The notes under the pieces: generated by a model
What the model saw: only the letters and a program-made list of their open reading frames with translations
Databases searched by the model: none
What the model was told of the DNA's origin: nothing
Program-made: the position numbers and the translations under genes
Shown: positions 1 through 64,000 of the stretch, in pieces
Position numbering within the stretch: the stretch's first letter is position 1
Layout: every line of letters starts with the position of its first letter
Assembly (NCBI GenBank): GCA_002104905.1
Contig: MCFE01000497.1
Span: 2,555-66,554, forward strand
Direction of reading: 5' to 3'
Origin: Basidiobolus meristosporus CBS 931.73
Taxonomy: Eukaryota; Fungi; Basidiobolomycota
Length of the DNA: 64,000 nucleotides

Positions 1-686
1 AAAAACAAAACAATCCCCCATCGATCCTCGCCAATGAATTCGCTCCCATAACAAATCTGATCCATTTCAATGGTCCGCTCGCCTTTGCCCTCGCACTTCG
101 GTAAGTGGGTGGCTCATGCCTAGTGACCACCCCCCGTCTCGTTTCTCTTGGGCACTCTACGTAATCACCATATGCAATGAATCTTTATCTCGGGGAAGGT
201 CGTGGGTAGATTTCCAAAGGATCCCCGAGTACAGGTTATGCTCTCGGGAAATGTCAAGTATGTGTGCGTTGGTGTACCTAATAGACTCATTCAGGCAATT
301 GTCATGCATGTGTATAGTGTGAATCTCTAAGCTATCAGAAAGGACTCCTAGCTCTCCTTTATTGATTTGTTGAGTAGACATGTTGACTTCAATGATTTGC
401 CACTTTAGGTCACTCCTAGTTATATGAACCCTTTCATTGCACCAACCATGTGATCTTTTCAGCTGGCTTGCCTGCCAAAGCAAGTAGATCAGGCAGTCAA
501 GCCTACCATACCTTATGGTTCCCCCTTCATTGTGTATGCAACTTACAAAGCACCTTGCAGAAGTCTACCATAATTGTCCATTAGTGCTATATTTTGATTC
601 TTTATCCTGATAGCCTTTCTGACCACCAAACCATGGAAAATACATCCCAAATAGTAGAAGGGCAAGTGTTTGTTGCAAGTATGGAA

Positions 687-1035
687 TGTTGCAATATTCT
701 GAGGAGTATTGGAAGTGATGTGGAGAACTAGAGGATTTACATGTTATTCACTTGTAGATTTATTGATCAAAAGTATGGTATTTATACTTTTGATAAAGTA
801 GAGGAAACAAACGTGTAGAGTTTGCTAAGGAAGGTCCCAAGAATATGTGTGCAAAGTTTGGGGTCTTTTGGACGACTTTGAGAAAAATAATAATCTGGGT
901 ACCTGACAATTTGGTGAAAATATTCTAAGTAAATCCCGACAAGAAATCTAGTCAGGACAGAATGCTAATCACAGAATAAGATCTATGTGACTAAGTTAGC
1001 ATGAATATTTAGGTGACAATTCAATAATTACAACA
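687..1035 (-). mobile_element. Copia-type solo LTR (diverged subfamily)
   Basis: TGTTGCAA...TTACAACA termini, 349 bp, perfect 5-bp TSD TGGAA (682-686 / 1036-1040); similar to the copia LTRs at 7911 and 12246. Confidence 0.85.
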
Positions 1036-1154
1036 TGGAAGGCATGCTTTTCAGTGAGCCAGCCTTAAGATCTATGCTCATGGTGTTATTGGCAGATTCC
1101 AGCAATGCTTTTGATGTATTGCCTATCTGTATGAGAATTAGGATTTGGTACTGC

Positions 1155-1790
1155 TGCTGTAACTTATAAGAGTTCTGAAGATATTGGAACTGATTGGAAG
1201 AATATTTTGATTATGTAGTTTTCACTGATTGATTTACTAAATTAAAAGTGGAGCTTATACTATGCATGGTCTTAGCAAAAAAAAAGCGCAAAGAAAATGC
1301 CTATGAAGGTCCCAGGAAAATGTGCGCAAATGCTTTGGATAACTTTGCGATTTTTCATGTTGTGGGTGTTGTGTCTTGGAGGTATTGCAAGTGATTGGGA
1401 GGGCAAGTAGATTATGTGGTTTTTACTTAATGATTTAATGAATGCAAAAGTAGTATTTGTACCTTTACATGGTCTTGGCATAACAAACACATAGAATAGG
1501 TTTAGGAAGGTCCCAAGAGCATGGGGGCAAATATTAGGGCACTTTGGACAACCCATCAAATTTTCATGTTCTGCACCTGATGTTTTGGTGAAAATATTCT
1601 AAGTAAATCCAAGAAAGGAACTTGGTCAGTATTCTCTAAGATTTTTAGGTGATGATCTAAGTGACTAAGTTAGGTAAATACTTAGATGGAATTACAAATT
1701 TTTACAACAGTGGGTACCTGATATTTTGGAAAAAATATGTCAGGCAAGTCCCAACAAAGAATTTGACCAGAGTTCTCTAACTCTTGCAGA
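1155..1790 (-). mobile_element. Older copia LTR interrupted by a younger solo LTR
   Basis: LTR-like sequence on both sides of 1367-1709 joins as ...ttttcatgttGTGGGtacctg..., as in intact LTRs; outer boundaries approximate. Confidence 0.6.
1367..1709 (-). mobile_element. Copia solo LTR nested in another LTR
   Basis: TGTTG...TTACAACA with perfect TSD GTGGG (1362-1366 / 1710-1714). Confidence 0.85.
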
Positions 1791-1984
1791 CGAATCTTGA
1801 AATATTGTAGCAGGGTATATTTGGTTAAATCCCAAATCTTTAAAGAGCTTTCTTAGCCACACTGCTTCCTATGCAGCCTTGCAGGCTACCATATACTCTG
1901 CTACTGCAGTTCAAAGTTCTACAGTTGGTTGTTGTCTTGAATATTTTGAGATTGCTCCTTTACAGTCCCAATGAGAGTTATGTT

Positions 1985-2416
1985 GTAATAACTTGTATTG
2001 CACCTAAACATTTGACTAGCTTATTCACCTAGATCACTATCTACAATTCTTAGAGAACTTTGATCAAATTTCTTGTAAGGCTTTACTTAGAATAATATCA
2101 ATAACCATAAGGTGCTAGAACATGCAATTGTGATAGGTTGTCCTAACACCCCCAAACTTGGCACACATGATCATGGAATCTCCTAAAGATACTCTGCATG
2201 CTTGTTTTGCCATGACCATATCAAATTACAAAGACTACTTTCCCATACAATAGAATCATTAATTGAAAACCACACATTCCACTTGTTCTCCCAATCACTT
2301 CCAATATCTCCAAAACCCTGACATCAGGTTATGAGCTCTGACCTGTCACTCCCTAAAATGTTGCTACTGCTTTTAATGGAGCTTTTCTCTCTGTGAAAAA
2401 GTTGGATGGATCTTAC
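1985..2416 (+). mobile_element. Degenerate copia 5' LTR, PBS and start of gag
   Basis: LTR-like sequence, PBS GGTTATGAGCTC at 2327-2338, then gag-start homology (aaaagttggatggatct) cut by the next element; left boundary approximate. Confidence 0.6.
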
Positions 2417-5400
2417 AGTTGTAAAAGTTTGTAATTCAACCTAAATATTGACCTAACTTAGTCACTTAAATCATTGCCTTCAAATCCTAGAGAATACTGA
2501 CCAAATTCCTTGTTGGGATTTACTTAGAATATTTACCCAGAACATGAAAATTCTCAAAGTTGTCCAAACAGCCCCAAACTCTGCACACCTGCTCTTGGGG
2601 CCTTTCTTAACCTATTCTACATGCTTGTTATGCCAAGATCATGTAAAAGTATAAATACCACTTTCACATTCAATAAATCATTAAGTGAAAGCCACATAAT
2701 CAACTTGTCCTCCCAATTACTTCCAATATCTCCAAGACTCTTACAACAGGTTATGAGCCCCAAGCTGTCACTCTCTGCAATGTCTACTACTGCTATTACT
2801 GGAACTTTTCTCACCACTGAAAAGTTGGATGGATCTAACTACCAAATGTGGAAGGTGAAGATGAAGATGCTGCCACAAGAAAGAGGCCTTTGGGATATTG
2901 TCATGGGAGAAGAATGCCCTTTTAAATGCATGGGAGAGGAAGCCTTAAAGTACCAGATAAAAGAACAAAGGGCCTTTAACTGCATTTGCCTTAATGTTAA
3001 AGATAAATTTCTAATTCAATGCTCAAGAGCAAAAACAGCAAAAAATGCCTGAAAAGCATTAGAAGACACCTACCAGTCATGTTCAGCTGCTAAGAAAATG
3101 TATCTGAGACAAAAATTCTTTATTACAAAGATGTAGCCAGGAGAAGAAATGAAAAATCTAATTATCAGAATTACACTGCTGGTAGATGAGATGGAATCTG
3201 TGGGCATACTAGCTACTGATGAGGATGTGATAGTTACCAGCCTGAATAGCCTGACAGTCAAGTCTCAGGGCCTTGTATCAGCCCTAGAGTCCAGAACTGA
3301 AGATTTGACCTTAAATTACATATATGGAAGGTTCCTGGATGAAGAATTAAGAGAATCAAGCACCAATAAGAAGAAGTAGAAGAAGAAAATGCTTTAATAA
3401 GCAGTGATAACTAACAAGGGAGGTACCCAAGACCCTACAAAGGCAACAGCAACCTGTTTTGCAACTACTGCAAAAGGAAAGGACACACATCAGACAGGTG
3501 TCTCAAAAAGAGAGATAATCAGCAAAAGAAGCCTGAATATAGGTTTGCTACAACAACTGAAGATAGACTATTCATATCTGCACTAAAAATGACCACAAAC
3601 AAGGATTCTCAGACATGGTATATTGACTCTGGAGCATCACAACACTTTAGACACCAAAACACAGTTTTACCCAATATCAAGAAACTCCAATTAAGAAGGT
3701 TTTCATGGGTGACAATAGATCACTTGATCCAGTGGGAGAAGGAACTCTCCAAGTAAACCTCAAAAGCAGTGAAGGAAGCCATACACTGACCTTTAAAGAA
3801 GTACTCTATGTATCTGAAATAGCCAAGAACCTACTATATGTAAGCAGGGTCACAGCATAGGGACTCAGTTTTGGCTTTGATAATTGTGGATGCAGGATCA
3901 CTGATCAAAATGGTGCCCATATTGCTTTGGGTATCAGAGATGAAAATCTATGCAAGTTGATTTATATTCCATCATATCTGGAAGCCAATATAAGTAACTT
4001 AAATGAAGAAGCACCAATGCTTTGGCACCAAAGATTTGGACGCATCAATTTGATTATTTGTGCAAAATGAGCAAAGATCAGCTAATTTCCGGAGTAAAAA
4101 TTGATCCCCCAGCTAATTTGGAGCACTGTGAGCCCTGCATATATGGGAAATAAGCCAGACAACCATTCAAGAGCTCTGGGTTAATTGAAGATAAGAAAAA
4201 ATTAGATCCAATTCACTCAAATCTTTGTGGACCTATGCAAAATATATCCTTAGGTGGGATGAAGTATTTATTCACTTTTATTGATGATTATACTAGATAC
4301 ACATGGGTCAACTTTATGGAGAGAAAGGAAGAAGCTCTGTCTTAGTTCAGGGAGTTTAAAGTCATGGTGGAGAGAGAAACTGGAGAAAAAATCTAGTAAA
4401 TACAGTTGGAAAATGGTGGAGAATATACCACAAAACTCTTCATCCACTTCTGCAAAATTCATGGGATAAAGCAAGACACTACTGTACCATACTCTCCACA
4501 GCAAAATGGAGTAGCAGAACATGCATACAGATCAATAATTGATATGGCAAGATCTATGTGTTGTAGGAGTCTTGGAGATATTGGAAGTGATTGGGAAAGC
4601 AAGTAGATTGTGTGGTTTTCACTTAATGATTGAATGAATGTAAAAGTAGTATTTATACTCTTACATGATCTTGGCATAACAAATATGTAGAGTAGGCTAA
4701 GGAAGGTCCCAAGAACAAGTGTGCAAATTTTGGGGCTGTTTTGACAACTTTGAGAATTTTCATGCTCTGGGTACCTGTTATTTTGGTGAATATACTTGAA
4801 GTAAATCCCAACAAGGAATTTGGTCAGTATTCTCTGAGATTTGTAGGTAGTGATGTAAGTGACTAAGTTAGGTGAGTATTTAGATGGAATTCCAAGTTCT
4901 TTTACAACACTATGATCCATGATCAAAAGTTATCCTATGATTTTGGGCAGAATCAGTTGCCACAGCTGTATACCTTTAAATAGGAGTTATAACAGAATAC
5001 TTTGTGATTCTACTCTATTTGAAGCATGTTGTGGATACAGACCAAGTGCAGAACATCTAATAATATTTGGGTGTACAGCATATGCTAAGAAACTGCCTGG
5101 AAATCAGGTAAAATGTGAGCCAAAAAGTGTAAAATGCATCTTTTTAGACTACTGCAATGAGAGTAAAGCATACAGACTCTACAATAATGAAGCAAAGAAG
5201 CTAATCAAGTCCAGAGATGTGTTATTTGATGAAAGTTCTAAATTTTCACAAAAAATGACATCAGATGATGACAAAAATTTGATCCCAAGTCCACCAACAG
5301 TCAGGATTGAATCAGAGCAAAACAATGAGAGCTTTTTCACTCCAGAGGCCTCTAAAACCATGGTTCATCCAGAATCAGTGCCCAGGAATATCCCAGATGT

Positions 5401-5661
5401 GATCATTCTAATGCCAGATGCCAGGAGATCCAACCAGACAAGAAATAGCTCCAATTACTATATCAATGAGGGTGCAAACTTAGCCTTTGCCTATTCAGTC
5501 CATATTAATGAACCCCAGACTGTAAAAGAGGCCCTAAGTAGTATTTGGATAAGGTTTTGGAGGTCTGCAATGACTAAGGAATATCAGGCCCTGATGGAAA
5601 ATCAAACTTGGGACTTAGTCAAATTACCAATCAACCAAAAATCAATTGGATACAGATGGGT
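2417..5661 (+). mobile_element. Truncated Ty1/copia retrotransposon (5' LTR 2417-2748, gag-protease-integrase-start of RT pseudogene)
   Basis: LTR then PBS GGTTATGAGCCC; ORF pieces with copia gag (LDGSNYQMWKVKM), integrase (PQQNGVAE) and RT start (ENQTWDLV); many stops; broken at ~5661 by a CACTA end. Confidence 0.9.
4559..4909 (-). mobile_element. Copia solo LTR inserted antisense into the integrase of its own family
   Basis: TGTTGTAG...TTACAACA, perfect TSD CTATG (4554-4558 / 4910-4914). Confidence 0.92.
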
Positions 5662-8259
5662 CCTGTATGAAAGATAATTTGGCCCTGCATGTGGATCCAA
5701 TTCAGATCAACCATCAGGATCCCATTTAGAGACCATCTTAGTACTAGCAGCTTGGAATTAGTGACCCTCTTAACAATCTTATGATGGGATTACAATGGTG
5801 TTTTGCTAATTCTACCACCAAATAAAGGGATAAACTTGACAATATTTTATTGGTGCTGTGACAATAATTGCATGGTATTGTTGTAGTCTTTTGGCACTCT
5901 ACAACTATTTCAAGTGGATCCAACTGGCCAGGACATCCAATTGCCATATATGATAAGAAACCTGATGGTATTTTGATGGCCTCACTGCAAGATGCTTATG
6001 GCATTATATTGGCAGTATGATGGCCTACAGCTGGCTCTTTATAATGCTACTATACCAATTTACCACATGGTATTTCCTTTTTCTACCTCCCATTGTGCAA
6101 TTCATATATTCCACTGTAGAATCACCCCTCTCTATTTGCTTACCCACTACTACCTTGGGTACTCCACATATAGTTTGAATCAAAAAGAAAACCATGGCCT
6201 CCTGCTTACTAACCTCTACAAATGCGCACACCTGCCACAATTGACATACTTCTATCAACTCAACTTTATGGCTTTTAAGTGTGATACTTGCAAAGTTGCC
6301 ATATACCTTGTACTGCTGGTAACATATACATCTTGCAAACATATGCTTGGTTGTAGCCACATCTGCCATGAATACCTCCTGAATATCCGCAAAGAACATC
6401 TTGGTATTTCACCAATATATTCCTTCTCCATGCTGGATTCTAGTCCCCCTTAAAGGTGCACTCTGGCTTTTGTTTGTGCAAATTCTGTATTAAATGGTGT
6501 AGAAGTTGGCTTGTGACCAAGAGAAATCTGGCATACCTTGATAGAGTTTTCTTAATAAAAATTAGCTGCTTGTTGCACCCAACCCAACTTTGCATTACAT
6601 AACTTATTACCCACACATTGGGGCTGCTTAGCTTCTCAATGCCATTGGCATAGGTGTCTCCATGTGCACATTTGTCCTCAGTATTTTCCAACTCTTCCTG
6701 GCTGTCCTTCTTGTGCCAACTCATCAAGTCCATGACAGACTTGAAAGTAATATTCTGGATGAGATTGGGATATGGTAATAACCGCAACTTGACTTGTCTT
6801 CCTATCTCCCCACACATCTGCTCCATAGGAAACTCCCAAAAGGTGAAGTAAGGCCCAATATTCTCAACACACCAAGCAAGATGGAGTAGCAAATGGATAC
6901 AGTAGTGGCAGATATCTATATGTTCAGCTTTATGTTTGTAGTATAGCCACTCAAATCCTGTCACAAACTCTTTGCGCAACAGCTGTAGATGTGTCAAGTT
7001 GGCATTGGTGATCTGCTTCTGGATAAATATTCCTATAGTGTCCACATATGATTCCCAATGCTTCTAGTGTACACTTGGTAGGAATGTGTTCAGAACACTA
7101 CTTGTATGAATACATATCCAGTTCATCCAGTCTTTGCATTTGCATTGTTGCATATGCATATGAATATAAACTGGAGCCTGTGAGAAGTACTTGGGGTAGT
7201 GGATACTCTGTGATATCTTGTCAATTCTTTCAAATTTCTCCGGTATCACAAAGGGCTTTTTAGCTTGAAATGCCCCATGTACAACTTGGTAAATAGTACA
7301 GGGATATAGTTGCAAAAGCAAATGCATTGCTCCCAGTGGAAAGCTTTTGTTCCAACTGATACCCTCTATCTTAAGTATCTCTGGTTTCCAATTGACTCCA
7401 TATTCTAGCCAATGGCTTATAGCTTGCAAACTTTGCTGCAATTGCATGCTGACTTCTGTATGTTCTCTCTGTGGAAAGATGATGTTCTTAGTGCTGGTGT
7501 TTGGGTAATTATAATGTGTGTGAGCTGTGGAGTAAGTCCCCTGGATCTCACACATTTGACAGCAATACCATCCCTTATGCTTGGAAGAACCTGCTATCTT
7601 GCTGATGGTTGGGGTATCTCCAATGCAGATAATAATAGGCACTTTTACATGACAGTCACTTACTGTTATCCCACTGGAAAGCATACAAAATTTATCCAGC
7701 AATGGATACAGGTAGCTATCCAGGTTGGATGGTGATTTAGGCCCAAATACCAGTGAGACTACCATCAAATTATTGCTCTGATACAGTAAGATGAGTGGCA
7801 GATTCAGATTGATGAGAATCAGTGGCTGGCAGGATTTGCTGTTAGAGTACTTGTTTAACAAGAATCCATCAAGTGCTAAAGCAAAGGCATGGTCATACAT
7901 ACCTTCAAGGTGTTGTAAGAGTCTTGGAGATATTGGAAGTGATTTGGAGAACAAGTAGATTATGTGGTTTTCACTTAATGATTTATTGAATGTAAAAGTA
8001 GTATTTATACTTTTACCTGGTCTTGGAATTACAAACACATAGAATAGGCTAAGGAAGGTCCCAAGAACATGTGTGCAAAGTTTGGGGCTGTTTGGACAAC
8101 TTTGAGAATTTTCATATTCTGGGTACCTGGCATTTTGGTGAAAATATTCTAAGTAAATCCCGACAAGGAATTTAGTCAGTATTCTCTAGGATTTGAAGGT
8201 GATGATCTAAGTGACTAAGTTAGGTGAATATTTAGGTGGAAATACAAATTTTTACAACA

Positions 8260-8272
8260 CTCCCACTCAGCT
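8260..8272 (-). promoter_or_regulatory. Copia polypurine tract (AGCTGAGTGGGAG)
   Basis: Abuts the 3' LTR start; same motif at 59998-60010. Confidence 0.85.
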
Positions 8273-11200
8273 AAATGTTCATACTGACTAGTCCTAATTT
8301 TGACCTAAGATATTCAAACTTGTCTCTAGCTAATGGTTTGGTAAATATGTCTGCAATCATTTCATCTGTAGGACAGTAAACTAAGCTAACTAAGTTATTC
8401 TCTATAGCTTCACGTATGAAATGATGTCTAATATCTATGTGCTTGGTTCTAGCATGAAAAGTTGGATTTCTACCTAATTGCATACATCCTTGATTATCTT
8501 GAAATAAAGTAATAGGCGTTTTTTGACATAGGCCTAAATCTGTTAAGAGTTTTCTTAACCACATTGCTTCTTTTGTAGCTTCACAGACTGCCATATACTC
8601 TGCCTCTGTAGTAGAAAGTGCTACGGTTGGTTGCTTTCTTGAATTCCATGAAATTGCTCCTTTACAGTAAAGAAAGGTATATCCTGTGGTGGAACTTCTG
8701 TCTTCCAAATTTTGTCCCCAATCAGCATCAGAGTATCCCGCAAGATCCTGTTCTGAGTCCTTATAAGTGTATCTTAAGCAGATATCAGCAGTTCCTTTTA
8801 GGTATCTAAAAATCCGCTTAACTGCTGCAATATGATCAGATCCATAGTTCTGATTATGTTGGCTGACAACTCCCACTGAATATGAGATATCTGGACGTGT
8901 TCCAAGCATGATATACATCAGACTGCCGACCATAAATTGATAAGGAAAGTCAGGGCTTTCAGATGGCACCAAGCTCTCTCGATTTGGTTGAGTTTTGACC
9001 AAGTTAAGGTTTGTCTCCATTGGGGTAGCTGCCGGTTTACAGTCTTCCATTTTGTACTTCTTTAGTATATCTTGAATATACTTGGATTGGCTTAGGGTGA
9101 TGGTCTGGGTACTTCTGTCTATGGAGAACTTAATCCCTAAGTAGTAACTAAGTTCTCCTAGATTGGACATCTTCAACTCCTTAGATAGGTCAGATTCAGT
9201 CTCTTCCAATGTTTCTAGGTTATTGGCGGCTATAATAAGATCATCCACATATAGAGCTAATAGAACTGGATTTGCTCTATCTGGCTTATAGTATATACTA
9301 TAGTCAGCATTACTTCTTTTGAAACTCAAAGATTCCAAATAAGAATCTATCTTGCAATTCCAGGCTCTTGGTGATTGTTTGAGACCATATAGTGACTTTT
9401 TAAGCTTGCAGACCAAATGGGGGTTATCTTGGTCAACAAGCCCATCAGGCTGGTCCATATACACATCCTCATCAAGTTCTCCATTCAAAAATGCAGTTTT
9501 TACATCCATTTGATGAATAAAAAACTTATATTTGGCTGTAATAGCCAATATTAATCTGATGGAATTAAACTTGGCTACCGGGGCAAAGGTCTCAGTATAG
9601 TCAAGTCCTTTTGTTTGAGAGTATCCTTTGGCTACAAGTCTTGCTTTGTATCTTTCAATTGTACCATCAGCCTTGTATTTTGTCTTGAAGACCCATCTGC
9701 ATCCAATTGATTTTTGGTTGATTGGTAATTTGACTAAGTCCCAAGTTTGATTTTCCATCAGGGCCTGATATTCCTCAGTCATTGCAGATCTCCAAAACTT
9801 TGTCTGAGGGCTATTTAGGGCCTCTTTTACAGTCTGGGGTTCATCAATATGGACTGAGTAGGCATAGGCTAAGTTTGTACCCTCATTGATATAGTAATTT
9901 GGGCTATTTCTTGTCTGATTTGATCTCCGGGCATTTGATACTGGAACAATCACTTCTGGGATATTACTGGGCACTGATTCTGGCTGAACCACGGTTGTAG
10001 AGTCCTCTGGAGTGAAAAAATTTTCATTGTTTTGCTCTGATTCAATCCTGACCATTGGTGGACTTGAGATCAAATTTCCGTCATCATCTGATGTCATTTT
10101 TTGTGAAAATTTTGAATTTTCATCAAACAACACATCCCTGGACTTGATAAGCTTCTTTGCTTTGGTATTGTAGAGTCTGTATGCCTTACTCTCATTGCAG
10201 TAGCCCAAAAATATGCATTTTACACTTATTGGCTCAAATTTTGACTGATTTCCGGCCAGTTTTTTGGCATATGCTGTACACCCAAATATTCTTAGATGTT
10301 CTGCACTTGGTCTGTATCCATACCATGCTTCAAATGGAGTATAATCACGAAGTATTCTGTTATAACTCCTATTTTTAAGATATACAGTAGTGGCAACTGA
10401 TTCCGCCCAAAAATCATAGGATAATTTTGGATCATGGATCATAGATCTTGCCATATCAATTATTGATCTGTTAGCTTGTTCTGCTACTCCATTTTGCTAT
10501 GGGGAGTATGGTACAGTAGTCTCTTGCTTTATCCCATGAATTTTGCAGAAGTGGATGGAGAGTTTTGAGGTATATTCTCCACCATTGTCAGAGCGTATTT
10601 TCTTGATTTTTCCACCAGTTTCTCTCTCCACCATGGCTTTAAACTCCCTGAGCTTAGACAGAGCTTCTTCCTTTCTCTCCATGAAGTAGACCCATGTGTA
10701 TCTTGTATAATCATCAATAAAAGTGATTAAACACTTCATCCCGCCTAAGGATAAATTTTGCATAGGTCCACACAGATCTGAGTGAATTAGATCTAATTTT
10801 TTCTTAGTTTTGATTAACCCAGAGCTCTTGAACGGTTGTCTGGCTTGTTTCTCATATATGCAGGCTTGACAGTGCTCCAAATTAGCTGGGGGATCAATTT
10901 TCACTCCAGAAATTAGCTGATCTTTGATCATTTTACGCAAATAATCAAAATTGATGTGTCCAAATCTCCTGTGCCAAAGCATTGGTGTTTCTTCATTTAA
11001 GTTACTTATATTGGCTTCCAGATATGATGGAATATAAGTCAACTTGTATAGATTCTGATCTCTGATGCCCAAAGCAATATGGGCACCATTTTGATCAGTG
11101 ATCCTGCATCCAGAATTGTCAAAACTGAAACTGAGTCCTTCTGCTGTGGCCTTGCTTACAGAGAGTAGGTTCTTGGCTATTTCTGGTACATAGGGTACTT

Positions 11201-12240
11201 CTTTAAAGGTCAGTGTATGGCTTCCTTCACTGCTTCTAAGGTTTACTTGGATAGTCCCTTCTCCCACTGCATCAAGTGTTCTATCGTCACCCATGAAAAC
11301 CTTCTTAATTGGAATTTCTTGATATTGGGTAAAAAGTTCTTTTTGGTGTGTAAAGTGTTGAGAAGCTCCAGAGTCAATATACCACGTCTGAGAATCCTTG
11401 TTTGTGGTCATATTTAGTGCAGATATGAAAAGTCTATCTTCAGTTGTTGCAGCATTTCCATATTCAGGCTTCTTTTGCTGATAAACTCTCTTTTTGAAAC
11501 ACCGGTCTGATGTGTGTCCTTTCCTTTTGCAGTAGTTGCAAAATAGGTTGCTGTTGCCTTTGTAGGGTCTTGGGTACCTCCTTTGTTGGTTATCATTGCT
11601 TATTAAAGCATTTCTTCTTCCTTCTTATTGGCGCTTGATTTTCTTAATTCTTCATCCAGGAGCCTTCCATATACATAAGTTAAGGTCAAATCTTCAGTTC
11701 TGGACTCTAGGGCTGATACAAGGCCCTGAAACCTGTCTGTCAGGCTATTCAGGATGGTAACTATCACATCCTCATCAGTAGTTGGTACGCCCACAGATTC
11801 CATCTCATCTACCAGCAGGGTAATTCTGTTAATTAGATTTTTCATTTCTTCTCCTGGCAGCATCTTTGTAGTAAAGAATTTTCTTCTCAGATACATTTTC
11901 TTGGCAGCTGAACATGACTGGAAGGTGTCTTTTAATGCCTTCCAGGCATTCTTTGCCGTTTTTGCTCTTGAGCATTGAATTAGCAATTTGTCTTTGACAT
12001 TAAGGCAAATGCAGTTAAAGGCACTTTGTTCTTTCTTCTGGTACTTTAAGGCTTCCTCTCCCACGTTTTTAGGAGGGCATTCTTCTCCCATGACAATATC
12101 CCAAAGGCCTCTTTCTTGTAGCAGCATCTTCATCTTCACCTTCCACACTTGGTAGTTAGATCCATCCAACTTTTCAGCAGAGGGAAAAATTCCAGTAATA
12201 GCAGTAGTAGACATTGCAGAGAGTGACAGCTTGGGGCTCA
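8271..12240 (-). pseudogene. Copia gag-pol (gag, CCHC knuckle, protease, integrase, RT, RNase H) with one frameshift and one nonsense codon
   Basis: CNYCKRKGHTSDRC knuckle, WYIDSGAS protease, DNGGEY integrase, LYVDD RT, YSDADW/RTKHIDIR RNase H. One A lost at ~11611-11613; CAG>TAG at 10497-10499. Confidence 0.95.
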
Positions 12241-12245
12241 TAACC
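12234..12245 (-). promoter_or_regulatory. Primer-binding site GGTTATGAGCCC (half-tRNA-iMet type)
   Basis: Directly after the 5' LTR; complementary to the anticodon stem-loop GGGCUCAUAACC of initiator tRNA, as in Ty5 and Drosophila copia. Also at 2749-2760 and, variant, at 56026. Confidence 0.9.
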
Positions 12246-14699
12246 GGTTGTAAGAGTCTTGGAGATATTGGAAGTGATTTGGAGAACAAGTAGATTATGT
12301 GGTTTTCACTTAATGATTTATTGAATGTAAAAGTAGTATTTATACTTTTACCTGGTCTTGGCATTACAAACACATAGAATAGGCTAAGGAAGGTCCCAAG
12401 AACATGTGTGCAAAGTTTGGGGCTGTTTGGACAACTTTGAGAATTTTCATATTCTGGGTACCTGGCATTTTGGTGAAAATATTCTAAGTAAATCCCGACA
12501 AGGAATTTAGTCAGTATTCTCTAGGATTTGAAGGTGATGATCTAAGTGACTAAGTTAGGTGAATATTTAGGTGGAAATACAAATTTTTACAACACAAAGT
12601 AGCCCTTGCTTCTTAGCTGTTTGTAATGTTTGCCATTAAAAATATTGGATATGTTTGCGCTTGATTGATATCAAGTGCAGTACTGTATAGCTTTGCCATA
12701 TTTGTTGGACTGCATCAGCTTCCTCAGATGGGTTATGACTGGAATATATCTGGAGTGTGAACAATGTTTTCCCTGGATGGTGGTGGATTCCTAACAATTT
12801 GGACACATTGCAATGGTAGCATTTTTGGATGTGAATGCCATGCAACTGTTAACACATGCTGGAATCAGGACAGTCTCTGGATCACATGTTGCCAGCTGCA
12901 TGACAGTTGTCCACTTGTACCATGTACATGGTAGGTTGCATCCTGCTATGATTCTGGCAAGAAGTAGTAATAAATCCTCAAAGCCCCCATCACTAATATT
13001 AGTGGGAACACACCACTTCTCTAGCCACAACATTACATCATTCACCAGTAGATGGATTACTGGGCTCACCTGGCTCCATAAAGTATCCTTGGCATTTGTT
13101 TCAACAGATGTTGTCTCATTGCATATAAGGATTTGACTGGGCTCATACATGGTACTGTTGTTAGGGGAAATAGGCTAAAAATCCATCTGTGAACCTTCTT
13201 TGTCAAAGCTATCACTCTACATGCCATATTCAGAAGGCTGAGGTGAGCCTAAAGGCATCACAAACGCACCTGACTCAGTTTGTGCAAGGTGACAAAGACA
13301 GCCAGGTGCCAATATAGAATTATTAACTGGTTGGTAAGAAAATGATGGTACAGTAGTAACCAATGAATGGCCAAATATGACTTGTTTGGCACAACACTGG
13401 CCATGATCCTTGTAATACTTCCTATGCTCTCTGCATGCTTCATGGCTGAACAGCTTGCTACAATAGCCACATGGTCTTTTTTCACTTCTCTTATGGTGTT
13501 GAGTCAAAGTAGTCTTGTCCATGGGGTAAACAGCTTGACCTTCATCAACATAATGCTATTATATCACTTTTTGGTAAATACTCATGTGAATTTAAGCCAG
13601 TCTTGTATTTGAAACATTGCACCTACATGAATGTAAGATTCAATGGTGACCTGTCATAGTAAGCATTATAAATGAGGTTGTGGCACCACATAAACACATG
13701 TATGTAACACTATTTCCCCTTTGGTTTGACTCACTTCCATATATATGCCGCCAAAAAATAAGGAAAGTTGTTTGGTTCCCAACCAAACCCTGCTGCTGAC
13801 AGCAACAGAAGAATGGTGGACAACAGCTTGCTTTGACATTCAGTGCAACAAGCAGGGCTACATTCAAAATAAGCCCTGTGGATAGTGTGCTCATTGAAGG
13901 TAATAATGCAGACAGCTCAGACTCTCAGTCAAGTAGGCAATTGAGAACCTCTGCAGTGCCACAAGCTGTCCGTTATGCTCAGGCAGATGAGAATGTAGCA
14001 AACTCAGTACCCTCAGTTGAGGACCATCAAGTTGCTGTTATAACATCACCACCACCCATATTAGGAAGTATGTTGTCAGCTCATACCAAAGCACTAATGA
14101 AGCAATTAGGTGCAGTGGCAGGTAGGATAGATGCAATGGCCCAGAGAAATCAGGAAATAACCCAGAAACAGGATGAGCGGATAATACGTCTAGAGCAATC
14201 AATATCCCAGGTAGAGAAAGCAGTATCTTTGCTGCAAAGATGGAACTCAAGTAGCTCAATGTCACAGCCTAGAATTGAGCCATTTCCCAATAAAACAGTA
14301 GAGGAACATCATACAGTCATTGAAGCACAACAACAGTGCCCAAAGATAAAGCCCATAGAAAAACCTATCACAGCATTGGAGGGAGACAATGTGGTATCTA
14401 TACCTGTCAGGACACTGTCCAGAGACCATTTAAAAATAATTACAACTCAGATTTCACAAAATACTTAGTCAAAATTTTTCATCACAACAATGTATAAGTG
14501 GCTTTAGATTGGTTCCCTGCCAATTTGCTTGCTTTCTGATCCCGGGCACTCTATTGCCTCTTACGTTTGTGTGAATTGATTGGCTATTGCCTCTTTTTCA
14601 CACTCCTTACTTCCTGAGTCAACCATTTCACTTACTTTTCATGCTTACAAATTGATTTATTTCCGCTGAAACTTCAGTTGTACCTCAATTGCCAATTGT

Positions 14700-16733
14700 A
14701 TTGACCTATACAAGTCTCTTTACCCTACACTAACATTAAGCCCAACCCCACACTCAACAAGTAACTCCATTAAAAACCACCACTCAATAAGTATTTCTGC
14801 TGTAACGCTCTGGTTCCACAACCTTGGCAGGAACCCAATGGCTTTATGCCACTGTTCATTCACTGGTTCCCACATGCCCCAGTCTTCAGCTGGCACTGCA
14901 AGGTCTAGCTCCTCATCTGCCAGTCTTTGCAATAAATCCTTGCTATATTCCAGTGCATTTTCTTGAGCACTGCTCTTGAACAAGTGCTACAACCTCTTGG
15001 TGTGCCTATTAATGTTCAAAAACTCCACTGAAGGCATTGTGATAGTCTTTTGAGCTCTTGACATTGTAGCCTTGTCTGTCAGTGGGATCTACACTCTGTC
15101 AACAATGGAGGCTGCGGAGGTTGTGGAGGCTGTGGTAGACAAATTGCCTTTTTCAGCAAACTCATCTACCTTGCTGGAGTGTAGCTCAACTGGCTGTGCT
15201 TCCAACTCTTGTGAAAACAGCTGTTTTCTTGTTTGTAATTCTTCTTGGCTATGATGGGATTTGGTCTGTTCCTGGCTTGTGGCATTAATTGGCAAGAACT
15301 GCAGTTTTTTTGCATGCCTCCCTGTCTCAGGCTTGGGTAGACATTTTTCTCTTTACCTTTTCCTTTATCACTGCCAGGTCTTTCACTGCTACTTTGTCTG
15401 AGTGCTTCTTGTAAAGAACTGCGTTTTCTCCTGGATAAATTCTGCTCTGACACATCTGTTTTGGCCTGCTTGTCCCTTGCTGGCACTCTTCTGGCAACCT
15501 GACGTTTCTTTTCAGCTTGTTTTGAGCCCTTGACCGTAGTTGTGACAGGCTCCTGTAAAAGCAGCTGGTTTTTATCACCAGCAGGTCCTTCACTGCTACT
15601 TTGACTGGGTGCTTCTTGAGTGGTACTACGCTTTTTCCTTGATAAATGTTGTGCTTGTGCATCCATGTCTGCCTGCTTGTCCCTAATTGGCAATCTTCCA
15701 GCTGCCTGACATCTCTTTGATGCTTATCTAGAGCTTTTGGCCCTGCTTGTAATGGGCTCTTGAGGAAGCTGCTGGTTTTAGCTATGGCACCCTTGTTCTT
15801 CTGCCTTTGATAGTTTCTGCTATTTTCAAGAAACTTTCTTAGCATACCAATGCTGGCCCAAAATCTGTTTGCCCGTTTGAATCCAGGGTAATGCTCCTGG
15901 AACAAGTCAAGTGCATTCTGCTTAGCCTTGAGTTCCTGATGGTCCCATGGTATGCTGGCCTTAAGGTGATGGCATGCTAGACTTCTGATGGCCTCTTGTA
16001 TATTAACCCACTCTATATTATTGCACTCAATGGCTTCATGGATCTTCAATGTCTATTGACTTTTAGGCTTTGGCATAAACACCACATTGTCTCCCTGCCA
16101 TGCTGTGATAGATTTTTCTGTGAGCTTTATCTTTGGGTACTGTTGTTGTGCTTCAAAGACTGTACGGTGTTCCTCTGCTGTTACATCAGGAAATGGCTCA
16201 GTTCTTGACTGTGACATTGAGCTACTTGAGTTCCTTCTTTGCAGCAAAGATACTGCTTTCTCTACCTGGGATATTGATTGCTCTACACATATTATCCGCT
16301 CATCCTGTTTCTGGACTACTTCCTAATATCTCTGGGCCATTGCATCTATCCTATCAGCCACTGCACCTAATTGCTTCATTAATGCTTTGGTATGAGCTGA
16401 CAACATACATGCTAATATGGGTGGTGGTGATGTTATCATGGCCACTTGCTGATCTTCAACAGAGGGTACTGCGTTTGCTACATTCTCATCTGCCTGAGCA
16501 TAACGGTCAGCTTGTGGCTCTGCAGAGGTTCTCAATTGCCTACTTGACTGAGAGCCTGAGTAGTCCGCATTATTACCTTCAATGGGCACACTGTCCACCG
16601 GGCCTTTTTTGGATGTAGCCCCACTTGTTGCACTGAGTGTCAAAGCAAGCTGTTGTCCAACCATTCTTCTGTTGCCATCAGTGGTGGGGTTGGGTTGAGA
16701 ACCAGATGACTTTGCTTTATTTTTTGGCGGCAT
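14700..16733 (-). pseudogene. CACTA accessory (TnpA-position) ORF, divergent from the transposase
   Basis: Low-complexity S/Q-rich and coiled-coil-like pieces plus a conserved block (YPGFKRANRFWASIGMLRKFLENSRNYQR) found in several copies, always divergent from the transposase; function inferred from position only. Confidence 0.6.
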
Positions 16734-16955
16734 ATATATGGAAGTGAGTCAAACCAAAGGGGAAATAGTGTTACATATACATGTGTATGTGGTGCCACAG
16801 CTTTATTTATAATGCTTACTATGGCAGGTCATCATTAAATCTAACATTCATGCAGGTGCAATGTCTCAAATACAAGACTGGCTTAAATTCACATGAGTAT
16901 TTACCAAAAAGTGATATAATAGCATTATGTTGTTGAAGGTCAAACTGTTTGCCCC

Positions 16956-19188
16956 ATGGACAAGACTACTTTGACTCAATGCTATAAGAGAAGAGAAAAA
17001 GACCATATGGCTATTGTGGCAAGCCTCTCAGCCACAAAGCATGCAGACAGTATAGGAAGTATTCCAAGAATCATGGCCAGTGTTTTGCCACCCAAGTCAT
17101 ATTTGACCATTCATTGGTCACTACTGTACCAATATTATCTTGCCAGCCAGTTGATACTTCTATATCAGCACCTGGCCATCTTTTTCACCTTGCGCAAACT
17201 GAGTCAGGTGAGTTTTTGATGCCTTTAGGCTCACCTCAGCCTTCTGAATATGGCATGTAGAGTGATAGCTTTGACAAAGAAGGTTCACAGATGGATTTTT
17301 AGCCTCTTTCCCCTAACAACAGTACCACATCTGAGCCTGGTCAAATCCCTATATGCAATGAGACAACACCTGTTGAAACAAATGCCAAGGATACTTTATG
17401 GGGCCAAGTGAGCCCAGTAATCCATCTACTGGTGAATGATGTGATGTTGTGGCTAGAGAAGTGGCGCATTTCCACTAATATCAGTAATGGGGGCTTTGAG
17501 GATTTATTACTACTTCCTGCCAAAATCATACCAGGATGCAACTTACCAGGTACATGGTACAAGTGAACAACCGTCATGCGGCTGGCAGCATATGATCCAG
17601 ACACTGTCCTGATTCCAGCATGTGTTAACAGTTGCAAGGCATTCACATCCAAAAATGCTACCATTGCAATGTGTCCAAATTGTCAGGAATCCACCACCAT
17701 TGAGGGAAAACATTGTTCAAACTCCGGATATATTCCAGTCATACCCCATCTGAGGAAGCTGATGCAGTCCAACAAATATTGCAAAGCTATACAGTACTGC
17801 ACTCAGTATCAATCAAGCGCAAACATATCTGATATATTTGATGGCAAACATTACAAGCAGCTAAGAAGCAAGGGCTACTTTGAAGGTATGTATGACCATG
17901 CCTTTACTTTAGCACTTAATGGACTCTCATTAAACAAGAACTCTACCAGCAAATCCTGCTGGCCACTGATTCTCATCAATCTGAATCTGCTGCCCATCTT
18001 ACAGTATCAGAGCAATATCTGATGGTAGTCTCACTGGTATCTGGGCATAAATCACCATCCAACCTGGATAGCTACCTGTATCCATTGCTGAATGAATTTT
18101 GTATGCTTTCCAGTGGGATAACAGTTTATGGCCATCATGTAAAAGCGCATATTATTATCTGCATTGGAGATACCCCAGCCATCAGCAAGATAGCAGGTTT
18201 TTCCAGGCACAATGGATGGTATTGTTGTTGAATGTGTGAGATCCAGGGGATTTACTCCATAACTCACACACATTATTATTACCCAAACACCAGCACTTAG
18301 AACATCATCTTTCCACAGAGAGAACATACAGAAGTCAGCATGCAATTGCAGCAAAGTTGGGAAGCTATAAGTCATTGGCCAGAATATGGAATCAATTGGA
18401 AACCAGAGATACTAAAGATAGAGGGTATCTGTTGGAGCAAAAGCATTCCACTGGGAGCAATGCATTTGCTTTTTAACAATATCCCTATACTGATGACCAA
18501 GTTGTACATGGGGCATTTCAAGCTAAATGAGCACTTCAAGATACCGGAGAAATTTGAAAATATTGGCAAGATACTACAGTTTATCTGCTACCCTAAGTAC
18601 TTCTCACAGGCTCCAGTTTATAGTCATATGCATATGCAACAATACAAATGCAAAGACTGGATGAACTGGATATGTATTTGTTCAAGTGGTGTTCTGAAGC
18701 CATTCCTCCCAATAGTACATTGGAAGCATTGGGAGTCATATGTGGACATTGTAGGAATATTCATCCAGAAGCAGATCACCAATGCCAACTTGACACATCT
18801 ACAGCTGTTGTATGAGGAGTTTGTGACAAGATTTGAGTGGCTATACTACAAACATAAAGTTGAACGTGTAGATCTCTGCCGCTACTGTATCCACTCTCTA
18901 CTGCATCTTGCACGGTGTGTGGAGAATATTGGGCCTTGCTTCACCTTTTGGGAGTTTCCTATGGAGCGGATGTGTGGGGAGATAGGAAGACAAGTCAAGT
19001 TGGAGGTACTACCACATCCCAATCTCATCAAGAATATTACCTTCAAGTCTGTCATGGATGTGATGAGTTGGCACATGGAGGACAGCCAGAAAGAGTTGGA
19101 AACTACTGAGGACAAATGTGCACATGGAGACACCTATGCCAATGGCATTAAGAAGCTAAGCAGCCCCAATGTGTGGGTAATCAGCTAA
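16956..19188 (+). pseudogene. CACTA-family (Transposase_21/Tnp2-like) transposase
   Basis: Pieces 16956-17219, 17576-18022, 18022-18231, 18340-19188 with LALNG, GDTPAISKIAG, PLGAMHLLFNN, FWEFPMERMCG. The N-terminal CxxC...H cluster (RPCGYCSK...H) is clearest in the copies at 13217-13522 and 38715-38999. Confidence 0.88.
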
Positions 19189-20269
19189 GTAATGCAAAGT
19201 TGGGTTGGGTGCAACAAGCAACTAATTTTTATCAGGAAAACTCCACCAAGATATGCCGGATTTCACGTGGTTACAAGCCAACTTCTACACCATTCAATAC
19301 AGAATTCACACAAACAAAAGCCAGAGTGCACCTATAAGGGGTACTAGAATCCAGCAGGGAGAAGGAATACATTGGCTAAATACCAAGAAGTTCTTTGCCA
19401 ATATTCAGGAGGTATTCATGGCAGAAGTGGCAACAACCAAGCATATGTTTGCAAGATGTATATGCTACCAGCAGTACATGGTATATGGCAACTTTGCAAG
19501 TATCAAACTAAAAAGCCATAAAGTTGAGGTGATGGAAGTATGTCAATTGCGGCAGGTGTGCATGTTTGTAGAGGTTAGTAAGCAGGAGGCCATAGTTTTT
19601 TTTGATTCAAACTATATGTGGAATACCCAAGGTAGTAGTGGGTAAGCAAATAAAGAAAGGTGATTCTACAGTGGAATATATGAATTGCACAAGGGGAGGT
19701 AGAAAAGGGATATACCATTTGGTAATTTGGTATGGTAGCATTATACAAAACCAGCAGCAGGCCATCATACTGCCAAAGAAAGGCCATCAGAGTCTTGCTG
19801 TGAGGCCATCAAAACACTGTCAAGTTTCTAGCCATATAAGGCAATTGAAGTCCTGGCCAACTGGATCCACTTAAAATAGTAATAGAGTGCTGAAAGACCG
19901 CAACAATAACATGCAAATATTGTCACAGCACCAATCAAAAATTGTCAAGTTTTATCCCTTTATTTGGCTGTAAGATTTGCAAAACACCGTCATGATCTCA
20001 TTATAAGATTGTCAGGAGGGTCACTAATTCCAAGCTGCTGTTATTATGACAGGCTCTGAATGGGATCTTGACGGATGATCCAGATTGGATCCACCCGTGG
20101 GACCAAGTTATTTTTCATAGTGTATGGTCTTGGCAGTGCAAACATCTAGAGTATGCTCAGAAAGGCCCCTTGCACAAATTTTTAAAGCATTGGGCTGCAT
20201 GGGCAACTTTCAGATATCTCAGGCTTTGGGTTCCTGATAACCTTGTGAAAGAATTCTGAGCAAATTCCA

Positions 20270-20915
20270 ACAAGGAGCATTTTTTGCTGTTTTTGCTCTT
20301 GCACAGTGAATTAGCAGTTTGTCCTGAACATTAAGGCATATGCAGCTAAAGGCACTTTGTTCTTTCTTCTTGTATTTTAAGGCTTCCTCATCCATGCTTT
20401 TGAGAGGGCATGCTTCTGCCATAACAATATCCCAAATGCCTCTTTCCTGTAGCAGCATCTTCATCTTCACCTTTGACACTTTAAAGATGGATCCATCCAA
20501 CTTTTCAGCAGTTGGAAAAGTTCTGGTAATAGCAGTAGTAAGTATTGAAGACAGTGACAGCTGGAAGCTCACAACCTGTTGTAAGAGTCTTGGAGATATT
20601 GGAAGTGATTGGGAGAAGAAGTAGATTAAGTGGTTTTCACTTGATGATTTATACAATTTAATAGTAGCATTAATACTTTAACATGGTCTTGGCATTGCAA
20701 ACACATACAATAGCCTCAGGATGCTCCCAAGAGCATGAGTGCAAAATTTGGGGCCCACTGGACAACTTATCAAATTTTCGTGTTCTGAGAACCTATTGTT
20801 TTGGTTAAAATTTGCTAAATAAATCCCAACATGAAATTTGATCAGTATTCTGTAAGGTTTGTAGGTGATGATCTAAGCTACTATGTTAGGTGAATATTTA
20901 GATGTAGCTGCAACA
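20270..20915 (-). mobile_element. Copia 5' LTR (~20577-20915) with gag fragment
   Basis: ORF 20219-20656 matches copia gag (EKLDGSIFKV..KMKMLLQERG); variant PBS GGTTGTGAGC. Confidence 0.8.
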
Positions 20916-20929
20916 GCTACTGCACTTCC

Positions 20930-22030
20930 ATGCAACCAAATGCTCATATTAAGTCACCCTAATTGTGGTCTGAGATATTCAGGTTTGCCTCCAGCTAGTG
21001 GTTTTTAAATAGGTCTGTAATCATTCTTCAGTTGGACAGTAGGATAAGCTGACCAAGTTATTGTTCATAGCTTTACAAATGAAATAATTTCTAGTAACTA
21101 TATTCTTAGTTCAATTATGAGAAGTTGGATTACTATCTATCTGTTTACATCCTGGATTATCCTGATATAGTGTAGTAGGAGCTTTTTGACAATGATGCAT
21201 GTCTTTGAAAAGCTTTCTTAGCTTTATTGCTTCTTTTGTAGCCTCACAAGCTGCCATGTACTCTGTCTCTGTGGTTAAAAAGTGCTATAGCTGGTTGCTT
21301 TCTTGAGTTCCATGATATACACCTTTACAGTAAGCAATGGTGCATCCTGAAGTGGATCTTCTGTCAGCTAAATCTTGTCTGCAATTAGCATCAGAATATC
21401 CCACTAGATCCTATACCAAATACTTATAGGTGTACCTTTGTTACAAGTCTTGGTATAAGAGTTGCAGAGGAATAGGAAGTTTAGCTAGAATTGTACTCAC
21501 TAAAACTTGTACTGATCTTTATTGAGATTCCAGCAGCTCCTTATATACATTTTGCCAGATCAATTGCTGACTAATTGTATTTCCTAATCTAGGCTGTGGC
21601 TGATGACTCATTTGATTGCATCATCATTACCCAATAAGATCCTACTTAGTATATCTATTTCTGTCTGATAAGGATCTGCCAATTCATTTCCTGAATAATG
21701 CTACTGATTTGATAGATAATACTGATATACTGATAAGCTAAACATATAACTAATTGATTTGAATAAAAACTGATCTAACTTAAACATTCAAGCAGCAGAT
21801 CATAATGCCTTAAGCAGATATTAGCAGTTCCTTTTGAGTGTCCAAAAATCTGTTCAACCACTGCAATATGTTCAGATCCATAGCTGTGATTATACTGGCT
21901 GAAAATTCCCATTGAATACAAGATATGAGAACATGTTCCTTACATGATATACATCAGACTGCCAATTATGAATTGGTAAAGAAAGTCTGGGCTTCCAGAT
22001 GGCACCAAGAGCTCTTGACTTCATCAAGTT
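20930..22030 (-). pseudogene. Copia RT/RNase H fragment
   Basis: Nucleotide similarity to 8400-9000; interrupted by a gypsy solo LTR; boundaries approximate. Confidence 0.75.
21439..21807 (-). mobile_element. Gypsy solo LTR
   Basis: Matches LTR 49799-50166; 4-bp TSD CCTT (21435-21438 / 21808-21811), checked against the uninterrupted copia sequence near 8770. Confidence 0.9.
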
Positions 22031-22039
22031 TTGACCTAG

Positions 22040-22385
22040 TCAAGGCATGTCCCCTTCAGGATGTTGCACTATTCTGAGGAGTGTTGGAAGTGATGCTTAG
22101 AACCAGATGATTTGCATGCTACTCTCTTGTATATTTATTGCTCAAAAGTATATTGATATACTTTTGACAAAGTAAGAAAACAAACATGCAGGGTTTGCTA
22201 AGGAAGGCTCCATAAATATGTGTGTAAAGTCTGGGGTCTCTTGGACAACTTTGACAAAGGTCATAATCTGAGCACCAGATAATTTGGTGATTATATTCCA
22301 AGTAAATATCAACATGAAATCTGGTCAGGACAGAATGATAATCACACAATTGGATATATGGGACTAAGCTAGCATGAATTTCTTG
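22040..22385 (-). mobile_element. Degenerate copia-type LTR (same subfamily as 687-1035)
   Basis: tgttgca(c)tattctgaggag..ttggaagtgatg start and internal blocks shared with 687-1035; boundaries approximate. Confidence 0.65.
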
Positions 22386-25300
22386 CGGACTTCTTCATAA
22401 TTAAAGCACATCCACTCAACAAAATATTTGTAAGTAATAAATACATATCAAGAATTTGCAATCTGTAATAAGCATATCATGCTTAACTGTGTTGCTTACT
22501 GAACTTATATTTTATCCAACAATATATGCATTTGTGTTCAAAAACCTTAACAAGTAGCTTGTAATTCAATGTGCATATCTACTTAGTAGTATGCCTAAAA
22601 ATCAGAATGATTCAATTGTAATACTAATCAGCATCTTTGATCACTTGCACAGGCTTAACTAATATGCTGAGTCAAACTGTCATTTATGGCTGAGCTGGAG
22701 TTTCCTTATTTCTAGACAATAGTCTAATTCACTTAAACAATGGCACTGTATGTCCATACTAGGGTCAGGGACAGTTACTTCCATTATAAACACACTATAG
22801 AAGGTAAAAAGCACAAACCTCACATGGGCCAAGCTCAGGTTTAGCTATTTACACCTGATCTGTAGTTTCCCCATTTCCTGGCACTATGCAACATATATCA
22901 TGACAAAAAGAGGTTTTTGCTCAACACTGAGTCAGGATGATCTACTTCCACATGTACCATATCCATTAAGCAATTCAGATACACAAAAATGATCTAAAAT
23001 AGTCAGCTTTCTCTTCCTTAAGTAGCAATGGCTTTCTTTGACTGATTACTTATTTTTTATTAGACTCAAAGTCCATATGCTTCTTGATTTACCCAGTTTG
23101 GTATCAGACTATTCCATAGGTTGTTTGGTAGCTACTCTTAGAGTGCTTCTGCAGACTTGGACTGATACAGCTGCTTTTGTCTTATCAGAATATAATTGCA
23201 GAACAGATATTGGCCCTTTTCTAGAAGTGATATTCACCTTAAAAGACCCTGTGAAATATAATTAGGTCCCACAGGTGGATCCAATCTGGGTCAGCCATCA
23301 TGATCTTGCATTGAGTCCATTGCAATGCCAGCAGTTGGGATTACTGACCCTCCACCCAATTGCATGCCGGGATTGTAGTGGCATTTTACTGTTTTTACTG
23401 CCAAATAAAGTTAAAAGCTTGATGGTGTTTGAGAGGTTTTTTGACAACAATTGCATGGCATTCTAATGGTCTCAATATGCCCTACATTTATTTGAGTGGA
23501 CCTAACCAGCCAATTTATTCAATTGCCTTGTATTGCAAGAAACTCTATGGTGTTCTGATGGCCTCATTGCAAATGGCTACAGACATTATAATGGCAGTAC
23601 AGCAACCTACAGCTTGTTCTGTATAATGCTACCATGCCAATTTACCAATGAGTATTTTCTTTTCTACCTCCCCTTGAGCCATTCATATTACCACTTTATA
23701 ATTACCACTCTTTATACATTGACCCCTAACTATGTTGGGTTTTTGAAATATAATTTGAATAAAAAAATATGGCTTCTGGCTAACTAACCTCTGCAGATGT
23801 GCACACCCACAGCAATTAATGCACTTTGATTACCTCAACTTTACGGCTTTCTAGTGTGATACTTGCAAAGTTGCCATATTCCCTGTATTGCTGGTATCAT
23901 ATAGATCTTGCAAACATGTACTTGGTTACTGCTACTTTTGCAATGCATACCTCCTGAATATTCACAAACAGCTTCTTGGCATTTAGCCATTATATTCCTT
24001 CTTCCTGCTGGATTGTAGTCTTCATTGTAGGTGCACTCTGGCTCTGGTTTGTGTGAGGTTAGTATTGACTGGTATAGTAGCTAGCTTGAGACCAAGAGAA
24101 ACTTGTCATACTTTGACAAAGCTTTCCTAATAAAAGTTAGTTGCTTGTTAGACACAACAAGCATTGCATCACTTGACTGATTACCCACACTTTGGGGCTG
24201 CTTGGAATTTTAGTGCCAAAGGCAAAGGTATCTCCATGTGTGCATCTGTCCTCAGTATTTTCCAATGCATCATGGCTGTCCTCCATGTGCCAACTCATCA
24301 CATCCATGATGGACTGGAAGGTAATATTCTTGACAAGATTGGAATATGGCAGTACCTGCAACTTGACTTGTCTTTGTATATCCCACATATCTGATCCATA
24401 GAAAACTCCCAAAAGGTGAAGCAAGTCCAACATTTTCCACACACCAAGCAGTATGGAGTAGAGAATGGGTACAGTAATGGTAGAGATCTACACATTTATC
24501 TTTAGTCTTGTAGTATTAACTCTCAGGTCCCAATATAAATTCTTTAAATAAAAGTTGTAGATGTGTCAAGATGGCATTTACAAATAAAGATGTGGCACTA
24601 CATACACATGTATATTTAATGCTATTTCCCCATAGATTTGACTCACTTCTATACCTATGCTGCTAAAAAATAAAGCAAAGTTGTCCAGTTCCCAACCAAT
24701 CCCCACTGTCAATGGCAACAGTAGAACTATTGGACTACAGCTTACTTTGGTATTTGCTGAACAAGCAGGGCTACCTCCAAAAAAGTTATGCTGTAAGTGA
24801 GCTCAATGACGGAAATAATGGGAACCCCTCAGGCTCCCAATTAAGTGGGCAAGTGAGAATATCTGCAGAGCCATAAGCTGACTATAATGCTCAGGCATAT
24901 GACAGTGTAGTAAGTGTATTACCTTTGGTTGAAGACCATCAAGTAGCCATCATAACATCACCACCACCCATATTAGTGAGTATGCTGTCAGCTCATACTA
25001 AAGCATTAATGAGGTAATTAGGAGCAGTAACTGGTAGAATAGATGCAATAGCCCAGAGATATCAGGGAATAGTCTAGAAACATGATGCGGAAATATGATG
25101 TATTGAGCAATCAATACTCCAGGTGGAGCACAGCATCCTTGCTGCAAAGATGGAACTCAAGTAGCTAAATGTCACAGCCATAAATGGAACCATTTCCTAA
25201 TGTAACAGCAGAGAAACACTGTACAGTCTTTGGCACACACAACAGTACTAAAAGATAAAGCCCTCAGAAAAACCTATCACAGCATGAGGGGTGAGAGGCT

Positions 25301-25667
25301 GTGGTGTCTGTACCCAAGCCTAAAAATTAAAAGACACTGACAAGCTGTGAAGGCATTGATTGTAATGATGAATAGTAGGATGTTATTCATGAGGCTGTTA
25401 GAAGTCTAGCTTATCATTGCCTTAAGACTGGCATGCCATGGGACCATCAGGGGCTCAATGCCAAGTAGAATTCATTTGAACTATTCCATGAGCATTATCC
25501 TGGATTTAAGCAAGCAAACAGATTTTGAGCCACCATTGGCATGCTAGGAACACATCTCAAGAGTAGTGGAAGCTATCAAAGTCAGAAGAGCAAGCATGCC
25601 ATGGCTAAAAAGCAGCAGCCTCCTCAAGAGCTTGTCACAGGCAGGGCTGAAAGCTGCAACCAAGCAG

Positions 25668-27813
25668 TGTAGTGGGGTGACAGTGACACCCACTGACAGA
25701 TGTGCTCATTCCCTTATTTTCCACTTCCCTATATCTCTACTACACTTATTTTAGTTTTATCCCATTTGTCTTACCCAATCAGTACTATCCCATAAGCCGG
25801 TTGACTATCACACCTGCTTACCTTATTGCATAAGTTACCCCTCCCTTTATGTAAGATTACTAGCTACAAGTGCTTCTATATTAGGCAAGTACCCGCGCCA
25901 GTACCCGTGACACATGATCAACCCATGTCACCATCCCTACCATTTCCATACCATATATGGTATCCCCATGTTACACAGGTTTCAGAATACTGATTCCTGA
26001 TTGGTTGGATGTGCTGTGCCTCTTAGAACCTTCCGGTGTGGTGGTGTATAAGTCCAAGGGAGATATACGTCCAACACTTCTCAAGTGTTTTGTGTGTGGG
26101 GTGTTCACTGGGTGCAATAACCTCTGGCAAAAGCTTGCTAGGAATACTTGGGTTCTGTCTCTAATCTAATGTGAAGGGGAATAAAGCCACAAGCTTGTCA
26201 AGGGAAAACTATTGAGCTACAATCCCCAACTTAGTTGGCGTCTTAACAAAAGTATGTGCTGGGTTCAGCGTCCTTTGAGATGACAATGTACTAAAGCTTC
26301 CAAAGTCAAAACAACTGTAAACTCCACCAGCAGGGACTTGATAAGAATACAGCTGTGGTCAATAGTTACAAAGACAGAAAAGTATCTTTGCCTGTACAAG
26401 AACAAACTTGGGAAAGAATCAAATATAATAAAAGATACCTACTCTGAGTATTCCTCACAAGTAGTACCTCCAAGGTCAGTTGGCTGTCAGCGCGGTTTCC
26501 TGGGAGTGTCCTGTGGTCTGGGGTTGGAAGTTCAGGTAGCAGCAGGTAGCAGTGATCACACTAATCAACAAGTCAGTATATTGATAAAAGGGATGATGAT
26601 TTATTGTTGAGGGATAGCCTCCCTTATATACTTTTCTCACTGGCTAAGTGATTACTAATCATGGTGTTCCAGAAGGTTTCAGATATCAATAGAAATCTTA
26701 ATGACATCAGAATGACCTAAGAATGTTCTAAGTAGGTGCCAGAAGGTTCTAAGAGGCACAGCACATCCAACCAATCAGGAATCAGTATTCTGAAACCTTT
26801 GTAACATGGGGATACCATATATGGTATGGAAATGGTAGGGATGGTGACACGGGTTGATCATGTGTCACGGGTACTGGCGCGGGTACTTGCCTAATATAGA
26901 AATACTTATAGCTAGTAATCTTACATAAAGTGAGGGGTAACTTATGCAATAAGGTAAGCAGGTGTGATAGTCAACCGGCTTATGGGATAGTACTGATTGG
27001 GTAAGACAAATGGGATAAAACTAAAATAAGTGTTGTAGAGATATAGGGAAGTAGAAAATAAAGGAATGAGCACATCTGTCAGTGGGTGTCACTGTCACCC
27101 CACTACACCGGCACCTACTTAGAACATTCTTAGGTCATTCTGATGTCATTAAGATTTCTATTGATATCTGAAACCTTCTGGAACACCATGATTAGTAATC
27201 ACTTAGCCGGTAAGAAAAGTATATAAGGGAGGCTATCCCTCAACAATAAATCATCATCCCTTTTATCAATATACTGACTTGTTGATTAGTGTGATCACTG
27301 CTACCTGCTGCTACCTGAACTTCCAACCCTAGACCACAGGACACTCCCAGGAAACTGCGCTGACAGCCAACTGACCTTGGAGGCACTACTTGTGAGGAAT
27401 ACTCAGAGTAGGTATCTTTTATTATATTTGATTCTTTCCCAAGTTTGTTCTTGTACAGGCAAAGATACTTTTCTGTCTTTGTAACTATTGACCACAGCTG
27501 CATTCTTATCAAGTCCCTGCTGGTGGAGTTTACAGTTGTTTTGACTTTGGAAGCTTTAGTACATTGTCATCTCAAAGGACGCTGAACCCAGCACATACTT
27601 TTGTTAAGACGCCAACTAAGTTGGGGATTGTAGCTCAATAGTTTTCCCTTGACAAGCTTGTGGCTTTATTCCCCTTCACATTAGATTAGAGACAGAACCC
27701 AAGTATTCCTAGCAAGCTTTTGCCAGAGGTTATCGCACCCAGTGAACACCCCACACACAAAACACTTGAGAAGTGTTGGACGTATATCCCCCTTGGACCT
27801 ATACACCACCACA
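25668..27813 (+). mobile_element. 1071-bp solo LTR (third LTR family), outer copy, split by a second copy
   Basis: TGTAGTGG...CCACCACA termini; 369+702 bp halves; TSD GCAG/GCGG; TATATAA at ~27220; no internal coding region found in the window. Confidence 0.85.
26037..27107 (-). mobile_element. 1071-bp solo LTR, inner copy, inverted
   Basis: Full reverse-complement copy of the same LTR with perfect TSD CCGG (26033-26036 / 27108-27111). Confidence 0.9.
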
Positions 27814-28616
27814 GCGGTAAAAAATATTGGGTAGCCAGAAGAGTGCCAGTGAGAAACAGGCAAGCAGATACATATGCATTGATGCAGCATGCATCAATGT
27901 GAACACAAATTTTAATACAAGAAGCACTCATTCACAGTAGCAGTGAAGGACCTGAGAGTGAGAAAAGGCTGCAGAGTTCTCAGAAGCCTATCAAAAGCAG
28001 GGCAGAAGGTTTCAAGCTAGTGACATTTGTCCATTATTGCTTCCATATCCTAACTTCCTTCACTTTATCTTTCTGCTGATGGCCAAGGGACAACTCCTCT
28101 AACACAGAGTTCTGAGCTTTGTTGCAGGTGGGACCATGGTGTGTTTGAGCACAGGAATCTACATAACATCATTGGTTCAAAATATTCAACTATTTGAGAG
28201 TGATATAGTCAAAATTCACCTGGATCAAAAATAATACCTACAGGAACTAATTGTGATGATCTTATCAAAAGCCCATAAGAAAACTAAAGCCTTGTGACCA
28301 AGAGGTATTGACCCTGTCAGGACACCATGCAAGAACTGTTGAAAGATGATTGCACTGCATATTTCACAAGATGCTTGACTAAGATTTTTCATCACAACAA
28401 TACCCCTATGAATAATAATTTGGTCCAACAGGTGGATCCAATCCAGATCAGCTGTCAAGATCCTTTTAGGTAACTGTTCTAATACAAGCAGCTGGAAATA
28501 ACTGACCATCTACACAAACTTATGATGGGATCACAATGGCACTTGGCTAATTTTACTACCAAATCAAGTTGAAAAACATAACAGTGTTTGTGTGGTGTTT
28601 TGCTCAGGGTGGGATG

Positions 28617-28965
28617 TGTTCAAATATTAGAGAGATATATTGGAAGTGAACTGGAGAATTAGAAGATATACATGATATTCACTTGATGTTTTATTGAGTT
28701 GCAACACAGTATTTATACTTAGTGCAGAACTATGTAAATGTGACTATTTGGTCATTATTAGGGGATTCTCAGGAGTACATGTGCCAAGTTTTAGCTCATC
28801 TGGACAAGTGTCAGATTTTCCTAAAATTCTGTACTTCTCTAGTTCCTAATAATTAGTAAATATCTTTCAAACTAATTTCCATGTTGATAATCTGAAATAT
28901 ATCCTTTCACTGAGTGCTAGTTCATAATATATTAATAATTAGGTGGACTCCTAATTATTTCAATA
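28617..28965 (-). mobile_element. Diverged copia-type LTR with adjacent PPT
   Basis: TGTT...TTCAATA, 349 bp, followed by CTCCCACT (reverse complement AGTGGGAG PPT). Confidence 0.65.
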
Positions 28966-30813
28966 CTCCCACTCACATAATATATTGATATACTTATGAA
29001 CTTGCTGTGGTGTTGTGTATCTTGCGGTTGAAATTAAAGCTGCAATTAACCATCTAACCTATTGGGCTAATGTATTCTCCAATATATGTTAAGGATTGCA
29101 TATTATCTGTAATAACTACGTATAAGTCCATACTGTTAATTACTTACTTCACATCAAATTGCTTTGAGTCTGAACTCTGATCTCATCACAAATATCTATG
29201 AGTGAGTATCATCAATTTGATTGGAGTAAAACTTTTCAGATACTGATTAAATCCTGGCATAGCTTGTATCATCAGAGAGCTGCATTCTCAGGCTTTCTGC
29301 TGTTTCTTATTGGAGTAAAATTGGTCAATAATCGGCAAAGTTAGGAAGTGGTCTTCTCTCCAGTAGATCTGGATCATCCACAGTTCTGGTCTATAGTCTA
29401 ATTCACTTAGACTATCCTCCATATATCCATAACTGGATCTGGATAGTAACTTTCCTCATATACTCCATATATGATCTGCTGAGACCAACAATTGATCAGC
29501 ATTGTAGTTGCCTTATTCTTCACTGGTTGACTAAGTATTTCCTCTTCCGGACTAGTGCTTTCAATGGTGTCTAGCCTAGCTTTTCTTCATTCCTGATCTG
29601 GGATATTGTACTCCCACTAAAGCTATGTCTTCTGGTGCTTCCTGCCTTCTAAAACTGACTGAGATAGATCATATATATCCTTCTGATCTAGGCATAACTT
29701 TCTTGGACTGATATCACTGTCACAGTATTCAGATCTTCCCTTTGCATCTTGATAGGCTTGATTTGGTATCACAGCATACCACAGCTTGTCTTTGTATATC
29801 CCACACATTTGCTCCACAGGAAATACCCAAAAGGTGAAGCAAGGTCCAAGATTCTCAAGACACTGTGCCAGATGGAGTAGCAAATGGATACAGTAGTGGC
29901 AGATATTTACATGTTCAGCTTTATGCTTATATTGTGGCCACTCAAATCCCACAAACACTTGTTGCACAAAAGCTGTGGATGCATGAAGTTGGCATTGTTG
30001 ATCCACTTCTGTATAAACATTCCTACAATATCAACATTTGACTCCCAGTGTTTCCAATATACTCTTAGTAGAAATGGTTTCAAAAGGCCATTTGAATAAA
30101 TACATATCCAGTTCATCCAGTCCTTGCACTTGTATTGTTGCATAGGCATATGAATGTTGATTGGAGCCTGCAAAAAATACCTAAGGTAGAGGATACTCTG
30201 CAATATCTTGCCAGTTCTTTCAAATTTCATAGGTATCTCAATGGGCTCATTTAGCTTGAAATGCCCTATGTATAAATTGGTTGTCAGTATAGGGATATTA
30301 TTGAAAGCAAATGCATTACTCCCAGTAACATGGTTTTGCTCCAGCAGATACTCTCTGTATTTGGTATCTCTAGCTTTCAATCAATTCCATATTCCAGTCA
30401 ATGACTCACAGCTTGCCAACTTTGCTGTAATTGCATGCTGACTTCTTTGTGTTCTCTCTACATAACAATGATGTTCTTAGTGTTGGTGCGTGCGTTATAT
30501 TCATATATATGAGTTATGGATTGAGTCTCCATGGTCTCTTGCATTCAGAAGCAATACTGTCCATTGTGCCCAGACAAGCTGGATATCCTGCTGATAACTG
30601 GGGTATCCTCAATGCAGATAATCATACGTGCTTTGACATGTTGGCCATTTACTGTTATCCTGCTGGAAAGCACACAAAATGCATCCAACAATGGATGCAG
30701 GTAGCTGTCCAGGGTGGACAGTGATTTAGGCCCAGATATCTGTGAGATTGCCATCCAATTTCTGCACTGCTACTGTAAGATAGGTGACAGATTCAGGTTG
30801 AAGAGAATCAGTG

Positions 30814-30938
30814 CTTGTTCCAGAAGTTTCAGAGTTGCTTTCCAACCCAATTGCATGAAAGGAGCTCAAGTTACTTTGTGTGGCAACTTGCATAACTTCT
30901 TGAGCAGATATAATTCCTATTGGTGTTCCAGGTTCCAT
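30814..30938 (-). pseudogene. Fragment of a multisubunit RNA polymerase largest subunit (RPB1/beta' trigger-loop region), divergent and probably virus-type
   Basis: MEPGTPIGIISAQEVMQVATQSNLSSFHAIGLESNSETSGTS aligns without gaps to the RPB1 motif [38 protein letters not shown] (yeast, recalled); truncated by CACTA sequence at 30813. Confidence 0.8.
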
Positions 30939-31052
30939 GATTCATGCATATATATATATTCGTCAACTTTTTGAACATAACATTTTTTGGATTGAACATT
31001 TAAATCTCATTACTAAATAAGATCTATTTAAGATTCTAACTTTAAATCACCC

Positions 31053-31562
31053 ATGTCCCCAGAAAATTTAGGAAAACAAGCTTTATCTGATATTGTTGAA
31101 TCTGCCAACAAGATTATTGCGGGCATGATTTATACAGTCATGTCTGACTTTAGCAGCAAACTTATTAAAGAAGGCTTAGATTCCAATACTGTTCTCAAAT
31201 GCACTAACAAACTTAGCTCCAATTATCTTGGTGAAGGCGTTAAAATTAGAAAAAAGCCTGCTCCTAGAGCTCCTAAGGCTCCTGGTACTACTAAATCTTC
31301 TAGTACTACTAAAAGTTGTTCCAAGCCTACTCCTAAAACTCTTACTTGGGAACCTCATCCTGAAGACCCAGATAATTATTCTTTCACCAGAGACATTGTA
31401 CTTAAGAAGGGCCTTCCTGTATGTTATAACAAGAACAAGAAGGTTGTCTATGTTGGTGGTAAAGATGAGGTATATGACCTCGAAGTTGAAGATGCTATGC
31501 TCTTGAGTAACTATAACCTTGTTTGTGATATGTCTTTTGCTGGTGTTCCTAAAGCGGAATAA
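31053..31562 (+). CDS. Orphan 169-aa protein with central K/P/S/T-rich linker; not part of any TE family in the window
   Basis: Uninterrupted ORF with strong T-ending codon bias, single copy in the window, divergent from the RNAP fragment across 114 bp. Confidence 0.75.
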   Translation: MSPENLGKQALSDIVESANKIIAGMIYTVMSDFSSKLIKEGLDSNTVLKCTNKLSSNYLGEGVKIRKKPAPRAPKAPGTTKSSSTTKSCSKPTPKTLTWEPHPEDPDNYSFTRDIVLKKGLPVCYNKNKKVVYVGGKDEVYDLEVEDAMLLSNYNLVCDMSFAGVPKAE

Positions 31563-31589
31563 ATAAGATATGTTTTTGTCTTAAAACTA

Positions 31590-31735
31590 TTTTTTAAAAG
31601 ATCTTAGACCAAAGTATATTTAAAACCAAATTTAAAAACTATATTTAAAAGATCAAAAACCATATTTAAAAACCAAATATCTAAAACCAAACTTAAAAAA
31701 CATATTTAAAAAACTATATTTAAAAACTAAAAAAG
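31590..31735 (+). repeat. Degenerate AT-rich tandem repeats (ATATTTAAAAAC-like)
   Basis: Repeated (T)ATTTAAAA(A)C / CCAAA units directly downstream of the orphan ORF. Confidence 0.7.
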
Positions 31736-32880
31736 CTAATAAGGCAAAGGTAGACAGACACACATGCACCAGCACAACCTTTACTAATGAAGAAGTGTAG
31801 TTCTACTCAAGAAGCTCTCAGTCAAAGTAGCAGTGAAGGACCTGCAGTGATAAAGCAAAAGGTAAAGGGAAAAAAGTTGCCCAAGCCAGAGATAGGGAAG
31901 CATGAGAGAAATGCTGCAGTCCTTGCCTATCAATGGTGTAAGCTCAGAACTGACTGAATCACATCATAGCCATGAAGAATTACTAACAAGAAAATAGATG
32001 TTTTCACAAAAGCTGGAAGCACAGCCATATGACCTACACAATACTGAGGTAGATGAGTTTTCTGAGACAAGAAATTTGACTTCCACAGCCTCCACACCAT
32101 CCACTGTTGATAGAGTGGAGATCTTGCTGACAGGCCAAGTAGCAGCATCAAGAGCTCAAAGGTTATCACAATGCCTTCAGTAGAATTTTGGAACATTAAT
32201 AGGCACACCAAAAGGTTGCAGTACTTCTTCAAGAGCAGTGCTCAAGAAATCACATATGGATACTGCAAGGAGTTATTGCAAAGGCTGGCAGATGAGGTTC
32301 TAGACCTTGCAGTAATGGTGGAAGACCAGGACATATGGAACCAGTGAAAGAACAGTGGCATAAAGCTGTAGGGTTCCTGCCAAAGTCATGGAAACAGAGC
32401 ATTGCAGCCAAATACTTATTGAGCAGTGGATTTTAATGGAGTTACTTCTTAATTGCAGGGTTAGGCTTGTTGTTAGTTTAGGGTACAGTGACTTGCATAG
32501 GCCAATACAATTGGCATTTGAGGTGCCACTAAAGTTCCAACAGAAAGAACTAAACTTATATGCATGAAAAGTAAGAGAAACAGTTGAGTCAGGAAGTAAG
32601 GAGTGTGAAGAAGAGGCAATAGTCAATCAATACACACAAGTGTAGGAGGGTATAGAATATCTAGGATGAGAAAGTGAGCAAATTGACAGGGAACCAATCA
32701 AGAGTCACTTATACATTGTTGTGATGAAAATTTTTGACAGGGTTTTTTGTGAAATCTGGGGTGCAATTATTTTTCAATGGTCTCTGGACCGTGTCCTGGC
32801 AAGATCAGTACCTTTTAGTCATGGGTTGTTAGTTTTGTGATGACCTTTTGATGGGATCATCTCAATAATTTTTCATAGGG

Positions 32881-34712
32881 ATCTACCACAGCCTTCACAT
32901 CCTCCATTGTTGACCAAGTGGTGATCCCACTGACAGACAATGCTGCAATGTCAAGAGCTCAAAAGACTATCACAATGCCTTCAATGGAATCTTGGAATAT
33001 TACTAGGCACACCAAGAGGTTGCACCACTTCTTCTAGAGCAATGCTCAAGAAAACGCACTTGAATATTGCAAGGATTTATTGCAAAGTCTGGCAGATGAG
33101 GTGCTAGACCTTGCAGTGCCAGCTAAAGACCAGGATGTATGGGAACTAGTGTATGAACAGTGGCATAAAGCCATTGGGTTCCCACTAAAGTTGTTGAACC
33201 AGAGTGTTACAGCAGAAATACTGATTGAGTTGTGGAATTTAATGGAGTTACTTGTTGAGTGTGGGGTTGGGCTTAATGTTAGTGTACAGAATAGGGACTT
33301 GTAGAGGTCAATACAATTGGCAATTGAGGTACAACTGAAGTTTCAATGGAAATAAATCAATTTGTACACATGAAATGTAAGAGAAACGGTTGAGTCAAAA
33401 AGTCAGGAATGTGAAAATGAGGCAATAGCCAATCAATACACACAAGTGTAGGAGGTTACAGAGTGTCTAGGATCAGAAAGTGAGAAAATTGACAGAGAAC
33501 CAATCAAAAGCCACATTTCTATTGTTGTGATTAAAAATTTTGACCAAGTTTTTTGTGAAATATGGGGTGCAATTATTTTTTAATGGTCTTTGCACAGTGT
33601 CTTAATGGGATCAATACTTCTTATTCACAGGACTTGGAACTTGTGACAGCCTTTTGATGGGATTATCACAATGAATTTTTGTGTGGTACATAGGAGCTCT
33701 TGATTAGTCCTCTGCCATTCCACTCACTTTCTAATCCTGGACACTCAATTGCCTCTTACATTTGCATACATCAATTGGCTGTTACCTCTGTGTCACACTC
33801 CTTCATTCCTGACTCTACCAATTCTCTTACTTTTGTGCATACAAGTTGATTTGTTTCTGTTGAAACTTCAGTTGTACCTCATTTGCCAATTGTATTAACC
33901 TACACAGGTCTCTATGCCTGATACTAGCATTAAGCCCACCCTAACACAGAACAATAAACTGCATTAAAATGCACCATTCAATCAGTGTTGCTGCTGTAAC
34001 ATTCTTTTTTCAAGACTTTGGCAGGGACTCTGGCAGACAGTTTGACACCCAACAACTCTACAGCTTTATGCCACTCTCTGTTCAGGTCTTCAATAAGTAT
34101 TTCTGCTGTAACACTCTGGTTTCACAACTTTGGCATGGACCCAATGGCTTTATGCCACTGTTTGCTTACTAGTTCCCACATGTCCTGGCCTTCAGCCAGC
34201 ATTGCAAGGTCTAGCACCTCATCTGCAAGTCTTTGTAATAGATCCATGCAATAATCAAGTGCGTTTTGACAAGTGCTACTCTTGAAGAAGTGCTGCCACC
34301 TCTTGGTGTGCCTACCAATGTTCCAAAATTCCACTCAAGGCATTATCATTGTCTTTTGAGTTCTTGATGCAGTTGCTTTGCTGGTCAGTGGGTTCTCCAT
34401 TCTGTCTACAATGGAGGACACACAGGCTATGGTAGACAAATTGCTTTTCTCTGTGAGCTAATCTACCTTGCTGAGCTGTAGCTCAACTTCCTGCACTTCC
34501 AACTCTTGTGAAATCAGCTTGGGCCTTGTTGATAGTGCTTCTTGGCAATGATGAGATTCAGCCTGCTCTGGGCAGATTGTGCAATTGTTAAGAACTACAG
34601 CTTTCTACTCATGCTTGCCTCTCTCAGGGGTGGCTAGACCTTTTTCTCTTTACATAGATCTTTTTCACTGCCAAGTCCTTCACTGCTACTTTCACTGAGT
34701 GCTTCCTATACT
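32881..34712. mobile_element. Two CACTA accessory-ORF 3'-end fragments in opposite orientation
   Basis: ORFs 33080-33304 (+) and 34122-34334 (-) match the LQRLADEVLDLA block of 14720-14983. Confidence 0.75.
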
Positions 34713-36445
34713 ACACCTGTTCCATTGAGCTGTGCCAGGGCATATGGTGTATTCCTAGGTTGCCAAGAACATTCAGGTACAATGCTTTAGCTAAACATAG
34801 GCAGGATGTCTCTTGGACAATTTTGCACTATGTGGGACAATCTTGCATAAAATGACACAGTCTGACACAATGAGGTTGGCCTAGATGATTGTGCAAATTA
34901 TAATGTTTGAATCATGTGCAAAATTGGATACCACTATTATTGCAGGTTAAGTCTGGTGTTTGGATATGTTTCCTAATGCAAATGGAATACATGCCTATCA
35001 CACTATAAACCATACAAGTATTTGCCATTTTGCTTATCATCACTCCAATTGGATGGTATGCATGTGAGGTTTTTTCTCACAAGGATTGCTACCAAAGCAT
35101 TTGATAGTGATTCTCTTTGCACACCTGCACTACTTTCCTGTTGACTCTTATCTTAGCTACTTGTGCTCTTGCAGTTGGTATATTGCCTTCTAGTTGATGA
35201 GTGCAGTGTCAGAGCTTGGCTGTGCTGAATTGCTTCATATGATGTTACCAAACTGGCCTGAAGTGCCATGTGCTGATGCATTCTTCTACTTGCCAAAGGC
35301 TCCTGTGCTGGAAGCACATTTGGAGGGACATTTTCAGTTAGTTCACCAGTAGTAACTTGCTGATGGACAGGTGTAACATCATGTGCAGAAGCAACTTGGT
35401 GCATTGGCACAACACTTGGCTGAGTTCAATGTATTGCCACTTGTTGATGCAACTTGGCCTGCTCTAATGAACTTGTGTCTGATTAAGCAGTTTGCAAGTT
35501 CTGGTAATTTTACTCTGAACCAAGCACATTGGCCCAGCATGCATTGACCTGGTGCATGGCAATCTTATGAAAGCAGCTGGCATAGACTGGACTAACATGT
35601 GCAATGGATAGAAAGGAATTCAACAAGGTGTGCTAGCACAATCCAGACTTAGTTGCATGCCATTGATATTCTTCCTATCAAAGCTCACCCTCTAGTTCCT
35701 CAAAGTATCATTCACCCTCTGACAGATACTTTGGAATTGTTGCCTTGATGAGTCCTGCATATATTGCTCTTGGAAGCCACTTAGCTTTACTAGTATATTA
35801 CCAAGTACATTAGCCATATTAGACAAAAAATCATAAAAATCTCTTTAGTGCCCAAGTTTGAGGCATGTAGAGATGCAATGATCTGTACTGTGCAAATTGA
35901 ATGTGGAATTGCTCAGGCACAGCCTTCTCATCATGTCCCCTTACTATCAGCTCATTCTTGATTACAATATATGTCCTGTTATATACCTTCTTGCATACAT
36001 CCACTGGCATCTTGATGTTGAACTCATGCCATTGCTTCCTACTCAAGTTCTTCCATCTCTGTCAACTCTGTGAGGTATCCTGTTCTACTAGATTAATGAG
36101 TAGTGCCCAGATATATATATGAAGGCTTACCATGGAGACTTGGGTCAGACTGAAATTATTTGGCCAGAACTCAAATTGATCTAACACTCTCTTCCCCAGT
36201 CCAGACTGTGCTAGAGAGCTGGCCAATGGGTTTTATATGGGTTGTACTAAAGTTGAGTTGAGGCCTTGTATAGGGACCATAGTGATGTATTTGGATACTT
36301 TTACAGTGGTTTAATGGTATCAACCTGGTGTTATATCAAATGTATGTGAAAGCTAATGTGATTGTTGAGTATTTCAAATATTATACCTGATGCATCTTGG
36401 ATTGCATTGGAATGGATCAGATCATATCAGTTACAGATTTCCTAT
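34713..36445 (-). mobile_element. Old truncated copy of the PHIS element
   Basis: Starts ACACCTGTTCC (decayed TIR) preceded by ACT; colinear with 60310-62410; ORF pieces 35153-35410 and 35831-36046 match the PHIS second ORF. Confidence 0.8.
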
Positions 36446-39309
36446 TTGACTGTAACAGTGTTTGGCCAATTCTACTGCCAAATAAAGTTAAAAACATGAT
36501 GGTGTTTGGTCAGAATCTTACCAGAAGTTGCATGGTATTGTTGCAGTCTTGGTGTGCTCTACAACTATTTAAGTGGATCCAACTGGCCAGCACACCTAAC
36601 TGCCTTATGTAGCAAAAACTTGATGGTATTTAGATGACTTCATTGCAAGCCTCTAATAGTATTATCATTGCAGTATGGTGGCCTATAGCTAGTTCTTTAT
36701 AATGCTACCATAACAATTTATCAAATGGTTTTTCCTTTCTCTACCTCCCCTTGGGCAAATCACATATTCCACTTTAGAATCACCCCTATTTATTTGCTTA
36801 CCTACTACTACTTTGAGTATTTTACTTAAAGTTTGAATAAAAAAAAACTATGACTTTCTGTTTACTGACCTCTACAAACTTGCACACCCAAAGCAACTGA
36901 CATTCTTCTATTACCTCAACTATACAAACTTGTTGTATGATACTTGTAAAGTTGCCATATAACTTGTATTACAGGTAACATATACATCTTGCAAACCAAT
37001 GCTTGGTTGCCACCACTTCTGCCATGAATAACTCCTGAATATCCACAAAGAACTTCTTGGTATTTGGCCTTTATACTCTTTCTTCCTGTTGGACTCTAGT
37101 CCCACTTACAGGTATGTTCTGGCTCTTGTTGTGTGAATTTAATATTGAATAATGTCAAAATTGGCTTAGGGCCAAGAGAAACCTGGCATACTCTGGTAGA
37201 GTTTTCCTAGAAGAATTCATTGCTTGTTGTACCCAACCAGTTTTGCATTGCTTAACTGATGACATGTACATATTGATTGCTTAGCTTTTCAATGCCATAG
37301 GCATAGGTGTCTCCAGGTGCACAACTGTCCTCAGTATTGTGCAACTCTTCTGGGCTGTCCTCCATGCGCCAACTCATCATATCCATAACAGACTTGAAGG
37401 TAATATTCCTGATGAGATTGGGATATGGTAGTACCTGTAACTTGTCTTCCTACCTCCCTGCACATCTGCTCCATGGGAAACTCCTAATAGGTGAAGCAAG
37501 GCTCAATATTCTCCACCAACCAAGTATGATGTCATAGAGAATGAGTACAGTATTTGCATAGAATGATGCATTCAGCCTATGTTTGTAATATAGCTGCTCA
37601 AATCCTGTCAGAAACTGCTTGCACAAAACCTGTTGATGCATCAGGTTTGCATTGACAATCTACTTCTGGATAAATATTCCTACAGTGTCCACATATAACT
37701 CCCAATGCTTCTAATGTACTCTTGGTAGAAATGGCTTCAGAAGGCCACATAATAAATACTTATCCAGTTCATCTAGTCCTTGTGCTTGTATGGTTGTATA
37801 TGCATATGAATATTGATTGGAACCTGTGAGAAGTATCTAGGTTAGCAGGTACTCTGAAATAGCTTGCCAATGGCTTATAGCTTGCCACCTTTACTGCAAT
37901 TGCATGCTGACTCCTGTTGTTCTCTTTGTAGAAAGATGATATTCTTAGTGTTGGTGTCTGGGTGATAATAATGTATGAGAGTTATGGAGTAAGTCCCCTG
38001 AATCTCACAAATTTGACAGCAATACTGTTGATTGTGCCCAGATATACTGGCTATCTTGCTGTTAGAAGGGGTATCTCCAATGCAGTTGATATTATACGCC
38101 TTGACATGACAGTCTTTTACTGTTATCCTGCTGGAAAGCATACAAAATTCTGCAAATGGTGGATACAGGTAGCTATCCAGGTTAAGTGGTAATTTGGCTC
38201 AGATTCCAGTGATACTACCATCAGATTTCTGCTCTGATACCTTAAGAGAGGCGGCAGATTCATGCAGATGAGAATCAGTGGCCAGTAGGAATAGCTAATA
38301 GAGTACTGATATAATGAGAATCCATCAAGTGCCAAGGCAAAAGAATAGTCATAAATACCTTCAAAGTAGCCCTTGCTTCTCAGCTGCCTGTCATATTTGC
38401 CATCAAATATATTGGATATGTTTACACTTGATTGATACTGAGTGTGGTACTTTATGGCCTCAAAATATTTTTTGAATTGCATGAGCTTCTATAGATGGGG
38501 TATTCCTGGAATATATGCAGAGTGTGAATAATGTTTTCTCCCAGTAGGGCTGGATTTCTGGCAAGTTGAACACTTTACAGTGGTGGTATCTCTCACTGCA
38601 TAATGAGATTTTGCTGGGCCCATATAGAATACTGCTGTTAGGAAAAAGAGGCTCACAATCCATCAGTGAGACTGCTTCTTCAGACCTATCACTCTGTGTG
38701 CCATATTCAGAGGGCTAGGGCAAGCCTAAAGGTGTCACATACTCACCTGACTCAGTTTGTGCAAGGTGACAAGTATGGCCAGGTGCTGTTATGGAAGTAT
38801 CAAGTTGGTGGCAAGATATTGTTTGTATAGTGTTGCCTGATGAATGGTCAAATATGACCTGTTTGACAAAACACTGGCCATGAACCTTGTAATACTTCCT
38901 CTGCTGTCTGCATGCTTCATGGCTGAGAAGCTTGCTAAGATAGCCACATGGTCTTTTTTCTCTTCTCATATAGTGGTGAATCAAAGTAGTCTTGTCCATG
39001 GGGCATATAGTTTGGCAATCAACAACAGAACACTATTATATCAATTGCTTGTCAATACTTATGTTAATTTAAGACAGTTTTATACTCAAGACATTGCAAC
39101 TACATGAATGTAAGATTCAATGATGACCTGTCATAGTAAGCATTATAACTAAAGTTGTGACACCACATGCACATGAAAATGTAACTCCATTTCCCCTTTG
39201 ATTTGACTCATTTCCATATATATGCCACCAAAAATTAAAGCAAAGTTGCCTGGTTTGCTACCAAACCTCACTGCTGCCAACAGCAGAACCTGTGTCAAAT
39301 AACTAAGCC

Positions 39310-39706
39310 ATGTCACCATCCCTACCATTTTCATAGTTTGCTCTTGTATAGGCAAAGATACTTTTATATCTTTGTAATTGTTGGCAACAGCTACATTCTT
39401 CCCAAGTCATTGCTGATAGAGTTGAAAGTTGTTCTGACTTTGGAAGCTTTGGTATGTTGTCATTGCAAAGAATGCTGAACCCAGCACATAATTGTGTGAT
39501 GACTCCAACTAAGTTGGGGACTGTAGCTCAATAGTTTTCCTTTGACAAGCTTCTGGCTCTATTCCCCTTCACATTAGTGCAGACACAGAACCCAAGTATT
39601 CCTAGCAAGCTTAAGCCAGACATTATGGCATCCAATGGACACTGTGCACACAAAATACTTGAGAAGTATTGGATCTAGCTCTCACTTGGACTTATTAATC
39701 ATCACA
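39310..39706 (+). mobile_element. Deleted remnant of the 1071-bp LTR family
   Basis: Matches 25925-25950 joined to 27440-27813; ends ...CATCACA followed by GTGG; left boundary approximate. Confidence 0.7.
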
Positions 39707-40832
39707 GTGGGGCTACAACTAAAGAAGGTCCTGTTGACTGTGTGCCCAATGGAGTTAATAATGCAGACTCCTCTGGCTCTTAGTCAAGTAAGCAATAGGA
39801 AATCTCTGCACAGCCTCAAGCTGACCATAATGCTGAGGCAGATCAAAATGTAGCAAAAACAGTACCTTCTGCTGAAGACCAGCAAGTGTCCATCCTAACA
39901 ACACCACCAGTATTTGCAAGTAAGTTGCCAGCTCATTTAAAAGTATTAATGAGGTTTTTTAGTGTAGTTGCAGATAAGATAAATGCAATGGTCCACAGAA
40001 TGCTGGAAATAGTCCAGGAACAGAATGAGCAGATGATATGCGTAGAGCAATTGATATCAAATAGAGAATGCAGTATCTTTGCTGCAATGAGGGAGCACAA
40101 GTAGCTCAATGTCCCAGCAAACACTTGAGCCACTTCCTGATGTAACAGCAGAGGAACACTCTAAAGTCTTTGAAGCACAAGAGCAGTCCCCAAAGCCTAA
40201 GCCCACAGAAAGGCCTAATACAGCATAAGAGGGAGATTCTGTGATTTTCAGATCCTATCTAAAAAATCAAATAACATTAAACATCTGTGAAACTATTTGG
40301 CACAAGGATGAAGAGCAGGCTATTTGGCAAGAGGCTGTTTGAGAGCTAGTATGGCATCACCTTAAGGTTGGCATACCCTGAGACCATCAGAAACTCAAGG
40401 CCAAGAAGAATGAGTTTGACCTGTTCCAATAGCATTATCCTGGATTCAAGTAAGCAACAGATCATAGGCCAACATTTGCATGCTAAGAAAGTATATCATG
40501 AATGGTAAAAGCTATCAAAGACAAAGTACAAGGGTGCCACCCCTAAACTAGAAGCTTCCTTAAGAGCTGGTCAAAAGCAAGGCTGAAGGCTACAACTAAG
40601 CAGCAGAGAAGTGACCGGTAGCCAGAAGAGTGCCAGTAAGGGAAAGGCGGGCAGAAAGAGATGCATTAGTGCAGTGTTTATCACGGAAACGGTGTGGCTC
40701 AATACAACAAGCACTCAGTGACAGCAGCAGCAAAGGAATTGACAGTAATAAATACATGCTGCTTCCTCAAAAGTGCATTACAGCCACCACTGAAAGCGTG
40801 AAACAAGTTTGAAAGAAATGTCCTGTTGCTGG

Positions 40833-41294
40833 TGTAGTGGTGTATTAGCCCACAAAAGAGATATGGGCTACACTTCCCACATGTTTTGTGTATGTGGTGT
40901 TAACTGAGTGTGATAACCTCTAGGTAAAGTTTACTAGTAATCCTTTGAGTTTTGTTTCTGATGTAATGTGTAAGGGAATACTATTTTGCTATAGTTCCCA
41001 AACTAATTGCTGTCTCAACAAAAGTATGTGCTAGGTTCAGCATCCTTTGGGATGGCAATTTAATAAAGCTTCCAATGTCAAAACAACTGCAAACTCTATC
41101 AGCAGGGATATGATATGAATGCTGCTATGTTCAAGAGTTACAAAGACAGGTGCCAGAGTTTGCCAACTTCTGGGATGGTACTGATTAGGCAAAACAAATG
41201 GGATAAATCTGCAAGAAGGTTAGTAGAAAACTGGAAAGTAGGCAATAAAGGAATGAGCACATCTTTCAGTGGGTGTCACTGAGACTCCACTGCA
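40833..41294 (-). mobile_element. Internally deleted solo LTR of the 1071-bp family
   Basis: Both termini retained (TGTAGTGGTG...CCACTGCA); flanks CTGG / CCAG. Confidence 0.8.
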
Positions 41295-41589
41295 CCAGAA
41301 GAGTGCCAGTAAAGAACAATAAGGCAGTGATGAATGCACCAGCACAGCATTTATCAGGCAGAAATCATGGTTCAGTAAAAAAGTGCTCAGACAAAGTAGC
41401 AGTGACAGACCTGGCAGAAATAAAGGACTAGGGAAAGCAAGAAGAGTCTACCCAAGACAGATACAGGGATGCATAATAGAAAAGCTGCAGTTCTTGCCAA
41501 TCAACACCATTGGCCTGAATTAGGCTGAATCCCATTATGGTCATGAAGAGTTACCAACAAGATAAAAGGTGTTTTCTCAAAAGTTGAAG

Positions 41590-43490
41590 ATTTTATTATA
41601 TACTGCTTGAATGTTTAACTTAGGTCAGTTTTTAGTTAAATCAATTAGCAATATGCTTAGCCTATCAGTATACCATTATTAATTATCAGATCAGTAATAC
41701 TGTGCAGCAGATGAATCAGTAATACCTTATCAGAGAGAAATAGTGATATTGAGTAAGATCTATTTGGGTTATGATTGTTATGATCTACTGCTTGAATGTT
41801 TAAGTTAGATCAGCTTTTAGTCAAATCAATTAGTTATATGCTAGCTTAGCAGTATATCAGTATTATCTAACAGATCCATAGCATTAGTCAGCAAATGAAT
41901 TAGCAGATCCTTATATGACAGAAATAGATGTATTTAGTAGGATCTTATTGGGTGATGATGATGCAATCAAATGAGTCATCAGCCACAGCCTACATTAGGA
42001 AATACAAGTAGTCAGCAATTGCTCTAGTAAAGTGATTATAAGGAGCAGCTGGAACCTCAATAAAAATTAGATCAAGGTTTAGTGAATATAATACTAGCTA
42101 AACTCCCTCTTTCTCTACAACTCTTATACCAAGGCTTGTAACGTGATGATGCAATCAAATGAGTCAGCAGCCACAAGTGACATTAGGATAAACAATTAGT
42201 CAGCAATAGATCTTATGAGATATATATAAGGAGCTAAGAGTTGTAAAGTCAATGGAAACCTGGGAACTTGACTCTTATAACTTGTGAAAGCTTAAAGGGT
42301 AAGGGAATTGGCCCAGAGAGCAAGATGCATTATGCTGCTTCTACTTGGCATATGCAGCTTTACATTGGCAACACAGCATGATTAGGTTTGCCGCTAGGAT
42401 GATATTCTCTACTGCCTCCACTTAAGGTAAGGTTGCAGTGGGAATTCAGGATGCTTTTAAGCCTCCACACTAGCAGACACCACCAAGGAGGAAGCTGAGG
42501 TCACTCAGTCAAAAAGGAATGGTCTGAAAATACATATATGAGTGAAGATGTCTACTTGGACAAACTCAAAGAATGGCTTCCATTGATGAGGCTGAATACT
42601 TTACTGATGAGTGAAAGAAAGAACTTGCAAGGAAATGAATAATTGAGGATCTCAGTCTATTGAAGAAGCCATCCAGATTGCCATAGACTATGACTCAGAT
42701 ATGTTTGGAGGCTTAAAGTGAATGATCAGCCAAGCTACTATCACTTTGAAAGAAGACACTCCGGAGCTGTGCCAAAGGAAACAGATGCTATGAAGAAGAC
42801 TCCCACCCCACAAGAATGTAAGAAGAATGACTTTGTTTTAGTTGCTACCTGTGTGGGTATATCTCAAAATACTGTCCTCAGTAGAAATGGACACTAGTCA
42901 ACAAAAACCTTCAATCACATTGAAGCCCTTGAGCATAGTAGTATGGAGGATGAACTTGAAGAAGACTTGAAACTCACCCTCCATATGACAGAAGAATACT
43001 TATCCCAAATGGCCTCAAGCTCCAAGAAATTATTATACCTGAATTAATTATTCAATGGAGTACCCACCAAGATTATGATTGACTCATGAACATCATATCA
43101 GTCAATGTTGAAGCAGTTTGCCTTTGAAGCTGGAATCAACTTGGAATCTACCATATCCACTTGAGTCTCAATAGCTGATGGTAACTTTTACATAATCAAC
43201 CAAATTACTCAGAGAGCAAGAATGAAGATCAATGAGTATAATGAAAACCTACATGCCTATATATTTGGATGCTGCAAGTTTGACTGTGTGCTTGAAAAGA
43301 CCTGGCTATTTGGCTGTAATCCATCAATCCACTGGCAAACTTATGCTACTCAGATCCTAAAGAGCATCAAGACTTTTGAGCTATTACCTGCCAAGATGAG
43401 TTTCAACTTGGTCAATTCCAGTGTTGGTGATACTAGTGAACTTAGCATGGACAATTTTGTAGAGCACTAACAAAAGGTACCAAGATGCTT
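41590..43490 (+). mobile_element. Old gypsy relic (LTR, gag, protease region)
   Basis: Decayed homology to gag (42310-42900) and ORF 43222-43470 matching [16 protein letters not shown] of the intact element; boundaries approximate. Confidence 0.8.
41776..42143 (+). mobile_element. Gypsy solo LTR nested in an older gypsy LTR
   Basis: TGTTATGATC...CTTGTAACG, 368 bp, 4-bp TSD TGAT (41772-41775 / 42144-42147). Confidence 0.85.
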
Positions 43491-44019
43491 CCCATGGCTA
43501 TATTCAGTTAGGACACTAGAACCCTTAGCAGAGTAAAATTGGACAAGTGTTAAATGTTTATGCACAACAATTTTTCCAAATAAAAGTTGTGTGCTGGTTG
43601 TGTACAATAAAAATTAATTACTTGTTGTGCTCAATGTAATTAGTTGCTTATTGCATCCAGCTTAGCCATTTATCACTTAGCTGATACACACACACTTGGG
43701 CTACTTAGCTTCTTAGTGTCCAAGGCATAGGTGTTTCTATGTGCACATTTGCCCACAGTGTAATGCAACTCTTCCTGGCTGACATGCATGTGCCAACTCA
43801 TTACAACCATAATAGATTTAGATATAATATTCTTGTTGAGATTGGGATATGGTGGTACCTTGAACCGGCCTTGACTTCCTATCTCCCCCACATCTGCTCA
43901 ATAGGAAACTTCCATCAGGCATTGTAAGGCCTAACAATCTCAACAGAGCAACCAAAATGGAGTAATGAGTGAACATAAGAGCAGCATAGGAGATACTTGT
44001 CAATATACACTGCATGAAA

Positions 44020-44850
44020 ACATGGAGATGCTATGGTGAAGGAATCAAGTGTACTGTGAAGACTGATCAAACCTCACTCAGGTATATATTTTTCCAAAGG
44101 TACTTTCCAGAATAATGTCAGGATTGAGTGAACGCATTGAACAATCTCACTTGAAGATTGTTTACCGCGCTGGGAAAAGTAAAATGGTTGCTTAGACCTG
44201 ATCAAGACTAGAACAAGTAGCACAACTCAACCTGGTGTGTTACAAGTCTTGGTGTAAGAGTTGTAGAGGAATAGGGAGTTTGGCTGGTATTGTATTCACT
44301 AAAACTTGAACTGATCTTTATTGAGGTTCCAGCAGCTACTTATATTCACTTTTTCCAGATGAATTGCTGACTAATTGTATTTCCTAATGCAGATTATGGC
44401 TGATGACTCATTTGATTGCAACATCATCACCCAACATGGTTCTACTTGACTAAAAGCTAATGTAACTTAAGCATTTAAGCGGAAGATCAAAACACTTGTA
44501 CAAACTGGGTTCAGTGAGCTTATGATTCCATTAATACTTGGTCAACATTTTTCTACATAATCCATTAGAGCTGTGTCTTGCTAAGCTCACTGGTTTTAGA
44601 TGCACTGGAATTGACCAAGTTGAAATCTGGTCTCACGGGTAATAGCTCATAGGTCTTGTTACCTTCTGGATCTGAGCAGCATGGGTTCTCAAGTTAATTG
44701 ACAAATCAAAACAAAATAGCCACATTTCTAAAAGTACAAGGTCAAACTTGCAGTTCCTAAATATATAGGCCTGTAGGTCTACTTCATATCCATTGTTCTT
44801 CATCCTACTGGCTGAGTAATATAGTTTATTATGTGAGAGTTGCCATCTGC
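44020..44850. mobile_element. Gypsy fragments: RNase H piece (+), deleted LTR 44238-44494, protease-region piece (-)
   Basis: Nucleotide matches to 51480-51680 (reverse complement), 49799-50166 and 52920-53220. Confidence 0.7.
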
Positions 44851-45779
44851 TGTTGAGACTGAAGTTAATATGGTGGTTGCTAATTTTACAACCAAATAAA
44901 GGGATAAACTTGACAACATTTATTGGTGCTGTGACAATAATTGTATTGTATTGTTGTGGTCTTTTAGCACTCTATAACTATTTCAAGTGGATCTGGTTGG
45001 CCAGGACATCCAATTGCCTTATATGGCAAGAAGCTGACAGTATTTGGACAGCCTCACAGTAAGACACTGATGGCATTTTTTTGGCAGTATGACGGCCTAC
45101 CACTGGTTCTTTATAATACAACTGTGCCAATTTACCAAATGGTATTTCCTTTTTCTACCTCCCCTTGTCCAATTCAAATATTCCACTGTAGAATCACCCC
45201 TTTTTATTTGCTTACCCACTACTACCTTGGGTATTCCACATATAGTTTGAATCAAAAAAAACTATGGCCTCCTGCTTACTAACCCCTACAAACATGCACA
45301 CCTGCTGCAATTGAAATACTTGGATCACCTCAACTTTACGGCTTTTTAGTGTGATACTTACAAAGTTGCCATATACCTTGCACTGCTGGTAACATACACA
45401 TCTTGCAAACATATGTTTGGTTGTTGCCACTTCTGCCATGAATACCTCCTGAATATCCACAAAGAACTTTTTTGTATTTAGCAAATAGACTTGTTCAGTT
45501 GGATAGTGCCACATAGTGCCAGCCTGTTTATGGTGCCGGATTGATCCGGCACTCTACGGCACTATCTGGCACTATAATTTCTACCATGATGCCAGTGGTA
45601 TGATACAGTTACTGGTAATTTTACTCAATCTTACTTATGTTGCTCAGAATAGTGCTTTCCTTGCTTTATTTACTCTTCATAATGCTCCAGACACATTTCT
45701 CTCAGTGGATGTCTTCTTGTATGAACATACTGTGCATTTATAAGTATCTTAACTCTTTTACCTATTCTGCTGTATTCTC

Positions 45780-46553
45780 CTATATATGACTTTGTCTGTA
45801 TTTACTTGCCAATATCCTGAATCTCTTCAGATATCCAAATGTGTGCTCTACCCTCACTCTGAAATGATTAAATATCTCATTGTAGAGCTTCTGCTTCCTG
45901 CTAAGCACACCATTTCTTGGCTTCCTATAAGCTGTAATACATCCTAATCTCTGACAATCCTCTCCTATATAGGCTAAGTCTGCCATACATTTCTCCCCTC
46001 TACTGAATTCAGGATGATTCTCTACCCAGAGTGCTTTGTCATGCCTACTTCCAGCAAATGGCCCACTAAACCAGATGATGTTATCCTCAATGTCAGACAG
46101 TGCTTGAAACTTCACACAGTGTGCCTTGTACTTGCCAGAATAAAAGTGCCTCTGCCCTCTAGAAGGTCTGTTAATCCTCACTGGGAAGGTATCCAAAATA
46201 CTCCTGATACGGAACTTGTTGCTGAACACTCTGGGATATGGAAGTCTATTGGAGCTTCTGAACATAGTATTCCAAGCTTGCTCTAAGTCATTCATACCCT
46301 CTGCAAGGTGGTTCTCCTTTGCTGTCAGCTGGGAATGAAAGCTTCTAGGACTTTTGTTGCCATGGATGGTGAGATGAAACCTTGTAGAGCAATAGTTCTT
46401 GTAATAGCAGAGAAGCTTAACAAGGGATCTCCTTGAGTAGATTGGGGTTGATGGTCCACAGTACTTGGAATAGATCTCCTCTAGGATGTTAAAAGGAAAT
46501 TCAGTGGTAGTGATGGGATTGATGAGAAAAGACCATTCAGATGAGTAAGTCAT
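45780..46553 (-). CDS. DDE_Tnp_4-type transposase (C-terminus frameshifted relative to copy B)
   Basis: ILDTF, YSGKYKAHCVKFQ, GSRHD, MADLAY, RVRVEHTFGYLKRF motifs typical of Harbinger/IS5-like DDE enzymes. Confidence 0.9.
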   Translation of the reverse strand: MTYSSEWSFLINPITTTEFPFNILEEIYSKYCGPSTPIYSRRSLVKLLCYYKNYCSTRFHLTIHGNKSPRSFHSQLTAKENHLAEGMNDLEQAWNTMFRSSNRLPYPRVFSNKFRIRSILDTFPVRINRPSRGQRHFYSGKYKAHCVKFQALSDIEDNIIWFSGPFAGSRHDKALWVENHPEFSRGEKCMADLAYIGEDCQRLGCITAYRKPRNGVLSRKQKLYNEIFNHFRVRVEHTFGYLKRFRILASKYRQSHI

Positions 46554-46912
46554 ATTTAAATTGGGGGATGATTGTATTGAGGCGGTTTGAATTGATTTGG
46601 CGCAATCTGTGTTATTTATCTGATTTTTAATACATTATGGTTAAACCTCCATCAATTGCCATGTATCCCATCATTATGTTGCAAAAATCATCCGCAAACA
46701 ATGCCTTGGTACTTTTATTGATGCTTTAATCATAGGTCTATAATCAAATAGGAAATCTGCAATTGTTGTGATCTGATCCGTGTCAACGCAATCCAAGATG
46801 CATCATGCATAATATATGGAAAATTCAACAATCACATTAGTTTTCATATATATTTCATATAAGACCAGGTTGATGCCAATATACTGCTGTATAAGTATCC
46901 AAATCTGTTGCT

Positions 46913-48160
46913 ATGGTCCCCATACCAAGCCTCAACTCATCTTTAGTACAGCCAAGACAAAACCCATCCCCCAGCTCACAAGCACGGTCTGGACAGGAGA
47001 AGTTGATGTCAGATCTGTTTGAGTTCTTGCCAAATGATTTTAGTATGGCCCAAGTGTCTATGATGAGCCTTCAAACAGATATTTGGGCACTACATATTAA
47101 TCTAGCAGAACTAGACACCTCAGAGAGTTGACAAAGATGGAAGAATTTAAGTAGAAAGCTGTGGCATGAGTTCTACATCAAGATGCCAGCCAATGTATGT
47201 AAAAAGATACATAACAAGACAAGTATTGAAATCAAGAATGAGCTAAGAGTGAGGAGATTTGACAAAGAAGCCACGCGGGAACAACTTTGCGCCCAATTTG
47301 CACAGTATGGGCTGGACGCGTCCATTTGTGCCTCAACTTTGGGAACCAAAGAGATTTTGAATGAGTTTTGGCCTCAAATGACTAATGTACTACGTGATAT
47401 ATTAGTAGAGCTAAGTAGCTTCCAAGAGCAATATACACAGGACTTATCCAGGCAACAGCTCCAAAGTATCAGACAGAGGGTAAGTGAATATCTTGAGGAA
47501 TCAGATGGTGAGCTTCAGGAGGAAGAATACTGGCCGCAAGCAACATCATCCAGATTGCGCCAGCACACCTTGCTGGATTCCCTACCATCTCTTGCAACCA
47601 CAGCGCACCGGCACACGTCAGTCCAGACCATGCCAACACCCTTGTCCAGAACACCCTGCATTGAGTCAATGCGTGTTGGGTCAACGCGCGTGCTTCAGAG
47701 CAAAACTACAAGAACTTGCCAAACTGCTCATTTAGACAAGAGTCCATTGGAGTGGACCAAGTTGCGTCAACATGCAGCATCACATCAAACTCAGCCAAGG
47801 GTCATCTCAACGCGTCAAGGCGCGCCTGCGCGTGCCGTTTTGCCTGACCATCAGCAAGTTACTTCTGGTGAACTGACTGATGATGACCAACATGAAGTGC
47901 CTCAACCACTGGAGCCCTTAGCAAGTAAAAGAACGCGTCAGCGTGTGGCACTACAGGCCTGTTCAGCTGGTTCAGTTGGAGCAATTCAGCACGGCCAAGC
48001 TGCAGCATTGCACTCATCAACTAGGAGGCAAAATACTGACTACAAATACACAAGTAGCCAAGATGATAGTCAGCCAGGAAGTAGTATAGGTGTGCAAAGT
48101 GAGTCACTACCAAATGCTTCAGTAGTAATCCCTGTGAGAAAAAAACCCAGGAGAAGATGA
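46913..48160 (+). pseudogene. PHIS second ORF (Myb/SANT-like segment plus low-complexity tail), split by an in-frame TGA at 47129
   Basis: 46913-47131 and 47183-48160 share a frame; RWKNLSRKLWHEFYIKMPANVCKKI resembles a Trp-spaced Myb/SANT repeat (inference). Confidence 0.65.
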
Positions 48161-48902
48161 TGCAATTGCCTTGAATTGCTCACATGCGTAATGATCCCAA
48201 CAACCATTTTTTTTGCGATCCAAATCAAGCCATTGCAAATCAGTGATCATCAAATTTTTGATATAAGTAATATCAAGGTTGTCTCACATTTGAGACAGAA
48301 CCCCTATAAATAAACACCCTGCATATATGTACTTCATCTGTAACACCAGTGCAGCTATTGGATCTGTTTTGCACCTACACAATTGCTTGCATGCTAGCTA
48401 TGACACCTTGTCCAATCACTAGGATCAGGGATTTACTTGCTCAATGGGCAAAATGGGATATTTGATGGCAAATCAGGTAGCTTTTTCAGTAGTCAATGAG
48501 CCAATTGGGGGCTACCAGCTTCAGGATACTTTTGGACCAATTAACCACTGAGATACCGTCCAATTGGAGTGAGGGTAACCAAAATGGTAAGTATCAGTGT
48601 AGTTGATAGTGTGATACACATTTATTTTCATTTACATTAAAGAAACATATCCAAATACCGGATTTTACCTGCCATAATAGCAGTATCCAATTGCGCACGT
48701 GATGCAAACATTATGAGCTGGCGCAATCATCTGTGCCAACCTCATTGTGTCAGATTGTGCCATAGTGTGCAAGATTGTCCCACATAGTGCAAAATTGTCC
48801 AAGAACAATCCTGCCTTCTGGTAGCTATTATAGCACGCCCAATTGCTCTTTACAACCGCGGATTGTGCCGTGCGCTCTGGCACGGTATGATGGAACAAGT
48901 CT

Positions 48903-49389
48903 AATGGGTAAGCAAATAGTGAGGGGTGATTCCATAGTGGAATATATAAATTGCACAAGGGCAGGTAGAGAAAGGAAATACCACTTGGTAAATTGGTATG
49001 GTAGCATTATACAGACCAGCTGTAGGCCATCATACTGCCATTGCAATGCCATCATAATCTTGCTGTGAGGCTGTTAAAGTACAGTCAAGATTTTTGCCAT
49101 ATAAGGCAATTTGATGCCCTGGCTGGTTAAAACCACTTGGAATAGTTGTAGAGTGCAATAAGACCGCAACAATGCTGTGCAATCATTGCCATAGCTTCAA
49201 TCAAATCCCATCATGTATTTATAACTTTATTTAGCAGTTTAAATTAGCAAAACACTATTGTGATCCCATCATAGGATTGTAAGAGGGTCACAAATTCCAT
49301 GCTGCTGGTATTACAACAGTCTCCAGAAGGGGTCCTGATGGCTGATCTGAATTGGATCCACCTGCAAGACCGTATTATTTTTTGTAGGG
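48903..49389 (+). mobile_element. CACTA transposase-side terminal fragment
   Basis: Colinear with 19630-20122; ends TTATTTTTTGTAGGG (reverse complement CCCTACAAAAAATAA). Confidence 0.8.
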
Positions 49390-50166
49390 TAAAGGAAAAG
49401 GTAGAGAGAAAAAAGTCTACCCAGTCTAGAGACAGGGAAGTGTGAGAAAAAAGTAGCAGTTCTTGCCAATTAAAGCTGTAAGCCCAGAACAGACTGAATC
49501 CTATCCTAGCCAAGAAGAATTACCAAGAAGAAAACAGCTGTTTTTGCAAGAGTTGGAAGTGTAGCCATCTGAGCTACACTCCAGTGAGGTAGATGAGTTT
49601 GCCAAGAAAGGCAATCTGCCGCCACAGCGTCCACATCCTCCATTGTTGACCACATGGAGATCCCACTGACAGACAAAGTAGCAACATTAAGAACTCAAAA
49701 GGTTATCACAATGCCTTTAGTGGAATTTTTGAACATCAATAGGCACACCAAGAGGTTTCAGCACTTCTTCAAGAGCAGTGCTCAACAAAGCATACTTGTG
49801 TTACAAGTCTTGGTATAAGAGTTGTAGAGGAATAGGGAGTTTAGCTAGTATTGTATTCACTAAAACTTGAACTGATTTTTATTGAGGTTCCAGCAGCTCC
49901 TTATATACATTTTGCCAGATCAATTGCTGACTAATTGTATTTCCTAATGTAGGTTGTGGCTGATGACTCATTTGATTGCATCATCATCCCCCAATAAGAT
50001 CCTACTTAATATATCTATTTCTGTCTGATAAGGATCTGCTGATTCATTTGCTGACTAATGCTACTGATTTCATAGATAATACTGATGTACTGATAACCTA
50101 AACATATACTAACTGATTTGACTAAAAACTGATCTAACTTAAACATTCAAGCGGCAGATCATAACA

Positions 50167-50180
50167 TTCTCCCCTACTAA
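50167..50180 (-). promoter_or_regulatory. Gypsy polypurine tract (TTAGTAGGGGAGAA)
   Basis: Abuts the 3' LTR and overlaps the stop codon. Confidence 0.8.
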
Positions 50181-53100
50181 AGTTGAGAGGGTTCTCCTGA
50201 ATCTCTTTTCTTGTGATACCAATATCTTGATGGTTCAGTATTATCAGCAAGTCTTGCAAGCTTGAGTCTGTCCCTATGCACTAAGTCTTCCCGGATATTG
50301 CCTTGTTTGTCCACCAGTTGGTAAGTTGCAAATGGACATTCTCTGATGATCTTGAATGGTCCTGTCCATTGTGGCTCAAACTTCTTCCGAGTGTTGTTTC
50401 TTAGCAATACAAAGTTCCCAACTGTCAATGCTTCTGGTGCTATAGTCTTATCAAATCTCTGCTTCATCTTTTCTGCACTTTGAGATACTTTGGTCTGTGC
50501 CTCTTGACGTCTTTGTTCCAGTTGCTGGTGTCTACTTGGCTGACTGAGTTCATCTTCTAAGGTGTCTGTAAGCTTTGGTTGTGTGAGATCTCCTGGAATC
50601 CTTGGTTCACATCCATAAACTAAGTAAAATGGTGATTGCTGGGTGGTGTTGTGTACTCTGACTCTGCATGCAAAGAGTGCTTGGTCTATATACTCATCCC
50701 ATCTACTGACAACTCCATTTGCATACTTGGTCAGCATTTTTCCAAATAATCCATTAAACCGCTCAGTGACTCCATTAGTTCTGGGGTGATATGCCGAGGT
50801 TTTCAAGTGTCTGATCTGCTGCATTTCCAGGTAAGCCTCTAATGTCTTTGCCATAAAGTTTGCACCTCTATCGGATAAGATCTCCACAGGGCATCCAAAC
50901 TTCATCAGGATCTCATGGTAAATGAAACTTGCAACTTCTTGTTCACTGGCTATTGGTACAGCTTTAGCAACTGGCCATTTAGTGGCATGGTCAATTGCTA
51001 CTAGGATCCAACGGTTGCATTTCCTGGTAGTTGGCAGTCTTCCAATAAAGTCAATTCCCCATCTCTCAAATGGTCTTACAGGCTCCAAAGGGAAGAGTTC
51101 GGCAATTCTTTGTGGCTGGCCTTGATTGATTTGGCAGTTTGGGCATGTTTTTACTAGCTTCTCAATGTCTTGTTTCATTCTGGGCCACCATGCTCTGGCT
51201 TTTACAAGGCTATAGGTTCCTTCAATCCCAAGATGTCCATATCCATTGTGTAGCTTATGTATTAAATCCAGGCGAGCAACATAAGGACAATAGGCAATAG
51301 GGCTTCCATCAACAATTCGGTAGAGTGTTTCATTCTGTACAACAAATTTGCTGGCCTCATCACGGATTATCTTCTTGATATCTTCATCCACCTCATTAGG
51401 AATGGCTTGGTCCTCCAAGTACTTTGGTAATAGGCTAGGCCAATCTGATTCATGCACCAAGTTGAGTTGTGCAACTTGATCTAATCTTGATAAGGCATCA
51501 GCAACCGTGTTGTTTTTTCCAGGACAGTAGACAATCTCCAGGTCAAATTGCTGAATGTATTCACTCCATCTTGTCATTCTTCTAGAGAGTACCTTCTGAG
51601 TAAATATATACTTGAGGGAGGCATGATCAGTCTTCACAGTGCATTTGACTCCTTCAATATAGCATCTCCATGTCTTCAAACAGTGTATTATAGCAAGCAT
51701 CTCCTTCTCATGAACTGGATAGTTTTGTTCTGCTGAGTTCAGTTTCTTGGATTCAAAGGCAACAGGGTAGTCCTTTCCCTCGTGTTCTTGGCTCAGCACT
51801 CCACCAATTGCATAATCTGAAGCATCTGTGCACAGAGTGAACTCTTTTCTGAAGTCTGGTATTCTTAAGCTTGGCAGCTTAGCAAGTTCATTCTTTAGTG
51901 TCTGGAAGGCAGTCTCACAAGCTATGTCCCACTTGTAGGTATTGTCTTTCTTGAGGATATCAGTTAAAGGGGCTGCAATACTTGCAAATGACTTGACAAA
52001 TCTCCGATAATAGGAAACCATTCCAAGGAAGGATCTGAGTTCTGATATGCTATGGGGCTGCTTCAAATTCTTGATTACTTCCACCTTCTTGGGGTCTAAG
52101 GTTACTCCTGTGCTAGTCACTATGTGTCCCAGATATTCTACGTGTTCCTTGAAGAATTCACACTTGGCTAGCTTGCCGTATAGCTTGTTCTCTCTTAGTT
52201 TCTTCAAGACCTTTTCAATGTGCACCATGTGATCCTTTTCTGTCTTGCTGTATATCAATATGTCATCCAGGTAGATTATCACAAACTTGTCTAAGTACTC
52301 CTGAAAGACAGTCTGCATCAGCGTCATGAATGTTGCAGGGGCATTAGTGAGGCCAAAACTCATGACTAAGTACTCGTAATGTCCATATCTGGTCCTGAAT
52401 GCTGTCTTAGGGATATCTTCTGGTTTCACCCTAATCTGGTTGTATCCTGACATGAGGTCGATCTTGCTGAAAATAGTGGCTCCATTAAGTTGGTCCAAAA
52501 GCTCATCAATCCGAGGTATGGGGTACTTATTCTTGACGGTAACTGAGTTCAGGGCTCTGTAGTCAATGCACATCCTAAGTGTTCCATCCTTCTTTTTCAC
52601 AAAAAGCACTGGTGCTCCCCAAGGTGACTTGCTGGGCCTGATGTATCCTTGCTCCAATAGCTGATCAATTTGTTTCTTCATTTCCTCCAATTCCAATGGA
52701 CTCATTCTGTAAGGTGTCTTGCTCACTGGAGGGCTATCTCCTGTGTCAATGGCATGATCCACATCTCTGACTGGTGGTAGGCTTACAAGCTCATCTGGAA
52801 ACACGTCTGAATATTTCTTCAAGAGAGTCTGGACCTGCTGGGGTGCTGGGATAGAGGAATCCTCCTGTAATACCGCCATGAGGAACATCTGGGTACCTTT
52901 TCTAAGTGCTCTACAGAACTGGGTCTTGCTAAGTTCACTTGTCTCACACACACTGGAATTGACCAAGTTGAAATCCAGCCTGGCAGGTAATAGCTCATAG
53001 GTCTTGTTGTCTTTTTGGATCTGAGTAGCATGGGTTCTCCAGTTGATTGATGGATTACGACAAAATAGCCAGGTTTTCCCAAGTACAAGGTCAAACTTGC

Positions 53101-54310
53101 AGTTCCCAAATATATAAGCCTGTAGGTTTTCTTCATAGTCATTGATCTTCATTCTTACTGGCTGGGTAATACGGTTGATTATGTGGGAGTTCCCATCAGC
53201 TGTGGAGACTGAAGTTGATTTGGTAGGTTCCAAGTTGATTCCAGCTTTCAAAGCAAATTGCTCTGACATGTACTCATGCGATGCTCCTGAGTCAATCATG
53301 ATCTTGGCAGGTACTCCATTGATTGCTCCATTCAGGTACAATAACTTCCCTGAGTTTGAAGTCATTTGGGACAAGTACTCTTCTGTCATATGGAAGGTGA
53401 GTTCCGAGTCTTCTTCAAGCTCATCTTCCTCATTATTGTGTTCATGGGACTCAATATGGTTGAAGGTTCTTGTTGGCTGGTGTCCATTTCTTCTCTGAGG
53501 GCAGTACTTTGCAATATGTCCCTGCTGGTGGCAATTGAAGCAAAGTCCTCTCTTCTTGCATTCTTCTGAGGAGGGATTCTTCTGCATAGCGTCTATTTCC
53601 ATTGGTACTGCTTCTGATTGTCTTCTTTCATAATGATTATAGCCTTTCTGACTAGTCACTGTAGGCTTCCCAACTCCAAACATAGCTGAGTCATAGTCAA
53701 TGGCAATCTTGATGGCTTCTTCAATAGTCTGAGGTCTTCGGTAATTGACTTCCTTGCGAGTTCTTTCTTTCAACCCAACAATAAAGTATTCAACTTGATC
53801 CAAGGGGTCCATTCTTTCAATTTGTCCAAGTAGACATCTGTACTCATAGATGTATTCTTGCACCATTCCTTTCTGTCTGAGTGTCTTTAACTTCCTTCTT
53901 AGTAGTGTCTGCTGGTGTGGAGGTTCAAAAGCATCCTGAATTTCCAACACAAACTCATCCCAGGTAGAGATTGTAGAGCATCCCATCATAGTAGCTGACC
54001 TGATCTTGTTGTGGTACCACTGTAAAGCTGCATCTGCCAGGTAAGAAGCTGCATAATGCAACTTGCTCTCTGGAGCAATTCCTTTAGCTTTAAAAGCTTC
54101 TTCAATCTGAAAGAGCCAAGTTCCCAGGTTTTCATTGACTCTGCCATGGTACCGGTTGACCTTCACACTAAAGTTGCTCTTGACAGGGCTTTGCTGGCTC
54201 TGAGCCATGGTAGTCATTCCTTGTTGCTGTTGGCTGAGGATCTGGAGTAGCTGTTGCTGTTGGGCAAGGATTTGCTGCATGGCATTCTTCCATTCTTGAT
54301 TGTCCGACAT
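50177..54310 (-). CDS. Gypsy Gag-Pol polyprotein, single 1377-aa ORF
   Basis: Gag, [14 protein letters not shown] knuckle, MIDSGAS protease, YLDD RT, TDAS..D RNase H, HHCC plus DDE integrase with GPF motif; order PR-RT-RH-IN. Confidence 0.98.
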
Positions 54311-54356
54311 CTTGAGGGTGGTTTCTTCTTTCTTCAGGAGGGAGGTTTCTGGTTAT

Positions 54357-54367
54357 CGCTGCTACCA
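54357..54367 (-). promoter_or_regulatory. Gypsy PBS TGGTAGCAGCG (tRNA 3' end, probably initiator Met)
   Basis: 1 nt from the 5' LTR; implies tRNA 3'-end CGCUGCUACCA with an A1:U72 pair, a hallmark of initiator tRNA. Confidence 0.8.
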
Positions 54368-56029
54368 ATGTTACAAGTCTTGGTATAAGAGTTGTAGAGG
54401 AATAGGGAGTTTAGCTAGTATTGTATTCACTAAAACTTGAACTGATTTTTATTGAGGTTCCAGCAGCTCCTTATATACATTTTGCCAGATCAATTGCTGA
54501 CTAATTGTATTTCCTAATGTAGGTTGTGGCTGATGACTCATTTGATTGCATCATCATCCCCCAATAAGATCCTACTTAATATATCTATTTCTGTCTGATA
54601 AGGATCTGCTGATTCATTTGCTGACTAATGCTACTGATTTCATAGATAATACTGATGTACTGATAACCTAAACATATACTAACTGATTTGACTAAAAACT
54701 GATCTAACTTAAACATTCAAGCGGCAGATCATAACACTTGAATACTGCAGGGACTTATTGCAAAGACTGGCACATGAAGAGCTAGCCCTTGCAGTGCTGG
54801 CTGAAGACCAGGACATATGGGATCCAGTGAATGAACAGTGGCCTAAAGCCATAGGGTTCCTGCCAAACTTGTGGTAGCAGAGTGTTATAGCAGAAATACC
54901 AATCAATTAGTGAATTTTAATGGAGTTGCTTGTTAAGTGTGGGGCTGGGCTTAATGTTAGTATAGGGTATAGGGACTTGTACAGATCAATACAATTGGCA
55001 ATTGAGGCACTACTGAAGTTGAAATGTAAATAAATCAGTTTGTATGCATGAAAAATAAGTAATACAGCTGAGTCAGGTAGTAAGGAGTGTGAAAAAGAGG
55101 CAATAGCCAATCAATGCAAACAAATGTACAAGGTGATAGAGTGTCCAGGATCAGAAAGTGAGAAAATTGGCAGAGAACCAATCAAAAGCTGCGTTTGTAT
55201 CATTTTGATGAAAATTTTGAAAAAGTTTTTTATAATATCTGGGGTGCAATTATTTTTTGAAGGTCTTTGCATGGTGTCCTGATGGTATCAATACCTCTTA
55301 GTCATGGGACTTGGAATATGTGACAGCCTTTTGATGGGATTGTCACAATAGTTTTTCATAGGGTATACATGTTCAACAATACAAATTCAAGGACTGCATG
55401 AACTGGATTTGTATTTATTCAAGTAGCCATTGGAGGCCATTTCTACTCAGAGTACATTGGAAGCATTGCAAGCCAGATGTTGACATTGTAGGAATATTTA
55501 TTCTGAAGCAGATCACCAATGCCTACTTGGTGTGTCTACAACTTTATGCAATGAATTGATTACAGGATATGCTTATTTTAAATGGATCCAACCAGCTAGG
55601 ACATCTAATTGCCTTACATGGCAAGAAACTTGACAGTATTTTGACAGCCTCACAGCAACACTCTGATGGCATTATATGTTGTAAAAATTTGTATTTCCAC
55701 CTAAATATTCACCTAACTTAGTCACTTAGATCATCACCTTCAAATCCTAGAGAACACTGACCAAAATTCCTTGTTGGGATTTACTTAGAATATTTTCACC
55801 ATAATACAAGGTACCCAGAACATGATAATTCTCAAAGTTGTCCAAACAGCCCCAAACCTTGCACACATGTTCTTGGGACCTTTCTTAATCTATTCTACGT
55901 GTTTGTAATGCCAAGACCATGTAAAAGTATAAATACTACTTTTACATTCAATGAATCATTAAGTGAAAACCACATAATCTACTTGTTCTGCCAATCACTT
56001 CCAATATCTCCAAGACTCTACAACAGGTT

Positions 56030-59000
56030 ATGGGTCCCAAGCTGTCACTCTCTGCAATGTCTACTACTGCTAATACCGGAATTTTTCCCTCTGCTGAAAA
56101 TTTGGATGGATCTAACTACCAAGTGTGGAAGGTAAAGATGAAGATGCTGCTACAAGAAAGAGGCCTTTGGGATATTGTCATAGGGGAAGAATGCCCTCCT
56201 AAAAGCATGGGAGAGGAAGCCTTAAAGTACCAGAAGAAAGTGCAAAGTGCCTTCAACTGCATTTGCCTTAATGTTGAAGACAAATTGCTAATTCAATGAT
56301 CAAGAGCAAATACAGCAAAGAATGCCTGAAAAGCATTAGAAGACATCTACCAGTCATGTTCAGCTGCTAAGAGAATGTATCTGAAACGGAAATTCTCTAC
56401 TACAAAGATGCTGCCTGGAGAAGAAATGAAAAATCTAATTAACAGAATTACCCTGCTGGTAGATGAGATGGAATCTGTGGGCATACCAACTAATGATAAG
56501 GATGTGGTAGTTACCATCCTGAATAGCCTGACAGACAAGTTTCAGGGCCTTGTATCAGCCCTAGAGTCCAGAGCTGAAGATTCAACCTTAAATTATGTAG
56601 ATGGAAGGCTCCTGGATGAAGAATTAAGAAAATCAAGCACCGATAAGAAGGAAGAAGAAAATGCTTTAATAAGCAATGATTACCAACAAAGGAGGTACCC
56701 AAGACCCTACAAAAGCAACAGCAACCTGCTTTGTAACTACTGCAAAAGGAAAGGACACACATCAGACTGGTAACTCAAAAAGAAAGATAATCAGCAAAAG
56801 AAGCCTGAATATGGAAATGCTGCAACAACTGAAGATAGACTATTCATATCTGCACTAAATATGACCACAAACAAGGATTCTCAGATGTGGTATATTGACT
56901 CTGGAGCATCTCAACACTTTACACACCAAAAAGAACTTTTTACCCAATATCAAGAAATTCCAATCAAGAAGGTTTTCATGGGTGACAATAGAACACTTGA
57001 TGCAGTGGGAGAAGGAACTATCCAAGTAAACCTTAGAAGCAGTGAAGGAAGCCATACACTTATCTTTAAAGAAGTACTCTATGTACCAGAAATAGCCAAG
57101 AACCTACTTTCTGTAAGCAAAGCCACAGCAGAAGGACTCAGTTTCAGCTTTGACAATTCTGGATGCAAGATCACTGATCAAAATGGTGCCCATATTGCTT
57201 TGGGTATCAGAGATCAGAATCTATACAAGTTGACTTATATTCCATCATATTTGGAAGCCAATATAAGTAACTCAAATGAAGAAACATCAATGCTTTGGCA
57301 CAGGAGATTTGGATACATCAATTTTGATTATTTGAGTAAAATGATCAAAGATCAGCTAATTTCTGGAGTGAAAATTGATCCCCCAGCTAATTTGGAGCGC
57401 TGTGAAGCCTGCATATATGGGAAACAAGCCAGACAACCATTCAAGAGCTCTGGGTTAATCAAAACTAAGAAAAAATTAGATCTAATTCACTCAGATCTGT
57501 GTGGACCTATGCAAAATTTATCCTTAGGTGGGATGAAGTATTGAATCACTTTTATTGATAATTATACATGATACACATGGGTCAACTTCATGGAGAGAAA
57601 GGAAGAAGCTCTGTCTAAGCTCATAGAGTTTAAAGCCGTGGTGGAGAGAAAAACTGGTGAAAAATCAAGAAAATAGGCTCTGACAATGGTGGAGAATACA
57701 CCTCAAAACTCTTCATCCACTTCTGCAAAATTCATGGGATAAAGCAAGAGACTACTGTACCATACTCCCCACAGCAAAATGGAGTAGCAGAACATGCTAA
57801 CAGATCAATAATTGATATGGCAAGATCTATGATCCATGATCAGAAATTATCCTATGATTTTTGGGCGGAATCAGTTGCCACTGCTGTATACCTTAAAAAT
57901 AGGTGTTATAATAGAATACTTCATGATTCTACTCCACTTGAAGCATGGTATGGATACAGACCAAGTGCAGAACATCTAAGAATATTTGGGTGTACAGCAT
58001 ATGCTAAAAAACTGGCCAGAAATCAGTCAAAATTTGAGCCAAAAAGTGTAAAATGCATATTTTTGGGCCACTGCAATGAGAGTAAGGCATACAGACTCAA
58101 CAATACCAAAGCAAAGAAGCTTATCAAGTCCAGGGATGTGTTGTTTGATGAAAATTCAAAATTTTCACAAAAAATGACATCAGATAATGACAAAAATTTG
58201 ATCTCAAGTCCACCAATTGTCAAGATTGAATCAGAGCAAAACAATGAAAATCTTTAGCTCCAGAGGACTCTACAACCATGGTTCAGCCAGAAGCAGTGCC
58301 CAGGAAAATCCCAGAAGTGATCATTCCAGTATCAAATGCCCATAGATCCAATTGGACAAGAAAGAGCTCAAATTACTATAACAATGAGGGTACAAACTTA
58401 GCCTATGCCTATTCAGTCCATATTGATGAACCCCAGACTGCAAAAGAGGCCCTAAATAGCCCTCCGACAAAGTTTTGGAGATCTGCAATGACTGAGGAAT
58501 ATCAGGCTCTGATGGAAAATCAAACTTGGGACTTGGTCAAATTACCAATCAACCAAAAATTAATTGGATGCAGATGGGTCTTCAAGACAAAATACAAGGC
58601 TGATGGTACAATTGAAAGATACAAAGCAAGACTTGTAGCTAAAGGATACTCTCAAACAAAAGGACTTGACTATACTGAGACCTTTGCACCGGTAGCCAAG
58701 TTTAATTCCATCAGATCAACATTGGCTATTGCAGCCAAATATAAGTTTTTTATTCATCAAATGAATGTAAAAAACTGCATTTTTGACTGGAGAACTTGAT
58801 GAGGACGTGTATATGGACTAGCCTGATGGGTTTGTTGACCAAGATAGCCCCCATTTGGTCTGCAAGCTTAAAAAGTTACTATATGGTCTCAAACAATCAC
58901 CAAGAGCCTGGAATTGCAAGATAGATTCTTATTTGGAATCTTTGAGTTTCAAAAGAAGTAATGCTGACTATAGTATATACTATAAGCCAGATAGAGCAAA

Positions 59001-59999
59001 TCCAGCTCTATTAGCTCTATATGTGGATGATCTTATTATAGCCGCCAATAACCTAGAAACACTAGAAGAGACTAAATCCAGCCTATCTAAGGAGTTCAAG
59101 ATATCCAATCTAGGAGAACTTAGTTACTACTTAGGAATTAAATTCTCCATAGACAGAAGTACCCAGACTATCACCCTAAGTCAATCTAAGTATATTCAAG
59201 ATATACTAAAGAAGTACCAAATGGAAGACTGTAAACCAGCAGCTACCCCAATGGAGACAAACCTTAACTTGGTCAAAACTCAACCAAATCAAGAGATCTT
59301 GAGGCCATCTGAAAGCCCTGACTTTCCTTATCAATCTATGGTCGCAGTCTGATGTATATCATGCTTGGAACACATCCAGATATCTCTTATTCAGTGGGAG
59401 TTGTCAGCCATCATAATCAGAACTATGGATCTGAACATATTGCAGCAGTTGAGCGGGTTTTTAGATACCTAAAAGGAGCTGCTGATATCTGCTTAAGATA
59501 CACTTACATGGATTCAGAACAGGATCTTGTGGGATACTCTGATGCTGATTGGGGATGAAATTTGGATGACAGAAGATCCACCACAGGATACACCTTTCTA
59601 TACTGTAAAGGAGCAATTTCATGGAATTCAAGAAAGCAACCAACCATAGCACCTTCCACCACAGAGGCAGAGTAAATGGCAGCCTGTGAAGCTACAAAAG
59701 AAGCAATGTGGTTAAGAAAACTTTTTACAGATTTAGGTCTATGTCAAAAAACGCCTATTACTTTATTTCAAGATAATCAAGGATGTATACAATTAGGTAA
59801 AAATCCAACTTTTCATGCTAGAACCAAGCACATAGATATTAGACATCATTTCATACGTGAAGCTATAGAGAATAACTTAGTTAGCTTAGTTTACTGTCCT
59901 ACAGATGAAATGATTGCAGACATATTTACCAAACCATTAGCTAGAGACAAGTTTGAATATCTTAGGTCAAAATTAGGACTAGTCAGTATGAACATTTAG
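56030..59999 (+). pseudogene. Copia gag-pol pseudogene
   Basis: Colinear with 8271-12240, with many stops and frameshifts. Confidence 0.93.
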
Positions 60000-61054
60000 C
60001 TGAGTGGGAGTGTTGTAAAAATTTGTATTTCCACCTAAATATTCACCTAACTTAGTAACTTAGATCATCACCTTCAAATTCTTGAGAATACTGACCAAAT
60101 TCCTTGTTGGGATTTACTTAGAATATTTTCACCAAATACCAGGTACCAAGAACATGAAAATTCTCAAAGTTGTCCAAACAGCCCAAACTTTGCACACATG
60201 TTCTTGGGACCTTTCTTAATCTATTCTACATAAATGTAATGCCAAGACCAGGTAAAAGTATAAATACTACTTTTACATTCAATAAATCATTAAGTGAAAA
60301 CCATATAATAGACTTGTTCCATCGTACCATGCCAGGGCGCGCGGCGCAATCCGCGGTTGCAAAGAACAATTGGGTGCAATATTATAGCTACCAGAAGGCA
60401 GGATTGTTCTTGGACAATTTCGCACTATGCGGGACAATCTTGCACACTATGGCACAATCTGACACGATGAGGTTGGCGCGGATGATTGCGCCAACTTGTA
60501 ATGCTTGCATCACGTGCGCGATTGGATACCGCTATAATGGCAGGTAAAATCCGGTATTTGGATATGTTTCTTTAATGTAAATGGAAATAAATGTGTATCA
60601 CACTATAAACTACACTGATACTTACCATTTTGGTTACCCTCACTGCAATTGGGCGGTATCTCAGTGGTTAATTGGTCCAAAAGTATCCTGAAGCTGGCAG
60701 CCCCCAATTGGCTCATTGACTACTGAAAAAGCTACCTGATTTGCCATCAAATATCCCATTTTGCCCATTGAGCAAGTAAATCCCTGATCCTAGTGATTGG
60801 GCAAGGTGTCATAGCTAGCATGCAAGCGATTGTGTAGGTGCAAAACAGATCCAATAGCTGCACTGGTATTACAGATGACGTATATATATATGCAGGGTGT
60901 TTATTTATAGGGGTTCTGTCTCAAATGTGAGATGACCTTGATATTACTTATATCAAAAATTTGATGATCACTGATTTGCGATGGCTTGATTCAGATTGCA
61001 AAAAAAAAGGGTTGTCAGGATCATTACAAATGTGAGCAATTCAAAGCGATCGCA

Positions 61055-62239
61055 TCATCTTCTCCTGGGTTTTTTTCTCACAGGGATTACTACTGAAGCA
61101 TTTGGTAGTGACTCACTTTGCAAACCTATACTACTTCCTGGCTGACTATCATCTTGGCTACTTGTGTATTTGTAGTCAGTATTTTGCCTCCTAGTTGATG
61201 AGTGCAATGCTGCAGCTTGGCCGCGCTGAATCGCTCCAACTGAACCAACTGAACCGGCCTGTAGTGCCACGCGCTGACGCGTTCTTTTACTTGCCAAGGG
61301 CTCCGGTGGTTGAGTCACTTCATGTTGGTCATCATCAGTCAGTTCACCAGAAGTAACTCGCTGATGGTCAGGCAAAACGGCATGCGCAGGCGTGCCTTGA
61401 CGCGTTGAGATGGCCCTTGGCTGAGTTTGATGTGATGCCGCATGTTGACGCGACTTGGTCCGCTCCAATGGACTTGTGTCTAAATGAGCAGTTTGGCAAG
61501 TTCTGGTAAAGGGTGTTGGCGTGGTCTGGACTGACGTGCGCCGGCGCGCTGTGGTTGCAAGAGATGGTAGGGAATCCAGTGAGGTGTGCTGGTGCGATCT
61601 GGACTATGTTGCTTGCGGTCTGTATTCTTCCTCCTGAAGCTCACCATCTGATTCCTCAAGGTATTCACTTACCCACTGTCTGATACTTTGGAGCTGTTGC
61701 CTGGATGAGTCCTGTGTATATTGCTCTCGGAAGCCACTTAGCTCTACTAATATATCACGTAGTACATTAGTCATTTGAGGCAAAAACTCATTCAAAATCT
61801 CTTTGGTTCCCAAAGTTGAGGCACAAACGGACGCGTCCGGCCCGTACTGTGCAAATTGCGCGCAAAACTGTTCCCGCGCGGCTTCCTTGTCAAATCCCCT
61901 CACTCTCAGCTCATTCTTGATTTCAATACTTGTCTTGTTATATATCTTTTTACATACATTGGCTGGCATCTTGATGTAGAACTCATGCCACAGCTTTCTA
62001 CTCAAATTCTTCCATCTTTGTCAACTCTCTGAGGTATCTAGTTCTGCTAGATTAATCAGTAGTGCCCAAATATCTGTATGAAGGCTCATCATAGACACTT
62101 GGGCCATACTAAAATCATTTGGTGAGAACTCAAACAGATCCGACATCGACTTTTCCGGTCCGGACCGCGCTTGTGAGCTGGGGGATGGGTTTTGTCTGCG
62201 TTGTACTAAAGATGAGTTGAGGCTTGGTATGGGGACCAT
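61055..62239 (-). pseudogene. PHIS second ORF, copy B
   Basis: Colinear with 46913-48160; same TGA, an extra stop and a 63-bp in-frame deletion between AGAAC microhomologies. Confidence 0.65.
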
Positions 62240-62598
62240 AGCAACGGATTTGGATACTTATACAGCAGTATATTGGCATCAACCTGGTCTTATATGAAAT
62301 ATATATGAAAACTAAAGTGATTGTTGAATTTTCCATATATTATGCATGATGCATCTTGGATCGCGTTGACACGGATCAGATCACATCAATCGCAGATTTC
62401 CTATTTGATTATAGACCTATGATTAAAGCATCAATAAAAGTACCAAGGCATTGTTTGCGGATGATTTTTGCGACATAATGATGGGATACATGGCAATTGA
62501 TGGAGATTTAATCATAATGTGTTAAAAATCAGATAAATAACTCAGATTGCGCCGAATTGATTCAAACCGCCTCCATACAATCATCCATCAATTTTAAT

Positions 62599-63423
62599 AT
62601 GACTTACTCATCTGAATGGTCTTTTCTCATCAATCCCATCACTACCACTGGATTTCCTTTTGACACACTGGAGGAGATCTATTCCAAGTACTGTGGACCA
62701 TCAACCCCAATGTACTCAAGGAGATCCCTTGTTAAGCTTCTCTGCTATTACAAGAACTATTGCCCTACAAGGTTTCATCCCACCATCCATGGCAACAAAA
62801 GTCCTAGAAGCTTTCATTCCCAGCTGACAGCAATGGAGAACCACCTTGCAGAGGGTATGAATGACTTAGAGCAAGCTTGGAATACTAGGTTCAGAAGCTC
62901 CAATAGACTTCCATATCCCAGAGTGTTCAGCAACAGGTTCCATATCAGGAGTATTTTGGATACCTTCCCAGTGAGGATTAACAGACCTTCTAGAGGGCAG
63001 AGGCACTTTTATTCTGGCAAGTACAAGGCACACTGTGTGAAGTTTCAAGCACTGTCTGACATTTAGGATAACATCATCTGGTTTAGTGGGCCATTTGCTG
63101 GAAGTAGGCATGACAAAGCACTCTGGGTAGAGAATCATCCTGAATTCAGTAGAGGGGAGAAATGTATGGCAGACTTGGCCTATATAGGAGAGGATTGTCA
63201 GAGATTAGGATGTATTACAGCTTATAGGAAGCCAAGGAATGGTGTGCTTAGCAGGAAGCAGAAGCTCTACAATGAGATATTTAATCATTTCAGAGTAAGG
63301 GTAGAGCACACATTTGGATATCTGAAGAGATTCAGCATATTGGCAGGTAAATACAGAGGAAAGTCATATATAGGTGAAAACAGCAGAATAGGTAAAATAG
63401 TTAAGATACTTATTAATGCATAG
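62599..63423 (+). pseudogene. PHIS transposase with one premature stop (GAG>TAG at 63064)
   Basis: Same DDE motifs as copy A; frame otherwise continuous to 63423. Confidence 0.9.
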
Positions 63424-63717
63424 TATGTTCATACAAGAAGACATCCACTGAGAGAAATGTGTCTGGAGCATTATGAAGAGTAAATAAAGCAAGGAAAGCA
63501 CTATTCTGAGCAACATAAGTAAGATTGAGTAAAATTACCAGTAACTCTATCATACCACTGGCATCATGGTAGAAATTATAGTGCCAGATAGTGCCGTAGA
63601 GTGCCAGATCAATCCAGCACTATAAACTGGCTGGCACTATGTGGCACTATCCAACGGAACAAGTCTAATCTACTTGTTCTCCTAATCACTTCCAATATCT
63701 CCAAGATTCTTACAACA

Positions 63718-64000
63718 TTAAATTGGCAGTATGGTGGCCTATAGCTGGTTCTGAATAATGCTACTGTACCAATTTACCAAATGGTATTTCCCTTTTCTAC
63801 CTCCCCTTGTGCAATTCATACATTCTACTGTAGCATTACCCCTGTTTATTTGCTTACCCACTACTACCTTGGGTATTCCATATATAGTTTGAATCAAAAA
63901 AAAATATGGCCTCCTGCGTACTAACCTCTGCAAATGTGCACACCTGCCTCAATTGACAAACTTCTATCACCTCAAATTTACAGCTTTGTAGTGTGATACT
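63718..64000 (-). mobile_element. CACTA fragment (continuation of the target of the 55677 copia)
   Basis: Joins 55660-55676 as gatggcaTTATAttggcag; colinear with 6000-6290. Confidence 0.8.

Follow-up and report, generated by a model that had tools for sequence, protein, structure and literature searches.

The locus described here raises the question of whether a peptide of only 42 residues, lying among transposable elements of a fungal genome, is a real piece of an RNA polymerase, and if so from which lineage it came and how it was brought to its present place. The analysis was carried out on the window, by which the whole stretch of 64 kb is meant. In a preliminary description of this DNA the peptide had been read as the trigger-loop fragment of a virus-type largest subunit. 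We consider it most likely, with a probability of roughly 0.8, that it is the 5′ end of an RNA polymerase gene (RP1c) from a lineage related to the nucleocytoplasmic large DNA viruses (NCLDV), carried on 919 bp which were placed inside a CACTA-like transposon as filler or captured DNA. The coordinates of all features are collected in Table 1.

Table 1. Coordinates of the virus-derived island, its parts and the surrounding transposon copy in the 64-kb window
Feature	Position	Strand	Remarks
Virus-derived island	30813-31731		919 bp; sub-fragment of a longer endogenous NCLDV-like locus
RP1c 5′ end (split largest subunit, A''-like C-terminal gene; trigger helix)	30813-30938	-	first 42 codons
Chimeric mechanical ORF, 70 aa	30726-30938	-	42 viral codons, then 28 transposon-derived codons
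Divergent intergenic region, RP1c/169-aa gene	30939-31052		114 bp; presumed bidirectional viral promoter region
Conserved viral 169-aa ORF, intact	31053-31562	+	usual divergent neighbour of RP1c
AT-rich 3′ flank of the 169-aa gene	31563-31731	+	169 bp; common to L001 up to 10592
Three A residues, right junction	31732-31734		assignable to neither donor nor transposon
CACTA-like transposon copy A, left part	28404-30812	+	head 28404-28597; body 29785-30812
Transposon copy A, right part	31735-32801	+	collinear with copy B, 15691 to 14405

Identity of the 42-residue fragment

The minus strand from 30938 to 30813 encodes the 42 residues that had been quoted earlier, and the open reading frame 30726-30938 fuses them to transposon sequence, as was also said at that time; the homology to three other copies of the transposon (B, C and D) begins at 30813. 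The translation of this 70-aa frame matched the Pfam family RNA_pol_Rpb1_5 (PF04998) over profile positions 69-108 with an E-value of 3.4e-6 and 27.1 bits, the curated cut-off being 28.5, and in the PDB it matched residues 1059-1098 of Pol II RPB1 and residues 60-97 of archaeal Rpo1C/A'', both with an E-value of about 0.006. Such evidence, taken from the window fragment by itself, appears marginal. The RNA polymerase identity is settled by the relatives, which were reached via the neighbouring 169-aa gene. The 42 residues are 100% identical to residues 1-42 of P0009, a B. meristosporus protein of 359 aa which scores 71.9 bits on PF04998 and is annotated in its source as 'beta and beta-prime subunits of DNA dependent RNA-polymerase'. 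Because of this identity and of the score of P0009, the Rpb1 match of the 42 residues is not due to chance. On the strength of these alignments the peptide is assigned to Rpb1 domain 5, with the trigger loop, and to the true 5′ end of RP1c, and the earlier reading as a virus-type trigger-loop fragment of the largest subunit is borne out.

The trigger helix was compared between seven members of the RP1c family and 11 archaeal A'' sequences. The residues T20, Q21, L24, F27, H28 and G31 are invariant in 18 of 18, whereas four consecutive columns of the helix which are invariant in all 11 archaeal sequences are present in none of the seven family members (11/11 versus 0/7). The deviation from the cellular trigger-helix motif which had been remarked upon thus holds against archaeal A''.

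The fragment retains 42 of about 359 codons and is broken only once, where its 3′ part is cut off by the edge of the island, and the remainder of the RP1c gene was not found anywhere in the 64-kb window. A complete functional-subunit domain is absent from the window and the RNA polymerase fragment is non-functional.

RP1c as a separate C-terminal gene

An exhaustive HMMER search with the 42 residues, a profile search of the kind proposed earlier, returned only five proteins at an E-value of 0.001 or better; they have lengths of 106-389 aa and carry the motif at the N-terminus or within about 30 residues of it. The same placement of the motif is seen in the RP1c relatives, which are 317-389 aa long. 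The start methionine of the window is shared by P0009, P0004, P0010 (Basidiobolus-type) and P0008 (metagenomic), while P0006, P0007 and P0011 have N-terminal extensions of 13-30 residues; these seven proteins have lengths of 324-389 aa, and a protein of B. ranarum named 'Rpoa2p' is 76% identical to P0009. At three loci, one of B. meristosporus and two on Logan contigs, a homologue of the 169-aa gene stands divergent from a gene of ~358 aa that encodes Rpb1 domain 5 and opens with the methionine and motif of the window peptide.

Because the closest relatives share both the start and the motif, translation of a separate C-terminal subunit natively begins at the methionine at 30938. The peptide is accordingly the true start of such a subunit (RP1c, like archaeal A'') and not the rest of a decayed longer gene, and the start of a split C-terminal subunit, one of the readings offered in the preliminary description, is supported. 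The other suggestion, that in-frame stop codons upstream had arisen by decay, has to be given up, since the relatives start at this methionine and the 114 bp upstream are the conserved intergenic region.

A separate gene for the N-terminal part of the subunit (RP1n) was found at L015; it has 673 aa, covers Rpb1 domains 1-4 and Rpb1_5 profile positions 1-52 and ends just after the bridge-helix region. Equivalents of RP1n were present in the metagenomic loci L011 and L016 and in a further contig of 21.9 kb; the contigs of L011, L015 and L012 have lengths of 40, 36.7 and 31.8 kb. The RP1n genes of L015, L011 and L016 end at Rpb1_5 profile positions 52-56, and the split therefore lies between the bridge helix and the trigger loop, close to the archaeal A'/A'' split.

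Pattern scanning with the family alignment gave no relatives in the IMG/VR viral contigs and none in the bacterial and archaeal genomes of GTDB, and by these empty scans the possibility that the lineage is a phage or an archaeal contaminant was ruled out.

The 169-aa gene and the 114-bp intergenic region

The gap of 114 bp to the divergent 169-aa ORF (31053-31562) is as the preliminary description gave it. The 169-aa translation is 78% identical to P0001 and P0003, both from Logan contigs, and 94% identical to P0002, a hypothetical protein of B. meristosporus CBS 931.73. The family consists of 14 unnamed proteins, and the 169-aa protein had no match in Pfam and none in the PDB. The divergent pairing of RP1c with this gene also occurs in L001-L005 and in L016. 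Pairs of RP1c lineages have a dN/dS of 0.09, and the values for the 169-aa gene between lineages are 0.11-0.15 (0.15 versus L002 and L003); both genes are under strong purifying selection between lineages.

Compared with the window sequence, the 169-aa gene of B. meristosporus has 14 substitutions, one premature stop and no indels. The window copy and the L001 copy are separated by a dS of 0.022 and a dN/dS of about 1.1, values that point to neutral drift after the two had diverged. The ORF of the window is intact, yet it shows no sign of selection in the host.

The alignment of four loci revealed long invariant blocks in the intergenic region, one of them 22 nt in length, even though the flanking genes come close to saturation at synonymous positions (dS 0.8-1.2). 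We infer that this region may be a bidirectional viral promoter. The hexamer TAAATG at 31002-30997, to which attention had been drawn earlier, is indeed present and lies within the invariant 22-nt block, but as a hexamer it is only partly conserved in the relatives. A role as poxvirus-style late promoter core was considered for TAAATG and rejected because of this partial conservation and its position inside a longer invariant block.

Extent, content and source of the island

The island is made up of the 42 RP1c codons, the intergenic region, the intact 169-aa ORF and AT-rich repeats, and within the AT-rich 3′ flank tandem repeats of 13, 14 and 27 nt occupy 31616-31731. Over its 919 bp it is 97.5% identical to positions 9676-10592 of L001 in B. 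meristosporus (MCFE01000334.1), and it is ~79-81% identical to the Logan contigs L002 and L003. L001 extends beyond both island edges: at one it includes the entire RP1c gene, and at the other the AT-rich repeats go on for another 296 bp. The contig of L001 has a length of 92.6 kb and shares with the window transposon families that are 77-88% identical to those found here, and the paralogous locus is itself cut off by retrotransposon sequence. Together with the 97.5% identity of the island, these shared families make Basidiobolus the most likely host genus.

The 64-kb window was also searched for virus-like coding sequence with 234 ORF segments from 13 related loci, and outside 30810-31580 there were zero virus-like protein matches; an Rfam scan of the same 64 kb gave nothing. 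All that is left of the viral arrangement in the window is these 919 bp. The island is a true viral fossil without function, and this kind of fossil had been reported from Basidiobolus before.

The host transposon and the junctions

Elements of the Copia, Gypsy, CACTA-like and Harbinger types are densely nested in the window, which also encodes a Gypsy polyprotein of 1377 aa; an exact look-up of this polyprotein gave no record. The island lies inside one CACTA-like transposon (copy A), and both of its flanks are internal points of that element. The earlier suggestion that the island might be chimeric and the statement that its left flank is CACTA-like were correct, transposon sequence being joined to it on both sides. 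The body of copy A (29785-30812) carries degraded Tnp2-type transposase sequence on the minus strand, and over 29785-30813 its identity with the transposase region of sister copy C reaches 79-80%; in copy C a Transposase_21 domain (Tnp2-type) was identified in the ORF 7064-8038 with an E-value of 1.8e-14. The portion 28598-29784 of copy A gave no alignment to copy B.

Copy B occupies 14405-20122 in reverse orientation; the homologue of the left flank runs in it from 18994 to 17964 and that of the right flank from 15691 to 14405, and the 2.27 kb of transposon sequence between them (15692-17963) are replaced by the island in copy A. The left breakpoint is internal to the element, as copies B, C and D are continuous across it. 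Microhomology at the left junction amounts to 1 nt, and at the right junction there are three additional A residues.

The terminus of copy B is CACTA at 20122 (minus strand), and copy A and two others have CCCTA or CCCTG there. A matching inverted terminus (the second terminal inverted repeat) was not found at the other end of copy A, nor was a target-site duplication of this copy, the far terminus of which is only imprecisely defined. Two other candidates for transposon ends were rejected: CACTG at 30813-30809 (minus strand) belongs to a 20-mer which is also found inside the transposase region of the sister copies, and position 4841 of copy B (counted from the CACTA terminus) is a nested insertion site in the B. 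meristosporus copy.

Viral nature of the lineage

The contigs which carry RP1c relatives encode RPB2, a D5-type primase-helicase, a capping enzyme/methyltransferase and a D6/D11-like SNF2 helicase, and also TFIIS, UDG, an XPG-type nuclease and a DUF5757 protein; the DNA polymerase on these contigs is of the classic family B or of the DNA_pol_B_2 type, depending on the member. The same divergent pair of RP1c and the small gene is present on a contig of 86.9 kb (L016). The gene set of the metagenomic relatives is NCLDV-like. The DUF5757 protein had no PDB match, and DUF5757 was not mentioned in the literature searched. The stretches of the relatives' contigs that were covered, each of about 20 kb, contained neither a major capsid protein nor an A32-type packaging ATPase, and for this reason the preference for 'virus' over 'capsid-less element' rests on gene content together with the literature.

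Modelling of the 359-aa relative with AlphaFold gave a poor result (pLDDT 56), which is in keeping with a subunit that reaches its fold only inside the complex. When this relative was used for a structure search of BFVD, all matches at an E-value of 0.001 or better were NCLDV RNA polymerases, and the top ranks were held by iridovirus, Pithovirus, Marseillevirus and ascovirus proteins (Pimascovirales), a ranking which may serve as a lead but not as a placement. The poxviruses appeared behind these, from rank 29, and vaccinia rpo147 gave an E-value of 0.056 with the fragment and missed 0.001 with the 359-aa relative; the likeness to poxvirus RPO147 that had been put forward in the preliminary description is not supported by either search.

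Endogenous Pithovirus-related elements called 'fundsalphaviruses' were described by Gong, Zhang and Han (2020, Virus Evolution veaa008; PMC7017919) in 14 fungi, B. meristosporus and B. heterosporus among them. The loci were detected through their DNA polymerase, and the genes listed for the B. meristosporus elements are RP1n, RP1c, RPB2, RPB5, D5, an SNF2 helicase and a SAM methyltransferase. The elements often lie beside retrotransposons and contain premature stops, and capsid/packaging-type hits in fungal genomes were reported without linkage to fundsalphavirus loci (PMC7017919). RP1c comes from an NCLDV-like (giant-virus-related) lineage with endogenous copies in Basidiobolus. The earlier proposal of an NCLDV relic or a linear plasmid is kept in its first part, as an NCLDV-like element, and dropped in its second, a yeast-type plasmid being a misfit with the gene content of the relatives. 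The idea of an undescribed lineage, which had been thought possible, is not supported, since Pithovirus-related elements with RP1n and RP1c have been reported from B. meristosporus (PMC7017919). With this kind of element already described, the present findings are modestly new, the newer points being the transposon capture and the RP1c/169-aa/DUF5757 neighbourhood.

It is also possible, though we regard it as somewhat doubtful, that the clade consists of small NCLDV-like viruses which still circulate in fungi and soil eukaryotes and form a group at family level, so far without a described isolate or a complete annotated genome. The basis for this reading is the occurrence, in the public sequencing runs ERR14042384, SRR29713745 and ERR13998537, of intact three-gene contigs under strong purifying selection, and its defining traits would be the split after the bridge helix, the divergent RP1c/169-aa pair and the DUF5757 protein. 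If it is true, the Basidiobolus copies are recent integrations.

Proposed origin and alternative explanations

In the virus, RP1c would work with the separate N-terminal half, which carries the clamp, the active site and the bridge helix, and with RPB2 for transcribing the viral genes, and RP1c and the conserved 169-aa gene would be transcribed divergently across the 114-bp promoter region. Most likely, a break in the transposon was mended by copying from an endogenous viral locus, and the copied 919 bp, be they filler or captured DNA, would in this way have come to substitute for 2.27 kb of the transposon interior.

The island might instead be a remnant in situ, left in place when a large viral integration was shredded by independent transposon insertions and deletions. 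The density of Copia, Gypsy, CACTA-like and Harbinger-type elements in the window speaks for such a history, as do the paralogous B. meristosporus locus, which is likewise cut off by retrotransposon sequence, and the retrotransposons reported beside such elements (PMC7017919). It is nevertheless improbable, because the junctions lie at internal transposon positions and not at termini, one and the same sister copy matches both flanks in collinear order with 2.27 kb between the two matches, and zero other viral sequence is found in the 64 kb; at least two independent deletions with matching geometry would be needed, which is less parsimonious than capture. An artefact of assembly or contamination, in which viral reads were misjoined to the transposon, could be suspected from the position of both junctions within repeats. 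We hold this to be extremely unlikely in view of the 92.6-kb B. meristosporus contig, on which a longer paralogue sits among the same transposon families, and of the 2.5% difference with neutral evolution, as expected for an old genomic duplicate.

The two remaining explanations concern the nature and the fate of the piece. Yeast linear plasmid elements are about 13 kb in size and have a fused beta/beta' subunit. Descent from a virus-like linear plasmid of the cytoplasm, capsid-less and of the yeast pGKL2 type, would agree with some metagenomic relatives, in which a DNA_pol_B_2-type polymerase (the organellar/viral, protein-primed class) occurs with an SNF2 helicase and the split subunit on contigs of 13-32 kb, and no capsid gene was present in the stretches of the relatives examined. 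Against it stand the separate RPB2 and RP1n, the D5-type primase-helicase, TFIIS, UDG and XPG-type nuclease of the relatives, the classic family B polymerase of other members, one contig of as much as 86.9 kb and the placement of the Basidiobolus elements next to Pithovirus (PMC7017919), so that a plasmid origin is very improbable. Hardly more can be said for a domesticated piece, that is, for the 169-aa ORF and its upstream region being kept for use by the fungus or by the transposon. The window ORF has stayed open, whereas its B. meristosporus paralogue, at 97.5% identity, is broken by one premature stop, and the intergenic region is retained complete, but dN/dS between the copies is about 1.1 (from only 14 substitutions), no Pfam or PDB match suggests a host function, and 169 codons can remain open by chance at 2.5% divergence; we therefore judge domestication to be highly unlikely. 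Capture of endogenous viral DNA by the transposon is retained as the preferred explanation.

Significance of the findings

A bare motif of 42 residues was able to flag a real viral fossil. The corrected reading is that its methionine is the native start of a split subunit and that the fossil is a transposon-borne scrap and not the edge of a large provirus. A DNA transposon has apparently captured endogenous viral DNA, which would offer one route by which such fossils multiply without new infections, and 'integration events' counted from copy numbers should allow for spread by capture. The RP1c/169-aa/DUF5757 neighbourhood, along with the conserved blocks of the 114-bp intergenic region, provides a handy marker for tracking the clade in metagenomes.

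Comparison with known systems

The capture of gene fragments or filler by DNA transposons (CACTA elements, chimeras of the Pack-MULE type) is known from plants. Like those chimeras, the present one has a foreign piece in place of the transposon interior, collinear flanks and junction microhomology of 0-1 nt; unlike them, the captured piece is viral, the host appears to be a fungus, and the second terminus and target-site duplication of copy A were not found.

Archaeal A'' (Rpo1C) is the best solved-structure match to the 359-aa relative, with an E-value of 6e-19 as compared with 4e-16 for Pol II. It is likewise a separate polypeptide, similar in size at 391-397 aa, which contains the trigger loop and everything after it, and the split falls in the same region as in RP1c, after the bridge helix. 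The motif is ~60 residues from the N-terminus in archaeal A'' and at residue 1 in RP1c, the identity between the two is about 24-26%, and the genomic context of RP1c is viral, not archaeal. Poxvirus RPO147 has in common with RP1c its viral origin, its place in the largest subunit of a multisubunit RNA polymerase and a trigger loop that can be recognised, but it is not split, measuring 1286 aa in its solved structure, and its match to the fragment is weaker than that of Pol II or A''. The largest subunits of Pimascovirales are the top structure matches (E-values of 1e-12 to 1e-9), and those of 403-449 aa, for example from Diadromus pulchellus ascovirus 4a, resemble separate C-terminal subunits. 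Their ranks agree with the published Pithovirus affinity, and as the alignments have only 13-20% identity and the query model is poor, they are to be taken as a lead and not as a placement.

The fundsalphaviruses (PMC7017919) are distinguished from the present case by their detection through the DNA polymerase, the window holding a 919-bp fragment that is free of a DNA polymerase and lies inside a DNA transposon. They have in common with the relatives analyzed here the separate RP1n and RP1c, RPB2, D5 and the D6/D11-like SNF2 helicase, and their SAM methyltransferase is possibly the counterpart of the capping enzyme/methyltransferase found in these relatives. The host genus inferred for the window is among theirs, and an association with transposons and premature stops are also reported for them (PMC7017919).

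Transposable elements in the window

Several structures of the transposon nest were identified and their positions are collected in the table below. The CACTA-like transposon, a family with a Tnp2-type transposase, is also present in the window as a large inverted duplication (5666-20122) having a unique centre, and its left arm is broken by a Copia element. A second inverted repeat, extending over 26033-27817, is a foldback-like structure whose age is far below that of the repeats around it. The Gypsy/Ty3 element is possibly a young or active retrotransposon, because its 1377-aa polyprotein ORF is uninterrupted; the exact protein was without a record in the public collection. The Harbinger/PIF-type ORF adds a fourth transposon superfamily to the nest of the window.

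Features of the window and of the related viral locus L001 (contig MCFE01000334.1)
Feature	Position	Strand	Identity or homology	Details
CACTA-like inverted duplication, arm pair 1	5666-7911 vs 20119-17877		89%	
CACTA-like inverted duplication, arm pair 2	12595-14404 vs 17882-16072		91%	
Copia element	~7911-12595			gag, integrase, RVT_2 ORFs
Unique centre of duplication	14405-16071			1.67 kb
Inverted repeat, 708 bp	26033-26740 vs 27817-27110		98.6%	370-bp spacer
Harbinger/PIF-type ORF	45780-46553	minus		DDE_Tnp_4 transposase domain
Gypsy/Ty3 polyprotein ORF	50177-54310	minus		gag, protease, RT, RNase H, integrase
UDG-like ORF	L001 3199-3726		UDG genes of L006, L012, L015	
204-aa ORF	L001 7591-8205		homologue in L009	
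~50-bp tandem repeats	L001 10593-10888		94-96% between units	

Contigs of the viral lineage

In B. meristosporus the locus L001, a longer relative of the viral island, holds a viral segment of at least ~7 kb with retrotransposon sequence at its bounds. Its UDG-like ORF was not detected by Pfam despite the homology to other UDG genes of the lineage. In this locus the shared AT-rich 13/14-nt repeats are immediately followed by the ~50-bp repeats, which have a Gypsy fragment downstream of them and may be either a viral terminus or host sequence.

Among the contigs of the lineage, L016 (ENA ERZ26273096, contig ctg165865_5x_c, 86.9 kb) is the longest; the ending “_c” of its name may mark a circular assembly. 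In the 20 kb of it that were examined, a UDP-glycosyltransferase gene was found alongside RP1c and RP1n (the C- and N-terminal halves of the split RNA polymerase largest subunit), TFIIS, D5, UDG and an XPG-type nuclease.

Within the RP1c clade, the genes for RP1c, D5, SNF2 and DUF5757 are common to the contigs L006, L012, L011 and a 21.9-kb JGI contig, whereas their DNA polymerases are of two types. L006 and L012 encode a DNA_pol_B_2-type polymerase, of the organellar/viral class, and L011 and the JGI contig encode a classic DNA_pol_B with exonuclease, which suggests that the polymerase was swapped within a single virus lineage.
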